A stretch of DNA of 64,000 nt from an uncultured Candidatus Saccharibacteria bacterium (GTDB lineage Bacteria; Patescibacteriota; Minisyncoccia; Phycocordibacterales; UBA5272), in assembly GCA_964635125.1 (NCBI GenBank), contig CAZWMQ010000002.1, positions 47,591-111,590 on the forward strand, written 5' to 3'. The translations under genes and the position numbers were made by a program. This document shows positions 1 to 64,000 of the stretch, piece after piece. Under the pieces are notes generated by a model, which saw only the letters and a list, made by a program, of their open reading frames with translations, did no database searches and was not told the DNA's origin. Within the stretch, counting starts at the first letter, position 1; each line of letters starts with the position of its first letter.

Positions 1-39
1 CCTTACTATTTTGAATATAAAATTATTTTAACTAAAAAA

Positions 40-960
40 TTTAAAAGCCCCATGTAAAAACATGGGGCGTGAAGCTAACAGGCATCGGACTGATTAAAAA
101 TTATCAAGTTACCCCCACCTTGAGAACAAGGAGGGTTAGTTACTCTAAACTGCCTATGCGAAAATACTTGCTTTATTAAGCATAACATATTTATAGAAAA
201 ATCCAATCTTATAAATCTAAAATAAAAAAACCTAATGTAGAAACATTAGGTTTTTCCTTTAAAATTGCCTTGTCTTCTAACAACTAAAATAGAATATACA
301 ATAAATTAAATTAAATAGCAAATAAAAAATAAACCGCTTGTAGAAACAAGCGGTAGACGAATCGAGATAACAACTGCTGCTGATTAAGACATAGTTAGTA
401 TAACATATTATAAACAACTAATATAAAACCCCTCCTTTAGACAAAGGTGTGGTTGTTTTCCAAACTTTAACTTTAACTGAACTTGTGAAATCAAATCTAA
501 ATATAACATAGTATAAACAAAAAATAAACCTCCCCTAGACAAGGGAGGTTTCACAAACCAAAAACTCTTTGATATGAAAAGTAAAACTATATTAATAATA
601 ACAAATCTTTAAAAATTAATCAATAGAAAAACCCTCCTGGAAAGGAGGGTAATCTTTACACATTAAAATTCGTACCTATGAAAAACTAATTTCAGTATAT
701 CACATATCAAAATAAAAAGAAACATAATCCTCTCATAGAAACCAAGGGATTTTAATAAATCTAATATAAATAACTAAATATATTGCAACATAATAAAAAA
801 CCACCTGTGGAAACAGGCGGTATTCGAAATCAATTCACTTAATAAACCCATAATTAATTATAACATGATATATAAAATAAAAAAGCCCTGTGGAAACAGG
901 GCTCGCTTATTAATCCAATATCCTTTGAAAAACCAGTAATAAATCTAGCAAATATTTATA
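40..960 (-). repeat. tandem array of ~9 mini transcription units, period ~75-110 bp; each has an extended -10 box, a 35-50 nt variable segment and a GC hairpin with covarying stem and conserved YUUUCYA-type loop followed by a U-tract
   Basis: Hairpins at ~47-68, 111-137, 229-252, 334-353, 427-454, 527-550, 631-650, 725-752 (weak), 801-820 and 885-902. Stem sequences all differ but stay complementary. 801-820 pairs perfectly only as minus-strand RNA (G.U). Every hairpin is preceded on the + strand by an A-run, which is a U-tract after the hairpin on the - strand. Minus-strand TGTTATA(A/C/T)T-like boxes lie at ~180-191, 291-300, 399-409, 500-511, 596-605, 696-706, 782-791 and 860-869. The same extended -10 is found upstream of rplJ and rpsA. 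Confidence 0.6.
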
Positions 961-977
961 AAATAGTCAAGTAAGGA

Positions 978-2246
978 TTATTTATAAATTTCTTTAATAT
1001 TTTCAAGCATATTTTTTATATTGAAATTATTTTCAATATTTTCTTTTGCCTTTTCTCCCAACTTTCTTCGTAAACTTTTATCTTTAATTAATTTTAATAA
1101 AGCCTCCTTCATCTCATAAATATTTTTATTTTCCACCAATAACCCAGTCTGATTATTTTTAATAATTTCTTTAACTCCACCAGTGTCTGTAACTACAGCT
1201 GGCAAACTTAGAAGCCCAGCTTCAAGTAAGACATACGGCAAACCTTCTTTAATTGATGGTAAAAAATAAATCTGAGCTTCCTTAAGATAATTCTGATGAT
1301 TTTCATCACAAATCAATAAATCTACATAATAATCTAGATCGAGATCTAAGATTAATTTTAATAAATTATTTCTCTCTTCTCCGCCAAATGAGACTATTGT
1401 ATATTTAAAATCCTGAAATTCATCTTTTAATAAGCTGATCGCTCTTAATCCATAATCAAAGCCTTTATTCTTAGTCAATTCTCCAATCGAAACAATTTTG
1501 ACAATTTCATTCTGCCCAGTATCTTGATTTGTATTTCGTATTCCTTCTTGAGCCATCTGACTTGTAGCTTGTAATCTGAAACTTGTTTCTTGAAGCTTAT
1601 AGCTTGAATCTTGTGTCTTAAGTCTTAAAGCTTTTGTCTTGTCTCCGTCTTGCATCTTAAGACTAGTTTCCTGTGACTTGCTACTTGAAGCTTGCAACTT
1701 GTCACTTGCAACTTGAACCCCATTATGTATCATTATTAATTTAGCTTTATTGACTAACCACCAATTCTTAACATCATTATAATCTTTCTCTGAAACACAG
1801 ATAACTTTATCTGATAATAATATCGTAAGCCAAGAAAAAAACTTTATTAAAATAATACTTAGATAATTTCTATCTTCTCGAAATGGCCAACCGTGAGCAG
1901 TAAAGATTATCTTTTTAACTCTAGCTAATCTTCCAACCATCGCTCCAATTATCCCCATTTTTGAACTATTTAAATGAATAATATCTGGCTTAATTTCTTT
2001 TAATAATTTATAAAGTCTAATCAATACTCTTAATTCTTTAAAAATATTTATGTCTCGCGTCAAATTAGATATATGATAAGTCTTAATATTTTCTCCTTTC
2101 AACTTTTGATATAATTCACCATAACCACCACAAGCTACTTCTATCTCAAAGTCACTTTTAACTTTAGCTAGATTTGTCGCTAAATCGTATACATATTTCT
2201 GAGCTCCGCCCCAATTACTTTTAGTGATGAGATATAAGATTTTCAT
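978..2246 (-). CDS. glycosyltransferase family 4 (GT-B) with a ~55-aa low-complexity inter-domain insert encoded by a heptanucleotide (CTTGNNN)n tract
   Basis: N-terminal 'MKILYLITKSNWGGAQKYVYDL' and C-terminal 'KEGLPYVLLEAGLLSLPAVVTDTGGVKEI' GT4 motifs. Insert 'KLQETSFRLQATS...' at nt ~1560-1730. Confidence 0.75.
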   Translation of the reverse strand: MKILYLITKSNWGGAQKYVYDLATNLAKVKSDFEIEVACGGYGELYQKLKGENIKTYHISNLTRDINIFKELRVLIRLYKLLKEIKPDIIHLNSSKMGIIGAMVGRLARVKKIIFTAHGWPFREDRNYLSIILIKFFSWLTILLSDKVICVSEKDYNDVKNWWLVNKAKLIMIHNGVQVASDKLQASSSKSQETSLKMQDGDKTKALRLKTQDSSYKLQETSFRLQATSQMAQEGIRNTNQDTGQNEIVKIVSIGELTKNKGFDYGLRAISLLKDEFQDFKYTIVSFGGEERNNLLKLILDLDLDYYVDLLICDENHQNYLKEAQIYFLPSIKEGLPYVLLEAGLLSLPAVVTDTGGVKEIIKNNQTGLLVENKNIYEMKEALLKLIKDKSLRRKLGEKAKENIENNFNIKNMLENIKEIYK

Positions 2247-2297
2247 ACTTTTATTTTTTAAAATAATCTGTATAATATATTTATTAAATTATAATAC

Positions 2298-3662
2298 ATG
2301 ATTTCAACCAAAATCACAAAAAGAGTATTCGTGGCTATTATTGACTTTCTGATCTTAGCTTTTTCTCTATATATATCCATCTCTTTAAGAGATTTAGAAT
2401 TCAAATCTAAAGCAGAATATCTTAGCATATTTTTACCATTTTTAATCATTATACTCTCAAATATCTTAGTATTTTATATTTATGGTCTTTATGACAAGAT
2501 GACCACTAAGATCTATCGAGAATTAAATCAGAGAATCCTTATTAGCCAAATTATTTCTTCGGTGATTGGAGCGATTATTTTCTATACTTCCTCCTACTTT
2601 ACAATTGCTCCAAAGACAATTTTAATAATATATATAATAATCTCTAGTGTTCTGATCTTTATTTGGAGAAGATACGCTCGACTATTTATTAAATCCCCTA
2701 AAACTATCAACTTACTATTAGTCGCCGAGGGAGCTGAGCTTCTAGAATTAAAAGAAGAGATAATGAATAATAAAATCCTAGCCATCAATAAAGTTGATTT
2801 TATAGATCTACTCGAAAATAAAGAGCTAGACTTATACACGAAGATAAAAGAGAAAGTCAATAAAGAGAAATTTAATATGCTAGCCATTAATATGCATCAC
2901 TCTCATATTAAAAACTCTGTCTCTTTATTTTACGAATTACTTTTAGATAAAGTTAATGTGCTTAATTTTGCCGATCTCTATGAAGAAGTTTTAGGAAAGA
3001 TACCACTTAATAATATAGACGCTAGCTGGTTCTTCAATAATCTAAACCAAAGTAAAAACAATTTCTACTCAAATATAAAAAGATTTATGGATTTATTAAT
3101 TTCTGCCCCCGCTTTATTTATTTCTTTAATCTTTTATCCTTTCGTCTATCTTGGACTTAAGATTCAAGATGGTGGCAATTTATTTTATATCTCGGAAAGA
3201 ATCGGTAAGAATAATAAGCTAATCAAAATATATAAATTTAGAAGTATGAATCAATTAAGAAGTATAGAGGTTGATTATATTAATCCCAAAGAGAAAGATA
3301 GAGTTACAAAATTTGGCAGATTTTTAAGAAAGACTAGGATAGACGAATTACCACAATTAATAAATATAATTAATGGAGATATCTCTTTAATTGGTCCAAG
3401 ACCAGAGGCTCCAACTCTCGTCAAAGAATATTCAAATCAAATACCCTTTTATAGTATTCGCCACACTATAGTTCCAGGATTATCTGGCTATGCCCAGATC
3501 TATCAAGAACAAAAGTTAGTCCCAAAGTTTGGCTTATCCACAAATGCCACCAAAGACAAATTATCTTTTGATATTTATTATTTAAAACACAAATCTCCGA
3601 TAATGGATTTATCTTTAATCTTAAAGACGATTAAGAATTTATTAGGTAAAAGTGGGGTATAA
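2298..3662 (+). CDS. polyprenyl-phosphate hexose-1-phosphate transferase (WbaP/CpsE-like bacterial sugar transferase), priming enzyme
   Basis: N-terminal TM helices plus C-terminal Bac_transf-like region 'IKIYKFRSM...RIDELPQLINIINGDISLIGPRPE'. Confidence 0.8.
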   Translation: MISTKITKRVFVAIIDFLILAFSLYISISLRDLEFKSKAEYLSIFLPFLIIILSNILVFYIYGLYDKMTTKIYRELNQRILISQIISSVIGAIIFYTSSYFTIAPKTILIIYIIISSVLIFIWRRYARLFIKSPKTINLLLVAEGAELLELKEEIMNNKILAINKVDFIDLLENKELDLYTKIKEKVNKEKFNMLAINMHHSHIKNSVSLFYELLLDKVNVLNFADLYEEVLGKIPLNNIDASWFFNNLNQSKNNFYSNIKRFMDLLISAPALFISLIFYPFVYLGLKIQDGGNLFYISERIGKNNKLIKIYKFRSMNQLRSIEVDYINPKEKDRVTKFGRFLRKTRIDELPQLINIINGDISLIGPRPEAPTLVKEYSNQIPFYSIRHTIVPGLSGYAQIYQEQKLVPKFGLSTNATKDKLSFDIYYLKHKSPIMDLSLILKTIKNLLGKSGV

Positions 3663-3681
3663 ATTTAAATTATAAAAATAT

Positions 3682-4812
3682 ATGCACGAAAAAAATTTAT
3701 TTCTAATATATCTAGGTAGAACAGGCTCTGGTCCTAGAACAACTCTAGATTTATCAAAAGAAATATTATCAAGAAAAGAAATAAAAAATTTTGATCTATT
3801 AATATCAAAAAATAATTCTTTGATAAATGAAACTCTCTCTATTAAAAAAGATTCTTTTATATTAGATACTCCTATCTCTAATAGAGATTCTATTCTAAAA
3901 TTACCAAAATTTATCTTTAAATTTATAAAAATTTTAAGAGTTGCTAAAAGAAAAAAAGAAAATAATTTTTTCTTTGTTATGACCCATATTTGGAACCCTA
4001 TTTGTATGATATTAATAAAAATTATTATACCAAAATCTAATATTTTTTTTATTGTACATGATGTAGAAATTCATCCTGGAGATAAAAATTCTAAATTGCA
4101 ATATTTCATAATGCAGGTTGAAATATTTTTATCAAATATAATAACAGCCCCTTCTCAGAACACTAGGCAGAAATTATTAACGAAATGGAAAAAGAATATA
4201 TTTATAACTCCTTTGCCGGTATTCGATTTTGGAGAAATCAAAGAAATAAGAAAAATATCAAAAATAACAACATTCCTATTTTTTGGTAGAATTGTAAAAT
4301 ATAAAGGACTAAATTTATTCTTACAAGCTTTAGAAATATTTGATAAAGAGGTGCAAAATAAAAATTATAGAGTAATAATTGCTGGTGAAGGAAAAATCGA
4401 ATATAATGAATTTAAAATTATTGAAAAATTAAATCATGAGGAACAAAAAATAATAATAATTAATAGATATTTAGAAGAAAAAGAAATAGGAGATATCTGG
4501 GATGAATCTGATATTGCGATAATATCCTATATTGAAGCTAGCCAATCTGGTATTGTGGCATTATCTATAAACAAAGCTATGCCGTCAATCATAACACCTA
4601 TAAAAGAATTAATAGATCAATGTGAAGCTAATGATATAAATAATACTTTTGCATTAATAGCAAAAGATCTTAGCCCAAAATCTTTTTCTGAAAAAATGAT
4701 AGAAATATTAGATGAAAAAATCTATGAAAAATTATCTAAAAATGCAATAAATATGCAAAAAGGTACTGGATTTAATGAGTGGGTTAATATAATTATAGAA
4801 AATTCTATATAG
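3682..4812 (+). CDS. glycosyltransferase (GT4-like C-terminal domain)
   Basis: 'FFGRIVKYKGLNLFLQALEIF...YRVIIAGEG' Glycos_transf_1-like. Confidence 0.6.
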   Translation: MHEKNLFLIYLGRTGSGPRTTLDLSKEILSRKEIKNFDLLISKNNSLINETLSIKKDSFILDTPISNRDSILKLPKFIFKFIKILRVAKRKKENNFFFVMTHIWNPICMILIKIIIPKSNIFFIVHDVEIHPGDKNSKLQYFIMQVEIFLSNIITAPSQNTRQKLLTKWKKNIFITPLPVFDFGEIKEIRKISKITTFLFFGRIVKYKGLNLFLQALEIFDKEVQNKNYRVIIAGEGKIEYNEFKIIEKLNHEEQKIIIINRYLEEKEIGDIWDESDIAIISYIEASQSGIVALSINKAMPSIITPIKELIDQCEANDINNTFALIAKDLSPKSFSEKMIEILDEKIYEKLSKNAINMQKGTGFNEWVNIIIENSI

Positions 4813-4814
4813 AT

Positions 4815-5720
4815 TTATATTTTTAAACCTATTTTTTCTCCAGTCTTAATTACGTCTTCTAACAATATAGAATCTACGGCTTCTTTAACAAAACTTGTCT
4901 TATAAAAAGCTTTTTTAAGTTTTTTAGAAATAACTTTTTCTAAAATATTATACCCATATATTTCTTGAGGGCTAGTACAAGTAAATATACTAACTGTGGG
5001 AATATTTAAACCTAACCCTATATGCATAGCTAAAGTGTCTCCACAAAAGAGAAAAGAGACTTTGCTTATATCTTCAATATATTTTTTCATTGTATTTCTA
5101 TCTTTAAAGTAAATGACTTTATATCCTTTATACTTTAAGAAAAACTCCAACTCTTTATACCTTGTCCAGACTTTTGTCGGCCATCGAATACCAGCCCTAT
5201 TTTCAATGCCTATTATTTTTTTATTTATATTCTTCTTTTTTCTTATCTTGGGTAATAGATATTTTTCTCCCTTAAACTTATATCCTAAGATGTTAAAAAG
5301 AATTTCTTGATATGATTTTTTATTTTTCCATTTTAATTTATCGGCTTTTTCTTTTCCAAATCTAGAAGATAAACCCATATCAAACCATTCATTACTATCT
5401 ATTGTATATACAATCTTATCTTTATCTAAAAAAATACCAACCAATTTTTCAGATTTTAATTTAGTAGCTAATTCCGCACATTTATAATCATCATCAAGTG
5501 ATATAACAAGATTAAATTTTACTTTCAAAAAATAATTTAAATCTATATCTTCTATAGAGAATATTTTCAGATTTCTTAACTGCCCTGGCAATATTTCTTT
5601 ATTCTTTTTTGCAGTGATCCAATATATCTCTATTTTCTTATTCTTATATAAATGTAAAATAGGAGTCGTTCTCACAACATCCCCAGTAGCTCCTATTTTT
5701 ATAATGCAAATCCTTTTCAT
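4815..5720 (-). CDS. glycosyltransferase family 9 (heptosyltransferase-like)
   Basis: 'MKRICIIKIGATGDVVRTTPIL' N-terminus and 'FCGDTLAMHIGLGLNIPTVSIF' C-terminal motif typical of GT9. Confidence 0.6.
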   Translation of the reverse strand: MKRICIIKIGATGDVVRTTPILHLYKNKKIEIYWITAKKNKEILPGQLRNLKIFSIEDIDLNYFLKVKFNLVISLDDDYKCAELATKLKSEKLVGIFLDKDKIVYTIDSNEWFDMGLSSRFGKEKADKLKWKNKKSYQEILFNILGYKFKGEKYLLPKIRKKKNINKKIIGIENRAGIRWPTKVWTRYKELEFFLKYKGYKVIYFKDRNTMKKYIEDISKVSFLFCGDTLAMHIGLGLNIPTVSIFTCTSPQEIYGYNILEKVISKKLKKAFYKTSFVKEAVDSILLEDVIKTGEKIGLKI

Positions 5721-5835
5721 ATTAATATTTTAACAGAAAATAAAGATTAAAAAATACTTGACAAAATATTCTTATAGTTAAAATCGAACTCTTAATAATC
5801 TCAATAAATATGCAAATATATGTTAAGATAGGTAA

Positions 5836-6927
5836 ATGAAAAAAGAGAAAATACAAATAATATCTCTCTCGGCTTCCCCAAAGTTTTTAGATTACAATTC
5901 TACTCAAATTAAAAACCTTCAAGATCAAGCTAAAAAAATAGAAAATCATATTTTAATAAATTTTCAAAAAGTTAAATACGAAGTCGAAAAAAAAGAAAAT
6001 ATTATTTTTATAAAAGTACCTAGAATAAAAACTTTATTTTATATATATAAAATAAAAAAAGAGATCAAAAATCATATAAACTCAAAAATAAAAACTATAA
6101 TCACTGCTGGTAATCCTTTTGATCTTGGTATCTTAGGGATCATATTTAAATTTATATTAAAATATCCACTTAATATCCAAATACATACGGATCTATATGC
6201 AAAAAATTTTATTAAAGCTAAAAAAAGACATTATTTATATTTTTTAATATCAAAAATGACATTACCGTTTGCCAACTCTATAAGAACTGTCTCAGAAAAT
6301 ACAAAAAATATATTAAAGAAAAAATATCCAAATAAATTGATTAAAAACATAATAGAAATAGCTGATTTCTCTAATATAAAAATAAATACAGAAAAAAATA
6401 AAGATGGACTTCTTTATTTATGCCCTTCTAGATATGATAATGGGAAAAATCTTGAAAATTTAATTTTAGCATTTATAGATTTCCATAAAAAATTTCCAGA
6501 CACTAAACTAAAAATTATAGGTGGAGGTATTTTAGAGAAAAAATTAAAAAAACTAATCTCAGAAAACTCTGCTAATAAATACATAGATTTACCCGGCTGG
6601 TCTATTGATATGCCAAATGAATACACAAGAGCAAACTATACTATTTTAACATCTCTTTTTGAAGGATATAATATGTCTGTCGTACAATCAATGTATTATG
6701 GTACTCCATTTTTAGCTACTCCATTCGGAGGTAGTACAAATCTAATTGACCATGATACGGGATTATTAGCTTATGGGTTTTCAAAAGAAAATATATATAA
6801 ACTATTAGTTAATTCTCATAAAAAAATCAATACTTTTAACACTAAAAAAATAAGAGAGAAAGTTGAAAATTTAACGAAAGAAAATATGGATATAGAATTA
6901 ATAAATATATGGAAAAATACAAATTAG
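5836..6927 (+). CDS. glycosyltransferase family 4
   Basis: 'KLKIIGGGILEKKLKKL...TSLFEGYNMSVVQSMYYGTPFLATPFGGSTNLIDHDTGLL'. Confidence 0.65.
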   Translation: MKKEKIQIISLSASPKFLDYNSTQIKNLQDQAKKIENHILINFQKVKYEVEKKENIIFIKVPRIKTLFYIYKIKKEIKNHINSKIKTIITAGNPFDLGILGIIFKFILKYPLNIQIHTDLYAKNFIKAKKRHYLYFLISKMTLPFANSIRTVSENTKNILKKKYPNKLIKNIIEIADFSNIKINTEKNKDGLLYLCPSRYDNGKNLENLILAFIDFHKKFPDTKLKIIGGGILEKKLKKLISENSANKYIDLPGWSIDMPNEYTRANYTILTSLFEGYNMSVVQSMYYGTPFLATPFGGSTNLIDHDTGLLAYGFSKENIYKLLVNSHKKINTFNTKKIREKVENLTKENMDIELINIWKNTN

Positions 6928-7955
6928 ATTTCTTTTTCTTTAACTCTTAACTCTTTATTATTTTTCTTATTTAAAATAAAATTAGCTATAATTCGAATAA
7001 TTCCGTAAAATCTATAACTCTTACTATTTATAAAATGTCTCAGATTGTAAACAATATAATATATAAAAGATTCTAATATATTTGGAAAAATAAATAATTT
7101 ATTTGGAGTATATTTATTTAACATTCTTTTATAATTTGTCCATGTATATATACCGTTGTCACTAAGACAAGGAATCTGAGAATAGACAGCATTAGGATAT
7201 TTAATACTATTTATACCAGCCATCTTAGCTGTAATTAAAATAGTATTATTAGCAAAATATCTTTCTGATTCTTCAATATTGTCATTAGAAATATCTCGCA
7301 AATGTTTAAAATTTATTTTTTTATATTTAGATAAAAAAGTAACCCAGATATATTGTTCTCCTGAATATGGAGAAATACATTTTTTTTCTTTATTATCATC
7401 ATGTTCATGTTTCTGTATATATTCTCCATAAACTAAAGGTATATCAAATATATTTAATACGTCTTCTCTTAATCCAAAATAAAACCAGTCTACGGCATTA
7501 TATGGAAATTTAAGTCTTCTTCTTGGATTACATGGTAAAAGCATTAAAACTCTTTCTTTTAAAATTTTATATTTATCATCAAAAGCTAAATTATTATACT
7601 TTTCAAAATATTTTATAAAATTTTGACTTTTAAATATTAAATCACTTCTAACTTTTACGGAGTATTTTGTTTTTACTTTTTTAAGCCCTTCGACACTTGA
7701 GACTATTTGCCGAAAACAATTCTGAGTAAAATCTCCTAACACACTCACGCCGGGATCATCATTTTCTATAAGTAAATCAAAATCTAAATTTCTTATATCT
7801 TCTCCTTTCCAGGTAGATAAAATTATAGTAGAATCAGGAAAATATTTACGAATGCTTTTTAAACATAAATATGTATATCGTTCTTTTTCTTTGTCTGAAG
7901 ACTTTCCGGAGACAATACCCTGTACAACAAAAGTAATATCTTTTGAATCTACCAT
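6924..7955 (-). CDS. WavE-like polysaccharide biosynthesis protein (putative glycosyltransferase), paralogue of 11307-12368
   Basis: 'ITFVVQGIV...TYLCLKSIRKYFPDSTIILSTWKGEDI' resembles the WavE family. Clear paralogy to the 11307-12368 product. Confidence 0.45.
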   Translation of the reverse strand: MVDSKDITFVVQGIVSGKSSDKEKERYTYLCLKSIRKYFPDSTIILSTWKGEDIRNLDFDLLIENDDPGVSVLGDFTQNCFRQIVSSVEGLKKVKTKYSVKVRSDLIFKSQNFIKYFEKYNNLAFDDKYKILKERVLMLLPCNPRRRLKFPYNAVDWFYFGLREDVLNIFDIPLVYGEYIQKHEHDDNKEKKCISPYSGEQYIWVTFLSKYKKINFKHLRDISNDNIEESERYFANNTILITAKMAGINSIKYPNAVYSQIPCLSDNGIYTWTNYKRMLNKYTPNKLFIFPNILESFIYYIVYNLRHFINSKSYRFYGIIRIIANFILNKKNNKELRVKEKEI

Positions 7956-7957
7956 AC

Positions 7958-8713
7958 CTATATCTTGACTTTATTGCTATTTAATTTATCAAGAAAATTA
8001 TTTAAGTCTTCTGGAGTTCCTAGCCCATGCATTTTGTCTATGGTAATATCATTTATAAAAATATTAGCTCCGTCAATAATCAATTCATTATAGACTGGGC
8101 AAACATAAAATTCACCATTATATCTACAATCTTTCTTTATCATAGCTTCTGCTCCTTTAACAAAATCAGATCCGTGCTTAAAATAGTATAATCCTGTGGT
8201 AGCTTTATTAGATATTAATTTCTTTTCGGCAACTTCTAATACTTTATCATCTTTATCAACTCTAGCATAACTCCATTTCGGATGTGAAGATTCAAAGGTC
8301 TGAATTAATCCATCTTTATCTAAAGATCTTCCTTTCTCTATAAAATCATCAATATCAAATTCTATATATTGATCTGAATTAGCTATAAGCATATCATCTT
8401 CATTACTTATAAAAACTTTAGCTGTTAATACGGTGCAAGCGGCTCCGGCGGTTATGCCATTTAATTTTACAACTTCGAAATTATCGCTACCTACCGCATT
8501 ACGAAATACATTATGCATATCATACTTTTCATAATGTTCTTTTTGACAAATAAAAATAAATCTAAAATCTGAGATCCTTTTTGGTAAAAGATTTTTGATA
8601 ACTACCTCTATCATTGTCCTACCGTTCACATCTATAAGAGGCTTTGGGAAAGCATAACCCTTCTCGGCAAATCTTGATCCGCGACCAGCCATTGGTATAA
8701 CTATATTTAGCAT
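7958..8713 (-). CDS. sugar-phosphate nucleotidyltransferase (NTP_transferase fold)
   Basis: 'LNIVIPMAGRGSRFAEKGYAFPKPLIDVNGRTMIE' signature. Confidence 0.6.
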   Translation of the reverse strand: MLNIVIPMAGRGSRFAEKGYAFPKPLIDVNGRTMIEVVIKNLLPKRISDFRFIFICQKEHYEKYDMHNVFRNAVGSDNFEVVKLNGITAGAACTVLTAKVFISNEDDMLIANSDQYIEFDIDDFIEKGRSLDKDGLIQTFESSHPKWSYARVDKDDKVLEVAEKKLISNKATTGLYYFKHGSDFVKGAEAMIKKDCRYNGEFYVCPVYNELIIDGANIFINDITIDKMHGLGTPEDLNNFLDKLNSNKVKI

Positions 8714-8721
8714 ATGCTATA

Positions 8722-9603
8722 TTGTATCACATGAATAGTGATATAACAATAATAACCCACCGAGGACTTGACCCTGAGAAGAATCCATATTTTAAAGAAA
8801 GTTCTTTAGAAGCTTTTAGAGATCAGTTAAATCGTGGTTATGGTATAGAGTTTGATATTCAATTAACTAAAGATAATAAATTTATCATTAGCCACGATAA
8901 AGACTTATCTAGATTAACTGAAAATAAAGACATTAGAAATATTAGAGATTTAAAATTAAAAGAGTTATTAGAAATGAATATAGAAAATTCACATCTTACA
9001 AGTCTTTCTAATTTATTAGACTTAATTGAGACTATTTCTCAGCCAAATACATTATCGACTTTACATTTAAAATCCTCTCTACAAGATAAAAATATTTTAG
9101 ATTTATTAATAAAAGAGCTAAAAAATAAAGACCTCTCTAAAATTATAATTTTTGACATATTAAAAGATACCGCTATATATTTAAAAGAAAATCTAAAAGA
9201 TCTCAAACTTGCTCCTTCTGTTGCTCATATATATGACCTTGAAAGATATAATAAAGCGGTCGGCTATACTTTATGGAATATAAAAGATGTGATTAGTAAT
9301 AAAGATTTATTTTATGGGGTTTGGCTTGATGAATGGGACACTCTAAACAAAAATAATTCAAATAAAATATTTTATAGTAAAGAGTTGTTTAAGATTTGTA
9401 GAGAAAAGAATTTAAAAATATTTATAGTTAGCCCAGAGCTTCACTCTCATTCTCCGGGATTATATGCTAACGAATCTCATAAAGATGCCGAAAATAATGA
9501 GGTCTTAATGGCTAGAATAAAAGAGATAATATCTTTAAATCCTGACGCAATATGTACTGATTATCCAGATAAAGTAAAAAACTTGACTTTTACAGATAAA
9601 TAG
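8722..9603 (+). CDS. glycerophosphodiester phosphodiesterase family protein
   Basis: 'HRGLDPE...NSLEAFRDQLNRGYGIEFDIQLTKDNKFIISHD' GDPD motifs. Confidence 0.65.
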   Translation: MYHMNSDITIITHRGLDPEKNPYFKESSLEAFRDQLNRGYGIEFDIQLTKDNKFIISHDKDLSRLTENKDIRNIRDLKLKELLEMNIENSHLTSLSNLLDLIETISQPNTLSTLHLKSSLQDKNILDLLIKELKNKDLSKIIIFDILKDTAIYLKENLKDLKLAPSVAHIYDLERYNKAVGYTLWNIKDVISNKDLFYGVWLDEWDTLNKNNSNKIFYSKELFKICREKNLKIFIVSPELHSHSPGLYANESHKDAENNEVLMARIKEIISLNPDAICTDYPDKVKNLTFTDK

Positions 9604-9658
9604 TTTATACTAATATAAGTTTATTTTTTAATTTTATTGTTCATAAAAATTATAAATC

Positions 9659-10294
9659 ATGGATTATCAAGAATTCCTCATAAATCAAAGAAAAATTTAT
9701 GAAAAATTTGAAAAAGGAAGTATTGAAGCTATAAGTAAAGGATTCGCTCCTGACCCAGTTCTTGTAGAAGAAAGAGCTGGATTTTTTATAGCTTTAAAAC
9801 CTAACCCAAGTTTTGCTGAAACTATAAGCAAAATTGGTAAGAATGTTGCCAATATCATGCCTGTTATAACATATACTAAAAATATGCTTCATACGGCTAT
9901 TTCAGATATGTTAACAGAAAATGGGAAATTGCCTGAGATAAAAGAAGGTCTAATCTTAAAAGAAATAGTTGAAGAAGTTAAGCTTCAACACGGCCCAATA
10001 TTTTGTAGATATACAAATTTGGCCTATAATCGTAACACCTTTATTATAAAAGGTATCCCAAATGAAGAGTTTATAAGGACAGCATTATTAATTAAAGAAG
10101 CCGGAGAGAAGAGAGGCGTAAATTTACGCTTACCTTGGGGGGGGCACATGACCTTTGCGAGAGTAAATGCGTCTTTTTTCCCAACACACTCTCTAATTTT
10201 CAAAAATTTTACCCCATGTATTTCTCAATTAAGCGATTTGCAACTAGTAAGATTTCATGCTACCATGTCTAATTTTACTACAGAAATTATATAG
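9659..10294 (+). CDS. hypothetical protein, possibly 2H-phosphoesterase-like
   Basis: ORF only. A 'GGHMTFARV' H-x-T motif is present, but no second clear motif. Confidence 0.3.
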   Translation: MDYQEFLINQRKIYEKFEKGSIEAISKGFAPDPVLVEERAGFFIALKPNPSFAETISKIGKNVANIMPVITYTKNMLHTAISDMLTENGKLPEIKEGLILKEIVEEVKLQHGPIFCRYTNLAYNRNTFIIKGIPNEEFIRTALLIKEAGEKRGVNLRLPWGGHMTFARVNASFFPTHSLIFKNFTPCISQLSDLQLVRFHATMSNFTTEII

Positions 10295-10334
10295 AGTATT
10301 TAAAGTACTAACACATAATGTTGGTACTTTTTAT

Positions 10335-10655
10335 TTAAACTATATACTTATCACCTTTTACGGATGGGGTTTTAACTACAGCTGTAGCTCCATCTTCTAA
10401 ACATTCAAAATCAACAGCAGTATTTGGTATTAAATGTATAACATCTCCTTTTAATAATATTTCTCCATTCATTTTAAATTCACCTGATACTATCACTGTT
10501 ATCTCATCAGCTAATTTGTGTAAGTGTTTTGCTTCTTTTTCTCCTTTTTTATAATAATGAACCATAAACTCAAAATCTTTAGTCTTTAAAATACTTGGCT
10601 CAAAATCACCAACTATCCAACCTCTCACATAATCTTTTAAATTATATTTTTTCAT
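10335..10655 (-). CDS. cupin-domain protein
   Basis: Small beta-barrel-like sequence with an 'HLHKLADEITVIVSGEF' cupin motif. Overlaps the next gene by 4 nt (operon). Confidence 0.5.
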   Translation of the reverse strand: MKKYNLKDYVRGWIVGDFEPSILKTKDFEFMVHYYKKGEKEAKHLHKLADEITVIVSGEFKMNGEILLKGDVIHLIPNTAVDFECLEDGATAVVKTPSVKGDKYIV

Positions 10656-11263
10656 ATTTCAAGAATATCAGCAAATAAACCAAGATGTACATCTTCTATA
10701 CCTTTTACAATACGGACTTCAGCTCCACTTTTTTTAGCAGCTTCTACACCGTGTGGTGAATCTTCTACTATTATAGTCTCTTCTGGTTTCACTCCTAATC
10801 TCTCCATAGCTACTATATATATTTCAGGATCTGGTTTTGGATTTTTTATTTCATCATTACCTAAAATTAAATCCATATAATCAAATAATCCAGCTGAGCG
10901 AAGCATGGGGTGTAAAGTTTCTTTTACAGAGTTAGAGCAACAAGCGAGTTTAATATTCTTATTTTTCAAATGCTTCATTAGAATTATCTTAGAATGATCT
11001 GGTGGGCAATATTTTGATATTAATTCATGAGTGTATTTTTGCTTGATTTCATTTATAAATTCTAATAAACCGTTTGGTATTCTTTCCTGCTTCTCTAATT
11101 CTGCTACTTTTTTACGAGTCGGTAACCCATTAAAATATTGATAATGCTCTTCTTCTTCTATTTTTGCTCCAAAAAGCTCTAAAGCTTTATTTAAGGCTAA
11201 ATAATGCGCCTCCGGCATATTTACTAGTACTCCATCAAGATCAAATAATATCGCTTTAATCAT
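10652..11263 (-). CDS. HAD-superfamily hydrolase (phosphatase/phosphomutase-like)
   Basis: 'MIKAILFDLDGVLV' motif I and 'IVEDSPHGVEAAKKSGA' motif IV-like. Confidence 0.75.
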   Translation of the reverse strand: MIKAILFDLDGVLVNMPEAHYLALNKALELFGAKIEEEEHYQYFNGLPTRKKVAELEKQERIPNGLLEFINEIKQKYTHELISKYCPPDHSKIILMKHLKNKNIKLACCSNSVKETLHPMLRSAGLFDYMDLILGNDEIKNPKPDPEIYIVAMERLGVKPEETIIVEDSPHGVEAAKKSGAEVRIVKGIEDVHLGLFADILEI

Positions 11264-11306
11264 ATTTAATAATATTTAATATAACATATTATATTTTTAA
11301 AATAAA

Positions 11307-12368
11307 TTATTTTAAAAGATCTCTATTCCCATTAAATCTTCTTATTATATTTATAATAAACTTATAAACTCTACCTCCGTACTTTCTCATAAAAAAACGT
11401 AAGTATAATTGAAGGAAATAAAATATATCTTCAAAATAATTGCTAATATAAAAAATTTTATATTGATTATATTTATTGTGTATTTCATTATAATCTGACA
11501 TTGTATAAAATCCCCTACTTAACCAAGGCCTTGCCCCATAAGCTGAAGCTGGATATTTAAAAGATTTTACATTAAACTTATTAGCTGATATCATTATTGT
11601 ATCTTTAGCATAAGATTCTTCTGATTTATTATCTCTTTCTTCTGAAAAATAAGTAATGTGCGAAGTATCTATCTCTTCATATTTCTTTAAGAAATTAACC
11701 CAGACATATTGCTCAGGACTTAGGTTTTCCTCAACTAAAGAATAACCGTCTAAAATTTGTCCTAATAAATTATCTTTATTTACAAGTGGTATCGAAAATA
11801 TATTTTCGAGATCTTTTGTTAAACCGAAATAAACCCAATCACAAATATCAAAATAATACTTATCAAAAACTATCCAATCAAATCTATTAAAAAAATTCTT
11901 ATATTTTAAAATCCTTTTTATATTATATGTTGGTAAAACTACAATCTTATTTTCTAAATAACCTTCGGATTTATTTTTATTATATTTCTCAAAATACTTT
12001 ATAAATCTATTGCCAGTTAAAAGCATATCGCCTCTGATTATCAAAGTATACTTTGTATTCACTTTTTCTAGTCCTTTCTGTGAAGTTATAATTTGATTAT
12101 TGATTGAAATATGGGAGACTTTTTTCTTATCATATGACCACATTTCTAATTTCCCAGGATCTTTATTTAAAATAGTTTCATCAACATTCAAACCTGAGAT
12201 ATCCGATCCCTCCCAAGTAGATAAGATTATCTTAGACTTTGGTAAACATTTCCTAATACTCTCTATACTACGATATGTCCATCTATATTTATATTTATCT
12301 GATGGCTTTCCTAAGATTAGACCTTTAATAATAACTGTTATTTCTTGCGAATCTATCATATTTTTCAC
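11307..12368 (-). CDS. WavE-like polysaccharide biosynthesis protein (paralogue of 6924-7955)
   Basis: 'ITVIIKGLI...TYRSIESIRKCLPKSKIILSTWEGSDI'. Confidence 0.45.
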   Translation of the reverse strand: MKNMIDSQEITVIIKGLILGKPSDKYKYRWTYRSIESIRKCLPKSKIILSTWEGSDISGLNVDETILNKDPGKLEMWSYDKKKVSHISINNQIITSQKGLEKVNTKYTLIIRGDMLLTGNRFIKYFEKYNKNKSEGYLENKIVVLPTYNIKRILKYKNFFNRFDWIVFDKYYFDICDWVYFGLTKDLENIFSIPLVNKDNLLGQILDGYSLVEENLSPEQYVWVNFLKKYEEIDTSHITYFSEERDNKSEESYAKDTIMISANKFNVKSFKYPASAYGARPWLSRGFYTMSDYNEIHNKYNQYKIFYISNYFEDIFYFLQLYLRFFMRKYGGRVYKFIINIIRRFNGNRDLLK

Positions 12369-12460
12369 CTTTATTTTCTAAAAATTATACCACATTAATT
12401 GAAATTTAATAACCTTTAAAAAATATTTTTGGACTTTATTTTATCTTTAATTATTTTCAG

Positions 12461-13765
12461 TTATTTAGCACTTCTATACATTTCTTTAGTATAAACTAAA
12501 TTATTTATAAATCTCATAATTATGGCTACAATTATTGCTCCGTAAACTCCATAATACATCGCGGCAAAGAATAATAAACTTAAATTAACTATTAAAGTTA
12601 TCATTTGAATAATATTAATCGACTTAAATAATCTCTTCTCAGCTAAATATTGATAAGCTGGAGTTAAAGCTACCGCCAGTATTGAAATACAATAAATCAC
12701 GGCATAATGATAAGAGAAATAATATTTAGGGAATAAGAATTTATAAACTAATGGTAAGAGTAAAGCACAAAGTATGGCTGACAATAATGAGAATCAGAAA
12801 TATTTCTTAAACATTCCTCGAATAATCTTGATCTTCTCCTGATTACTCTCTCTCGTATAACCAAGCTGCTTACTAATCCTAGATAAGACTAATTGAATCT
12901 TAGACATTGTTGCTCCAATCATTCCGGAAACAAAGTCAGCAAAAGTTAAAGCAATACTATATATGGCAACTTCCGATGGTCCAAGTCGGTTAAAGACAAT
13001 CGCTGAGCTCGCATTCACTTGAGCTGATGCTAGAGCCCCAGTAAAAGAGATAGCTAAAGACTCTTTACGAAACTCTTTAATATCACTCTTGGCTAAATTA
13101 TGAGCATCCAGATTCTTCATGTTAATATTTAATTTCTTCTTGACTGTGTGATATGCGATAAATCTAAATATGGCTTGGGAAATAAATAAAATTGCAAAGA
13201 TAATATAAAGATTATCAGTAAAAATTGTCAAAATTGCTGCTGGAAATGTTGAGCAGAGATAATAAGTCGTCGCATAAATCATATTTCTCCTGTAATCCCC
13301 TCGCCCTTGTAAAGCTACCATATATCAATCATATGTATCGACAATCAAATATGAGAAAATATTAATCAAGAAAAATGTGGCTAAGAAATTATTCCCCATA
13401 TAAAAATAATAACCGGCTACACTAAGTGAAATAATTGCTGGAATCCATCTTAATATTTTCTTATACTTAAATCCTAATTTAAAAAAAGAATCTTGCCCTC
13501 GTTGCATATTTAATGTGGCTATACTATATATTCCTGAAAATGAAAATATAGCCACGATACCATAAATAGATAAAATATATTTATAATATCCGTAATTTTC
13601 AATAGAAAGAAAATGGGTCATTATGACTGTTGTCAAAATACTCATTGGAGCAATTAATATTTGCTGTAATAATAACCAACCTGATCCTTCACGATCAAAT
13701 TTACTCTTTATAAACATCCTCCCTTCTGCCCTGTACTTATTAATAATCTCCATCATATTAAACAA
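12461..13765 (-). CDS. Wzx-like polysaccharide flippase (MOP superfamily). Merges three track ORFs through 2 in-frame TGA
   Basis: Three contiguous same-frame ORFs (13765-13325, 13321-12794, 12790-12461) joined by TGA. Multi-TM protein with 'AISFTGALASAQVNASSAIVFNRLGPSEVAIYS'. Confidence 0.6.
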
Positions 13766-13983
13766 TATTAACTAAGTTTAACATAAAAAATCGCCTTATG
13801 GTTAGATTTAACTTTAAATTAATTCTCCTTGTAAATTCTATAATATTTAAATAATGTTAATAAAATACTTGACCGACAAATTAAAATTATGGTAGTATAT
13901 ATATACCGACAGGAGGGATGGAAAAGTAATCTTTGATTACCTGCTCGCAAGAAATACTGAACTCGTACTGGCAAAATACTTCT

Positions 13984-14553
13984 TTATAGGAGTATTTTGT
14001 TTTTATTCAAAACTCTTTTATTTTTTCTATTTTCATTTAATAAAGACCTTCTATTCTCACCAGCAAAAAGATCAGCATATTGTATTAAAATTGAAGAGCG
14101 AGAGTTCTCATACTTTGAAATATGTTTAAAACTTTTAAAACCTATATTTAAAAGTTTTATAAACTCTTTATTGGTTTTCTCTCCTCCAAATCTATCTAAT
14201 TTAATACTTAAAGATAAATTAATATTTTTATATTTTATATTCAAATATTTAATAAAATTATTTATACCTCTTTTATAATATATTGGAATATCTTTATGTG
14301 ATAATATCTTTTCTATATACAAATAATACTCATAATTTATATTATTTAATTTACGAAAATATTTTTCTTTTAATATTTCTGAAGACTGGGAATTTTTAAT
14401 TTCATTAATATTCCTATTGTTTAAAATCTTTTCTATTGTGTTAGCTAACATTGTATAATCCTTTTCATTTTTTATTATGAAAAAAGATAATATAAAATTA
14501 CCATCTTTCTCCATATCGTAACTTTCATCGACTCCAATAAAATATTTCTCCAT
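13984..14553 (-). CDS. hypothetical protein (DUF3800-like?)
   Basis: 'IGVDESYD...' N-terminus and 'IQYADLFAGE' near the C-terminus. Confidence 0.3.
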   Translation of the reverse strand: MEKYFIGVDESYDMEKDGNFILSFFIIKNEKDYTMLANTIEKILNNRNINEIKNSQSSEILKEKYFRKLNNINYEYYLYIEKILSHKDIPIYYKRGINNFIKYLNIKYKNINLSLSIKLDRFGGEKTNKEFIKLLNIGFKSFKHISKYENSRSSILIQYADLFAGENRRSLLNENRKNKRVLNKNKILL

Positions 14554-14576
14554 TTTAAGATTATAACATTACCTTA

Positions 14577-15731
14577 CTATTCAAGCCCAATAAACTCTTG
14601 CTTATATCGTGATTGATGAGCCACTCGTCCATACCGAGACATACCGACACACATTCCAAGAGCAATACATTCAGTCAAAAGATGTGATCCGCCATGACTC
14701 ATTAATGGTAATGGTATCCCAGTCACTGGAAATACTCCTATATTCATACCAATATTAAAAGTAGTCTGAGTCACAAGCCAAATAATAACTCCTAATATTG
14801 TTAGAGTTTCAAAATTAGTCTCGCCTCTGACAGCTTTCTTAGTTAATGAAAAAATGATTATTCCATATAAAATAAACACCACAATTCCACCAATAATTCC
14901 CCATTCTTCAAGGAATGAAGCAAAGATAAAATCTGTCTCATGCTCTGGTAAATAACCAAATCTGGATTGAGTCCCATATCCTACACCTTTCCCAGTTAAA
15001 CCTCCGCTTCCGACCGCGATTATAGACTGGTAAGCATTCCAGCCGGTACCTTTTAAATCATGAGTTGGATTAATAAAATTAACAATACGACTCTTTTGAT
15101 ATGGTTTAAAATAAAAACTCCATAAAATTAATCCAAGAGATAAGGCGACACCGATAAACCATAAAAAATGCTTGCGAGTTAATCCTGAAACTATCAACAT
15201 TCCAAACCAGATCATCACAAGTACTATAGCCGTTGATAAATCTGGTTGAAGCATTATTAAAATCGCTGGAATAGAAACATAAATTAATGAATAAACAATA
15301 TTTTTCAAATTAGCAATAGCGATATGTCTTTTGGCAAAAAATTTAGCTAAAATTAAGATCAAGATTAATTTCATTGGCTCAGATGGACCGATGAAAAAAC
15401 TTCCTAAATTAAACCAACGATTACCACCTTTCGAAATATGTCCAAAAATAAAAATTAAAATTAGAGCAAATAATAATATTCCATACATTGTTAATAAGAT
15501 CTTAGAATTTTTCAAGGCCCGATAGTCTAAAGTTGAGAAAATTAAAAAGCAACTTAAAGCAATAATAATCAAAATGACTTGCCTACTAAAAATAACATCA
15601 TTAGATCCCAAAGTAGACATGGTCAATAACCCAAAAATCATCAGAATAACGATTGGAATAAATATATAATAATCAATACTTTTTAAAAAAGCTATTAATT
15701 TACTAACTATTTTAGTAATAGGAATAATCAT
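14577..15731 (-). CDS. ftsW: SEDS-family peptidoglycan polymerase (FtsW/RodA)
   Basis: Ten TM helices with 'AVGSGGLTGKGVGYGTQSRFGYLPEHETDFIFA...PLPLMSHGGS' FtsW/RodA motifs. Confidence 0.8.
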   Translation of the reverse strand: MIIPITKIVSKLIAFLKSIDYYIFIPIVILMIFGLLTMSTLGSNDVIFSRQVILIIIALSCFLIFSTLDYRALKNSKILLTMYGILLFALILIFIFGHISKGGNRWFNLGSFFIGPSEPMKLILILILAKFFAKRHIAIANLKNIVYSLIYVSIPAILIMLQPDLSTAIVLVMIWFGMLIVSGLTRKHFLWFIGVALSLGLILWSFYFKPYQKSRIVNFINPTHDLKGTGWNAYQSIIAVGSGGLTGKGVGYGTQSRFGYLPEHETDFIFASFLEEWGIIGGIVVFILYGIIIFSLTKKAVRGETNFETLTILGVIIWLVTQTTFNIGMNIGVFPVTGIPLPLMSHGGSHLLTECIALGMCVGMSRYGRVAHQSRYKQEFIGLE

Positions 15732-15737
15732 AGCGGT

Positions 15738-16544
15738 CTATCTAAAATCACTAAACGGAGTAATCATCGTATAAACTGAAATATTAGGATTGGCCTCTTT
15801 AAGTGGGACTCTCCAAGTATAGACCGCATCGGCATCTCCTTCGCCATCAATATTCTTTAAAATTGTCTCGTTAACTGCAATAATATTACCTAATTTATCT
15901 TTCAAAGTTACTCTGACTGGTATATTTCTAAAGTTAGCTTGGGTTATATTTTCTAAAGTTATAGTTAATTGAGTAATATTATTAACATCTTGCTCATAAT
16001 TGATATTTTTAACTTGTAAAAAATTCTTAGTATAAACTTGATCAACTTTTAACCAATTATTGTTGTTAGGTAGAATATCAACTGTGACTTTAGAAATGGA
16101 ATTACCAGCATCAGCTAAAGTTAAAGGTATATTTTGAATTATAACTGGGAAAGACTGTCCGACCAATAAAGGAGAGTTAGTGTCGATACTTTTAATAAGA
16201 GTCCCACTCTTATCATAAATTGAGAAATGATAACTCATAAATCCGTCGCTAGGCTCTTTATCTATATTCCGATTCTTAATAATTGCCACAATATCGTATA
16301 AGTCTTTCTCGGTTTCTACAGCTCGGGTTGATTCAACTTCTAGAGGTAAAATTGCGGTGGTACAGATTAATTGACAACCTCCGCCACAATCAACTCCATC
16401 TTCTAAATTATTCTGCTTACCGTCAAAACAAGTTGGTTTTGGAAATAGGCGAGGATATGATTTATAAAAAACGAAAGCTAAAACTAATAAGATTAGTATA
16501 GCTACAATAGTTTTTTTTCTTCTAACTCTCCAAGAATTATCCAT
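15738..16544 (-). CDS. secreted/membrane-anchored hypothetical protein
   Basis: N-terminal TM helix and a Cys-rich segment 'CFDGKQNNLEDGVDCGGGCQLIC'. Confidence 0.35.
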   Translation of the reverse strand: MDNSWRVRRKKTIVAILILLVLAFVFYKSYPRLFPKPTCFDGKQNNLEDGVDCGGGCQLICTTAILPLEVESTRAVETEKDLYDIVAIIKNRNIDKEPSDGFMSYHFSIYDKSGTLIKSIDTNSPLLVGQSFPVIIQNIPLTLADAGNSISKVTVDILPNNNNWLKVDQVYTKNFLQVKNINYEQDVNNITQLTITLENITQANFRNIPVRVTLKDKLGNIIAVNETILKNIDGEGDADAVYTWRVPLKEANPNISVYTMITPFSDFR

Positions 16545-16647
16545 AATAGATTAATTTTATCATAAATCTTAACTAAACAAAAACAATAATCTAGGGATAA
16601 TCCTAGATTATTGTTAGCACTAATTAATTTAATAGAAATGATTAAAA

Positions 16648-17331
16648 TTATTTTTCTTTACGAGTAAAATCCTTTTCTAATTTATTAATAGCTCGTGAAG
16701 CAGCTTCCTTTCCACCTAATCCAAAAGCTAACCCGAAAGCAAGAGCTAAAGCTGCGATTACTCCGATAAATAATGCATTAGTAAATATTGTCAAAATATT
16801 TAATTGATTTAAAGCTGCTAAAATTGCTGTGAACATAATAGCGTATTTAGCTAAAGCTCCAGCGAAAGTAACTCTAAGACCTGATGCTCTAACAGATCCA
16901 TCAATAACTTTCTCAGCTAAATTAGCCAAAACATTACCAATTACAATAATAAACCCAGCAATAAATACTGATGGTAAATAATTCAAGATATTAACCAAAA
17001 AGTCAGATATGTAATTCAATCCAAAAATATCAGCGGCGGCTAAAGAAAAAGCAATCAAAATAGTCCAACGAACTAACCCGCCAAAAAATGTCCCAACATT
17101 GAAATGGTGTCCTGTCTTTTTTGATAATCTACCAACTCCAAATCTATCAAAGAGATTATTTATTCTTAAAATCTCAAAAACATGTATTGTTGCCCTACCT
17201 AAAATAACTCCAAATAACCAACCAACTAATAACACTATAATACCAATGATTAAATGCGGTAAAAAAGCAATTACATTAACTGAAACATTAATGATCTCTT
17301 GCCCTAATACATTTACATATTGTCCTAACAT
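16648..17331 (-). CDS. membrane protein with conserved-TM-helix repeats (MscS-associated-like)
   Basis: Repeated hydrophobic segments and a C-terminal 'GKEAASRAINKLEKDF'. Confidence 0.35.
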   Translation of the reverse strand: MLGQYVNVLGQEIINVSVNVIAFLPHLIIGIIVLLVGWLFGVILGRATIHVFEILRINNLFDRFGVGRLSKKTGHHFNVGTFFGGLVRWTILIAFSLAAADIFGLNYISDFLVNILNYLPSVFIAGFIIVIGNVLANLAEKVIDGSVRASGLRVTFAGALAKYAIMFTAILAALNQLNILTIFTNALFIGVIAALALAFGLAFGLGGKEAASRAINKLEKDFTRKEK

Positions 17332-17462
17332 ATTTTTATTTATAATTTAAATTAATTAGTAATCACTTACTATTAAAGTATAACATCTTAAAAATTTAGC
17401 AAGTATATTTATCCACAATATATAAAAATACCGACTTTTAAAGCTATATAAATCTATAATAT

Positions 17463-18053
17463 TTAAATTACCCTATCTGATACTTTATCAATTAAAGTAA
17501 TTCTGTGACTATCTAAAACATTGTGTAAAAATCTATCAAACATTTTCTTTCGATAATCAAATTCTTCAATATCTATGATATTAATACGAAGTTTCGAGGC
17601 GAATAAAGCATCCATCTCTTGTAATACTTTAGTTACTTCTTTAGTCTTTAAATTATCTCCAACCACTAAAATATCTAAATCAACATCTTGATCATTAATG
17701 AAAACTCCCGTGAATGAAAATAGTTTAATTCTTCCTATCTTTTTAAATCTATTTACAATAGCGTTCTTATCTAGACTCTGAAAATCAAATACTAAATTAT
17801 ATAAAGATTGATTATAAGAAAAACTAGAATTAAGTTTATAAGATGGGATAGTTTTATTTTCAATATATTTATCTAAAAATCCAACCGTATTTAATAAATT
17901 TAAATCTTTTTTAAGATTAGTCTTTTTAATTTTAGTGTTAAATTCTATATCGTTTAATTTAAAATCGTGCTGTTGATTAGCTAAGAAAAATCTTAATAAT
18001 CTTAATCTTACATCTCCGTTCCCTGCCTGAAAAATCTTTATTAATGGGTCCAT
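17463..18053 (-). CDS. hypothetical protein
   Basis: ORF only. Confidence 0.3.
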   Translation of the reverse strand: MDPLIKIFQAGNGDVRLRLLRFFLANQQHDFKLNDIEFNTKIKKTNLKKDLNLLNTVGFLDKYIENKTIPSYKLNSSFSYNQSLYNLVFDFQSLDKNAIVNRFKKIGRIKLFSFTGVFINDQDVDLDILVVGDNLKTKEVTKVLQEMDALFASKLRINIIDIEEFDYRKKMFDRFLHNVLDSHRITLIDKVSDRVI

Positions 18054-18206
18054 AAAATTTTCTTATTTAATAAGTTAAGAGTAGCATAAATAATTATAAA
18101 AATAAACTTGATAAATACAAAAAATGTTATCTTTTTAACTTTCTAAAACAAAAACACCCTATATTTTAAGGGTATTTTTGAGTTCTAAATTAATTAGATA
18201 ATAAGA

Positions 18207-18575
18207 TTAATTTAAACTTACTGTCGCTCCTGCTTCTTCTAATGACTTCTTTAGGGCTTCAGCTTCGTCTTTCTTAACATCTTTCTTAAGATCAACTGGG
18301 GCACCATCGACTAAATCTTTAGCTTCTTTCAAACCTAATCCTAGGGCTTCTTTAACTACTTTCATTACTGCAATCTTACCCTCACCAGCGCTTTCTAATT
18401 TTACATTGTAAGTTGATTTCTCTTCAGCTCCGGCATCACTAGCACCTCCAGCTGGAGCAGCCGCTACAGCTTGAGCAGAGACTCCAAATTTCTCCTCAAT
18501 TGCCTTTACTAATTCATTTAATTCCAAAACTGACATTCCGTCAATCTTATCTAATAGATCTTTGTGTTTTTCCAT
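18207..18575 (-). CDS. rplL: 50S ribosomal protein L7/L12
   Basis: '[21 protein letters not shown]...[44 protein letters not shown]' matches the L7/L12 family. Confidence 0.95.
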
Positions 18576-18635
18576 AATTTTTATTTTTATTTTCTAATTT
18601 TAATAATTTTGTATAAATATTTATAATAAAATATT

Positions 18636-19124
18636 TTAATTTTTAATTTTCGCTACTTCATTAAGACCAATTGCTAATCTTTGAATTGGTGATTTTAATA
18701 AAAAGGCGATCTGAGAAATAAGCACCTCTCTCGATGGGATAGTAGCAATACTCTTCATCTCAACTTCTGATTGAAAAACTCCATCAAATACTCCTCCAAC
18801 AATAGAGAAAATATTCTTATGTAATTTAGAAAAGTCATTGGCTAATCTGGCTGGAGTTAACATATCTTCTCCTGAAATAACCGCCATCTCTTCATTAATT
18901 ACAGGTTTCTCCCCAGAGTATTTCCTTGTATCAACTGCTCGATTCCAAAGAGTTTTCTTAACTACATTATACTTAATCCCTTCTTTATATAATTGCTTAC
19001 GAATTGATTCAGTATCTTTGACATTCAGTCCTTTAAACTTAACATAAACGAAAGTCTTAGCATTGTCTAAGATTTTGCCATATTCATCAATTAATTCTTT
19101 CTTTTTATTTTTGGTTAAAGCCAT
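18636..19124 (-). CDS. rplJ: 50S ribosomal protein L10
   Basis: Position upstream of rplL plus L10-like sequence. Confidence 0.85.
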   Translation of the reverse strand: MALTKNKKKELIDEYGKILDNAKTFVYVKFKGLNVKDTESIRKQLYKEGIKYNVVKKTLWNRAVDTRKYSGEKPVINEEMAVISGEDMLTPARLANDFSKLHKNIFSIVGGVFDGVFQSEVEMKSIATIPSREVLISQIAFLLKSPIQRLAIGLNEVAKIKN

Positions 19125-19380
19125 AAATAATTATTTTTATTTCGCTAAGATTAAAATCTTAGCGACTAATTTCTAATAAACAAAAATCTCTCGTTAAACG
19201 AAAGATTTGAGGTAAACTTTACAAGACTTAAGACCTAAGCTTCAAGACTAAAGATAAATTCTTATGTCTTAAGTCTTACTTCTTTTGACTTGTTACGACC
19301 TCCGTGAGCTTATGTTTTGAGGGCTTTCGCCCACTCACTTCTTTGGTTTACTTATATAGTATAACATATCTCAGCTATTT
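19125..19380 (-). promoter_or_regulatory. rplJ leader with promoter (extended -10 'TATGTTATACT' at ~19368-19377 on the - strand) and structured leader
   Basis: The -10 matches the consensus seen in the 1-960 array. Leader hairpin 'GTGAGTGGGCGAAAGCCCTCAAAACATAAGCTCAC'. Long imperfect palindrome of AAGAC/GTCTT heptamers at 19200-19290. Confidence 0.5.
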
Positions 19381-19655
19381 AAGCAAAAATAAAAGACCAT
19401 TAATTGTAATATAATAATAGTCTTATTTATAAGCTCTTTTATGAGTAAGATGCCAGGTGTTACAAAGATCACAATAATAATCTCTAAGCATCACACCTTT
19501 TTCTTTTTTTAAAAAATTTTTCTTGGTTTTCGCTTCTTTTTTTGTATAATGTATTTTATCAATACATCTCTTTTCTAAATTTTCTATAAAATTTTCCTCT
19601 TTTTCAATTTCTTTTTTTTGAAACTTTTTAAAAAGAGGGAGAAAAGAAGTATAAG

Positions 19656-19713
19656 TTCCTGGTTTAACCAGGAATCTTTTTTTATCTCTACATTATGCTG
19701 TAGAGATTTTTTA
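19656..19713 (+). terminator. twin rho-independent terminators on the + strand
   Basis: 'TTCCTGGTTTAACCAGGAA' followed by T9. 'ATCTCTACATTATGCTGTAGAGAT' followed by T6. Confidence 0.5.
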
Positions 19714-19878
19714 TACTCTACATTCATAAAAAAATATTTTTTATTAATGAATTATTCTATTATAGATTTTATCACTTAAATTAAAAATTGTCAAATAAAT
19801 ATAAAAAATCAAAAAACACTGAATAAACCCAGTGTTTTTTGAATAGAGAACTTAAAATTATAAATAATCTTTGAGTCC

Positions 19879-19995
19879 TCTGTTCTCCCGAATAGCTACT
19901 CTTGCTAATTAAAGCTACCATCGCTCTATGAAGTCTTCACGATCCAGTTCGGAATGAGATGGTGTGTTACCCTTCATCCAAATCAGGAGAACAGA
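19879..19995 (-). rRNA. rrf: 5S rRNA
   Basis: Reverse complement aligns with bacterial 5S ('CCGAACTGGATCGTGAAGAC', 'GATGGTAGC...GAGTAGC'). Helix I 'GTTCTCCTGA'/'TCGGGAGAAC'. Confidence 0.8.
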
Positions 19996-21695
19996 AAACT
20001 CAAAAGAGATTGGAGAGAGAAGCGGAGTCGAACCACTACCTTCTCATAAATTATTATTTCGTAGTTACTTTTCAGATGGTAACTCGGATAGAATTAATAA
20101 ACTTATGTGATGTCCTAACCGTTAGACGAGCTCTCTTCAATCTTTTGAGTATAAAATCCTATAATGATGTGAGAAGTTTTACTTCTCAATTCGAAAAACT
20201 AAATAAAAATCAAAATAAATTTCAATCAATAACTAGTCTTCCGAATTGAAAAGTAAAATATATAAAAATAATTAATGATAAACATATTTCCTAATAGGAT
20301 ATGGGTATTAGTAATCCTCAGCTGAATGCATTACTGCACTTACACTTAGACCCTATCAACGTAATCATCTCTTACGACCCTTATAGAATACTTATCTTGA
20401 AGTTGGCTTCGTTCTTAGATGCTTTCAGAACTTATCCATTCCCGACTTGGCTACTGGGCGATCCAGCTAGCGCTAGAGCCCACACACCAGAGGTCAGTTC
20501 ATCTCGGTCCTCTCGTACTAGAGATAAATCTTCTCAATATTCCAAACGCCTGCAGTAGATAGGAGACCAACCTGTCTCACGACGGTTTGAACCCAGCTCG
20601 CGTATCTTTTTAAATGGCGAACAGCCATACCCTTGGGAGCTTCTTCACCCCCAGGATAAGATGAGCCGACATCGAGGTGCCGAACTCCACCGTCGCTATG
20701 GACGCTTAGGTGGAACTAGCCTGTTATCCCCGTGGTAGCTTCTATCCGTTAATCTTCAACTGCATCTAATGCAAATTGTCGGTTCACTATGTTCTACTTT
20801 CGTATCTGCTCGACATGCCCGTCTTACAGTTAAGCCAGTTTATGCCATTACACTATCGGCACGGTTTCCATTCGCGCCTAACTGACCTTAATAAACCCCT
20901 CCGTTACTCTTTAGGAGGGTACCGCCCCAGTAAAACTCCCCACCAGATACTGTCTCTCAACGTTTTTTCCGTTGAGGTTAGTGTTTGCCAAGTTACAGAT
21001 GGCTATTTCACTGTCGACTCCATGACAACCGAAATCGTCACTTCAAAGTCTCACCACTATACTACGCAATAAATTAACAAACACAATACCAAGCTAGAGT
21101 AAAGCTCACGGGGTCTTTTCGTCTAACTGCAGGTAGGCGGCATCTTCACCGCCACTGTATTTTCACCGAGCTACTCCCTGAGACAGTTCCCCAGTCATTA
21201 CACCATTCGTGCACGTCTGAACTTACCAGACAAGGAACTTCGCTCAACTGTTCCTTTAAAAGTTGGACTCTATCTTCATCTTTCTTTTACAAGTTAAGAT
21301 GCGTACCGCTGGTCTCTAGTTAGGTACATTGACGCATAATATATTTCTATAAGTGCGGGTAGCTTTATAAATGGTTAATGAATTTAAAACTATTTCCTAA
21401 AACAATCACGACACTAATCTTATCGTCCCAATCATTTCAGATACAAATAATATTTATATCTGAAACCTTAGGACGATTATAGTTATCGCCGACATTGACG
21501 GGGGCTTATATCAGTCAGCCACATGGCAAATTCAAAGTTAGTCCAAAATAAATTTTAAACGCTTTAAATCCACCATGTGACCACCGATATTTGACCTTCC
21601 CGCATTGGTCAGGTGTCACCCCATATACATACTCTTACGAGTTCGCATGGAGCTGTGTTTTAGATAAACAGTTGCCAGAGAAACTTTCGCTGCGG

Positions 21696-22087
21696 CCCAC
21701 ACTATAAAGCTCTCTTTAAATCTTCAAAATCTAAAGAGAGAAAATAGGGTGCCGGTAAATTGGTACTACTCAATAATGGATCATACTGAACGTTACTCGT
21801 ATGATTAGGCTTTTTTTCTTCCGAACCCCAACTTCAAAGATTTCTTTTACAAGAAATAAATCCATTGTTTGTCGAACAAAAATGCTATTACTTTCAACAT
21901 GACTGTGATTGCATATTGAAAAACATTTCTGACGGAGGTGTTTCGCTTTCCTATCAACACCTCGTAGCGTTTACTAAAACTCTGCAGTTCTAGCTGATCA
22001 TTTAAGACCATTTCTCATTATTAACTAATCTCATACCAATTCCCGAGCAATACTTTCAAGCTCATAAAAAGAGCTTTATAGTGTGGG
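21696..22087 (-). repeat. 392-bp insertion in 23S flanked by perfect 18/19-bp inverted repeats
   Basis: 'CCCACACTATAAAGCTCTC' at 21696-21714 and 'AGAGCTTTATAGTGTGGG' at 22070-22087. Confidence 0.55.
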
Positions 22088-22691
22088 CAAGCCTTATTGC
22101 TAACTTACGGCTGCTTTTTTGCCTAGTTCCTTGGGGAGAAATCACTCGTTCGCCTTGGTCTACTCGACCTGAATACCTGTGTCGGTTTGCGGTACGGACT
22201 TATATAAATTTAAAGTATTGCGGATTTTGTGAATAATGTATCCTAGATGACTAGCTACATTATTCACAAAGCAATATCTACTATTCAGTAGATGTAGAAA
22301 CTTTTCTCGGCACAGTGCTCCTTTATCTTCACCGGTATTGCTACAAGCTTCACTTCATAACTCTCGGTATTCAAGAACTGATTTACATGCTCTTGCCAAT
22401 CATTACAAAGACCACAATCTGATAAGTGGCATAAAATACAACCATGCGTCATTCCATCACATTTATACAAGGTAAAGGAATATTAACCTTTTGTCCATCG
22501 CCTACGGCTCATCGCCATCGGCTTAGGCCCGACTAACTCTTCGCTGACAACCATTGCGAAGAAAACCTTATTCTTTCGGCGTGGGGGGATCTCACCCCCA
22601 TTGCGGTTACTTGTGCCAACATTCGTACTTCTACACGCTCCACGGCGGGTCACCCCTTCCGCTTCATCGCAGAGTAGAACACTCGTCTACC

Positions 22692-22836
22692 GATTGTAAT
22701 TTTCACAAGAAAGAGAAATAACTATTTACTAATTAGGGCGAAGGTCTGACTAATAAATTTATTAAAAAATAAATTTATTAATTCTGCTTCCAAACTATTA
22801 GTCATAATACTTATCTCCCTTGTGAAAATTACAATC
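22692..22836 (-). repeat. 145-bp intervening sequence in 23S flanked by perfect 18-bp inverted repeats (helix-45-type IVS)
   Basis: 'GATTGTAATTTTCACAAG' at 22692-22709 and 'CTTGTGAAAATTACAATC' at 22819-22836. AT-rich interior with a duplicated 12-bp palindrome 'AATAAATTTATT'. Lies ~1.2 kb from the 23S 5' end. Confidence 0.6.
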
Positions 22837-22911
22837 CCTAAACTTCGGTGATATGTTTGAGTCCCGATCATCTGTGGCGCAGAATCTCTCGATGGGTGAG
22901 CTGTTACGCTA

Positions 22912-22946
<35 letters not shown>

Positions 22947-23520
22947 CATTGTCAATGAAATTCCACCTCCTCACTTACACTTAACATATACTTAGGGACC
23001 TTAATTTTAGATCTGGGCTGTTTCCCTTTTGACCACCGGAGCTTCGCCCCCGGAGTCTTACTGCTAGACTATTAAACTTTGGTATTCGGAGTTTGATAGG
23101 TATTGCCGTATTTCTACTAGTCAAGACCTTCCAGTGCTCTACCCCCAAAGCGAACATCTAACGCTATTCCTATAAATATTTCGACGAGAACCAGCTATTA
23201 CCAAGTTCGATTAGCTTTTCACTCCAACCCACAAGTCATCCAAAAGAGTCGCACGACTTACTAGTTCGGGCCTCCACTTATCTTTCGACAAGCTTCGCCC
23301 TGCTCATGGGTAGCTCACCTGGCTTCGGGTCTTTATTATTCAACTATTATTTCGCGCTATTCACACTCGCTTTCGCTTATGACTCCATCACTTTATACGA
23401 CTTAGTCAGCTGAATAATAAAACTCGTTGGCTCATTCTTCAATAGGCACGCAGTCGAGGTGCAAGCACCTCTCCTACTCTTTGTAAACATATGGTTTCAG
23501 TTCTATTTCACTCCCCTCCC

Positions 23521-23564
<44 letters not shown>

Positions 23565-24454
23565 ACTCAAGGAATATTTAGCCTTACCGGTTAGTTCCGG
23601 CAGATTCACCCGAGCTATTCGTGTCTCGAGTTACTCAGGATAAGAGATAAAAAAGAGTTAAATATTTCGAATACGGGACTATCACCCTCTTTGGTGCTAC
23701 TTTCCAATAGCTTATACTATAAATAACTTTTGTAACTTTCCTAGATAATTCTACATCTCTTCCCTACAACCAACTTAGTATTACTACTAAGAATTTGGGC
23801 TTCTCTGTTTTCGCTCGCCGCTACTTGCAGAATAACATTGTTTTCTTTTCCTGTGGGTACTGAAATGTTTTACTTCCCCACGTACGCTTCTAAAGATATG
23901 CTCCCTAGATTCCAAGACTTTACTCTTGGAGAGTTTCCTCATTCAGATATCTTCGGATCGAAGGTTAAAAGGCACCTCCCCGAAGCTTATCGCAGCCTAA
24001 TCACGTCTTTCATCGCTTCCTTGAACCAAGGCATCCACCTTATGCTCTTATTTCCTATTAGGAAATATATTTACCATCTTTATTTTTAACACCGCTGTCA
24101 AAAATAAATATTATTTTTATACAGTGTCTATATTATTCTCATAATATAGACTTACCTTTATTTTCACATCTATATACATTGCCTGAAAAGACCCCAAGAT
24201 ATTTGGGATATCAAATTGTGCAATGCTATAGGATTCTATTGACAAATAACTTGTCTAAATTTTTGAAAATAAAAACCGCTTTTTAAGCGGCGACTAAAAA
24301 CACTTTTTAGAAGCTGCTTAATTTTTCTGTTTTAAATTCAACATATTTAGGTCTTTCAATATTAACATAATGGAAATAAAAATGCAAACCAATCTGATAT
24401 CTAATTGCTAGTATCTAGTTTCTAGTTAAAATAACCTTTCTAGATAACTATAGG

Positions 24455-25771
24455 TTATTTCGGAAGGTAATTTAGAGGATTAAGGTAAGCATTTAATGGA
24501 GCATATGGCATGACCATATAAGTTCCGCAAGTTCGGCTCTTATATTCCTTTGGACCAAATATTTTTACTGCATCGGAAGCAATTACCGTAAAGTGTAAAT
24601 GTGGCCCGGTCACATAGCCAGTTTCTCCGGATAAGCCAATCTGCTCTCCAGTTGATACTGTTTGTCCTTCTTTAACATCTATTACTGATAAATGCCCATA
24701 TAAAGTAGATAGTCCATTATTGTGTTTAATTAATACCCATTTACCATAGCTCGCTTTTTTACAAGCAAGATCAGTATTACCTGTTCCCATTACTATCCCA
24801 TCGCTAGCAGCCGTAACTTTAGTTCCAACTGAAGCTCCCAAGTCAATCCCATTATGACCATGACCATTATAAGCACCGGTCGCGGCAAAATCTGTGTCTC
24901 CAAAATATTGAGTGATAATATGTTTCTCCATTGGTCAAACTAATCCATTCCCTGTTGATGGTAATTTACTTTTATCTAAAATGTATTTTATTTTAGATTC
25001 ATAATCATTAATCTCATCTTGTAGATCTTCTACTTTGTTTTTATTTGCTTTAATTATAGCTTGATATTCTGCTTCTTCATTTTTAGTTTCTCTTAATAGA
25101 GAATTCTGCTCATCTTGATTATCTTTTATTAAACTTTGACGACTATTTAGATCTCGTGAGAGATTATTTAATTTATTTTTCTGATCGAGATAAATATTCT
25201 TATTATCCTCTAAATCCGAGATAGCTCCGTTAATTAAAGCAATCTTTTCAGTTAAAATTCCATTAAATGAGGTTAATTTATAAGTAGTGTTTAAAAAATC
25301 ACTCAAATTTCCGTCCCCTGCTTTAATTATATTTAAAAGAAAGTTATCTTTATCACCATATTCTCTTATTTCTTGTAAAGTATTAACTATTGCTTCTCGA
25401 TTTTCAGAAATTATATCGTTATTATCACTAATCTTATTAACCGTAGTTAAAATATTATTTTCAGCATTTTTAATTTTGAGATTGTTGAGTGAGATTTGAT
25501 TTTGTAAATCTTTCTTTTGAGATTCTAATTTTTGTATGGCCTTTTTTAAAGTATCTGCTTCGGCTTGAGTAGTGGCGACCTTATTACTATATTTATCAAT
25601 CTCAGCTTGGAGATCTGCAATCTGTTGATTACGATTATCTATTTCTTTTTGAAATTGAGTTATGTCTTGGGCAGAAGCTAACTTAATAGATATTTTAAAT
25701 AAAAATATTGAAAAAAAGAAAATTAATAACACCAAAAATACATTAATTGTTAATATCTTCTTACCCACCAT
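24455..25771 (-). CDS. EnvC-like M23 metallopeptidase: N-terminal TM, long coiled coil, C-terminal M23 domain. Merges 2 track ORFs through TGA
   Basis: The coiled-coil ORF (25771-24935) and the M23 ORF (24931-24455) share one frame across TGA at 24932-24934. That gives '...GNGLV-W-PMEKHIITQYFGDTDF', the conserved M23 'WP..G.I.S.FG' motif. Catalytic 'HNGIDLG' and 'GPHLHF' are present. Confidence 0.75.
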
Positions 25772-25834
25772 ATTAATATTATTATAACAAAATATTTATA
25801 CTTTTATAATAAATTATTAATATTTATACAAAAC

Positions 25835-25866
25835 AAAAACACCCGATAATTTATCGGGTGTTTTGC
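25835..25866 (-). terminator. rho-independent terminator (bidirectional hairpin)
   Basis: 'AAAAACACCCGATAATTTATCGGGTGTTTT'. Confidence 0.7.
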
Positions 25867-26037
25867 TATTCACTTTCGCCTTCGGTTCGCTGTAATTATG
25901 TAAGCGACTTTAAGCTTTCATGAATATATTTTATCCACCGTCGCCGAAGCTATGGCGGGACAAAGCAGAACTAATTGTTCTTAAACTTGATCTAAGAATA
26001 TATTGCTATATTTTTAGATTTTAGAATTAGATACAGA

Positions 26038-29000
26038 TTAGTATACATTGTAAGTAGTTAACAAAGTACCAAGTTTAGCTGTTGAAGAAGCATAATTGGT
26101 TACTCCGTCAATCACATCAGACCATTTGAAATTGGCTGCTGCACCGACTGTTACATCGTATGTCTGTGAATTTGATGATCCGTTGACAATGTCTCCATAG
26201 ATATCAAAGTTTACAGATTGTCCAGCTCCAATTCTGTATCCAGAAGCGAAGGTTGTGCTAGTTGCAGAAGCTACTCCAGAAATTGTAGTAACATCTGTAC
26301 CATTAGCTTTAACTACTACATTGCTTGCTGATACTGAGAAAGGAAGAACGAACATTGTTACATCTCCATGAGAATCTGCGGCAACATTAATTGTTCCGAT
26401 CTTAACTCCAGTAGTTGTTCCAGAATTTACTGAAACTCCACTTGTAGTCTTCTTTACAGTAGGTAGAGAAGCTACTAAAGTCATAGTATTAGCGGCAACT
26501 GAAGGGGTAATTGTAGTCTGAGTTCCACCAGCAGTATATTTAACTGAAGTTAAAGTAATTGTGCTAGTTGATCCTGAATCTACACCTCCTTGATTAGTTT
26601 GAGTAACAGCTGAGTAAGTAATAGCTACTGGAATATTTAATCCTGAAGCACCTGAAGTAACTCCTAGATTAATTCCGTAGAAATTAGCTACACCGCTAAT
26701 TACATTAGCTGTAACACCATTGATAGTTAGAGATTGAACTCCGGTACCACCAACTGTAAATCCTAAGTCATTTAGAGTTGCATTACCATTAGTTGATACT
26801 ACGTTGTAAGTAGCTACAGCATTAACTGTAGATCCTCCAATTAAATATCGATTTCCAAGAGTAGAAGCAGTTACTAAAGTAGGAGTTCCAACTGAGACAG
26901 AAGCTGCTGTCATAGTAGGAGCAGTTGCTGATTGAGTATTAGTTACAGAAGAAACAGTTCCTCTGTAGCTTACAGTTGAAGAAGCAATAATAGTATATCC
27001 ATTAGTAATCTCAAGAGTATCTACCCAGACTTCAATAGTCTTAGTAGTTCCAGCAGGAACAGTGTAATTTACTGAGAAATTATTAGTTCCAGTTACTGGG
27101 ACAATAGTTTGTGAACCATCAGTAATTCTTAAGTTAGTATAATCTACTCCAGCTGAAGCAGTTCCACCTAAGATTACATTAATGTTAGTAACATTAATAG
27201 CCTCAGATGAACCAGCTTGTAGAGCAAATGATCCAATCTTAACTCCTGTTTGATTCTTAGAAATATTAGCTGCAGTAAATCCAGCAGTTGCTCCGTAAGC
27301 AACATTACCAGAATTAATAGACAAAGATTGTCCAGTAGCTGTAGGAACGGATATTGTGTTGTATGAATATTGTCCTTGAGCTAAGTTAGAGCTTGATGAA
27401 GCTACATCAACTCTAAGAGTACCTGAAGTAATATTTGCATTACCACTATTTACTAAGTCACCTTTAACTTCAACGACTGCTGAAGATCCAGCAGGAATAA
27501 TTAAGTTAGAACCTAAGTTGAAAGTAGTGTTAGATCCAAGAGTTAATTGAACTCCGGAAGAAACAGCTGCTCCATTGACATAGACAGTAACATTATTAAT
27601 CGCTGTAGTTGTAGGACTTAGAGCTACAGTAGCTGTAGCATTAAGGGTAAGATTTTGAACTTTCACATCTTCTCCATAAGCATAGAACTTATAAGAAGCT
27701 AAAGTTTGATTAACTGAGCCACCAACTACTGTTGAAGCAGCGAAGGCTGAGTTTTGTGAAATAGTTAAAGATCCACCACTAATAGTAATTGTTCCAGCTT
27801 GTCCAGATGAACCTGTGAAGGCAGCTGAAGACTTAGTAACAGTTACATTAGCTCCATATAATTGTGAATCTTGTAATGCTACATCTCCAGCATTCTCAAG
27901 AGTTACATAGAAATTTCTACTTGATCCCTTAACAATATCAGCTCTAACATCAAAAGTGTGAGAACCAGTATTAAGTGATAAAGGACTCATTGAGTAGAAA
28001 GTTACATAACCATTAGCTGAGAAAGCTGAGGCATTAGCAAATTGAACTCCATCTACATATAATTTAACATTAGCTAATGAATCTACCGGAGCAGATCCAA
28101 TCATTCGGAAAGTCATAGAACCTAGATTAACAGCTCTAGTTCCAACATTAAGTGCTGAAGACCAGACTGTCGCTCCAGTTACACCTGCATTCATAGAAGT
28201 AGAAGCAGGAGTGATTGTTCCGAAATCAGCTGTAGCTAAAGTAGCTGAAGCAATTGGAAGAGCAGGACCGTTTAATCCTGAAACCATTGCCATAGAGCTA
28301 CCCATAACTGTATAACCAGTTAAAGATACTCCAACTGATTGTCCTGATGAAGATCCAGCAATATCAGCTAGAACAGAGACTGTTCTTGAGCCAGATACTG
28401 CAAATATTCCAGAAGCATTGTTAAATGTGATTGTGCCGTCAGTTAAAACTGAAGCAGCATCAGTTAATCTAGCACCAGTCATAGCATCATATAAATATAC
28501 ATTAGATAATGTACTATTATTAGATACACCTAATCTAGATAACTTAACACTAACTACAGAACCATTACCTGTGAAGACAAAGTCAGCTAATTTAGCTCTA
28601 GCTGAACCTTGTACTAATACATTACTTGGTTGTACTGAAGAAAGTGAAACACTAACCGCTCCTGAAGTAGGATTAGTTGGGTTAGTAGGATTAGTTGGAT
28701 TGGTTGGACCAGAACAACTATTCATAGCTCCTCTTGATGAAGAACCAAAGAATCCTGTTCCTTGAGCTAATCCCCAAGGTGCTAATACTGTTGCAGCATT
28801 AGCATTTTGCCAAGCAATAACGGCAGCCTTAGTTAAGCCACCGAAATATGAAGTCTCCATTCCTGGAGATCCAGCACCACTTGCAGCAATTTGAAATCCT
28901 TTAGAGTTAAGAGCTTGTTGTAAAGCTTTAACATCTGCTCCAGAAGCTCCTAGAGAAAGATTTCTTGTGAATTGATAGCAAGCTGGAGCTGATTGAGCTG

Positions 29001-29073
29001 AAGCAAGCATTGCTCCAGCTAAAGCACCCGCTGAGATAGCAGCTAAAGCTGCTGTCTTTAATTTGAAATTCAT
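26038..29073 (-). CDS. S-layer-like large surface protein: signal peptide, peptidoglycan-binding domain, (PTN)4 linker and a long A/S/T/G/V/N-rich beta-repeat region
   Basis: Signal peptide 'MNFKLKTAALAAISAGALAGAMLASA'. PG_binding_1-like 'LSLGASGADVKALQQALNSKGFQIAASGAGSPGMETSYFGGLTKAAVIAWQ'. Codon usage differs from its neighbours (GC-richer third positions), consistent with very high expression. A leader hairpin and promoter lie upstream. Confidence 0.7.
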   Translation of the reverse strand: MNFKLKTAALAAISAGALAGAMLASAQSAPACYQFTRNLSLGASGADVKALQQALNSKGFQIAASGAGSPGMETSYFGGLTKAAVIAWQNANAATVLAPWGLAQGTGFFGSSSRGAMNSCSGPTNPTNPTNPTNPTSGAVSVSLSSVQPSNVLVQGSARAKLADFVFTGNGSVVSVKLSRLGVSNNSTLSNVYLYDAMTGARLTDAASVLTDGTITFNNASGIFAVSGSRTVSVLADIAGSSSGQSVGVSLTGYTVMGSSMAMVSGLNGPALPIASATLATADFGTITPASTSMNAGVTGATVWSSALNVGTRAVNLGSMTFRMIGSAPVDSLANVKLYVDGVQFANASAFSANGYVTFYSMSPLSLNTGSHTFDVRADIVKGSSRNFYVTLENAGDVALQDSQLYGANVTVTKSSAAFTGSSGQAGTITISGGSLTISQNSAFAASTVVGGSVNQTLASYKFYAYGEDVKVQNLTLNATATVALSPTTTAINNVTVYVNGAAVSSGVQLTLGSNTTFNLGSNLIIPAGSSAVVEVKGDLVNSGNANITSGTLRVDVASSSSNLAQGQYSYNTISVPTATGQSLSINSGNVAYGATAGFTAANISKNQTGVKIGSFALQAGSSEAINVTNINVILGGTASAGVDYTNLRITDGSQTIVPVTGTNNFSVNYTVPAGTTKTIEVWVDTLEITNGYTIIASSTVSYRGTVSSVTNTQSATAPTMTAASVSVGTPTLVTASTLGNRYLIGGSTVNAVATYNVVSTNGNATLNDLGFTVGGTGVQSLTINGVTANVISGVANFYGINLGVTSGASGLNIPVAITYSAVTQTNQGGVDSGSTSTITLTSVKYTAGGTQTTITPSVAANTMTLVASLPTVKKTTSGVSVNSGTTTGVKIGTINVAADSHGDVTMFVLPFSVSASNVVVKANGTDVTTISGVASATSTTFASGYRIGAGQSVNFDIYGDIVNGSSNSQTYDVTVGAAANFKWSDVIDGVTNYASSTAKLGTLLTTYNVY

Positions 29074-29490
29074 AAAATTTTTATAAAATTTATAATTTGT
29101 TTTGATCTTTTTATAGTGATCGAAGGATAAATATTTTCTTAAATGCTTTCGACAAGCAAAAATATTTAGTCCTCATGACTAAATCAATCGTCGTCGATTA
29201 ACTTATAAAAATTTCCGTAAAAAACTTTTACTTATTAATCTGCGATTGAATATATTACATTAATTAGGGTTAATTTAATTAATAATAAACTAATAATATT
29301 TTCTAATCTGTATCTATATTCTATTGCCAACGATCAATCTAGTTTTTTGGATACCTATAATAACTTATAAATGTATCTCAAATACCAGAGGACGCCCTAA
29401 CCAGAGACAGGTCGTCTAATAGATAATATAGCATAAAAATAAAGGAAATAAAATAATAGAAGTCTATATTGTGTATAAGTTAAGAAAGTT

Positions 29491-29530
29491 AAGACCGGGC
29501 GACCGCGAATGCGGTCGCCCGGTCTTATTC
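29491..29530 (-). terminator. rho-independent terminator (perfect 16-bp stem)
   Basis: 'AAGACCGGGCGACCGC-GAAT-GCGGTCGCCCGGTCTT'. Confidence 0.8.
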
Positions 29531-29547
29531 TTAAAACTTACAACTTA

Positions 29548-30372
29548 TTAGCTTATTAACTTGTAACGACTCCATCTTTTCTCCCCTATTTTCTCAATTT
29601 TTCCATCTTCTAAAAGATTATTTATCTCTCTTTGTAGAGTTTTTAAAGAACATCCGATAATTTTTTTAGAAATATCTTTAATAGAAACCTCTACTCCTCT
29701 ACTAAATACTCCTAAGATTTGCTCTTTACGATTTTGTCTATATCCTATATTTCTTTTATTTTTAGATTCACTTTTAGAATTGATTACTTTCTTAGTTGCC
29801 ACCTTAAAATTTGTCTTAATGTCTTTTACAAAACTAATGTCGTTTAGATTTTCTAAATGTCGTTTATCTGTTGAATCATTACTATGATATTGTTTATTAT
29901 TTTTACTATTCAAATTACGATTAGTTAAAACATCAAAAGATGTATTTGGGTTAGGAAAATTATTTTTAAAAGATTCTCTTTCTAAATTAAAAAAGAAATC
30001 TTCTTCAACTATACTTATATCTTGTTTATCAAATCTAAATTGCTCTTCTATTAAAACATGCTCTACAGATCTTAATGCTTGTATAACAATCTCGCAATTC
30101 ATAGTAGAAATTAAATTAGAGTTCTTAGCTAAATTTATATATAAAATTAATAATGAAACATAATCTAAAGAATCTTTATAAAGTGAAAATAAATCTTTTG
30201 AGTTATTATAGGCGATTAAATTAATCTCCTTCAAAAGCAAGTTGCCTGTACTTCTTAATTCTAGTTTAAGGTCCTCTGTGTCGTTAAGAAATTGAGATAT
30301 TAAATAAACGGCGGTAACTACCTTTTCTGTTTTCTTAGCTAATAATAAATTGAGCTCCGAATTATTTTTCAT
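29548..30372 (-). CDS. hypothetical protein with a C-terminal winged-helix DNA-binding-like domain
   Basis: C-terminal 'GYRQNRKEQILGVFSRGVEVSIKDISKKIIGCSLKTLQREINNLLEDGKIEKIGEKRWSRY'. Confidence 0.35.
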   Translation of the reverse strand: MKNNSELNLLLAKKTEKVVTAVYLISQFLNDTEDLKLELRSTGNLLLKEINLIAYNNSKDLFSLYKDSLDYVSLLILYINLAKNSNLISTMNCEIVIQALRSVEHVLIEEQFRFDKQDISIVEEDFFFNLERESFKNNFPNPNTSFDVLTNRNLNSKNNKQYHSNDSTDKRHLENLNDISFVKDIKTNFKVATKKVINSKSESKNKRNIGYRQNRKEQILGVFSRGVEVSIKDISKKIIGCSLKTLQREINNLLEDGKIEKIGEKRWSRYKLIS

Positions 30373-30454
30373 ATTTACTCAATAAAATACTATACTTTTA
30401 TTTAAAATAATGCAAGTTATCTAAGGATTCCAAAAATTACCTTTATACTATAAA

Positions 30455-30640
30455 AAGTAAGATGTCTTTTATAATTAATTTATTTACGTCTTTTATAAGT
30501 TACCAAGTTTATTGTGTCCTTTATTTTTTAAGATGCCTTATTCTTGTCGTTTATAATAATAAAATATGTCCTTTATTTTCTAAAAGACAACAGCGACTTG
30601 TCTTTTATAATTATATTTTGTTTATCTTCAACTTTGAATA
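30455..30640. promoter_or_regulatory. six iteron-like direct repeats TGTC(T/C)TTTATAA at ~25-33 bp spacing, in a divergent intergenic region
   Basis: Copies begin at ~30459, 30486, 30515, 30545, 30567 and 30600. Confidence 0.5.
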
Positions 30641-30732
30641 AAGTATTGCTATTCAAAAATAAGTATTTTATTCAAAGAATACTTAAGTGTAATTTAATTA
30701 TGTTATAATTTTTATAACTTAATTATTTAAGT

Positions 30733-33192
30733 GTGATTTTTATGGCTAAAACTAAAAGTATAGATACAAATGACTACGAAGCTCCATCTCTACCTTTTTC
30801 TAAAAAACCTAGAAATAGAGCGGTTAATGATGGGATTATATCTATAGTACTATTTCTAATTGGTATATTCATCTTACTAGCTGCTTTTGATGCTGCTGGC
30901 AATGCTGGAAAAATATTCTTTGGGCTTTTAGCGAAAATATTTGGGTTCATTGCTTACTTTGTATGGATAGTATTTTTTATATTAGGGTATAGATACTGAG
31001 TAAAAGATAAATATAAATATAATTTTGGTACATTATCTATCTTAAATGTAATCCTAATGATTTTTTCTCTAACTACTTTTACGGCCTCTCTAAATATTAA
31101 TTTTTCAGGAATAATTGGTAAAATAATAAATCATTTTCTTAAAAATGCTTTTGGAAATATTTTACCTAGTATTATTTCTTTAGCAGTGTTTTTGATTTCT
31201 TTTATCATTCTTTATGAAGACAAACCAAAGCTAAAAATTAAAACTGAAAAAGTAGATAAATTTAATAACTATGTATCAAACACTGCGACAATAGCTAGTA
31301 AAACTTCTAAAAATACTTTCATTAGAATTTGGAAATTTATACTTTCTTTATTTACTTTTAAGAAAATAAATAATCGAGTTGATTTGGAAGAGGATATAGT
31401 TGATGGAGACTTTAAAAACAATCACAGTCTACATTCTGAATTAATGTCAAATATTTATCAGGAAAAAGATTCTTCAACCACTTCAATATCTAATGCGGAT
31501 TATCAAATCCAAAATGTAAATTCTACTTCAGCAGATATTAATAAAGTCAATCTTAAAAAAGAATCTCCACAAGAGTTAGCTAAATTTGAAGAAAAAGTTG
31601 CGAAAAGTATTGAAGCTGAAACCAAGCCTGTAACAATAGAGGAAAAATTTACTCCGCCTGATCTTATTCTTTTAAATGAAGATACCGGAAAGTCTTCAGC
31701 TGGAGATTCTAAATTCAAAATGAATGTCATCCAAAAAGTCTTAAATCAATTTAATATTCCGGTAGAAATGGGAGAAGTAACTGTTGGACCATCTGTAACT
31801 CAATTTACTCTTAAACCAGCTCAGGGAGTTAATGTTAGAAAAATTCTGACCTTAAAAGATAACTTACAAATGGCTTTATCAGCAACCAATATGCACATTG
31901 AAGCTCCAATTCCTGGGAAACCTTTTATTGGAGTAGAAATACCAAATGAAAAGAAAACTCGCCTTGGATTAAGAAGTTTGCTTGGGATAGAAGAATTCCA
32001 AAATGGTCCAGCCCTATCCTTAGCAATTGGAAAAGATATAATTGGAAAACCAATCATCTCCAATCTAGCTAAGATGCCGCATCTCCTAGTCGCTGGAGCG
32101 ACTGGTACTGGAAAGTCAGTGACTTTACACAATCTAATCCTGTCTCTTTTATATAAAAATTCTCCATATGATCTCAAATTGATTATTCTAGATCCAAAAA
32201 GAGTCGAGTTTAATGCTTACAACTCTCTACCGCATCTTTATACTCCTATAATTAAAGATGCTAAAACTGCTATTAAAACTCTAAATTGGGCTATACAAGA
32301 AATGGATAGAAGATACGATGTACTTGGTGAATATGGTATGCCTAATTTAATAGATTACAATCAAAAAGTATTTAACCCTGCCTATGAAAAAGCCAAAAAG
32401 AAATCAGATGATGGTGACATAGTCACTAATCTTCCTCCTAAAATGCCTTATGTAGTGATTGTCTTTGATGAGTTTAATGACTTTATGCTTTCTTATCCTA
32501 AAGAAATAACTCCGATTATTACTTCTTTAACTCAAAAAGCTAGAGCAGCTGGAATTCACTTGATATTAACTACTCAAAGACCAGATGTTAAAGTTATTAC
32601 CGGAACAATTAAGGCTAATATTCCTTCTCGTATTGCTTTAAAAACTACTTCTCAAATAGATTCTCGAACTATTTTAGATCAAGCTGGAGCGGAAGATTTA
32701 CTAGGTAATGGAGATATGCTTTATATGAATGGTTCAAAAATTACCAGAGTCCAAGCTCCATTTGTTTCTTCTGAAGAAATAACTTCAGTAATTAAAGACA
32801 TTAAGAAAAAATATGATGATTTCTTACCTGATAATATAGATTTAAAAAGTATTAAAACTAATTCTTTAACTAATGGCTATAAAGAATTAGATAATCAAAG
32901 AGATAGTGAGGAGGAGCCGACTGAAGATGAAGATTATATGTCAGCTAGAGATTATGTTATCTCAACTGGTAAAGCTTCCACTAGTGCCTTACAAACCGCT
33001 TTCCGTTGAGGATATAATAAAGCCGCTCGGATTATGAATGATTTAGAGAAATATGGAGTTATAAGTTCTAACACTAATGGTAGATATAGAGAAGTATTGT
33101 TTGGTAAAAATTCTGAAAGTGAAGTCGAAAAATTAGAAGAAGAATTAGCTAATATGGAAAATACTAATAATAATGAGAGCGGTGACAGTAAT
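30733..33192 (+). CDS. ftsK: DNA translocase FtsK (N-terminal 4-TM domain + motor + gamma domain). Merges ORFs through 2 in-frame TGA
   Basis: TGA at 30997-30999 links the 88-aa membrane ORF to the 650-aa ATPase ORF. TGA at 33007-33009 links on to the 'GYNKAARIMNDLEKYGVIS' gamma-domain tail. Walker A 'VAGATGTGKSV'. Confidence 0.8.
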
Positions 33193-33203
33193 TAAAAATA
33201 AAA

Positions 33204-33608
33204 ATGAGAAATAATATTAATAAATTTGATAAAAAAGATTATATTAAAATCAAAAATAATTTTAGATTAAAACTTAAAAAGTTATTTTTTTTTGGATTTT
33301 TATCATTAATAATTATTTATTTAATTTTTAGTCTCTATAATTATATAATTGGTCCATTAATAATCATAAATTCTCCAAAACCCTATCAAATAATAAATAC
33401 TAAGACTTTTGAATTGATAGGACAAGTAAAGAATTCTAAAAGTATTTACATTAACGGTCGAGAAATACAAATAACTGAAAATGGAAATTTTGAAGAAACT
33501 CAAATTACTAAATCTCCTTACACTATTATTACAATCAAAGCTGTAGATAGATATGGAAAAGCTACTCAAAAAATCTTAACTTATGGAGTTAGTCAAGATA
33601 TTAATTAA
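33204..33608 (+). CDS. hypothetical membrane-anchored protein
   Basis: ORF with an N-terminal TM helix. Confidence 0.3.
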   Translation: MRNNINKFDKKDYIKIKNNFRLKLKKLFFFGFLSLIIIYLIFSLYNYIIGPLIIINSPKPYQIINTKTFELIGQVKNSKSIYINGREIQITENGNFEETQITKSPYTIITIKAVDRYGKATQKILTYGVSQDIN

Positions 33609-33659
33609 AAAATACAATGTTCAGAATATGCTATAATTTAATTATAAAAAAATAAAATT

Positions 33660-34754
33660 ATGGCAGTAAAAAAGAAAGTAGCAAAAGCTAAGAAAACAAT
33701 CGGAGAGAAAATTGAAGGTAAAAAAGTTAATGCAGATGAGTTATTAAAAGAAATACAACAAAAATTCGGTGAAGGAGCTATTATGAAGCTTGGAGAAACC
33801 CCAAAAGTTGATATTGGAGTAATCGGAACTGGATCAATTGGATTAGATTATGCCTTAGGTGTTGGTGGACTTCCTCGAGGAAGAATTGTTGAAATCTACG
33901 GACCAGAGTCCTCTGGAAAAACTACTTTGACACTTCATGTAATTGCTGAGGCACAGAAAATGGGAGGAACTTGTGCTTTTATTGATGCTGAACATGCTAT
34001 GGATCCAGAATATGCTAAGAAGCTTGGCATCAATATTAATGAATTATTAATTTCTCAACCAGATAATGGTGAGCAAGCTCTCGATATTGCAGAAACTTTA
34101 GTTAGATCTGGAAAAATTGATGTCTTAATTATTGATTCAGTTGCTGCCTTAACTCCACAAGCAGAAATCGAAGGAGATATGTCCCAAGCTCATGTTGGTA
34201 GACAAGCAAGACTCATGTCCCAAGCTTTAAGAAAATTAACTTCTATTGCCCACAAGTCAAAGACAGTAATTATATTTATCAATCAGATAAGAATGCAAAT
34301 TGGAATAATGTTCGGTAATCCTGAAACAACTCCAGGAGGAAAGGCATTAAAGTTTTATGCTTCGGTCCGCTTAGACATTCGTAAGATCGCTCAGATTAAG
34401 AAAGGAGACGAGGTGCTTGGGGCTAGAACTCGAGTAAAAGTAGTTAAAAATAAAGTGGCTGCTCCATTTAAACAAACTGAGTTCGATATTATGTATGGAG
34501 AAGGTATTTCTCATGAAGGAGAGTTACTAGCTCTTGGAGAGAAATTTAAGATAATAAATAAAAGCGGATCTAGTTATACTTTTGGAGAGGAAAAGTTAGG
34601 ACGAGGTTATGATGCTGCTAGAAGCTATCTAAAAGAAAATCCTAAAGTAACTAAAGAAATTGAAAAACAAATCAGAAAAGCACTGGTTAGTGGTGGCTTA
34701 GAATTCACTCCCGAAAAACACGAAACTGAAGAAGACGAAGCTCCGGAAGAATAA
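33660..34754 (+). CDS. recA: recombinase RecA
   Basis: '[13 protein letters not shown]', 'IIDSVAAL' and '[36 protein letters not shown]'. Confidence 0.95.
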
Positions 34755-34877
34755 TTTTTATCTTTAATTTACTCTATTTTAATAATTTCTATTTTTTATT
34801 CTCTTTTAAAATACTCTTGTAAAATAAGAGTATTTTTTGTTTTCTAAGAAGAATTTGCTATTTTTAATTAAAATTAC

Positions 34878-35045
34878 TTGACAAATAAGTTTGGTTATGT
34901 TAAGATATTAATAGTTCAGAGTTAGGGCCCGCATCATGATGCTTGGCCTTTCGAACAATGATTAACCGGTTAACCGGTAAGTCGGTACCTCAGAAAGATT
35001 CAATCTTTTTGTGAGCCAGTGCCGACAAATATTAGATTTTTTTTA
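34878..35045 (+). ncRNA. candidate orphan structured small RNA (~130 nt) with its own promoter and U-tract, unassigned family
   Basis: TTGACA (34878-83), 17-bp spacer, TG-n-TAAGAT (34898-906). Perfect 12-bp palindromes 'GCATCATGATGC' and 'TTAACCGGTTAA'/'CCGGTTAACCGG'. 8-bp closing stem 'GTCGGTAC'...'GTGCCGAC'. T9 at ~35036-35044. Confidence 0.35.
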
Positions 35046-35052
35046 ACTTAAC

Positions 35053-35084
35053 CCCCCAAGTAATACTTGGGGGTTCGTATTTGT
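35053..35084 (+). terminator. hairpin terminator followed by the rpsA promoter (extended -10 'TGTTATATT' at ~35101-35109)
   Basis: 'CCCCCAAG-TAATA-CTTGGGGG' followed by 'TTCGTATTTG'. Confidence 0.5.
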
Positions 35085-35192
35085 ATAATTCCCCTATCTG
35101 TGTTATATTTTCTTAATCTAATTAACCCAAAGATCAATAATGTTTATTTACTTAACGAATATTTAGATTTTTGCAATTAGAAAAATAAAAAA

Positions 35193-36326
35193 ATGACTAA
35201 TAATAAAGATATAGTATTAAATAAAAATACTGAATTAATATTGAATAATATTAAAAATATTAAAGATGGAGACACTATAGAAGGTCCAGTCTTAGCAATT
35301 ACTAAGAATGCTGTTTATGTTGATCTTGGTAATAATGGTACTGGAAGAATATATGGAATTGAGTATATTCATGCTAAAGACTTAATTAAAAGAATTAATA
35401 TTGGAGACTTGATCTCAGCTAAAGTACTTATGGCTTTAGATAAAGACGGATATATTGATTTATCACTACAAGAAGCAAGATTCGCTTTGATCTGGACTGA
35501 AGCTGAACAAGCTTTGAAAGAAAAAAGAAATATGAGTCTAGTTGTCAAAGATGCTAATAAAGGAGGATTAATCTTAGAGTGAAATAATTTAAATGGATTT
35601 TTACCTTCGTCTCAATTGAAAGGAGAAAATTATCCTAAAGTTACCGATGGAAACAAAGATCAAATCTTATCTGAACTTAAAAAATTAATTGGAGAAAGAG
35701 TTTCTGTGAATATTATTGCGGTAATTCCAAAAGAAGGTAAATTAATCTTCTCTGAAGCTAGTGATGACTTAGCTAAAGCTGCAAAAGGAGAAAAAAATGA
35801 AAAAGTAAAAGAAGCTACTAAGAATAATAAGACTCTGGCAAAAATTATCTCTAACTACAATCTAGGAGATAAGTTAGATGGAGTTGTAACTGGTATAGTT
35901 GACTTTGGAATCTTTGTAAAAATTGATAATGAGGTAGAAGGATTAATCCATAAAAGTGAAATTGATTGGGGCTTAGTTGAGAATACTAAAGACTATGCTA
36001 AGATTGGTGATAATGTTAAAGTTGAAGTAATTGAGATTAAAGATGGTAAGATTTCTCTATCAATGAAGAAATTAAAACCTAATCCATGATTAAATGCTTC
36101 TAAGAAGTACAAGAAAGGTGATGCTGTCGATGGAGTGGTAATCAGATTTAATAAGCATGGGGCTCTAGTCTCGGTTGAAGAAGGGGTTGCTGGGTTAATT
36201 CATATCTCTGATTTTGAAAATGAAGCTAAGATGAAAGAAGCTCTATCCCTCGGTAAAGTTTATAAATTTGAGATTAATTTATTCGATGGTAAAGATGAGA
36301 AAATGACTTTAACTTTAAAGAAGTAA
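35193..36326 (+). CDS. rpsA: 30S ribosomal protein S1 (4 S1 domains). Merges 3 track ORFs through 2 in-frame TGA
   Basis: TGA at 35580-82 gives 'GLILE-W-NNLNGFLPSSQL'. TGA at 36087-89 gives 'KLKPNP-W-LNASKKYKKGDAVDGVV'. Both TGA sit on the conserved S1 Trp positions. Confidence 0.8.
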
Positions 36327-36374
36327 TTTTAATTAATATATTTTAAAATAAAAACTACTAATTGCTAGTAGTTT

Positions 36375-36905
36375 TTATTTTAAAATTATATCTTTCAAAT
36401 AGAAAAGTATCTTTTCTTTCATCTCTTTACTCTCTAAAATTTTTAACTCCCCTTTAGTAAAATTCTTTAAAACATAATCTCGCACCACTTTACCATGTGG
36501 TGGAATTACTCCACCCACTCCAGTCCCCTCCTTAGCAATTCCAATTCGAAGTCGGTAGAAATCTTTGCTACCGAAACTATCAATAATATCTTTCAAACCA
36601 TTGTGTCCTCCAGCACTTTTATTATTTGAAAGTCTAACTTTCCCAATTGGAAAATCTTTATCATCGTACATAACGATTAAATTCTCTAAATCAAAATTCT
36701 TATTTTTAATAAACTTTTTTAAAGTTTTCCCCGAATCATTCATAAATTCATTCTTAGATATAAAAACTTCTATTTGATTATCTTTTAAAAATTTTGAAAA
36801 AGCATTGTCTTCTAGAAGATAATTAATTAAGATCCTACCAGCATTATGGCGAGTTAGACTGTACTTTTCTCCCGGATTGCCAAGAGCATAAATCAAATAT
36901 TTCAT
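36375..36905 (-). CDS. pth: peptidyl-tRNA hydrolase
   Basis: 'MKYLIYALGNPGEKYSLTRHNAGRILINYL' and 'GGHNGLKDII'. Confidence 0.9.
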   Translation of the reverse strand: MKYLIYALGNPGEKYSLTRHNAGRILINYLLEDNAFSKFLKDNQIEVFISKNEFMNDSGKTLKKFIKNKNFDLENLIVMYDDKDFPIGKVRLSNNKSAGGHNGLKDIIDSFGSKDFYRLRIGIAKEGTGVGGVIPPHGKVVRDYVLKNFTKGELKILESKEMKEKILFYLKDIILK

Positions 36906-36987
36906 AAATATATTATAACAAAATATTTTTCAAAATATAAAATTTGGTAAAGTCTAAATCTCTATGCTATAATCAAATTACTTTATT

Positions 36988-37716
36988 ATGGATAGTTTAT
37001 TAAATTCTATAAATAATCTATTTCAAGATACTACTAGTAGTATCTATAGTCTCCTATTAACTGCAGTTGTCTTTTTCTTCTTATTAATTTTATTTATATC
37101 TATATTCTCTAAAAAAACTAAAAAAACTTTAATCAGATATAAAATCTTAGAAGATAAAGAATCTCCGGCTAAATTATTTCTTCTAATAATCTCAATTATA
37201 GTTATAGTTAAATTAATTCAATCTTATATCATTCAACCATTCTTAGTAGATGGTGGGTCTATGTTACCAACCTTACAGACTGGAGAATTATTAATTATAG
37301 ATAAATTAGGATTTGATATAAATAATTTACATCGTGGAGATGTAATTGTCTTCCGTCATGTTAAGCCAGATAAATATAATGGAAAATTTTTTATTAAGAG
37401 ACTGATTGGATTGCCAGGAGATACTGTCGTAGTTCAAAATGGCATAACCACTATTTATAATAAAGATAACCCTAATGGTATGATCTTGGATGAAAGCTTT
37501 GTAAAATACAAAGATAATGTTAATGATTTTCGAATAACTTTAGGAGAAGATGAATATGTGGCTTTTGGAGATAACCGAGCTGAGAGTTATGACTCTCGTA
37601 GTTGAGGGGTAATTTATAAAAAAGACATTGCTGGAAAAGCAGTCTTCCGATTATATCCATTTAATTTAATTGGCAGTAATCCAGGTGAAGTGCCAATTAA
37701 ATTTATAAGTAAATAG
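36988..37716 (+). CDS. lepB: signal peptidase I (1 in-frame TGA)
   Basis: 'GGSMLPTL' with catalytic Ser, 'IKRLIGLPGDTV' and 'GDNRAESYDSRS-W-GVIYKKDIAGKAVF'. Confidence 0.8.
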
Positions 37717-37726
37717 TTTTAAATTT

Positions 37727-39064
37727 ATGATTAAAAAAGAAAAAGTCAAAATTAAATTAAAAGAACCAATAACTTCTTTAAAAGGTATGCATGATATTCT
37801 AGAGGAAGAATACTATCAATTCCAAGGCATGTATGAAAAAGCTCAAGAAGTAGCTGTCTATTATGGATTTAAACCAATTGAAACTCCGGCTTTAGAAAAA
37901 GAAGAAGTTTTTATTCGTGGAGTTGGAGCTAATTCTGACATAATAGAAAAAGAAATGTATAATTTTAGAACTAAAGGAGGAGAGAGAGTTATTTTAAGAC
38001 CAGAATACACTTCATCTATTATGCGAAGTTATATAGAGCACGGCATGAATAATCTTCCTCAACCGATATCTTTTTATAGTTATGGGAAGCTTTGGCGACA
38101 TGATAATCCACAAAAAGGAAGATTAAGAGAGTTTAGACAATTTAATTTAGAAATATTAGGAACTGATAAATCAATTGCTGATGCTTTAATTATCAGGACA
38201 GCTTACACCATATTAAAAGAATACGGATTTAAAGAATTAATTATTGATATTAATAGTATGGGTGATAAGAATGATAGAGCTACTTTTATTAGAGAATTAA
38301 CTAATTATTATAAAAAACATCTCAGTAAGCTCTGTTCAACTTGTCAAAATAGATTTTCTAATAACCCGCTCAAACTTTTGGATTGTAAAGAAGAAAATTG
38401 TCAAAAATATAAAGAATTAGCTCCAGCCCCAGTAAATTTTCTAGGGACTGATTCTAAGAAACATTTTAGAGAAGTTCTCCAATATTTAGAAGAGATGGGT
38501 ATTGAATATAGAATTAATAATACTTTAGTCCGAGGGCTTGATTATTACACTCATACAGTTTTTGAGATTATAAAAGTAGAAAAAGAACTTGATGAAAATG
38601 GTAAAGAGATAACTGATGGTAAAGAAAGAAATATAACCATTACTGGTGGTGGTAGATACAATTATCTTTCTCAAGAACTAGGATCTAAAAAAGATATTCC
38701 TGGAGTTGGAGTAGCGATTGGTTTAGATAGATTATTATTATTCAAAGATTGTAAAGATTTACATCCTAAAATAATTAAAAAACCTAAAATATATTTCTTA
38801 CAACTAGGGTTTGAGGCAAAGCTTAAATCTTTAACTATTCTAGAAATATTAAGAGAAAATAAAATATCAGTTTATCAAACTTTATCCAAAGAATCCTTAT
38901 CTACACAACTATCTAACGCTGCTAAAACCGAAGTCCCCTATTGTATTATTTTTGGACAAAAAGAAGCTTTAGAAAATATCGTTATAGTTCGAGATATGCA
39001 AACTCATTCTCAAAAAATAATAAAGATCGAAGATCTCTCTGATTATCTTAAAAAGTTGAAGTAA
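37727..39064 (+). CDS. hisS: histidine--tRNA ligase
   Basis: Class II aaRS motifs 'FRTKGGERVILRPEYT', 'RLREFRQFNLEILG' and 'GGGRYNYL...GVGVAIGLDRL'. Confidence 0.9.
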   Translation: MIKKEKVKIKLKEPITSLKGMHDILEEEYYQFQGMYEKAQEVAVYYGFKPIETPALEKEEVFIRGVGANSDIIEKEMYNFRTKGGERVILRPEYTSSIMRSYIEHGMNNLPQPISFYSYGKLWRHDNPQKGRLREFRQFNLEILGTDKSIADALIIRTAYTILKEYGFKELIIDINSMGDKNDRATFIRELTNYYKKHLSKLCSTCQNRFSNNPLKLLDCKEENCQKYKELAPAPVNFLGTDSKKHFREVLQYLEEMGIEYRINNTLVRGLDYYTHTVFEIIKVEKELDENGKEITDGKERNITITGGGRYNYLSQELGSKKDIPGVGVAIGLDRLLLFKDCKDLHPKIIKKPKIYFLQLGFEAKLKSLTILEILRENKISVYQTLSKESLSTQLSNAAKTEVPYCIIFGQKEALENIVIVRDMQTHSQKIIKIEDLSDYLKKLK

Positions 39065-39151
39065 ATATTAACTTGACACACTTATAATAATTTATTATAG
39101 TAATATCAATAGGATGTTCTTTTATATTTATTAATCATAAAAAAAATACAA

Positions 39152-39898
39152 ATGCAAAATCTCAAAAGAGACTTCTTGAAAAGACTCAATTCTCTTAAAG
39201 AAGAGAAGGCTAATACTTATCTTTCTGTAAAAGGTCTTTCTAAAAATGATCTAAAGTTAATCTCTAAAGATGAGGAGAAGTTAATGAATTTGTGGAGGGA
39301 GACTCCTGAGGAATTATGTTCTCCCATAATTAAAAGAATGAGGATCAACAACAAAGAAAAATTAATTAAATATGCCAAAAATGAGAAGAAGTTGATGAAT
39401 TTGTTGAGGAATACTACTGAAGAACTCCGCCCTCCTATAATTAAAACCATTCTTAAATTGATCTCTAAAGATGAGGAAAAGTTGATGAATTTGTGGAGGA
39501 AGACTCCTAACGAACTCCGTCCTCCTATAATTAAGACCGTTCTTAAATTGATCTCTAAAGATGAGGAGAAGTTAATGAATTTGTGGAGGGAGACTCCTAA
39601 CGAACTCTGCCCTCCTATAATTAAAACCATTCTTAAATTGATCTCTAAAGATGAGGAGAAGTTGATGAATTTGTGGAGGAATACCTCTGACGAACTCTGC
39701 CCTCCTATAATTAAGGCCATTCTTAAATTGATCTCTAAAGATGAGGAGAAGTTAATGAATTTGTGGGGGGAGACTCCTAACGAACTCTGCCCTCCTATCA
39801 CTGAGAAGATTGTGGAATTATTAATGAGCTATGATGATAATAAATTCAAAATGGCCGTTGAAAAAATTGATGCGAATATTTTAAAAGCTATTGTCTAA
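39152..39898 (+). CDS. tandem-repeat protein with six ~30-aa repeats 'LKLISKDEEKLMNLWRETPNELCPPIIKTI' (90-bp DNA repeats); unknown function
   Basis: Near-identical 90-bp repeats at 39230-39790. Own promoter-like TTGACA at ~39083 and a terminator at 39913-39944. Confidence 0.6.
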   Translation: MQNLKRDFLKRLNSLKEEKANTYLSVKGLSKNDLKLISKDEEKLMNLWRETPEELCSPIIKRMRINNKEKLIKYAKNEKKLMNLLRNTTEELRPPIIKTILKLISKDEEKLMNLWRKTPNELRPPIIKTVLKLISKDEEKLMNLWRETPNELCPPIIKTILKLISKDEEKLMNLWRNTSDELCPPIIKAILKLISKDEEKLMNLWGETPNELCPPITEKIVELLMSYDDNKFKMAVEKIDANILKAIV

Positions 39899-39912
39899 AT
39901 TATAAAATCTGT

Positions 39913-39944
39913 AAGTGGTCTTGAAAGACCACTTTTATTTTTAC
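39913..39944 (+). terminator. rho-independent terminator
   Basis: 'AAGTGGTCTT-GAAAG-ACCACTT' followed by 'TTATTTTT'. Confidence 0.7.
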
Positions 39945-40023
39945 TTAAATCGAAGATCTCTCTGATTATCTTAAAAAGTTGAAGTAAATTTAATTTTGTG
40001 TTAATATATTTAAATTAATTTAT

Positions 40024-40263
40024 ATGGTCAATACAAATATTAAAGTTCATAAAAAGGAAAAAGACAATGCGATGTCACTATTACATAAATTTTCTAAAAA
40101 AGTTCAAGAAAGTGGTGTTTTACCTAAGGTAAGAAGCAAAAGATATAATGAAAGAGATATGTCTAAAGCTAAAATTAAAAAAGGTAAATTAAAAAAATTA
40201 GTCTCAGCTAATCGATATTCTGAATTAAGGAGACTTGGAAAATTAGTAAAAAAGTCTAAATAA
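40024..40263 (+). CDS. rpsU: 30S ribosomal protein S21
   Basis: 'LHKFSKKVQESGVLPKVRSKRYNER...KAKIKKGKLKK' is S21-like. Confidence 0.7.
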   Translation: MVNTNIKVHKKEKDNAMSLLHKFSKKVQESGVLPKVRSKRYNERDMSKAKIKKGKLKKLVSANRYSELRRLGKLVKKSK

Positions 40264-40665
40264 ATGCGAGCAGAAAAAAAGAATCTTGTTATTTCTAAAA
40301 CTGGTAAGCCAATTGATAAAAAAATACAGATATCTATTTCAAAAATTAAAAATGAAATTTTAAAAGATGAATATATTTTAGAAATTAATTTTATCACTCC
40401 AAAAGTTTCTCAAAAGTTAAACATTAAATACAGAAACAAACATTATATTCCAAATATTTTGTCTTTCCCTCTTTCTAAAACAGAGGGGCAAATATTTCTT
40501 TGTCCATCAGTTATTAAAAAAGAAGCTAAGGGCTTTAATTTATCCTGTGATAATTTTCTTATATTATTAATTACTCACGGTTGCTTACATTTAAAAGGAA
40601 TGGAACACGGCAAAAAAATGGAAACTCTTGAAAATGAAATCTCTAAAAAATATATGTTAAAATAA
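40264..40665 (+). CDS. ybeY: rRNA maturation RNase YbeY
   Basis: 'LLITHGCLHLKGMEHG' H-x-x-x-H...H zinc motif. Confidence 0.75.
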   Translation: MRAEKKNLVISKTGKPIDKKIQISISKIKNEILKDEYILEINFITPKVSQKLNIKYRNKHYIPNILSFPLSKTEGQIFLCPSVIKKEAKGFNLSCDNFLILLITHGCLHLKGMEHGKKMETLENEISKKYMLK

Positions 40666-40669
40666 TCAA

Positions 40670-41845
40670 ATGAGTAAAGATAAATCTCATTTAATAATTG
40701 GAGTAGATCTTGGAAGCAATACTATAAAAATGTGTGCTGTTCTACATTCAGAATATGAAGAAGAGACACCTAGAGTCTTAGGTATTGTCGAAGCTGAAAC
40801 TGAATCTATCTATAAAGGAGACATTATTGATGAAAATAATTTAATAAAAGATATAGAAAAAGTCTTCAATAAATTTCCAGATAAAATATTTAATAAAAAA
40901 TCACCTCTTTTTATAATAGGATTAAATGCTGATGGTATTTCAAGTATTTCTAATAGTAGTCATATCTTAAATAGTAATATAAATAAAGAAGTTACTATCA
41001 ATGACTTAAATCGGCTGGAAAAAGAAGCCTCGATACCCGTGGCTATGATTAAAAATAAAAAAATAATCTCAACTATACCCTTGAGATACAAATTAGATCA
41101 GAACGAAATCCAAGGTAATCCTTTAGGTTTAATCAGTAAAAAAATCGAAGGTAAATTTTTATTTATCTATTCCCCTTCAAATTACATTGATAAGATTGAA
41201 AATATCTTTAATACTCTTAAATTAAAAATCGAAAACTTAGAGATCGGTATTATTGCTGAGAGCATTCCACTTTTAAATAGACGGCAAAAAAATGCTGGGA
41301 CAGCCTTAATTAATTTAGGTTATTCTACTACTAGTATTTTAGTCTTTGAAAATGGAAAGCTAATTTTTGCCTCAGTATTGGGCTTTGGTAGTGATGACAT
41401 AACCAAAGATATTGCTTTAGGGCTACAAATATCTTTAGAGGAAGCTGAAAATATTAAATTAGATCAAACTTTATATTCTTATTCTAAAAGAAAGCTTGAA
41501 GATATAATTGAAGCTAGAATTGAGTATATCTGTGAAAAAATAAATCAAGAGTTAGAAAAAATAAATCGTAAAGAATTATTACCCGGTGGAATAGTTTTGT
41601 CTGGAGGTGGGAGTAAATTAAACGATATAGATTCTCTTTTTAAAAAGTATCTTAAATTACCGATTAAACTATCAGAAAAAGAAATTGCAGAATTTTCTAA
41701 TCAGCAAATTCAAGATCCAACTTATGCTAGAGTATATGGTCTTACTTTTCTAACTCATACTATGAACCATAATTATCATCTAGATAAATATGTTAAAAAC
41801 TTTTTTAGAAAAATTTTAAATTTCTTTAAAAAATTATCTCCTTAA
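40670..41845 (+). CDS. ftsA: cell division protein FtsA (actin-like ATPase)
   Basis: 'LIIGVDLGSNTIKMCAV', 'LINLGYSTTSILVFENGKLI' and 'GIVLSGGGSKL'. Lies immediately upstream of ftsZ. Confidence 0.8.
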   Translation: MSKDKSHLIIGVDLGSNTIKMCAVLHSEYEEETPRVLGIVEAETESIYKGDIIDENNLIKDIEKVFNKFPDKIFNKKSPLFIIGLNADGISSISNSSHILNSNINKEVTINDLNRLEKEASIPVAMIKNKKIISTIPLRYKLDQNEIQGNPLGLISKKIEGKFLFIYSPSNYIDKIENIFNTLKLKIENLEIGIIAESIPLLNRRQKNAGTALINLGYSTTSILVFENGKLIFASVLGFGSDDITKDIALGLQISLEEAENIKLDQTLYSYSKRKLEDIIEARIEYICEKINQELEKINRKELLPGGIVLSGGGSKLNDIDSLFKKYLKLPIKLSEKEIAEFSNQQIQDPTYARVYGLTFLTHTMNHNYHLDKYVKNFFRKILNFFKKLSP

Positions 41846-41939
41846 AATAATATTAGAACATAAAAGATAATTTTCGCAATACTTTGCATTTTTAAATCTC
41901 CTTTGTTATACTTTTTTTACTAATAAAGAATATAAAGAT

Positions 41940-43280
41940 ATGGCTAAAGTATTACCAGAAATTCAAAGTTTTGCACGAATAAAAGTGATTGGGGTTGGTG
42001 GCTCTGGAAAAGGAGCAATTAATCATATGATTACTTCCAATCTAAAAGGGATTGATTTTATAGCTATGAATACTGATACTCAAGATCTTCATAATTGTTT
42101 AGCTACTAAAAAAATTCATCTTGGAAAGAATTTAACTAAAGGCCTCGGAGCTGGTATGGATCCTGAGATCGGTAGAAGAAGTGCTGAAGAAACTAAAGAA
42201 GAAATCCAAGATGCCGTGAAAGGTGCTGACATTGTTTTTATCGCTTGTGGAATGGGTGGTGGAACAGCAACGGGTGCTGCTCCAATTATTGCTAAAGCGG
42301 CAAAAGAAGAAGGAATCTTAACTGTAGCGATTGTTACTAAACCATTTTTCTTTGAGGGGCAAAAAAGATCTTCTATAGCTGAAGCTGGTCTTGCTGAACT
42401 TGAGAAAGAGGTTGATGCTTTAATTGTAATTCCTAACGATAGATTGCTCTCAATTATTGATAGAAATATGTCTGTAAAAGATTCTTTTAAAATGGTAGAT
42501 GAGGTTCTGAAACAAGCCGTAGATGGTATTGCTGATATTATTAAGACTCCAGGAACAGTTAATTTGGATTTCGCAGATATAAAAAGAGTATTGAAAGATT
42601 CTGGAACTGCCTTGATTGGTATTGGAACTGCCAGTGGTGAAAATAGAGCCGTTGAAGCAGCTAAAAATGCTATTTCTTCTCCTCTTTTAGATGTTTCAAT
42701 TATTGGTGCGAAAGGACTTTTGTATGCGATATATGGTGGAGAAAATCTCCCAATGCTTGAAGTAACTGAAGCCGCTAAGATTATTACTGAGTCTGTCGAT
42801 AAAGATGCGACTATTATATTCGGAATTATTAATGATAATGATACTTTAAGAAAAGACGAGATTAAAGTAGTAGTGATTGCTACTAAATTTCCAGCCAATT
42901 ATCGACCTTCTAAAAATATACAACCGATTCTTGCTGGTATTGAAAAAGATATAAGTGAAAAACAACAAAAATTAAAAGTTAAAGAAGAGTTAATTGAAGA
43001 CGATGAGGAACGTGACTTAAATTCAAAAGAAAATAAAAAAAATATAAATTCTAATTCTCATCTATATAAAAACAAAAAAAATGAATTGGCTATTTCTGAT
43101 GAAGAAGAAAAAATTTCCTTCAATAATTCAAAAGATCTAGATGAGGACGATCTATTAGATATAAAAAGAAACTTAAAATCTAATAGAGAGGGCTTAAATA
43201 ATGTTTTGTTAGAAAGACAAGAAGAGGACGAAGAAGATTGGAATATGTTTCCGCCATTTCTAAGAAGGAAAAAGAAGTAA
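41940..43280 (+). CDS. ftsZ: cell division GTPase FtsZ with a long acidic/K-rich C-terminal tail
   Basis: 'IKVIGVGGSGKGAINHM', 'GGGTATGAAPIIAKAAKEEGILTVAIVTKPFFFEG' and 'NLDFADIKRVL'. Confidence 0.95.
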   Translation: MAKVLPEIQSFARIKVIGVGGSGKGAINHMITSNLKGIDFIAMNTDTQDLHNCLATKKIHLGKNLTKGLGAGMDPEIGRRSAEETKEEIQDAVKGADIVFIACGMGGGTATGAAPIIAKAAKEEGILTVAIVTKPFFFEGQKRSSIAEAGLAELEKEVDALIVIPNDRLLSIIDRNMSVKDSFKMVDEVLKQAVDGIADIIKTPGTVNLDFADIKRVLKDSGTALIGIGTASGENRAVEAAKNAISSPLLDVSIIGAKGLLYAIYGGENLPMLEVTEAAKIITESVDKDATIIFGIINDNDTLRKDEIKVVVIATKFPANYRPSKNIQPILAGIEKDISEKQQKLKVKEELIEDDEERDLNSKENKKNINSNSHLYKNKKNELAISDEEEKISFNNSKDLDEDDLLDIKRNLKSNREGLNNVLLERQEEDEEDWNMFPPFLRRKKK

Positions 43281-43296
43281 ATTAGATACGATAAAA

Positions 43297-43325
43297 ACCT
43301 CTTAAAATAAGAGGTTTTTATTTTA
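43297..43325 (+). terminator. rho-independent terminator
   Basis: 'AAAACCTCTT-AAAAT-AAGAGGTTTTTATTTT'. Confidence 0.8.
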
Positions 43326-43351
43326 TTTATTATAAGGTATAATAAGTTGAT

Positions 43352-44317
43352 ATGGAAAATAATACTAAAAATATTTATGATTTAATTATTGTCGGCGGTG
43401 GACCAGCTGGGGCGGCGGCGGCGGTTTATGCAGCTCGTAAAAGACTTAAGAGTCTTTTAATCTTAAAAGAGTGAGGTGGGCAATCTGTGACTAGTAGCGA
43501 AATACAGAATTGGCTTGGGACTATACAGATTACTGGGGAAGAATTAGCGAAAACTTTTAAATCTCATGTTGAAGCTTATGCTAATCCATCTTTAGAGATT
43601 AAGGTTGGAAATCTAGTTAATTCTATAGAAATTATTAATGAAAATTATGAAAATCTAAAAGAATTAATTAAAGTTAATTTAGAAAATGGTGAAAATTATT
43701 TAGCAAAATCAATCTTAATTGCTACTGGTAGTAATCGTAAAGAGTTAAATATCCCATCAGCGAAACAATTTGAAAATAAAGGCCTAACTTATTGTGCCTC
43801 TTGTGATGGGCCAATGTTTTCTGATATGGATGTGGTAGTAATTGGTGGAGGTAATGCTGGCTATGAATCAGCTTCACAATTACTAGCTTATTGTAAAAGT
43901 GTAACTTTACTGGCTCGTAGCGAGCCGAAAGCTGAGGAGATTATGCAAGAAACTTTATCTAAAAATCCTAAATTTAAACTTATTCCTAATACGATCATTA
44001 AAGAGATAAGGGGTGATAATTTTGTCTCTGGTATCGTTTATGAAGATAAAAATACTGAAGAGAGTAAAGAATTAGCAATTAATGGAATATTTGTAGAAAT
44101 CGGTCAAACTCCTAATACTGATTTTGTAAAAAATATTGTTGAATTAGACGAACATAAGAAAATTAAAATTGATCCTTGGACTAATCGAGCGAGTTCTAAA
44201 CATCTGATCTGGGCAGCTGGAGATGCGACTAATATCCTTTATCAACAAAATAACATTGCAGCTGGTGAGGCAGTTAAGGCTCTCGAAGATATTTATAAAA
44301 CCCTCCATACTCTATAA
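43352..44317 (+). CDS. trxB: thioredoxin-disulfide reductase (1 in-frame TGA)
   Basis: '[21 protein letters not shown]...[20 protein letters not shown]', 'CASCDGPMF' redox CxxC and '[14 protein letters not shown]'. Confidence 0.8.
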
Positions 44318-44325
44318 AAATAAAC

Positions 44326-44628
44326 ATGGCCTCAACTTTAGATTTCTTGGATTATATCTTAGATCAGATTACAGATATAGATATAATAAGAACTCGGAAA
44401 ATGTTTGGAGAATATTCTCTATATTATGATAATAGAGTTGTAGCTTTGATATGTGACAATCAATTTTATTTGAAAAACACTAAAAAAGGACAAGAGTTAA
44501 TTGGTAAAGATAATCTCAGACTCGCCTCACCTTTTCCAAAAGCTAAAGATTGGATATTATTAGATGAAGAAATTGAAAATAGAGAATTATTCAATGAATT
44601 GCTATTAATAACTAGAGGTGAATTATAG
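44326..44628 (+). CDS. TfoX N-terminal-domain-like protein (competence regulator family)
   Basis: 'MFGEYSLYYDNRVVALICDNQFYLK'. Confidence 0.5.
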   Translation: MASTLDFLDYILDQITDIDIIRTRKMFGEYSLYYDNRVVALICDNQFYLKNTKKGQELIGKDNLRLASPFPKAKDWILLDEEIENRELFNELLLITRGEL

Positions 44629-44690
44629 CTTTTTTAGAAGTGGTATAATTATAATGTTATATTAATAACAATATAATAGTAATAAAAAAT

Positions 44691-44942
44691 ATGAATATAT
44701 TATTAAATTTAGTTTTTGGGGCGGTTGGTGGAAATATTTTAGGTAAAGTTATCAAATCACAAAACCTTGGCTTTGTCTGGAATACAATCCTAGGTTTAAT
44801 TGGAGGATTTATTTTAAAAGGAGTTAGTGAAAATCTAATGGGTGGAACTCTAGGTAGTATTTTAGGAGCAGCTATCGCTGGTGCTTTAATGCTTTTTGTG
44901 ATAAATCTTCTCAAAAAATTATTCTCTTCCAAAAAAGAATAA
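44691..44942 (+). CDS. GlsB/YeaQ/YmgE-family small membrane protein
   Basis: 'NLVFGAVGGNILGKVI...ILGLIGGFILKG...GSILGAAIAGALMLFV'. Confidence 0.7.
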   Translation: MNILLNLVFGAVGGNILGKVIKSQNLGFVWNTILGLIGGFILKGVSENLMGGTLGSILGAAIAGALMLFVINLLKKLFSSKKE

Positions 44943-44965
44943 TCTTTTACAAATGGGTAAAAAAT

Positions 44966-44999
44966 AAAAAACCTTTAAATATTATTTGAAGGTTTTTAT
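44966..44999 (+). terminator. rho-independent terminator
   Basis: 'AACCTTTAAATATTATTTGAAGGTT' followed by 'TTTATTTT'. Confidence 0.6.
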
Positions 45000-45171
45000 T
45001 TTGCGAAAATGCTTAAAATGTGTTAAAATCATAAAAGCTTAAAATCTATCGAGATTGAGCTATTGATTTGTTTTTTATATAAAAGATCTTTGGTCTATAA
45101 TCTAAAATATTAGAATTATAAAATAAATTTAAACCTCTTGTAGCTTGAAACTTGCTACTTGAGTCTTGAAC

Positions 45172-45243
45172 GGCCTTATCGTCTAATGGTTAGGACAGCA
45201 GGTTTTCATCCTGCAAATCGGAGTTCGATTCTCCGTAAGGTCA
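45172..45243 (+). tRNA. tRNA-Glu (anticodon UUC)
   Basis: Cloverleaf: acceptor GGCCTTA/TAAGGTC, D-arm GTC-TAATGGTTAG-GAC, anticodon stem GCAGG/CCTGC with loop TTTTCAT, T-arm CGGAG-TTCGATT-CTCCG. CCA not encoded. Preceded by five CTTGNNN heptamers. Confidence 0.85.
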
Positions 45244-45252
45244 CCTTATATT

Positions 45253-47190
45253 TTATTCCTCCCCCACCAAATCCCTCAACACTTCCTCTGGGACTTCTTT
45301 TAATTTGTTTCGTAAATTGTTTCTTTTTTCTTCCTCTATCTTAATCTTATCTTGCTTAATATCTTCAACACTCTCTTTAATATTTTCAGTCTCTTGTCTC
45401 ATCTCTACTTGATTATCTTTAATCTTTTTCTCCAATTCCTGATTATCTTCTTTTAAACTTTTAACCTTTCCATCTTCAATCTTAATAGCTTTAGCTAAAG
45501 CATCTTTTAAAGATTGATGATTAGCTTCGGACTCAACTCTTTGTTTCTCAACCCCTTTTCTTAATTTAGATAATTCAACTTCGACAATGTCGTTTTTCTT
45601 ATCATTATAATCCCTCTTAGAACGAGCCCGTTTATTCCTAAAATCATTATAACTTACTTCTTTACTCTCATTTAACTCTTGATTATTATTTTCATTTCGA
45701 CTATATTCGTAATTTTTATTTAGAGAATTATGGATATTATTATTTTGAATTATAGTCTTAGAATTATTTTGATAATTCTGATTAGTTTTATTGAAATTAT
45801 TCTTCTCAAATTGATAGTTAATCTTAGCGGGAGCATTTTGTTTTTCTAATTCTTCAATCTCTTCAATATGTTTAGTCTTTGGAACTGGTAAGAACCATTC
45901 TCTGATCTCTTCTTCCACGGCTTCCTTAGTCTTACTATAGTGATCTCTAGTATACTGAATAATATCATTAGCATATGTAATATCGCCTTTCTCAATTGGT
46001 GGGAGAGCTTTAGCTGAGAATGGTTTAGAGCCAACATTATCAATCATTAATCTCAGATAAATCTGATAAGCAGATAAATTCACAATATCATCAGCAGTAA
46101 AAACTGGAGCGAACTCTTTCTCAAATACCTCAGCATCATGAGCTCCAATTCTAAAAGTGATCATTGTTCCAACATTACCAAATACTGCCGACTTAACTTC
46201 CTCAGTCATCTGATCAATATATTGATGAGCAACGGTTAGAGCTAAATTATATTTTCTAGCTTCAGACAAAATATCGGCAAAGCTTTCGTTAGCGAAATTC
46301 TGAAACTCATCTACATAGAAAAAGAATGGTGGTAAAGTAGATAAATTATCATTCCCGGCATCGGCTCTAGACATAGCTGCTAAATATATTTTCGTAATTA
46401 ATAATGATCCTAAAAGATTAGCATTACCTTCCCCGACTTTCCCCTTTGATAAATTCACTATTAGTATTTTCCGATTATCCATTATCTCTCGTATATCAAA
46501 ACTAGTTTTCTTCTGCCCGATAATATTACGAATTAATGGATTAGATGTATATTGGCCGATCTTATTCTGTATCGCAGGGGCGGCTTCTTGTTGATATTTC
46601 TCACCGGCTTTAGCAAATTCTTCTAGCCAAAATGACTTTACTGATGGATCTTTTAAATTAGAAATCATCTTACGACGATAATCTTTATCACTTAACATAC
46701 GATTAATTCCCATTAAAGTTTCGTCATCGTTTTCAAGTAAAGTTAAAATAATATTATTTAAAATATATTGCATTCTATCGGAAAACTTATCCTCACCGAA
46801 TACTTTCTTAAAGGCCGCCATTAATCCATTAGCTACCAAATGTCGCTTATTAATATCGACTTTCTCTAAGACATTCAAAGCTAAGGGATGCTCCGTATCA
46901 AATGGAGCAAAGTAAATCACATCTTTAATCCTATGTTCTGGGACAAAGTCTAATAATTTCTCAGCAGTTCCACCATGCGGATCTAAAAAAGCTAAACCTT
47001 CGCCATTCTGTATGTCTTGAATAGCCATATTCTCAAGTAAAGTTGATTTACCCATACCGCTTTTACCAATAATATAAGTGTGTCGTGTTCTATCTTTAGA
47101 CTTAATACCAAATTTCACCATCTTATTGCGATAGTCAATATTTCCAAGATAAGTTATGCGATTAGGATCGTTCAAATCTATATCATCCAT
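45253..47190 (-). CDS. VirD4/TraD-like type-IV coupling-protein ATPase with a K/E/N-rich coiled-coil C-terminal extension
   Basis: Walker A 'IIGKSGMGKST'. Walker B 'FFFYVDEFQNF'. 'TVAHQYIDQ' motif. Confidence 0.55.
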   Translation of the reverse strand: MDDIDLNDPNRITYLGNIDYRNKMVKFGIKSKDRTRHTYIIGKSGMGKSTLLENMAIQDIQNGEGLAFLDPHGGTAEKLLDFVPEHRIKDVIYFAPFDTEHPLALNVLEKVDINKRHLVANGLMAAFKKVFGEDKFSDRMQYILNNIILTLLENDDETLMGINRMLSDKDYRRKMISNLKDPSVKSFWLEEFAKAGEKYQQEAAPAIQNKIGQYTSNPLIRNIIGQKKTSFDIREIMDNRKILIVNLSKGKVGEGNANLLGSLLITKIYLAAMSRADAGNDNLSTLPPFFFYVDEFQNFANESFADILSEARKYNLALTVAHQYIDQMTEEVKSAVFGNVGTMITFRIGAHDAEVFEKEFAPVFTADDIVNLSAYQIYLRLMIDNVGSKPFSAKALPPIEKGDITYANDIIQYTRDHYSKTKEAVEEEIREWFLPVPKTKHIEEIEELEKQNAPAKINYQFEKNNFNKTNQNYQNNSKTIIQNNNIHNSLNKNYEYSRNENNNQELNESKEVSYNDFRNKRARSKRDYNDKKNDIVEVELSKLRKGVEKQRVESEANHQSLKDALAKAIKIEDGKVKSLKEDNQELEKKIKDNQVEMRQETENIKESVEDIKQDKIKIEEEKRNNLRNKLKEVPEEVLRDLVGEE

Positions 47191-47223
47191 GACTACATTA
47201 TATCATTAATTATTTCTATAAAT

Positions 47224-47682
47224 TTAGACCAGAATTGATACTCCTTTTAATTTATTAAAATTATCTTTATTAAAATTAGACCCTCTTATATATTCAACTA
47301 CTTCTTTCACTCCAAATCTATAAGCTAAAATTACATAATCTGCTCCCTCTCTATATAACAATCTTGCTTGTTTCTCTTGATAAGCAATGCTTATAAATAT
47401 TTTATTTTTAACTTCTTCATTAATCTGTCTTTTATAAAAATGTAAAAGATTTAAATTGACTTCAAAATATGGAATGGTGGAAATAATAATCTTACTTCTT
47501 AAAATATGGTTATCTTCTAAGAAAGCAATGTTCTCAGCATCACCAACTATAGCTACCCCTCCATCTTGATTAGCTTTTTCAACTGCCTTATTATCAATAT
47601 CGATTATTAAAGTGTGGTAATTATTTTCTAATGATAATTTTAGAAAATCCGAGCTGACTTTATCGTAACCAAATATCACCAT
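47224..47682 (-). CDS. TrkA-N (RCK) NAD-binding regulatory domain protein
   Basis: 'MVIFGYDKVSSDFLKLS...VAIVGDAENIAFLE' Rossmann-like. Adjacent to the antiporter gene. Confidence 0.5.
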   Translation of the reverse strand: MVIFGYDKVSSDFLKLSLENNYHTLIIDIDNKAVEKANQDGGVAIVGDAENIAFLEDNHILRSKIIISTIPYFEVNLNLLHFYKRQINEEVKNKIFISIAYQEKQARLLYREGADYVILAYRFGVKEVVEYIRGSNFNKDNFNKLKGVSILV

Positions 47683-47685
47683 ATC

Positions 47686-48909
47686 TCACTCCACGCCCTC
47701 TTCATTGAAGAATTCTTTTTTAATTTTTCTAATTTCTAATAATTTAAGAAATGGCTTAATAAATTTATAAATCCTCTCACTATATAACAATAAATAAGAT
47801 GAAAAGCAAATTGAAACCAACATTATAATTAAGACTACTGCAAAAACTTGATTGTTAATAAAATTATAATTTTTAGCAATCACTAAAACCACTAATGAAA
47901 ATTCTGAGACTTGTCCCATCGATAACCCTGTATAGAAACTAGTCCTAGTTCGATAACCTAATAAATTCATAATCATAAAAAGAATAATTGGATGAAAAAT
48001 AATCACAAATATACTTAGAACTATAATTAAATTCCCTGAACCACTTAAACTGAAAAACTGGGCTTGGAACCCTAACAATATAAAAAATATTATAATGAAG
48101 AAATCTCGAATTGGTTTAAATCTTGAAGCAATATCTTTAGCGAAATTTAAATTCGACAAAATTATTCCAGCCAGTAAGGCCCCAATCTCAAGTGAAAATC
48201 CAAACACTTCAAATAGATAGGCATATAGAAATGAAAATGACAAAGAAAATAACAAAAGCAATTCTTGAGATCGTGAAAATAATTTCGACATCCTTGGTAA
48301 TATCCATTTACTTAATACTATATAAATTACGATTAAAACAATTATCTTAATTCCAAAACTTTTTAGTAGAGACAAGGTTCCGTCTCCACCAATAGCGGAA
48401 ATATGCTTAATTGATAAAATAATCAATAAGATTGCCGCAAAAAAGTCCTGAACTAATAAGACACCAAGCGACATCTTAGCATATAACCTCTCAATATCTC
48501 CTTTATCAGTGATGATTTTTAAAACAATAATAGTCGAAGATAAAGTTATGGCTGAGGACACTAACAAAGAAGTAGTCAAATTAAAATTAAATCCAAAATA
48601 TATAATAATAAATCCAATCACTGTAGTAATAATAATCTGAGACAATCCTAATAATAAACTCTTACCACCTTCTTCTTTAATCGTCTTTGGATTTAAATTT
48701 AAACCAATAATAAATAATAAAGCCACAATTCCAATCTTAGAAAATAATTCTAAGTTCGTAGTGTCAGTCATTAAATTAAGAAAATACGGCCCAATTAATA
48801 TTCCAACTAAGATATAACCCAATACTAATGGTAATCTAAAATAATTCACAATTAAAGCGATAATACAAGTAAAAGTTAGTAAAAAAGCTAAATTAGCAAA
48901 AATATCCAT
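47686..48909 (-). CDS. CPA2-family monovalent cation:proton antiporter (KefB-like)
   Basis: About 12 TM helices with 'LGYILVGILIGPYFLNL' and 'EIGALLAGIILS'. Confidence 0.6.
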   Translation of the reverse strand: MDIFANLAFLLTFTCIIALIVNYFRLPLVLGYILVGILIGPYFLNLMTDTTNLELFSKIGIVALLFIIGLNLNPKTIKEEGGKSLLLGLSQIIITTVIGFIIIYFGFNFNLTTSLLVSSAITLSSTIIVLKIITDKGDIERLYAKMSLGVLLVQDFFAAILLIILSIKHISAIGGDGTLSLLKSFGIKIIVLIVIYIVLSKWILPRMSKLFSRSQELLLLFSLSFSFLYAYLFEVFGFSLEIGALLAGIILSNLNFAKDIASRFKPIRDFFIIIFFILLGFQAQFFSLSGSGNLIIVLSIFVIIFHPIILFMIMNLLGYRTRTSFYTGLSMGQVSEFSLVVLVIAKNYNFINNQVFAVVLIIMLVSICFSSYLLLYSERIYKFIKPFLKLLEIRKIKKEFFNEEGVE

Positions 48910-49089
48910 AAATACAGTATTTTATATATATTATATTTTAACATGCTTTTAGGGCTATTTTGAAAGAATTAGAATATCTATATGCCCTTTTAAATTAAAC
49001 CTCTTAAAATAAGAAAGAATTTGACTTAACTTATTATATTTGTTATAATATAATAAGTAAATAAAATTCTTAATATAAAAATTTCAAAA

Positions 49090-49485
49090 ATGAAAAAATT
49101 TAAAATTGAAAGGTTTGTTAAAGACCTTTCAAATCATTTTCAGAATATTTCTGAAAATGAAGTTCATTTCGTAGATTTATTTTTCGAAAAAATCTATAAA
49201 ATGAATACTAAAGAAAAAGACCTGAGAATTGGGGTGATGGTTCCTTATAATCTTTTTAAGAATCTTGATAACTTTAGAGAAAGTTATGAAGAATTATTCG
49301 CACATGGAGAAAGAGTTGGGTTTGAATATAAAAATATATTCTTCCTACCTGTCCCTAAACCCGAAAGTTTGGAAAATAAGAAGTGGAAACCACTTCTTAA
49401 ATTTCAAAAAGGAAAATTATTTGATATCCCAAATGATGTCAAATTAAACATAATTCCACTTGACGAAGTTTATCAAGTGGAATAA
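49090..49485 (+). CDS. hypothetical protein
   Basis: ORF only. Confidence 0.3.
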   Translation: MKKFKIERFVKDLSNHFQNISENEVHFVDLFFEKIYKMNTKEKDLRIGVMVPYNLFKNLDNFRESYEELFAHGERVGFEYKNIFFLPVPKPESLENKKWKPLLKFQKGKLFDIPNDVKLNIIPLDEVYQVE

Positions 49486-49494
49486 AATTCTAAT

Positions 49495-49526
49495 AACCGC
49501 GACATATAAGTCGCGGTTATTTTTAT
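49495..49526. terminator. bidirectional rho-independent terminator
   Basis: 'ACCGCGAC-ATATAA-GTCGCGGT' followed by 'TATTTTTAT'. Confidence 0.7.
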
Positions 49527-49532
49527 AAAAAT

Positions 49533-50945
49533 TTATTTCTCTAACTTAATTCCTAACTCTTTTAAATGTTTCTGACTGGTCTTCGCTGGAGTTTGAATTA
49601 ATAAATCCTTTCCTTCCCCAGTCTTAGGAAAAGCAATTACTTCGCGAATATTAGGTTCGTTCAATAATATCATCATTAATCTATCAAATCCTCAAGCAAT
49701 ACCCCCGTGAGGTGGAGTCCCCGATTCAAAAGCTCTTAACATATGACCGAAATTATTCTCAATACTTTCCTCATTATAACCAAGTATTTCTAAAACATTT
49801 CGCAAGTCATTAGCTTTATGATTACGAATTGATCCTCCTCCGATCTCATATCCATTTAAGATCAAATCATATTGTTGAGTGTAAATATCAGCAATATTTT
49901 TCTTATTATTAACATCTTTTAATTGATTCTCTTTAGGACGAGAAAATGGGTTGTGAGTAAAAGTCCATTCTCCTTCAGCCTCTGGATCATCACTCTCAGC
50001 AGTTTTCTTAAAAAATGGGAAATCTACCACTCAAGCTAAAGCTAATAAATCTTTATCATTTTTATCTTTTCTTAGATCTGGTCTATCATTACCATATTTC
50101 TCCATGGCTTCAACATAAGTTAAGATTGGGAATGGTTTATCTTGAATCTTTTTCTCGGGAAATACATTTTCAATTAACTTTATAATTAATTCTTCGTTTA
50201 ACTTGCGAATTTCTGCTTCACTCATAAAACTAACCTCCATATCTAGCTGAGTGAATTCTGGTTGTCTATCTCCACGAGTATCTTCGTCTCGCATACATTT
50301 AGCAAATTGAAAATATCTCTCTAACCCTCCAGCCATTAATAATTGTTTATATTGTTGCGGTGATTGTGGTAGGGCATAAAATGTCCCTGGTGAGAGACGT
50401 GCTGGTACAATATAAGATCTTGCTCCTTCTGGAGTTGGATTAGTAAGAACTGGAGTTTCTACTTCTACAAAGTCCATTTTTAACAATTCACTTCTTAAGA
50501 AATTTTGAGCTTTAGATCTCATTCTTAGATTATGTTGAATTCTAGCTCGTCGCATATCTAAATACTTCTTCTCCAACCTAACTTCTTCATTAATCTCTTT
50601 ACCATCAGTAGATATATCAAAGGCGGGGGTCTCGGCTTCATTTAAAACCTTAATCTCTAAAATTTCTAATTCTAATTCACCATTAATGATGCCAACTTTA
50701 ATATTCTTCTCCGGGCGAGAATTAACTTTAGCTTTTATTTCTACTACTCATTCTGGTCTTAATTTCTCAGCTATAACTTTAGCTTCAGTCTGATTAGGTA
50801 AGACTACTCCTTGAACTTTACCACTATAGTCTCGTATATCTAAAAATATCAATTTGCCCTGATCTCTTCTTACATCTATTCAGCCTTTGACTAATACTTC
50901 TTCATTCAAATGTTTATTTAAATCTTTAATTAAAGTCCTTTCCAT
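49533..50945 (-). CDS. aspS: aspartate--tRNA ligase (4 in-frame TGA, all at conserved Trp/aromatic positions)
   Basis: TGA at 50880-82 gives 'VLVKG-W-IDVRRDQGKLIFLDIRD' (E. coli 'CGWVNRRRD'). TGA at 50748-50 gives 'LRPE-W-VVEI'. TGA at 50031-33 gives 'LLALA-W-VVDFPFF' (E. coli 'FLWVIDFPMF'). TGA at 49692-94 gives 'PPHGGIA-W-GFDRLMMILL'. Motif 2 'FQFAKCMRDEDTRGDRQPEFTQLD' is present. Confidence 0.85.
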
Positions 50946-51007
50946 ATATTTATGGATTTATTATAGCAAAAATTTTACAAGTTTAGAAATCTGCTATAAT
51001 ATAGTAT

Positions 51008-51376
51008 ATGTTTAATATATTTAATAAACCTAATAAAATTAACCCTGAACCCTATTTAAAAAATATAAATGCTTCTTCTCAATTCTTAAATTTATTAAAA
51101 AATGGAGATTTTAATCAAGCTAAAATTACCCTAGGAGAAGATAAAGATATTGAAAAAGATAAGATAATTGGAGTTTTCTTAGAAAATTTATTAAAAAATC
51201 CTGAAAAAGATGATTTTGAAAAATTATATAAATTTATTGAATCAGGTATAATTAATATAGATGAAATTAAAAATAACCGATTTATTTCTATCGTCTTAAC
51301 TAATGCTATTCAAAATCTAAAAAAAGAGAAAAATATAAATGCTGTAAGTAGGTTAAAAAACATGGGGTTAATTTAG
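51008..51376 (+). CDS. hypothetical protein
   Basis: ORF only. Confidence 0.3.
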   Translation: MFNIFNKPNKINPEPYLKNINASSQFLNLLKNGDFNQAKITLGEDKDIEKDKIIGVFLENLLKNPEKDDFEKLYKFIESGIINIDEIKNNRFISIVLTNAIQNLKKEKNINAVSRLKNMGLI

Positions 51377-51426
51377 AATTACTTAATAAAAAAGAAAATT
51401 AAAATCAAAATAAATGAAGTTAAATG

Positions 51427-51801
51427 TCATAAACTATGGCTAAAATTATAAAAAATAATATTCTTTTCTTTGTGGGCCACGATAGAAGTTATAAAACTAA
51501 CTACAGCTAGTAATAGTAGTAAAAATAAAAATATAGATAAAAATGAAAAATAATCTAAATTAGGCAACACTAATCTACTCAAATAAAAAATTAAAGTTAA
51601 CGAAGCGATCCAGTCAGCAATTCGAAAATAAATATTTTGAGAATAAGCATGATAAAAAATACTAGTCAGAAATACTAATAATAGAAATGCCGTTAGTAAT
51701 TCATCATGACGACTAATAATCATAGCTAAAACTAAATATAAAAAAGATGAATATAGGGTTACATCATAATATTTTTCCCGATTTTTAAATAAATTTTTCA
51801 T
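51427..51801 (-). CDS. hypothetical small membrane protein
   Basis: ORF with 3-4 TM helices. Confidence 0.3.
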   Translation of the reverse strand: MKNLFKNREKYYDVTLYSSFLYLVLAMIISRHDELLTAFLLLVFLTSIFYHAYSQNIYFRIADWIASLTLIFYLSRLVLPNLDYFSFLSIFLFLLLLLAVVSFITSIVAHKEKNIIFYNFSHSL

Positions 51802-51805
51802 AATT

Positions 51806-52051
51806 CTACCTGTGTGGGCAACCAGCGAAACAACATGGTCTACGCATACCAGCTAATAATTTTGACTTGGCTTTTTTAAGACGAATAATCTTAGTCTCTT
51901 CCTTTTTGGGAGAAGAGAGGTAACAAAGCCATTCATTACGAGCAAGTGGAGTTAAAGATTCTCAAATAAATAATAATTTATCATTATGACTAAGTATATC
52001 TTTAAAAGCTTGAGTTAATTTATGAACGGTTCCGCTTGAGATTTTAGACAT
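51806..52051 (-). CDS. YdeI/OmdA-like small protein (1 in-frame TGA); not in the ORF track
   Basis: Manual translation: 'MSKISSGTVHKLTQAFKDILSHNDKLLFI-W-ESLTPLARNEWLCYLSSPKKEETKIIRLKKAKSKLLAGMRRPCCFAGCPHR'. Confidence 0.4.
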
Positions 52052-52054
52052 ATT

Positions 52055-53230
52055 TTACCAAAGAGCTTGGTTAAAGTACAGTAAAGTAAGCACGAGAAGT
52101 ATGATCACTATCCCATAAATAAAGTGGAATCAATGATGTTTCTTAAACTCGGTAACTAATAGAGAAGCTATAGACAAAGTAATTATAAGAACGATAATTC
52201 TATAAAAAATATTTAACTCACCTCAAAAATTATAGATTAATTTCTGCCAGAAATTAGAATATTGTATAATCTTGATATTTTGATTACTAGCTGAATTCTG
52301 CCAATCAAAAATTGAATCTGTATTAGTAGAATCAGATAAAACTTGCTTATCGGCGACAACTATCATATTATCTTTATCTAATAAAGTTACGTATTGTCCT
52401 TTATTGATAATAGTATTCGCGGTTTGTCCAGCCGTTCCACTACTAACCTGATTCTTAGTGTAAGAATTAGAATTATCAAAAGCTTCCGTTTCCGCACCAG
52501 CGACTTCTCCATCTGTAGAATTCTTTACTGAATTATTAGCTTGTGATCCGGAGCCACTTATTACAGAAGTATTTTTAGTTAATTCTGACTCGCTTTTTGG
52601 AGTTCCAAACATTTGGACCACATAGATAGTATTATGACCATTAATCATTCCTTCTTTAGTAGTTATACCAATCTCTTTAAATTTATTATTTAAAATATTA
52701 GCTCTATGAGTCGGAGATTTAAGCCAGGCATCTTCAACATCTTGAGACTGAGTAAAGTCTATGGCTAAATTTTCTCCAGCATATTTAAAATCATATCCGG
52801 CTTGCTTAATCCAATACCAAGGAGTAACTCCGGCTGGAGAATTATGAGCAAAATACTGATGTAAAGACATGTCGTTTGCTTTTAAAGAAGAAGCTTCTTC
52901 TAATTTTGGATTTTTAATTAATGGAGATTCTCCATATTTAACTCTAGTTTCATTAGTTAGATCAATTAATACTGAAGAGACTATTTCTTGTCCTAAAACT
53001 GTTCCGTGTAAAAAATAATATCTTGTTAAAGATATGCCAATAAAAAATATAGAAACTACAGCAATCACTGATAAAGTTAATCCCCTAAGCAGAAATGGTC
53101 TGTGATTATTACTTTCAGTTGATAATAAAAAATAGCTCAATAGATTTGACTTAGATTTTTTAATTTTAGTATCTGGAATGGCTATAGAATAAATCCTATT
53201 GATTCTTTTAGTTCTTATCTTCTTTGACAT
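52055..53230 (-). CDS. CAP/SCP-domain secreted protein with an N-terminal TM and a C-terminal double-TM anchor (2 in-frame TGA)
   Basis: CAP domain 'TNETRVKYGESPLIKNPKLEEASSLKANDMSLHQYFAHNSPAGVTPWYWIKQAGYDFKYAGENLAIDF...WLKSPTHRANIL'. The track ORF continues through TGA at 52223-25 and 52105-07 to TAA at 52055-57. Confidence 0.55.
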
Positions 53231-53313
53231 AGACCTATTTTAACACAAAAAACCATCTTTTTTATTTAAAGATGGTTTCTATTATATTTATTTAATTTTA
53301 TATTAAATAAATC

Positions 53314-56300
53314 TTAATTCTGAGATAATGCTTCGGATGTAGTGTTATCGTTTAATAGAATATTATTAACAAATCCCCTAGTTGACCAGAAAAAGTTTCC
53401 AGTTCCAACTCCATTTGTAATTCCTACATTAGTTAAGATTGATGGATTAGCTTCTTGATAAGTTTTCAAAGCATTCCAAGTCATATATCCGAAATAATTA
53501 GTCTCTTGCCCTAATGAACCAGGACCAGTTTCAGCTAATTTAAATCCTTTTAGATTTAAGAACTTTTGAAGAGCTTTGACTTCGTCTCCTATTGAACCTA
53601 ATTTTAGATTTTGGGTAAATTGATAAGCTGTCGCTCCTAATACTGACCCATTTCCTCCATTTGTAGTTGTTTGAGGTGGAATAAATATTGAGCCTCCACT
53701 AAAAGTCTGAGGAGTTGAAGTTGGATTACCGCCGCCGCCGCCGCCATTTTCCTCTACTCCTGTAATTGATATGTTTGTGCTAGTAGAGCTAGTTGCTCCA
53801 TCATTATCAGCTACAGTAAGTACTACATTATAATTCCCATTACTAGTATAAGTATGGCTTGGATTTAATCCTAAAGCACTATTACCATCTCCGAAATCCC
53901 AATTTAAATCAGAAATTGTTCCGTCTGTATCAGTTGAAGTATTTGTGAATAGTATAGTTGGATCATTAGAATTATCTACAATGAAACTCGCAATAGGGCT
54001 ATTGTTCTCATCGCCTTCGCCTTCTCCATCTCCACCATGATTACTGGTAACATTTACATCATAAGTTGATTCGTTACTCTTGTTGTTAGCTTTATCGACA
54101 GCAATTAGATGTATAGTATAATCGCCACTTTCTAAATCAGAAACATCAAATCCTCCTAACTCAACCGAACTAGTTGAGCTTCCAAAATTTGTCGCTCCAT
54201 TTGCCCAAGTAGTTACACAATTACTATTTCTAGTTCCTCCGATTTCTGTACTATCATTTTTCTTAGTCAACCAACAATAATAATAATTTAAATTAATGTC
54301 AGTTATATACCCAGAAAAAGCTTCTACATCGTCTGTTTGAGTAGCTGAGGTAATTTGAGCAACTGGTTTAATATTATCAACAGTTATCTTCCATAGATCG
54401 CTCCAAACACTTTGATTATTAGAACTATCAACGGCTTTGACTCTCCACCAATAATTAGTATCACTAACATTGGTAGCAGTCTTACTGGTGGTGCTATATT
54501 CTCCATGGAATCTTAAACTAGAAGCTGTGGAATTGTTATAACTTTCATAAATATAATGATCAACATCATCTGAACTATCACTCCAAACTTGAGTTATGCT
54601 TGCTCCATTAACTACGGAATTATTAGCTGGGCTCACTAAAAGTGGTTTAGCTGGGGGATTAGTATCAGGCATAGTCAACACAAAACTACTAGTCCAACCA
54701 GGGTTATAAGTATTTCCAGCCATATCAACTACATTAGCATTAGCACTATAAGTTCCTGATCCACATAGAGAACTAGTTGCATTTACATTATATATAGAAG
54801 AAATATCGTATTGTTTAGATCAAGATGAGCTTGTGCTAAATGGAGAAGTTATAAGATTAAACAAAAACCCTCCGCAACGAGCATTTATATTACTATTAAG
54901 TAATTGAAGATATACTCTATTCAAAGCTAAATTATCAGTTGAAGTTCCACTAACTGTAAATTTACCATTAACTACCGGACTAACACTAATAGTTGTAAAA
55001 GGAATAGTGTGATCGTAATAATAATGAACTGATGGACTCCAACCTCCGATGTTACCGGCCTTATCAATTCCTCTTACCCAGATAGTAACCCCTCCTTCTT
55101 CATTTGGGCCTGGTTGATGTCCTCTTGAAGTTCCGTTAACATCTCGACATCCTACCCATTTACCATTGATAGTAGTGGTTGCTGAACAAGTTGAGTCTCC
55201 AAAAGTATGTCCGTCATCATATTGGTAAGCGACTTGATAATGATCAATCTGTTCAGGATTTCCATTTATATCTTTGGTGATTGGATTCCAAGAATCATTA
55301 ATTGGGGTAATCCTAAACCATTGTCTTTCTCCTGGAGTTAAGATAGTGGTTATAGCTGGAGCAGCTGTATCAGAATTAAGTACTAAATTGTCTCGTACAG
55401 TTGACCCATTTCCTGCTTGATCAAATGGTACAGCAGTTACAGTAAATTGTCCCCCATTAACTACACCAAGTTCTTGTAATTTCTGAGCTGGGAATGTATA
55501 GTTAAATGTTCCGCTAGCATTACCTTTAACTATACCGAGAGCATAATGATAACCATAATCTGGATGAGTATTATGATAATAATAATTATAATTATAACTA
55601 TACCCATTACCAGGAGAAAGATACAACATAATATGATCGATACCGCTCAAATTATCAGAATATGTCCCCGTAACGGTTAAGTCATTATTGGTACTAACAT
55701 GACTCCCGGCATTTGGTCAAGTAAAAGTAACAATTGGGTCAGTGATATCATAATTAATTATAGAAGAAGTAGACCAGTCTGAAGTTTTATCATTATCTCC
55801 AACCGATCTAACTCTAAATACTCAAGGAGCTTCAATTCCTTTTGGAGTTGTTCCAAAAGCTTGATTTGGAATGCTGGTTATATTACCTAAATTTTCTGGG
55901 CTAGATCAAGTCAATCCACCATCTTTCGAATAAGAGTAATCGTAACTAGCGATTGGTTCTGGAGTAGTAGTTGGATTAGATCAGCTTGGGGTGATTAGAT
56001 CAACATTAGTTGAAGTAATAGAATGATTGGTACTATTTAGTCAAACTAAGTTGATTGGGGCAGATGGTGCTGGTGTTTCAAATGTATATTCTTTACACCC
56101 GGCTACTATTTTAGTAATTGTGTAATCGCCTAAGACCCCGCTACCAAGACTATATCCAATCGCTAAAACTTTAGCATTTGGAAATCTATTTAACCATTCT
56201 TCTGCTGTTCCAAACCAATTACTTCCATTTCCTCCTCCGGTATTTGGAGCATTATCTTTTACAAATTGCTGAGCACTATTTGATAGCCACCAATTATTTC

Positions 56301-58323
56301 CATAAATAGTTTCTCCGACTAAGATTCCGTCGGGGGTTCCGTCATTATTAAAATCTACAACTAATTGAGAGCTCGGAGCAATACTTCCAGAATTAGTTAT
56401 ATAATTAATAGTATCTGAAATATTATTAGTTCCTAGATCTTTTAGATCAAAATTAGTAACGAAATACCCTGCAGCCTTATCTGTAGAGGTGTTTCCTTCA
56501 GTCCAAATATGTAACCCGTTAGAAACAATCTGATTATGCCCTGTGGCTCTAGTCTCTGATAAATCCCATGTTGATAAATCAGTTGTTACAACTTGAGTAG
56601 GATTAGTACAGACATTTATTAATATTGGTTCGAAGTCATACTCATCATTAACGGTTGTAGTAATAACATGAAAATCATCAACATTCCCTGTAAAATTTGT
56701 CCAACCACTCCCTGCCTTAAATCCAACGGCTTGAAGTGTTCCGAGATTAATTCCTATATTTGGATAAAGAGCTATTAATTGAGAAAATGTACATGGATTA
56801 GATTGAGAACAATTATTATTGAATAAAGTTGATGCTTTGGATAGCCATCACTTACCATTTACAGCATTCCAAGTCTGCCATTGATTATCAGTAACTGTAC
56901 CATTTAAATATGGTTCATATACTAATCGACCTTGCCATCCTAAATTACTATCAGTAACATCTTTTGTTATATTTAACTGAATAGATGGAGCAATCGTATT
57001 ATTACCACTTTGGACATAAGTTGAATAATCTATTGTAGAAATGTCTGATAACTTTGTTCCACCATATTGTGGAAGTGCAACTAAATATCCCTCTCCTGAA
57101 GTAGCGACGGATATTTCTAAACTCCCAGATCCTAATGGTGCAGTAGCTGGTCCATTAACATAGTCTGCACTTCCGCCATTTCCATTATCATCGATTGGAG
57201 TTCATCCATGTAAATCTCCAGGTTTAACTATAATCATATTTAGACTTGGGGTAGTCGTCCCGCTTCCAGATCCTCCACCACCACCGCTAGAAATTGGGTC
57301 TGTAGTCTCAGTAAGTGTCGAACTAGTGGCAAAGTTAGTCCCGTCAGTCGCTACTACAAACATGGCATAGCTAGTAGAAGCTGTTAAACCAGTAATAGCT
57401 GAGCTTGTAGAAGTAGTAGAACCATAAGAAGCTCCATCCTTAAATACTTCGTAAGAAGTAGCTCCAGATACATCATTCCAATGAAGTACAAAAGAAGTCG
57501 AAGTTAAATTAGACACATATAAGTTCGGAGCAAATAAAGTCGAACTTGAAGTAGTAGCTGCCGCTAAAGTAGTCTCTTCTAAAGAAGCAATTCCTGATAC
57601 ATTTCCAGCATTATCAAATGCCGCCACAGTTAAAATATAAGTAGAAAAAGCAGTTAATCCAGAAATTGTAAAGTTAGTGTTGGTTGTAGTTGCAATAGTT
57701 GTGCTAGCCGAGCTTTGTAATTTATAACCTACAGAATAATAAGCTATACCGCTTCCAGTATCTATTGAAGGATCTCAAGTTAATCCGATAGAATTACTAG
57801 TAACAGAAGTCGTAGCGAAATTAGCTGGTGTAGATGGGGCAGTATTGTCTACAGTAGAAGTAGAAATTAAATCTCCAGTTAAAACAACATTAGAAATTAT
57901 TGCATTATCAAGATTAGAAGGATTCCCTAACAATCTAAAAACTAAACTGAAATTACTATTAGAAGAAGTAGCATTATATGGTATAGATATACTTATATGC
58001 CCGACTTCACTAGAAGAAGTAGTTCCGGTCTCACCTTCGATACTACCAAGAGATTGAACCTTAGCCGCACCAGTATCAATATTATATCCATAATCTAAAA
58101 AATCTCCTGGTTCTAAACTACGAATATCATAATCGAAAGATAAATTTAAATTATTATAAAGACTAGTATCGGTAGCAATCTTTTTAAAACCGGCTGGGCC
58201 AGTTATAGTTGATGATGCTGTTTGATTAATTAAAGTTGTTCCACCTGTTGCTAAAGCATAATATAAAGATATACCGGCAACAGCAGTAAGAACAATTCCA
58301 AAAATTGATAATATTTTTTTCAT
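53314..58323 (-). CDS. giant (~1669 aa) secreted surface protein with signal peptide, FN3, PKD and a C-terminal peptidoglycan-binding domain; at least 10 in-frame TGA
   Basis: Track ORFs 57775-58323, 57202-57627, 54820-55650 and 53314-54723 share one frame across TGA. The 57775-77 and 54820-22 junctions were checked codon by codon. Between 55651 and 57201 the - strand carries many TGA codons. FN3 'FAPNLYVSNLTSTSFVLHWNDVSGATSYEVF'. PKD 'DLNWDFGDGNS'. PG-binding 'LKLGSIGDEVKALQKFLNLKGFKLAETGPGSLGQETNYFGYMTWNALKTYQ'. TAA stop at 53314-16. Confidence 0.55.
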
Positions 58324-58593
58324 ATTTTTATTTTTAAATTTTTATGAAGTTTTTAAAACGAAATAATTCGCTAATAAATTAATAATAAAGAAAGAACAAC
58401 ACAACACTTAATTTATTAAAGATAAATAAGCATTTACCAACTTATACATAGACAATCTACATATTATTTTAAGTATATAACCATCAAAATCTAATGTCAA
58501 TATAGAAATAGTTTTACTTTTACTAAAAATATGTTAAAATAAATCTAAATTCTTAAGTCTTGGTTCTTGCAACTTGAAACTTGACTCTTGAAT

Positions 58594-58660
58594 GCAGTGG
58601 TAGCTCAGCTCAAGTAAGAGATTCTGCGAGCACCGCCCGTAATGGACGGAAAGTGGAAAT
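58594..58660 (+). pseudogene. partial duplicate of the tRNA-Asp 5' half with a divergent continuation
   Basis: 'GCAGTGGTAGCTCAGCT' is identical to the tRNA-Asp 5' end and is followed by non-tRNA sequence. Preceded by five CTTGNNN heptamers. Confidence 0.5.
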
Positions 58661-58697
58661 CAAAAACTGAATTGATATATTTCTGTAATAAAAATAT

Positions 58698-58771
58698 GCA
58701 GTGGTAGCTCAGCTGGTTAGAGCACCGCCCTGTCACGGCGGGGGTCGTGGGTTCGAGTCCCATTCACTGCG
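58698..58771 (+). tRNA. tRNA-Asp (anticodon GUC)
   Basis: Acceptor GCAGTGG/TCACTGC, D-arm GCTC-AGCTGGTTAG-AGCA, anticodon stem CCGCC/GGCGG with loop CTGTCAC, T-arm GTGGG-TTCGAGT-CCCAT. Confidence 0.85.
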
Positions 58772-58940
58772 CAAAAAATAATGAGAAACTCTAAAAGAGT
58801 TTAGAATATATTTTTGGCTAAGGAGCGAGGCTCGAACTAAATTGTCTGCAAAGCCAGTTTTTAATTTTGAAGAAATGAAAAACTGAGACAATTTATGCAG
58901 GGTCGAGAAATGATGAGTGAAGCGAATATATTTGGTGACC

Positions 58941-58963
58941 GAGTCCCATTCACTGCGCAAAAA
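58941..58963 (+). repeat. 23-bp direct repeat of the tRNA-Asp 3' end (58755-58777), att-like
   Basis: 'GAGTCCCATTCACTGCGCAAAAA' occurs twice, 186 bp apart. Confidence 0.6.
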
Positions 58964-59034
58964 TAAAAAGTTAATAATTAATTTGTATATATAAACTAAT
59001 TATGATATTATAAATCTACTATTTTTATAGTATA

Positions 59035-59105
59035 TAGCGGAATGGAGTAAAGGTAACTCGCAAGGCTCATAACCTTGAAACCCAGGTTCGAATCCTAGTT
59101 CCGCA
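59035..59105 (+). tRNA. tRNA-Met (CAU), initiator-like (A11:U24, unpaired 1.72)
   Basis: D-arm GAGT-AAAGGTA-ACTC, anticodon stem CAAGG/CCTTG with loop CTCATAA, T-loop TTCGAAT. One C.A mismatch in the T-stem. Confidence 0.6.
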
Positions 59106-59143
59106 ACAATTTTGATTTTCTTTACTCCATTCTATTTTAGCGG

Positions 59144-59214
59144 AATGAATTAAAGTTAAACTCAGCAAGCTCTAACCTTGAAACCCAGGTTCGAATCCTA
59201 GTTCCGCAACAAAT
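59144..59214 (+). pseudogene. degenerate copy of the initiator-like tRNA; D-stem disrupted, anticodon loop CTCTAAC (would read as CUA)
   Basis: The acceptor, T-arm and 3' half are identical to 59035-59105. The D-arm and anticodon stem are mutated. Confidence 0.45.
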
Positions 59215-59251
59215 AATACAAGAACTCTGAAAATAAATATTTGTAGAGTTT

Positions 59252-59782
59252 TTAACTATCCTTTTTAAATCTTCTCTCATTCTCTACATTATAAGCCAAC
59301 CAAAAAGAAGACATGTAAATAGCCCACCACAATATCTGAATAAGAGAAGAATTCATTCCATGATATATCATATAAAATTTTTCTATGGTCCATAAAATCA
59401 TACCTAGTATCATAGCCCATCTTTTTCCTTTATAAATAAACAAGCCAATAAATAACATCAAAAATACATCCACTAAAGAACCGATCTCTAGATAATTTAC
59501 TATGATAAATATTAATGTTACCAATGAAGAAAATAACATCAATAAAAAACTAATTCCTCTAGCAGATTGAGTTATTTTTAGAGAATTATAGTTCTCTATT
59601 TGATAGTTTATCTCTTCTTTGTTTAATTTCCACCAAAAAATCCAATGCTGTTTTCTTTTTTTCTTACTATTAATACCTCCGGTAGATTCTTTCTTTATTA
59701 TAATTTCTTTTCCACAATTACTACAAAATCTATTACCATCTTCTAATTCTTTTTTACAATTTGTACAAAAATTTTTATTCAT
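59252..59782 (-). CDS. zinc-ribbon plus membrane protein (hypothetical)
   Basis: N-terminal 'CTNCKKELEDGNRFCSNCGKE' followed by 4 TM helices. Confidence 0.45.
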   Translation of the reverse strand: MNKNFCTNCKKELEDGNRFCSNCGKEIIIKKESTGGINSKKKRKQHWIFWWKLNKEEINYQIENYNSLKITQSARGISFLLMLFSSLVTLIFIIVNYLEIGSLVDVFLMLFIGLFIYKGKRWAMILGMILWTIEKFYMIYHGMNSSLIQILWWAIYMSSFWLAYNVENERRFKKDS

Positions 59783-60079
59783 ATATTAAATTTAATACTT
59801 TAAATCAAAAATACCCGCAAATATAATTATAACCCAAAAAGAAATAAAAGATAAAGATGCGAAACACAAAAAGATAATAATAATCTTTAAAAGAAAATCT
59901 GCATTTTTTAAAAAATTACTTTTTTCATAAATATAATAAGTGAAAAAACTAGACATTAAAATAGGAAGGATTAATAATATATATATTATTCATAAATTTT
60001 AATTATTGTTATATACAATATAACATAAATTAAGATTATTTATACATAGTAACCAACTACTAAAAACTAGCTAATATAT

Positions 60080-60156
60080 TGGTGTCAGTAGGTGGAATTG
60101 AACCACCGACCTTGGCTTTATGAGTGCCACGCTCTAACCAACTGAGCTATACTGAC
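60080..60156 (-). tRNA. tRNA with CAU anticodon (elongator Met or Ile2-lysidine type); CCA encoded
   Basis: Reverse complement: acceptor GTCAGTA/TACTGAC, D-arm GCTC-AGTTGGTTAG-AGCG, anticodon loop CTCATAA, T-arm GGTGG-TTCAATT-CCACC, 3' ACCA. Confidence 0.75.
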
Positions 60157-60201
60157 TTATCTTGAAAATATAACATATTTAAAGAGATTTTTCTAACTAT
60201 T

Positions 60202-63200
60202 TTATTGAGTAGGAGTTGAGGTAGCTTCTGATGTGGGTGTTGATTCTGGGGTTATTTGTGGTTCAGTTGTTGGAGTTGAGTCAGGTGTTGAAGTTGATTC
60301 TGATGTAGTTTCAGTAGAGTTCGAAAAATTGTCATCTATAGTATTTGAGGTAGTTGAGCTATTGTCTGAATTAGTCTCAGTAGTTGAAGATCCATTACTA
60401 ATATCAGGAGTAGTCGTTCCGTTATCTGTATTTGTTTCTAAAGTGGTTGAGCCATTATTATCTGAGCTTGAAGAAAACTCGCTTCCTCCACTAGTATTGG
60501 TATTGCTATTCGAAGAAGAATTTTGAGTATTTAATAATTCTTGTAATTGATTAGCATTAGTACAAACTTGCTGCCCATTTTCATTAATCAAACAAAGTTT
60601 CTTCGTCTCAATAAGATCAGAATATAATTTTACAAAATATCCTCTGATAGCAGAAATTCTTAATACTACCAGGTTAGTTAGTAATTCATACCCGGATGAT
60701 AATCTATTATGAATTGTTTGTAAAACATCTATATTATTTTCATTGGTTATAAGATCTATGGTGTTAGTAGCATCACTATTAATTGTTAAAAGAGAATCGC
60801 TACCATTTAAAGTATTGAAAGTTGATTTTAAAGAAGCTACAATATATGGAGTGAATCCTCCATAATTGACTCCTTTCAATCCTCCTGGGTCAGTAGAAAC
60901 CAAATCCGAAAATAATTGTTCTACTTCTTGGGCTATAAATCCAGTATGCTTTGAGCTTGAGCTAGACTCTATTTTCCAATTATAACTAACAGGGTTTAAA
61001 ATTAAAAGTTTATCTAAGACCGATAAGGAGCTAGTAGCTATATTATTATTTAAAACAAACTGAACTTCACTGTTATTTAAAATTGCCGAAGTATTAACTA
61101 AATCTATATTCTTCTTTAAATTAATATCGGAAGAACAAGTCAAAGAAGTTGTATTTGGACTAATCGTACAATTCCCACTACTATTAGTAAATCTAGCGAC
61201 TACACCTGAAATACTACTATTACCAACATCTAAAGTGTATTGTGGAGTAGATGTAGCAATACCTATATAATCACTACTCAAATCCCCATAAATAGTATTC
61301 CCAATATTCAATTGATTATTAGAGGTAGAAGCAGTAACATCTACATTATAACCAATTAAGATATTGTCATGACCGGTAGTGATAGAGTCTCCAGCTTGAT
61401 AACCAATAGCTGTGTTATTGTATCCAGTGCTATTATTATATAAAGCACTCAATCCAATACCAGAGTTACTTCCTCCAGTAGTATTATTTCTAAGAGTTCC
61501 TCGACCAACTGCCACATTAGATTGTCCAGAAGTAGTATTTTGAAGAGCATAAGATCCAAGTCCAACATTGTCACTAGAACTTGTGGCGCTATTAATAGCT
61601 TGATAACCGATAGCCACATTATCTAATCCAGTTAAGTTATTCTGTAAAGCATAAGTACCTAAAGCCAGGTTTCCACTTCCACTAGTGTTAGCAGCTAAAG
61701 AGTTAACTCCAAGTCCAACATTATCATTTCCATCAATATTAAATCCTAAAGCATCATTACCTATAGCTATATTATTAGTACCTATAGTATTAAAATCTAG
61801 AGCATATGGTCCGATGGCGACATTATTTTGAGAACTAGTAGAGTGATTAAGAGCTAGGTGACCAATGGCTATGTTGTAGCTTCCAGTAGTCATACTCTGC
61901 ATAGCATCAAATCCTATGGCTGTATTTCTATTACCACTAGTTATATTTTGTAAAGATTCAGATCCTACTCCTGTATTATATTGTCCGGAGGCTGATGAAT
62001 TACCTGAGTTACCAAAGAAATAGCTGTTTAAGGTTGTGGAGGCAAAGACGAGAGAAGTTCCATTTAAAGTAACTTGACTTGTAGTACTAACTATCACTCC
62101 TGTTTCATTTAACCAAGAAGCTGTGGTGCCATTAGTATATAAGAATTTACCAGCATTGCCAGATTGAGATGGAAGACCTCCACCTGAAACTGTCGCCCAA
62201 GCTACCACTCCACTTCCATTAGTTTGTAAGACTTGTCCGTTAGTTCCATCAGTATTAGGTAAAGTGTAGGCTCCGATCTTTAAGGTTCCAGTGAAGCTAC
62301 CGGTTCCGGCAACAGTTAGGGTTTCATTTAGAGTAGAAGTTCCAATCCCAATCTTTCCACCAGAAATAGCTGTGGTGGTTGGATTACCAGAAGTAGTTGA
62401 ATATAATCCTGTTCCAAATAATATTCCACCAATGTTAAGAGAGTTAGTGGTTGCATTAGGTAAAGAAACATTGGTTCCAATAATAATATTGTTATTACCT
62501 ATGTTATTAGAAGTAAAAGACATACCAGCTTGATAACCAATCAGATTAGAGTATTGAGCATTATCTGCTCCATATCCAGCAGATGTCCCAATGAAGTTTG
62601 AATTATCTGCATCAGTTGCACTATATCCAGCATTATAACCAAGGAAGTTAGCATAAGAAGTTCCATTTGCACTATATCCAGCAGAATCACCAATGAAGTT
62701 AGATTCATCTGAACTGCTAGCATTATGTCCAGCATCTGTCCCGATAAAGTTAGAATATGGCGAACTAGTAGCATTCTGCCCAGCACTTGTCCCAATGAAG
62801 TTAGAATCATTCGAATTGCCAGCATTCATACCAGTATTTAAACCAAAGAAGTTAGAGTCTCCGGAATTAGCTGAATAATTACCGGCTTGATGACCGAAGA
62901 AGTTAGAATAACTTGAATCATGAGCATTTTGTCCAGACCAACCAATATAGTTAGAGATAGAGTTATAAGCTTGATAACCAGCATAATAACCAATACCTAC
63001 TGCTCCAGCTGAATTATAAGCACCATATCCAGCACTTAGACCAAAGAAGTTAGTGGCTCAAGAACCATTAGCTCCATAACCAGCATTTTCTCCTAAGAAA
63101 TTAGATTCGTGAGTACCAGTAGCATTTTGTCCAGCTCCATCTCCTAAGAATACTGATTGATAAGCATCTGATCCGTTTCCAGCATTATTACCTAAGAATA

Positions 63201-64000
63201 TATTTCTACCAGTATAAGTAGTTGATCCTACTCCAGCATTAAGTCCTGGAGTATATATAGTATTTAAAGTACTAGAAGCAATTGGAGAAGAAATAGTAAT
63301 TACTCCAGAACCATTGTCAGAGATTGTTGTTCCATATTGTCCGGTTAGATTAAGTAAGGTAGATGAGCCATTGGTTACTCCATTTGTTTTTAGAGTGATT
63401 GAGCCCCCTCCCACTGTCTGCCAAGATCCATCATCTCTTAAGAACTTAGTACCGTCTGGAGTTCCAGTAATAGATAATTTAGAGATAGCAATAGAGCCGG
63501 CTAACATTGAATTAGTTACTTTACTTGCTCCAATAGTAGTGACAATAGATGTAGTTCCTGAACCACTAACATCACCTGAGAGAGTAATAGTTTGATTACC
63601 AGTTAAATAATCAGTTCCGGGAGTGGCTATTGCTAAAGTGTTTGCTCCAGTTCTCTTAATTAGTCCGTTAGAAGATAATCCTGTAATAGTATCTTGAGTA
63701 ATAGAGCCACCTAATGGAATAGCTACTCCAGCAATGGTAATTGTGGCATTAGCTAAGTTAGCATTAGTAATACCAGCAGTTCCTGATAGATTAGCATTAG
63801 TTAGTCCTGAGATAGAACCACCTAAGGTTAGGTTTCCTGAAGTAGCAACTGTTCCGGTTAAAGTAAGACCGGAGACAGTTCCAGTTCCTCCTACTGAAGT
63901 AACTGTTCCTACTGAGACATTACCTGATCCTAAGAGAGAGTTACTATTAACTGTCTTAATATTAGTTCCTGAGACTAAGGTGTCTTGTTTTCCATTAATC
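60202..64000 (-). CDS. giant fibre-like surface protein, 5'-truncated by the window edge, with YadA-head-like 14-residue repeats, a beta-rich shaft, a peptidase-S74 intramolecular-chaperone (auto-cleaving) domain and an S/T/P/E-rich tail; multiple in-frame TGA
   Basis: The frame continues upstream of the track M at 62829 through TGA codons, e.g. 63058-60, into track ORF 63058-63507 and beyond 64000. 14-mer repeats 'xSNFIGxxAGxxAx'. S74 motifs 'SSDINLKKNIDLV', 'PVSYNWK', 'GFIAQEVEQLFSDLV' and 'LKGVNYGGFTPYIVASLK'. Confidence 0.6.

What the first reader, a model, noticed from the sequence alone, without database searches (positions are those of the whole stretch)
59035..59214. Tandem initiator-like tRNA-Met and a degenerate twin whose anticodon loop now reads CUA
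Copy 1 carries initiator hallmarks: A11:U24, unpaired 1.72 and the CAU anticodon. Copy 2, 38 nt downstream, shares the acceptor and T-arm exactly but has a broken D-stem and the anticodon loop CTCTAAC, which would give an amber-reading CUA anticodon. It is most likely a decaying duplicate. In a genome that has already reassigned UGA, a UAG-reading tRNA-like gene deserves a check. An inverted copy of the tRNA 5' segment ('CTTTACTCCATTC' at 59122-59134) lies between the two copies.
Basis: seen in the sequence. Interest (0 to 1): 0.5.

Follow-up and report, generated by a model that had tools for sequence, protein, structure and literature searches.

The report
Degenerate tandem copy of initiator tRNA
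A small uncultured bacterium carries its initiator methionine tRNA gene followed by a recent, damaged second copy whose anticodon loop happens to read CUA; TAG still works as a normal stop codon, so this is an ordinary tRNA pseudogene and not a new codon reassignment.

Summary
Copy 1 (59036-59106) is a good initiator-type tRNA-Met(CAU). Copy 2 (59139-59209) has the same acceptor stem, T arm and 3' half, and its loop CTCTAAC gives a CUA anticodon.

Copy 2 falls just below both detectors: Rfam tRNA 28.0 bits against a gathering score of 29, and ARAGORN finds it only at 90% of its threshold. It has an A11·C24 mismatch, no G19, an extra base before the anticodon stem, and a 4-bp anticodon stem topped by G27·A43.

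All related Patescibacteria loci recovered (six distinct contigs) have a single copy: promoter, tRNA-Met, terminator. In the window the ancestral promoter precedes copy 1 and the ancestral terminator follows copy 2, so this is a lineage-specific 103-nt internal tandem duplication. All seven differences hit positions that are invariant in the relatives.

TAG is a clean stop: 11 of 49 ORFs end in TAG, at natural protein ends where this could be checked, and no gene needs in-frame TAG or a TAG start. TGA = Trp is confirmed, and was already reported for this phylum in a 2026 preprint.

Verdict: a co-transcribed pseudogene, probably from a replication template-switch event. Low interest.

The parts
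59002..59031 (+). Promoter-like site upstream of copy 1, in the position of the promoter region of the single-copy gene in relatives. By eye there is also TTTGTA-N17-ATATTAT with TG.
   Evidence: Consensus scan. Compared by eye with the TTTGCA-N17-TTATTAT region upstream of the tRNA in relatives. Inference only.
59036..59106 (+). Copy 1: functional initiator-type tRNA-Met(CAU), with an A1·A72 mismatch, A11:U24 and no encoded CCA.
   Evidence: ARAGORN; Rfam tRNA 56.8 bits. It is 100% identical to the gene in L125 and 97-99% identical to the genes in five other relatives.
59107..59138 (+). 32-nt spacer between the copies. No promoter-like or terminator-like site lies in it.
   Evidence: It is absent from all relatives.
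59120..59132 (-). Inverted copy of tRNA positions 5-17 (copy 1 version), 13/13 complementary to 59040-59052.
   Evidence: the repeat finder I17; no window shuffle gives two matches. In a fold of 59030-59140 it forms a 15-bp helix, -26.4 kcal/mol, z = -3.0.
59139..59209 (+). Copy 2: degenerate duplicate (pseudogene). The acceptor stem and T arm are intact. The D stem has A11·C24 and G19 is lost. There is one extra base between the D and anticodon stems. The anticodon stem has 4 bp plus G27·A43, and the loop is CUCUAAC.
   Evidence: Rfam tRNA 28.0 bits against a gathering score of 29. ARAGORN calls it only at -ps90. The MFE fold is not a cloverleaf, and in context it folds no better than shuffles, z = -0.19.
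59172..59174 (+). CTA at the anticodon position of copy 2. It arose from CAT by loss of the middle A together with loss of one G from the 5' strand of the stem.
   Evidence: Alignment of the copies read by hand; ARAGORN drawing.
59173..59212 (+). 40-nt block identical to 59070-59109, running from the third anticodon base to 3 nt beyond the tRNA end.
   Evidence: the repeat finder D2, spacing 103 nt. Logan contigs L001 and L002 both end at window position 59183, which is where a k=31 graph would break in this repeat (the k value is my inference).
59220..59253 (+). Terminator-like hairpin plus U run after copy 2. It corresponds to the hairpin that follows the single tRNA-Met in relatives.
   Evidence: Fold gives -9.5 kcal/mol, z = -3.2. 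blastn aligns the downstream flank of relatives to 59210-59254, and the sequences are shown. The strict consensus scan did not call it because of its low G+C.
58594..58655 (+). Neighbouring rearrangement: a degenerate 5' part of tRNA-Asp sitting behind the conserved Asp promoter motif (58526-58541). The intact tRNA-Asp follows at 58698-58772.
   Evidence: (D5).
58940..58963 (+). Neighbouring rearrangement: a 24-nt duplicate of the tRNA-Asp 3' end, running from the T loop to 5 nt past the gene.
   Evidence: (D3).

Best explanation
Copy 2 is a young, lineage-specific pseudogene made by an internal 103-nt tandem duplication of the initiator tRNA-Met gene.

The ancestral unit was promoter, tRNA, hairpin terminator. 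In this genome the promoter still precedes copy 1 and the terminator now follows copy 2. Copy 2 is therefore most likely transcribed passively, as a 3' trailer of the initiator precursor.

The duplication carried a short inverted piece of the tRNA into the spacer, and left seven clustered changes (3 substitutions, 2 insertions, 2 deletions) in positions 10-35 of copy 2. The flanking 48 nt stayed identical. That pattern fits a single error-prone replication template-switch or repair event better than slow neutral decay.

The CUA 'anticodon' is a by-product of two single-base deletions. It does not decode anything of consequence: TAG remains a stop codon. A molecule with an initiator acceptor stem (1·72 mismatch), a damaged D arm and no MetRS anticodon identity would be poor both as an elongator suppressor and as an initiator.

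Shown here: the anatomy, the sub-threshold scores, the absence in relatives, the split of the ancestral flanks, the clustering of changes, and clean TAG usage. Inferred: co-transcription, the template-switch origin, and lack of aminoacylation.
For: (1) All recovered relatives have one tRNA-Met followed by CAAGAA and a hairpin. This holds for L041, L117, L122, L123/L126/L127 (one contig family), L124 and L125, whose AspRS is 73-77% identical in nucleotides and about 79% in amino acids. None has the spacer, the inverted piece or copy 2. A metagenome scan for the tandem arrangement found 0 hits.

(2) The 5' and 3' repeats have the same 103-nt period. The upstream context of the relatives matches copy 1, and their downstream context matches the sequence after copy 2.

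(3) Copy 2 scores 28.0 bits against 56.8 for copy 1. ARAGORN finds it only at -ps90, and draws a D-stem mismatch, a 2-nt linker, G·A at 27:43 and a 3-nt variable loop.

(4) The 29-nt 5' segment is identical in copy 1 and all relatives (pattern match). All 7 changes in copy 2 fall within positions 10-35 (five inside that segment, two in the anticodon arm just beyond it), and copy 1 and every relative are identical to one another across positions 10-35.

(5) The clustering of the changes is non-random: P is about 0.005 for 7 changes falling within 26 of 74 nt, and about 5e-5 for no change in the 3' 43 nt at the 5'-half divergence rate.

(6) TAG ends 11 of 49 ORFs. Of the ten submitted to Pfam, the four with a domain reaching near the C-terminus end at the profile end: GDPD 243/244, FtsW/RodA 353/356, Peptidase_S26 168/168 and Glycos_transf_1 171/172. 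Every ORF has an ATG within a few codons of its upstream stop, so none needs a UAG start.

(7) No promoter-like site lies between the copies, and a terminator-like hairpin occurs only after copy 2.

(8) The adjacent tRNA-Asp is inverted relative to all relatives and has its own 5' and 3' fragments. The locus is therefore a local rearrangement hot spot.

(9) In E. coli an initiator tRNA with a CUA anticodon starts translation at UAG, is charged mostly with Gln, and is a poor synthetase substrate (10.1101/524249).
Against: Copy 2 is only just below both detection thresholds. It keeps a perfect acceptor stem and T arm, which together form the minihelix recognised by RNase P and the CCA-adding enzyme (my knowledge).

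Its anticodon loop keeps the canonical 7 nt with U33 and a purine at position 37. The two insertions and two deletions cancel out, so the length stays 71 nt.

An unpinned G27·A43 pair combined with a CUA anticodon has been reported to favour UAG read-through in a bacterial tRNA-Thr (PMC13092985).

The perfect identity of the 3' 43 nt could also reflect selection or gene conversion rather than youth.

Only 64 kb of the genome could be checked for TAG usage. No expression data exist.
Confidence: 0.82

Rival explanations
1. Copy 2 is a working or nascent UAG-reading tRNA. It would be either a weak amber suppressor with a 4-bp 'unpinned' anticodon stem, or an amber initiator. Either way it would mark an early step towards a second stop-codon change in a lineage that already reads UGA as Trp.
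For: The loop is CUCUAAC with U33 and A37. The acceptor stem and T arm are intact. The scores are near threshold. Copy 2 lies inside a transcription unit. A G27·A43 pair combined with CUA is reported to help UAG read-through. An initiator tRNA with CUA initiates at UAG in E. coli.
Against: TAG terminates 11 of 49 ORFs, at natural protein ends where this could be checked, with no in-frame TAG and no need for TAG starts. Copy 2 is absent from all relatives, including L041, which also reads TGA as Trp. The D arm is damaged, G19 is lost, and the linker and variable loop are abnormal. The 1·72 mismatch disfavours EF-Tu binding and the CAU identity element for MetRS is gone (established knowledge). 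The code-4 Minisyncoccia genomes described in the preprint lack prfB; if that also holds here, RF1 would be the only class I release factor and could not be lost to free UAG (inference; release-factor genes were not checked in this window).
Confidence: 0.03
2. The 40-nt direct repeat, running from the anticodon loop to just beyond the 3' end, is an attL/attR pair. It would have been left by a tRNA-targeting integrative element that has since been almost entirely deleted.
For: The repeat starts in the anticodon loop and extends 3 nt past the gene. tRNA-Asp next door has a 24-nt 3' repeat that starts in its T loop. Both are classical integrase sublocations (my knowledge). The content of the interval between tRNA-Met and the next tRNA varies among relatives.
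Against: Only 63 nt lie between the repeats. No integrase or recombinase domain was found in the flanking ORFs that were tested. An att duplication does not explain why the sequence left of the repeat is an 80%-identical 5' half of the same tRNA in exact 103-nt register, nor the inverted 13-mer.
Confidence: 0.08
3. The pseudo-tRNA and the inverted 13-mer together form a selected cis element. It would control maturation or the level of the initiator tRNA, either through an alternative 15-bp helix that sequesters the 5' part of copy 1, or as a tRNA-like processing signal for the 3' trailer.
For: The precursor 59030-59140 folds into a 15-bp helix, -26.4 kcal/mol, z = -3.0. The acceptor/T minihelix of copy 2 is intact.
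Against: It is not conserved in any relative. Co-transcriptional folding would form the cloverleaf before the spacer is made (inference). Copy 2 in its context folds no better than shuffles.
Confidence: 0.04
4. The tandem arrangement is an assembly artefact, with two strain variants of one locus joined head to tail.
For: The source is probably a metagenome-assembled genome. Short-read contigs break inside the repeat.
Against: The unique 32-nt spacer with its inverted fragment is not what variant collapse produces. Two independent Logan assemblies end exactly where a true 40-nt repeat would break a k=31 graph (my inference about k). The neighbouring tRNA-Asp shows similar real rearrangements.
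Confidence: 0.03

Closest known systems
tRNA pseudogenes from tandem duplication followed by degeneration (duplication-random-loss; 'tRNA remolding' when the anticodon changes, PMC4783518)
   Same: A head-to-tail duplicate of a tRNA gene in which one copy stays intact, the other accumulates structural damage, and the anticodon is altered.
   Different: Remolding ends with a functional tRNA of a new identity and loss of the ancestral gene. Here the altered copy is structurally damaged, the ancestral gene is kept, and no codon needs the new anticodon. The known cases are mostly organellar or eukaryotic, whereas this one is in a Patescibacteria chromosome.
Engineered amber initiator tRNA (E. coli tRNA-fMet with a CUA anticodon; 10.1101/524249 and the references in it)
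   Same: An initiator-type body (1·72 mismatch, same acceptor stem) carrying CUA.
   Different: The engineered tRNA differs from the wild type only in the anticodon and keeps the A11:U24 pair and the three G-C pairs. Copy 2 has lost A11:U24 and G19 and has only one G-C pair next to the loop. No TAG start codons are needed in the window.
Natural suppressor tRNA(CUA) genes of stop-codon-recoded phages and bacteria
   Same: A CUA anticodon in a genome whose lineage tolerates stop-codon change.
   Different: Those tRNAs are well formed, are conserved within their clades, and accompany abundant in-frame TAG. None of that holds here.
att-site duplications of tRNA 3' ends made by integrases
   Same: A perfect direct repeat that starts in the anticodon loop (Met) or T loop (Asp) and runs just past the 3' end.
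   Different: There is no element and no integrase, and the repeat is preceded by a recognisable 5' half in register.

Membership tests
Functional bacterial tRNA (Rfam RF00005 / ARAGORN) - copy 2 | Reaches the curated detection score | tested here: not met
   28.0 bits against a gathering score of 29. ARAGORN is silent at default settings and at -ps95, and calls it only at -ps90.
Functional bacterial tRNA (Rfam RF00005 / ARAGORN) - copy 2 | 7-bp acceptor stem and 5-bp T stem with a GTTCRANYC-type loop | tested here: met
   Identical to copy 1, including its A1·A72 and C50·A64 mismatches.
Functional bacterial tRNA (Rfam RF00005 / ARAGORN) - copy 2 | Paired D stem, with G18 and G19 available for the elbow contact | tested here: not met
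   The stem is AAUU/AACU with A11·C24. The D loop is AAAGUUA, so G19 has become U.
Functional bacterial tRNA (Rfam RF00005 / ARAGORN) - copy 2 | 5-bp anticodon stem, 7-nt loop with U33 and R37, a single nucleotide at position 26, and a variable loop of at least 4 nt | tested here: inconclusive
   The loop CUCUAAC is canonical. The stem, however, has 4 bp plus G27·A43, there are two nucleotides between the D and anticodon stems, and the variable loop has 3 nt.
Functional bacterial tRNA (Rfam RF00005 / ARAGORN) - copy 2 | Conserved in related genomes | tested here: not met
   Found in 0 of 6 distinct related contigs. The tandem-pattern scan of metagenomes gave 0 hits.
Bacterial initiator tRNA-fMet - copy 1 | Mismatch at 1:72, A11:U24, and a CAU anticodon | tested here: met
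   A1·A72, G10-C25/A11-U24/G12-C23/U13-A22, and CAT at 59068-59070.
Bacterial initiator tRNA-fMet - copy 1 | Three consecutive G-C pairs (29:41, 30:40, 31:39) in the anticodon stem | tested here: not met
   The pairs are A29-U41, G30-C40 and G31-C39, so only two are G-C. From my own knowledge, AU/GC/GC variants exist in some mycoplasmas and other bacteria, so this weakens the assignment without excluding it.
UAG (amber) reassignment or suppression | In-frame TAG at conserved sense positions, with TAG avoided as a terminator | tested here: not met
   11 of 49 ORFs end in TAG, at Pfam profile ends where testable. No gene is split at TAG. Extensions past TAG run 0-30 codons to the next stop, apart from the ORF ending at 15738, where the separate RodA/FtsW gene follows in the same frame. 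Only the 64-kb window was examined.
   In AspRS, 4 of 4 TGA align to W of the T. thermophilus enzyme and to TGG in relatives. There are 35 in-frame TGA against 128 TGG in 49 ORFs. tRNA-Trp(UCA) and loss of prfB could not be checked in this window.
Integrase att-site duplication at a tRNA gene | Direct repeat of the tRNA 3' part flanking an element that encodes an integrase | tested here: not met
   The repeat is present, but only 63 nt lie between its copies, and no integrase domain was found in the neighbouring ORFs that were tested.
Tandem duplication with degeneration (tRNA pseudogene) | Head-to-tail copies in one register, ancestral flanks split between them, and absence from the outgroups | tested here: met
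   The 5' and 3' repeats share a 103-nt period. The promoter context sits before copy 1 and the terminator context after copy 2. Relatives are single-copy.

The most novel reading that the evidence does not exclude
Copy 2 is expressed, processed at its intact acceptor/T minihelix and charged at a low level. It would then act as a weak UAG decoder, either as an amber initiator or as a suppressor with an unpinned 27:43 pair. That would make it a snapshot of the very first step of a second stop-codon change, in a Patescibacteria lineage that has only recently turned UGA into Trp.
Probability: 0.03. Interest if true: 0.8.

Novelty: new member of a known kind. Interest (0 to 1): 0.15.

Why it matters
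It matters mainly as a negative result. A CUA-anticodon tRNA-like gene in a genome with a reassigned UGA could be taken for evidence of a second recoding, or be auto-annotated as 'tRNA-Pyl' or 'tRNA-Sup'; ARAGORN does exactly this once its threshold is relaxed. The comparative evidence shows it is a private, damaged duplicate and that TAG is still a stop.

There are two minor positive points. First, it gives a clean example of a complex micro-rearrangement (duplication, inverted insert and clustered mutations) at a bacterial tRNA locus, with the neighbouring tRNA-Asp affected as well. Second, the window adds an independent instance of the UGA-to-Trp code that was reported in Patescibacteria only in 2026.

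Tried and rejected
- The genome-contig scan with the 21-nt T-arm/acceptor pattern was too general.
- The metagenome scan for the tandem arrangement found nothing. The second scan, with a pattern matching either 5' half, found only single-copy relatives. The same pattern in viral contigs found only a contig already seen, so a phage origin for copy 2 was dropped.
- No other copy of the divergent 5' half of copy 2 exists in the window with up to 3 mismatches, so it was not templated from elsewhere in these 64 kb.
- Exact-protein look-up of the neighbouring ORF gave only two short Logan contigs that stop inside the repeat. They give no strain variation.
- Searches for the run accession SRR11845633 in papers, and for the relatives' accessions in the gTranslate supplement, found nothing. 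The exact GTDB lineage of the window is therefore not established.
- I looked for an integrase or recombinase next to the tRNAs and found none.
- I considered UAG initiation and rejected it: every ORF has an ATG close to its upstream stop.
- I tried to decide which of the tRNA-Asp copies keeps the ancestral 3' flank. The flanks are too short and AT-rich to tell.

Full report
**What is there.** ARAGORN finds four tRNAs in the window, including tRNA-Asp(GTC) at 58698-58772, tRNA-Met(CAT) at 59036-59107 and a second CAT tRNA at 60080-60156 on the minus strand. Rfam scores the tRNA-Met at 56.8 bits. A permissive Rfam search of 58500-60400 adds a second tRNA match at 59139-59209. It scores 28.0 bits, just under the gathering score of 29 (E = 0.0034).

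ARAGORN ignores copy 2 at default and 95% thresholds. At 90% it reports it as 'tRNA-Pyl(cta)'.

**Copy 1.** The D stem is GAGU/ACUC, which gives A11:U24. Positions 1 and 72 are an A·A mismatch. The anticodon stem is CAAGG/CCUUG, the loop is CUCAUAA, and no CCA is encoded. Except for having two rather than three G-C pairs next to the loop, these are the bacterial initiator hallmarks.

**Copy 2 compared with copy 1.** The first 9 nt are identical. So are the last 40 nt, 59070-59109 = 59173-59212, from the third anticodon base to 3 nt beyond the gene.

Between those blocks there are seven changes, read by hand:
- substitutions G10A, G12U and G19U;
- one inserted A in the 3' side of the D arm;
- one inserted A before the anticodon stem;
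- loss of one G from the 5' strand of the anticodon stem;
- loss of the middle A of CAU.

The result, as drawn by ARAGORN, has these features:
- a D stem with an A·C mismatch and no G19;
- two nucleotides instead of one between the D and anticodon stems;
- a 4-bp anticodon stem topped by G27·A43;
- a canonical-looking 7-nt loop CUCUAAC, with CTA at 59172-59174;
- a 3-nt variable loop.

On its own, copy 2 does not fold into a cloverleaf. With its upstream spacer it folds no better than shuffled sequence (z = -0.19).

**The inverted fragment.** CTTTACTCCATTC at 59120-59132 is a perfect reverse complement of tRNA positions 5-17 in the copy 1 version. No shuffle of the window produces two matches to this 13-mer. 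The spacer between the copies is 32 nt, not 38.

**Relatives.** The genome scan used too general a pattern, but it still yielded two Patescibacteria MAG contigs, L041 and L117, with a 98.6% identical tRNA-Met and a tRNA-Asp that is 97-100% identical over the aligned stretch. A metagenome scan with a pattern that accepts either 5' half gave L122 to L126, and the viral collection returned L127, which is the same contig as L126. Their AspRS genes are 73-77% identical to the window's in nucleotides and about 79% in amino acids, and gene order around the tRNAs is shared.

In every one of these contigs the tRNA-Met is single. It is preceded by a conserved promoter-like region and followed by CAAGAA, a hairpin with a U run, and then (in L122-L126) directly by the convergent CAT tRNA. 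None has the spacer, the inverted 13-mer or copy 2. A dedicated scan for the tandem arrangement in metagenomes found nothing.

In the window, the upstream context of the relatives matches the sequence before copy 1. Their downstream context, including the hairpin (59220-59253, -9.5 kcal/mol, z = -3.2), matches the sequence after copy 2. The 5' and 3' repeats share one period of 103 nt. The simplest description is therefore an internal 103-nt tandem duplication specific to this lineage.

The T-stem C50·A64 mismatch is shared by both copies and by L125. It therefore pre-dates the duplication, or was homogenised afterwards.

**Pseudogene or new tRNA?** Four lines of evidence favour a pseudogene.

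1. All seven changes fall in positions 10-35, where copy 1 and all relatives are identical to one another even though their protein genes differ by about 25%. The functional gene is under strong constraint and copy 2 is not.

2. The scores are about half those of the real gene.

3. TAG is a working stop. Under code 4, a non-overlapping set of 49 ORFs ends 38 times in TAA and 11 times in TAG. Of the ten TAG-ended ORFs submitted to Pfam, the four with a domain reaching near the C-terminus stop at or within 3 positions of the profile end: GDPD 243/244, FtsW/RodA 353/356, Peptidase_S26 168/168 and Glycos_transf_1 171/172. Extensions beyond TAG are short, and no gene needs read-through. Every ORF has an ATG within a few codons of its upstream stop, so UAG initiation is not needed either.

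4. The body of the molecule is an initiator. A 1·72 mismatch disfavours EF-Tu, and MetRS identity lies in the CAU anticodon (established knowledge). In E. coli an initiator tRNA with CUA initiates at UAG, is charged mainly with Gln, and is a poor synthetase substrate (10.1101/524249). Copy 2 has in addition lost A11:U24 and all but one of the G-C pairs that license P-site binding.

A further point concerns release factors. The code-4 Minisyncoccia genomes described in the preprint lack prfB. If that holds here, RF1 is the only class I release factor, so UAG could not easily be freed. This is an inference.

**Points against a simple 'dead gene'.**
- The scores are only just below threshold.
- The acceptor/T minihelix is perfect and the loop is canonical.
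- The indels cancel, so the length is unchanged.
- G27·A43 combined with CUA has been reported to favour UAG read-through in another bacterial tRNA (PMC13092985).

I therefore keep a small probability (0.03) for weak activity.

**Origin.** The changes are strongly clustered. P is about 0.005 for seven changes falling within 26 of 74 positions. P is about 5e-5 for no change in the 3' 43 nt at the divergence rate of the 5' half.

Together with the inverted 13-mer at the junction, this fits a single replication template-switch or repair event. Such an event would produce a duplication with an inverted insert and error-prone synthesis near the breakpoint. This is an inference and cannot be tested here. 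Gene conversion of the 3' half is an alternative.

An integrase att remnant is less likely. The repeat does begin in the anticodon loop. But only 63 nt separate its two copies, no integrase is nearby, and an att duplication would not explain an in-register 5' half.

The locus as a whole is unstable. In all relatives tRNA-Asp is divergent from tRNA-Met. In the window it is on the same strand. It is preceded by a degenerate Asp-like 5' fragment (58594-58655) behind the conserved promoter motif, and followed by a 24-nt copy of its 3' end (58940-58963).

**Expression (inferred).** There is no promoter-like site between the copies, and the only hairpin terminator follows copy 2. Copy 2 is therefore probably transcribed as a trailer of the initiator precursor. 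The inverted 13-mer can pair with the 5' part of copy 1 in a 15-bp helix (-26.4 kcal/mol, z = -3.0). Because this element is absent from the relatives, I treat it as a by-product and not a regulator.

**Genome context.** All four TGA codons of the AspRS gene (49533-50945, minus strand) align with Trp in the T. thermophilus enzyme and with TGG in the relatives. L041 shares one of them. In the 49 ORFs there are 35 in-frame TGA and 128 TGG.

The relatives are Patescibacteria MAGs. UGA-to-Trp in that phylum (class Minisyncoccia) was first reported in a May 2026 preprint (10.64898/2026.05.24.727570), so this context is recent but known.

**Verdict.** This is a new example of a known kind of feature, a tRNA pseudogene made by tandem duplication, and it is of low interest.

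Noticed in passing
whole window; e.g. 49533-50945(-), 53314-58323(-), 24455-25771(-), 35193-36326(+): The genome reads TGA as Trp. There are 35 in-frame TGA against 128 TGG in 49 ORFs. In AspRS, 4 of 4 TGA align to Trp or TGG in homologues. The relative L041 shares one TGA, while L117, L125 and L127 have TGG at these sites. The relatives are Patescibacteria, which matches the first report of code 4 in class Minisyncoccia (gTranslate preprint, 2026).
   Followed up: yes
58520-58970: tRNA-Asp (58698-58772) is inverted relative to its orientation in all six related contigs. It is flanked by a degenerate Asp-like 5' fragment (58594-58655, behind the conserved AAATATGTTAAAATA motif at 58526-58541) and by a 24-nt copy of its 3' end (58940-58963). 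This is a second micro-rearrangement next to the tRNA-Met duplication.
   Followed up: partly
20289-24061(-), 19883-19990(-): The 23S rRNA spans 3773 nt for a 2925-position model, so about 850 nt are extra. There is a weak group I intron hit at 21248-21425 (22 bits, E = 0.017). 5S is adjacent, but no 16S lies beside the 23S in the window.
   Followed up: partly
59252-59782(-): A 176-aa zinc-ribbon membrane protein gene sits between the tRNA-Met terminator and the convergent CAT tRNA only in this genome. In L122-L126 the two tRNAs are separated by the terminator alone, and L117 has a different insert of about 1.4 kb. This intergenic slot varies in content across the clade.
   Followed up: partly
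59082-59100 and L041, L117, L122-L125: The T stem of the initiator tRNA varies among relatives in steps that pass through mismatches: CUAGG/CCUAG (L041, L117), CCAGG/CCUAG with C50·A64 (window, L125), and CCAGG/CCCGG with A51·C63 (L122-L124).
   Followed up: no
60080-60156(-): The second CAT-anticodon tRNA (69.6 bits) matches the Rfam 'Plastid-ycf2 5'UTR' model on its antisense strand (38 bits). That Rfam model may correspond to the reverse complement of trnI-CAU (my inference). The tRNA is probably the lysidine-modified tRNA-Ile2 and not an elongator Met.
   Followed up: no
53314-58323(-) and 60202-63999(-): Two very large Ser/Thr/Asn-rich surface-type proteins flank the tRNA cluster. The first is 1669 aa with nine in-frame TGA. 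By eye it has a fibronectin-III-like sequence pattern ('LTWD') and a peptidoglycan-binding-like C-terminus. The second is over 1265 aa with a Peptidase_S74 (endosialidase chaperone) domain, as in phage tail fibres.
   Followed up: partly
L126 / L127 (Ga0116182_1000821 = IMGVR_UViG_3300009666_001272): The same 33-kb contig is listed both as a metagenome contig and as a viral genome in IMG/VR. Yet it carries AspRS and the tRNA-Asp, tRNA-Met and CAT-tRNA cluster in synteny with the window. It looks cellular, or at most prophage-containing.
   Followed up: no
relatives, between tRNA-Asp and tRNA-Met (e.g. L125 1960-2030; L126 5270-5330): A conserved near-palindromic motif, AATATTTTAACATATT, followed by GTTTGCAAAAA, lies between the divergent tRNA-Asp and tRNA-Met genes in all relatives. 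It is probably a shared bidirectional promoter or operator.
   Followed up: no

What the first reader, a model, noticed from the sequence alone, without database searches (positions are those of the whole stretch)
60202..64000. Phage-tail-fibre-like giant protein (YadA-like repeats plus S74 intramolecular chaperone domain) encoded next to the tRNA cluster
The protein combines three elements:
- 14-residue 'SNFIGxxAGxxA' head repeats;
- a long N/S/T/G-rich beta-shaft;
- a C-terminal auto-proteolytic intramolecular-chaperone domain with 'SDINLKKNI', 'PVSYNWK' and 'GFIAQEVE'.

This is the hallmark of phage tail spikes and fibres (endosialidase-type) and of some bacterial adhesins. Here it is followed by an unusual S/T/P/E-rich tail that should be cleaved off. 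In a small-genome, possibly episymbiotic bacterium, this could be a host-attachment fibre or the remnant of a prophage or tailocin. It lies directly beside tRNA genes that show duplicated att-like fragments.
Basis: partly seen in the sequence, partly recalled or inferred. Interest (0 to 1): 0.65.

Follow-up and report, generated by a model that had tools for sequence, protein, structure and literature searches.

The report
Chaperone-matured surface fibre of a Patescibacterium
This is the 3' three-quarters of a gene for a very long fibre protein, built from phage tail-fibre parts and ending in a self-cleaving folding domain, that a tiny-genome (CPR/Patescibacteria) bacterium carries as an ordinary chromosomal gene, probably for its own cell surface; it is one of hundreds of similar genes in such bacteria, not a prophage.

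Summary

- **The gene.** A minus-strand ORF runs from its TAA stop at 60202 past the window end (at least 1265 codons). It holds one in-frame TGA (63058-63060).
- **Genetic code.** The window uses code 4, so TGA encodes Trp. The gene is therefore intact.
- **Repeats.** Both repeat blocks have a 17-residue period, not 14. No YadA Pfam model matches.
- **S74 domain.** The intramolecular-chaperone domain is confirmed by Pfam (E 4e-11), by an invariant Ser957/Asp958/Lys962 motif, and by fold matches to all four solved relatives (MyRF, endoNF, T5, GA-1).
- **After the chaperone.** A conserved two-cysteine hairpin and a disordered tail follow. The same extension is found in most homologues that carry signal peptides, and in none of those that look phage-encoded.
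- **Context.** Four signal-peptide homologues lie among housekeeping genes of small genomes. Nothing phage-like lies in the roughly 15 kb of window downstream of the gene.
- **tRNA fragments.** The duplicates are real, but they are decayed local copies that do not flank the gene.

Best reading: an exported trimeric fibre or adhesin made of phage receptor-binding modules and matured by autocleavage. It is a new member of a known, widespread and unstudied kind. The N-terminus lies outside the window, so the signal peptide is inferred.

The parts
60202..64000 (-). Fibre gene, 3' part: at least 1265 codons plus the TAA stop at 60202-60204. The 5' end and start codon lie beyond the window.
   Evidence: Open frame read with TGA as sense. 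The database copy P0001 is a code-11 truncation of 875 aa.
63058..63060 (-). In-frame TGA, read as Trp314 of the fragment.
   Evidence: All four TGA codons of the window's AspRS align with invariant Trp in 119-120 of 120 homologues. The 17-residue repeat register is unbroken across this codon.
63238..63999 (-). N-terminal visible module (aa 1-254): G/T/S-rich segments and a 'GTPDGTKFLRDDGSWQTVGGG' motif. It is widespread in metagenomic fibre-like proteins.
   Evidence: 45-79% identical stretches in many metagenome contigs, and 62-64% to Verrucomicrobia and Acidobacteria loci.
62485..63237 (-). Repeat block A (aa 255-505): about 14 copies of the 17-residue unit SNF[FIL]GxxAGxxAxxxxx.
   Evidence: Autocorrelation peaks at lags 17 and 34, z 13.7 and 10.6. 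44% identity to Sphingomonas phage PAU gp257.
62008..62484 (-). Connector (aa 506-664) with two 'GxxGQVLxxxGxGxxxW' motifs.
   Evidence: Read from the sequence. No significant periodicity.
61285..62007 (-). Repeat block B (aa 665-905): about 14 copies of the 17-residue unit N[TV]A[IVL]GxxALxxNTTGxx. Predicted beta-solenoid with one turn per repeat.
61132..61284 (-). Fibre tip (aa 906-956), ending in the Cys944...Cys955 loop just before the predicted cleavage site.
   Evidence: Cys955 (A1 position C44) is nearly invariant (>=90%), and Cys944 is aligned in most of the 32 sequences. These are two of only four Cys in 1265 residues.
60796..61131 (-). S74 intramolecular chaperone core (aa 957-1068). 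Ser957 is at 61129-61131 and Lys962 at 61114-61116. A 27-residue insertion follows the SDINLKKNI motif.
60622..60795 (-). Variable, low-confidence linker after the chaperone helix (aa 1069-1126).
   Evidence: pLDDT below 50 and a gappy alignment.
60520..60621 (-). Conserved post-chaperone module (aa 1127-1160): 'KKLCLINENGQQVCTNANQLQELL', a two-Cys beta-hairpin plus helix.
   Evidence: Cys1136 and Cys1146 are nearly invariant. pLDDT 84-88. The motif is present in 29 S74-bearing homologues and associated with a signal-like N-terminus (Fisher p 0.003). Not covered by any viral-contig match.
60205..60519 (-). Disordered acidic S/T/N/P-rich tail (aa 1161-1265).
   Evidence: Composition. Analogous tails of 20-196 aa occur in homologues.
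60080..60156 (-). tRNA-Met(CAT), 45 nt downstream of the fibre gene's stop.
   Evidence: ARAGORN and Rfam, 69.6 bits.
58592..59212 (+). tRNA-Asp and tRNA-Met genes with decayed partial copies (58592-58610, 58940-58963, 59139-59209).
   Evidence: Exact 19-, 24- and 40-nt duplicates. The 59139-59209 copy scores 28 bits against a cut-off of 29 and does not fold as a cloverleaf.
53314..58323 (-). Neighbouring giant surface protein (1669 aa, nine TGA codons): signal anchor, two fn3 domains, PKD, and a PG_binding_1-like C-terminus.
   Evidence: Pfam. The same kind of neighbour (a 1628-aa protein and a PG_binding/fn3 protein) follows the closest homologue in L006.

Best explanation
The gene encodes a Sec-exported, homotrimeric surface fibre of a Patescibacteria (Parcubacteria-group) bacterium that reads UGA as Trp. 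The fibre is assembled from modules shared with phage receptor-binding proteins.

**Visible architecture, N to C**
- a G/T/S-rich module;
- a 17-residue 'SNFxG' solenoid;
- a connector;
- a 17-residue 'NTAIG' solenoid;
- a disulfide-stapled tip;
- an S74 intramolecular chaperone.

**Proposed mechanism**
1. After export, three C-terminal chaperone domains associate through their long helix.
2. They template the folding and trimerisation of the upstream beta-helical shaft.
3. The Ser957/Lys962 dyad then cuts the chain just before Ser957. The equivalent bond in MyRF is P586-S587, with K592 five residues on.
4. This releases a 309-residue fragment (chaperone, Cys hairpin and acidic tail) and leaves a kinetically stable fibre whose distal tip is newly exposed.
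5. By analogy with phage fibres, the N-terminal end stays with the cell and the tip binds a ligand. For an episymbiont that ligand is most plausibly the surface of its host cell.

**What is shown**
- domain identity and an intact dyad;
- solenoid repeats;
- homology to phage modules;
- chromosomal, non-phage context of homologues;
- code 4.

**What is inferred**
- the signal peptide of this copy;
- trimerisation and cleavage;
- disulfides;
- anchoring;
- host binding.
For: - **Mechanism.** The serine-lysine dyad, the dependence of cleavage on trimerisation, and the P586-S587 cleavage site come from PMC8326128.
- **Repeats.** 17-residue period with z about 13. Beta-solenoid model resembling tailspikes and adhesins.
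- **Phage-module homology.**
- **Cellular rather than viral.** 29 of 43 full-length S74 homologues have a signal-like N-terminus. 24 of those 29 also share the target's post-chaperone Cys motif and tail, against 4 of 13 without a signal-like N-terminus.
- **Homologue contexts.**
  - L006: NusA, trigger factor, M50 | gene | EF-Tu, S10.
  - L007: pyruvate kinase | gene | fmt, def, HisRS.
  - P0061 contig: M50 | gene | S12, S7, EF-G.
  - L112: trmD | gene | rpoB, rpoC.
- **Window context.** tRNAs, small membrane proteins, an fn3/PKD/PG-binding giant protein, a CAP protein and AspRS.
- **Native gene.** One of its six Trp codons is TGA, close to the window-wide 20%.
Against: - The 5' end is outside the window, so neither the signal peptide nor the upstream neighbours of this copy were seen. 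Attempts to fetch the source contig failed.
- Homologues show no recognisable cell-wall or membrane anchor after the signal peptide, so retention on the cell is unexplained.
- Nothing here tests trimerisation, cleavage or binding.
- The target is only 33-50% identical to its nearest relatives, so transferring their architecture to it is an inference.
Confidence: 0.62

Rival explanations
1. A tail fibre or tailspike of an integrated prophage, a prophage remnant or a tailocin. The rest of the element would lie beyond position 64000.
For: - Module-level homology to phage tail fibres and spikes.
- S74 domains are classic phage receptor-binding-protein chaperones.
- tRNA genes with duplicated fragments lie next door.
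- The upstream side was not seen.
Against: - No phage-like gene lies in the roughly 15 kb of window downstream of the gene.
- The tRNA duplicates are 103-186 nt from their parents and enclose nothing. The gene lies on the 5' side of the adjacent tRNA-Met, not the 3' side where elements integrate.
- The target has the Cys-hairpin-plus-tail ending that goes with signal peptides and housekeeping contexts. That ending is absent from phage-type homologues and from viral-contig matches.
Confidence: 0.1
2. A secreted, enzymatically active 'tailspike-like' protein. The beta-solenoid would be a polysaccharide depolymerase or lyase that degrades host capsule or wall, rather than a passive adhesin.
Against: - A 17-residue turn with two short strands is much slimmer than the roughly 22-residue three-strand pectate-lyase turn.
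- There is no Pfam Beta_helix, pectate-lyase or glycosidase match.
- Sequence identity to those enzymes is 8-13%. The highest identities (19-23%) are to non-enzymatic adhesin heads, BpaC and UspA1.
Confidence: 0.12
3. A structural envelope or S-layer-like coat protein of the bacterium, with no role in partner recognition.
For: It lies in a cluster with other giant wall-associated proteins carrying PG_binding, fn3 and PKD domains. Paralogues occur in one genome: P0003 and P0017 are on the same 804-kb contig.
Against: The protein diverges fast compared with housekeeping genes: about 33% identity to the L006 homologue, against 79% for AspRS from the same contig. Its phage receptor-binding modules also fit an interaction surface better than a lattice. 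The evidence cannot separate these two readings firmly.
Confidence: 0.14
4. A pseudogene: the TGA at 63058 is a genuine stop that splits a decayed gene.
For: Under code 11 the frame is interrupted. The public database holds only the 875-aa downstream piece.
Against: - TGA aligns with invariant Trp at 4 of 4 sites in AspRS.
- 15 of 48 ORFs in the window carry in-frame TGA.
- The repeat register and sequence conservation continue across the codon.
Confidence: 0.02

Closest known systems
C-terminal intramolecular chaperone domain of phage K1F endosialidase (endoNF; MEROPS S74; PDB 3GW6), with its relatives on the GA-1 neck appendage (3GUD) and the T5 L-shaped tail fibre pb1 (4UW8)
   Different: - It is encoded in a cellular chromosome, probably behind a signal peptide.
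- A 27-residue insertion follows the catalytic motif.
- The chaperone is followed by a conserved two-Cys hairpin and a 105-residue acidic disordered tail. Viral-contig matches to the S74 module end before this part, and phage-type homologues lack the motif.
MyRF ICA domain (PDB 7DC3)
   Different: MyRF is a eukaryotic ER-membrane transcription factor whose chaperone stays membrane-bound. Here the released part has no transmembrane segment.
Phage tail fibres and spikes with 'NTAIG' repeats plus S74: coliphage P817 tail fibre, Pelagibacter phage HTVC111P tail fibre, Bacillus phage SPO1 gp2.52 tail spike
   Same: The order of modules is the same (repeat block B, then S74), with 23-32% identity over about 385 residues.
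   Different: The target is much longer. It has the additional SNF solenoid, a different C-terminal ending and a non-phage context.
Proteins that NCBI names 'tail fiber domain-containing protein' in bacterial MAGs (for example P0114), and the homologues found here
   Same: They share the family and, for most, the full architecture: signal peptide, PGxTLDPxCxPGDxNC motif, SNF repeats, S74, Cys hairpin and low-complexity tail.
   Different: This copy sits in a code-4 genome and carries a UGA Trp codon. It has both repeat types and an unusually long S/T-rich tail.
Trimeric autotransporter adhesin heads (YadA, UspA1 3PR7, BpaC 7O23)
   Same: They are also Gly/Asn/Ala-rich solenoid repeats with an 'xxAxG' core. 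They give the highest sequence identity among solenoid fold matches (19-23%) and have a likely adhesive function.
   Different: The period is 17 residues rather than 14. There is no YadA_head Pfam match, no coiled-coil stalk and no C-terminal beta-barrel anchor. Trimerisation would come from an S74 chaperone, not an autotransporter.

Membership tests
Peptidase S74 / intramolecular chaperone auto-processing (CIMCD, ICA) domain | Sequence match to Pfam PF13884 above the curated cut-off | tested here: met
   43.4 bits against a cut-off of 22, E 4e-11, aa 987-1034. Profile positions 1-8 are separated by a 27-residue insertion.
Peptidase S74 / intramolecular chaperone auto-processing (CIMCD, ICA) domain | Catalytic Ser and Lys five residues apart in an S-D-x-x-x-K motif | tested here: met
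   S957-D-I-N-L-K962. S, D and K are invariant in 32 aligned homologues. The spacing matches MyRF S587/K592.
Peptidase S74 / intramolecular chaperone auto-processing (CIMCD, ICA) domain | Fold of the solved chaperone domains, including the long C-terminal helix | tested here: met
Peptidase S74 / intramolecular chaperone auto-processing (CIMCD, ICA) domain | Sits directly C-terminal to a beta-helical fibrous region | tested here: met
   A 17-residue solenoid lies at aa 665-905, then a tip at 906-956.
Peptidase S74 / intramolecular chaperone auto-processing (CIMCD, ICA) domain | Trimerisation-dependent autocleavage that releases the domain | not testable with these tools
   Needs expression of wild type against S957A and K962A.
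Phage tail fibre / tailspike as a virion component | Homology to phage receptor-binding protein modules | tested here: met
   PHROGs families 23837, 6002 and 4636. tblastn hits in 61 phage records.
Phage tail fibre / tailspike as a virion component | Encoded within a phage or prophage structural gene cluster | tested here: inconclusive
   The roughly 15 kb of window downstream of the gene holds no phage genes. The upstream side is outside the window. Four signal-peptide homologues lie among housekeeping genes.
Phage tail fibre / tailspike as a virion component | Cytoplasmic assembly, so no secretion signal | tested here: inconclusive
   The target's N-terminus was not seen. 29 of 43 full-length S74 homologues have a signal-like N-terminus, and the target shares the C-terminal ending found in 24 of those 29.
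Trimeric autotransporter adhesin (YadA-like) | 14-residue YadA-head repeats (Pfam PF05658) | tested here: not met
   The period is 17. No PF05658 match at E <= 1.
Trimeric autotransporter adhesin (YadA-like) | C-terminal YadA beta-barrel membrane anchor | tested here: not met
   The C-terminus is S74 plus a Cys hairpin plus a disordered tail. No anchor match.
Tailocin / contractile injection system fibre | Adjacent sheath, tube and baseplate genes | tested here: inconclusive
   None in the window or beside the homologues. The upstream side of the target was not seen.
Unnamed Patescibacteria-type exported S74 fibre subfamily (defined here from homologues) | Post-chaperone 'LC...C.T..QL..LL' hairpin followed by a low-complexity tail | tested here: met
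   KKLCLINENGQQVCTNANQLQELL plus a 105-aa tail. The two Cys are nearly invariant.
Unnamed Patescibacteria-type exported S74 fibre subfamily (defined here from homologues) | N-terminal signal peptide followed by a PGxTLDPxCxPGDxNC motif | not testable with these tools
   The 5' end is beyond the window. The source contig was not retrievable.

The most novel reading that the evidence does not exclude
Patescibacteria (CPR) have domesticated phage receptor-binding proteins, including their self-cleaving S74 chaperone, into a large, fast-evolving family of Sec-exported cell-surface fibres. The family has its own add-on: a Cys hairpin and an acidic disordered tail that are discarded with the chaperone. 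These fibres would be a main determinant of which host cell an episymbiont attaches to. This copy shows the system at work in one of the very few bacterial lineages outside Mollicutes and insect symbionts that read UGA as Trp.
Probability: 0.3. Interest if true: 0.6.

Novelty: new member of a known kind. Interest (0 to 1): 0.36.

Why it matters
How ultrasmall episymbiotic bacteria recognise and hold on to their hosts is largely unknown. Type IV pili are the only appendage tested so far.

This gene belongs to a numerous, unstudied family that reuses phage receptor-binding hardware and sits among core genes. That makes it a concrete candidate for host-specificity factors, with one simple handle to test: the Ser/Lys cleavage.

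There is also a practical point. The gene is mis-annotated in public data because the genome is read with the wrong genetic code. The same error will affect every long surface protein of this lineage.

On its own, though, the gene is one more member of a known domain architecture.

Tried and rejected
**Attempts to recover the missing 5' end and upstream genes (all failed)**
- Exact-protein look-up of the neighbouring 176-aa protein found only ~1-kb Logan contigs.
- P0001 is on a 113-kb NCBI contig that is not in the gene index and has no accession.
- The source genome is not among the GTDB representatives.
- The metagenome scan gave only distant partial matches.

**Genetic code**
- Code 25 (UGA as Gly, as in Gracilibacteria and Absconditabacteria) was my first guess for a low-GC CPR genome. 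I rejected it because UGA aligns with Trp, not Gly.

**Searches that returned nothing or little**
- phmmer of the whole protein against PDB sequences: no hit.
- NCBIfam: no hit.
The single-sequence scan found only S74-core matches.
- Literature searches found no paper linking S74 domains with CPR or Patescibacteria in the held library.

**Other ideas tested**
- The decayed tRNA copy at 59139-59209 is not a suppressor tRNA. Its anticodon loop is two bases shorter than in the parent tRNA-Met (read from the sequences), and it does not fold as a cloverleaf.
- The higher GC of the gene (33-38% against about 28%) looked like a possible sign of transfer. It is shared by the other Gly/Ala/Thr-rich surface-protein genes in the window, so amino-acid composition probably explains it.
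Full report
**1. What is at the coordinates**

On the minus strand one frame is open from the TAA stop at 60202-60204 to the window edge. It is interrupted under the standard code only by a TGA at 63058-63060. The gene therefore continues beyond 64000: at least 1265 codons are visible and the N-terminus is missing. I number residues from the first complete codon (63997-63999).

**2. The TGA is a Trp codon**

- Reading TGA as sense lengthens many ORFs across the window. The neighbouring 1669-codon ORF contains nine TGA codons.
- In the window's aspartyl-tRNA synthetase (49533-50945, minus strand), the four TGA codons align with Trp, or Trp/Phe, in solved AspRS structures. They align with Trp in 119-120 of the 120 closest database homologues.
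- In 48 ORFs there are 32 TGA against 128 TGG codons. Fifteen ORFs carry at least one TGA.
- So this is code 4, not the code 25 one might expect in a low-GC CPR genome.
- In the fibre gene the 17-residue repeat register runs unbroken across the TGA: motif starts at residues 299 and 316, TGA at 314.
- The public database copy of this protein (P0001, 875 aa, 100% identical) starts at the first ATG after the TGA. It is a code-11 truncation.

**3. Whose genome**

- The window carries a 23S and a 5S rRNA gene and four tRNA genes. It also encodes FtsK, S1 and an M23 peptidase (read from the translations) and AspRS. It is a bacterial chromosome with about 28% GC.
- AspRS is up to 84% identical to metagenomic proteins.
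- It is 79% identical to the AspRS on a 612-kb contig, and 67% identical to one named Candidatus Nomurabacteria. That taxon belongs to the Patescibacteria/Parcubacteria group.
- A 2026 preprint reports the first UGA-to-Trp Patescibacteriota, in the class Minisyncoccia (10.64898/2026.05.24.727570). This window fits that description. I could not place it in their named lineages.

**4. Anatomy of the protein**

| Fragment aa | Feature | Evidence |
|---|---|---|
| 1-254 | G/T/S-rich module with a 'GTPDGTKFLRDDGSWQTVGGG' motif; widespread in metagenomic fibre-like proteins | |
| 255-505 | About 14 copies of 'SNF[FIL]GxxAGxxAxxxxx' | |
| 506-664 | Connector with two 'GQVL...W' motifs | |
| 665-905 | About 14 copies of 'N[TV]A[IVL]GxxALxxNTTGxx' | |
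| 906-956 | Tip, ending 'NCTISPNTTSLTCS' | |
| 957-1068 | S74 chaperone core | |
| 1069-1126 | Variable linker | |
| 1127-1160 | Conserved 'KKLCLINENGQQVCTNANQLQELL' | |
| 1161-1265 | Tail: 28% Thr, 26% Ser, 12% Asn, 7% Pro; 15 acidic and no basic residues | |

Autocorrelation z is 13-14 at lags 17 and 34.

An AlphaFold2 model of aa 640-960 gives a regular beta-solenoid with one turn per repeat, a six-residue and a three-residue strand. pLDDT is 75-87 in the core and 64 overall.

So 'YadA-like' is a loose resemblance only. There is no YadA_head Pfam match at E <= 1, the period differs, and there is no autotransporter anchor.

**5. The S74 domain is real and looks active**

- Pfam Peptidase_S74 scores 43.4 bits against a cut-off of 22. 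The match starts at profile position 9 because a 27-residue insertion follows 'SDINLKKNI'. The closest homologues share that insertion.
- In an alignment of 32 C-terminal modules the invariant columns are Ser, Asp and Lys of the SDxxxK motif, and Gly, Ala and Gln of 'GFIAQ'.
- An AlphaFold2 model (pLDDT 77) finds MyRF ICA as its top three Foldseek hits, probability 0.96-0.99.
- In MyRF the dyad is S587/K592. The cut is at P586-S587 and needs trimerised chaperone domains (PMC8326128).
- By analogy the cut here is between Ser956 and Ser957, releasing 309 residues.
- The protein has only four cysteines. Cys955 is nearly invariant and Cys944 is aligned in most sequences; together they enclose a 12-residue loop ending one residue before the cut. 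Cys1136 and Cys1146, both nearly invariant, lie in the post-chaperone hairpin. Two disulfides in an exported protein is the natural inference, but it is not shown.

**6. Phage or cell?**

*Phage relatedness at module level is clear.*
- PHROGs gives 'tail spike protein' and 'virion structural protein' families, E 1e-29 to 3e-40.
- tblastn against 50,697 phage records gives repeat block B plus S74 at 23-32% identity in tail fibres and spikes of coliphages ST4 and P817, Pelagibacter phages and SPO1-like phages. It gives block A at 44% in Sphingomonas phage PAU gp257.

*The close relatives, however, are cellular.*
- Of 43 full-length S74-bearing homologues among the top 120, 29 start with a signal-peptide-like hydrophobic segment. 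This is often followed by 'PGxTLDPxCxPGDxNC'.
- 24 of those 29 also carry the post-chaperone Cys hairpin and low-complexity tail. Only 4 of 13 without a signal-like start do (Fisher p 0.003).
- Homologues without a signal peptide, such as P0008 and P0011, end differently. P0011 sits among a dUTPase gene and many genes with no Pfam match, as a phage gene would.
- Matches in IMG/VR viral contigs cover only the S74 core, never the hairpin. That scan depends on exact peptide seeds, so it is only indicative.

*Four signal-peptide homologues lie among core genes.*
- P0063: after NusA, trigger factor and an M50 peptidase, and before EF-Tu, S10 and L3, on the 612-kb contig.
- P0003: between pyruvate kinase and fmt, def and HisRS, on an 804-kb contig.
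- P0061: between an M50 peptidase and S12, S7 and EF-G.
- P0102: between trmD and rpoB/rpoC.

The M50 -> fibre -> translation-operon arrangement recurs in two genomes, which points to vertical inheritance.

*The window itself.* The gene is followed by tRNA-Met, two small membrane-protein ORFs, tRNA-Met, tRNA-Asp and a 1669-aa surface protein (fn3, PKD, PG-binding). After that come a CAP-domain protein and AspRS. There is no phage gene.

The fibre diverges much faster than housekeeping proteins: about 33% identity to P0063, against 79% for AspRS from the same contig. That is typical of interaction surfaces.

**7. The tRNA fragments**

- They exist. The first 19 nt of tRNA-Asp recur 104 nt upstream, and its last 24 nt recur 186 nt downstream. 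tRNA-Met (59036-59107) has a tandem decayed copy at 59139-59209 with an identical 40-nt 3' part.
- That copy scores 28 bits on the Rfam tRNA model against a cut-off of 29. Its anticodon loop is two bases shorter than the parent's, and it does not fold as a cloverleaf.
- The distances leave no room for an integrated element.
- The fibre gene lies on the 5' side of the adjacent tRNA-Met (60080-60156, minus strand).
- These fragments are therefore not evidence that the fibre gene arrived with a prophage.

**8. Verdict**

The finding is a genuine, intact, very long gene for a fibre built of phage receptor-binding modules and matured by an S74 chaperone. It is most likely exported and used on the surface of a Patescibacterium.

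It is one member of a family with hundreds of relatives in public data: 595 proteins at E <= 1e-5 among the candidates scored. NCBI already labels such proteins 'tail fiber domain-containing protein'.

Three points go beyond that label:
- the 17-residue solenoids;
- the conserved hairpin-plus-tail that is discarded with the chaperone in the cellular subfamily;
- the UGA Trp codon in a code-4 Patescibacterium.

The host-attachment role is plausible but untested. The signal peptide of this copy was not seen.

Noticed in passing
whole window; e.g. 49533-50945 (-), 53314-58323 (-), 63058-63060: The genome reads TGA as Trp (code 4). 15 of 48 ORFs have in-frame TGA, and the four in AspRS align with invariant Trp. 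The organism is a Parcubacteria-group Patescibacterium. UGA-to-Trp in that phylum was first reported in a May 2026 preprint. A relative at 79% AspRS identity (the L006 contig) still uses code 11. Public protein calls for this contig, such as P0001, are code-11 truncations.
   Followed up: yes
19883-24061 (-): The 23S rRNA match spans 3773 nt for a 2925-nt model, implying about 850 nt of insertions. 5S follows it. No 16S gene is adjacent: the next gene upstream is an M23 peptidase at 24455-25771. No Rfam intron family matched.
   Followed up: partly
58592-58610, 58940-58963, 59139-59209: There are decayed partial or tandem copies of tRNA-Asp and tRNA-Met 103-186 nt from the intact genes. The tRNA-Met copy scores just under the Rfam cut-off and has a damaged anticodon loop. 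Their origin (tandem duplication or old integration scars) is unresolved.
   Followed up: partly
53314-58323 (-): A 1669-aa surface protein with nine TGA codons: N-terminal signal anchor, two fn3 domains, a PKD domain and a weak PG_binding_1-like C-terminus. It forms a surface-protein cluster with the fibre gene. A comparable cluster follows the fibre homologue in L006.
   Followed up: partly
26038-29073 (-): A 1011-aa protein with a signal peptide and an N-terminal PG_binding_1 domain, then about 900 residues of unassigned Ala/Ser/Thr/Gly/Val-rich sequence. Local GC is 37% against about 28% elsewhere.
   Followed up: no
45253-47190 (-): A TrwB/TraG-like type IV secretion coupling ATPase with a long Lys/Glu/Asn-rich C-terminal extension. 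It is consistent with the type IV secretion system described for Patescibacteria.
   Followed up: no
49533-50945 (-): The AspRS is 470 aa and lacks the roughly 105-residue insertion domain of bacterial AspRS structures. All 120 closest homologues listed are similarly short (448-501 aa).
   Followed up: partly
L006 9123-22682; P0061 contig: The gene order M50 peptidase -> S74 fibre gene -> large surface protein(s) -> ribosomal-protein and elongation-factor genes is conserved in two Patescibacteria contigs. In L006 the adjacent 1628-aa protein also carries SNF-type repeats but no S74 domain.
   Followed up: partly
63472-63909 (fragment aa 31-176): This N-terminal module has stretches 45-79% identical to sequences in many freshwater, marine and soil metagenome contigs and in Verrucomicrobia and Acidobacteria MAGs. 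That conservation is much higher than for the rest of the protein. No Pfam model covers it.
   Followed up: no
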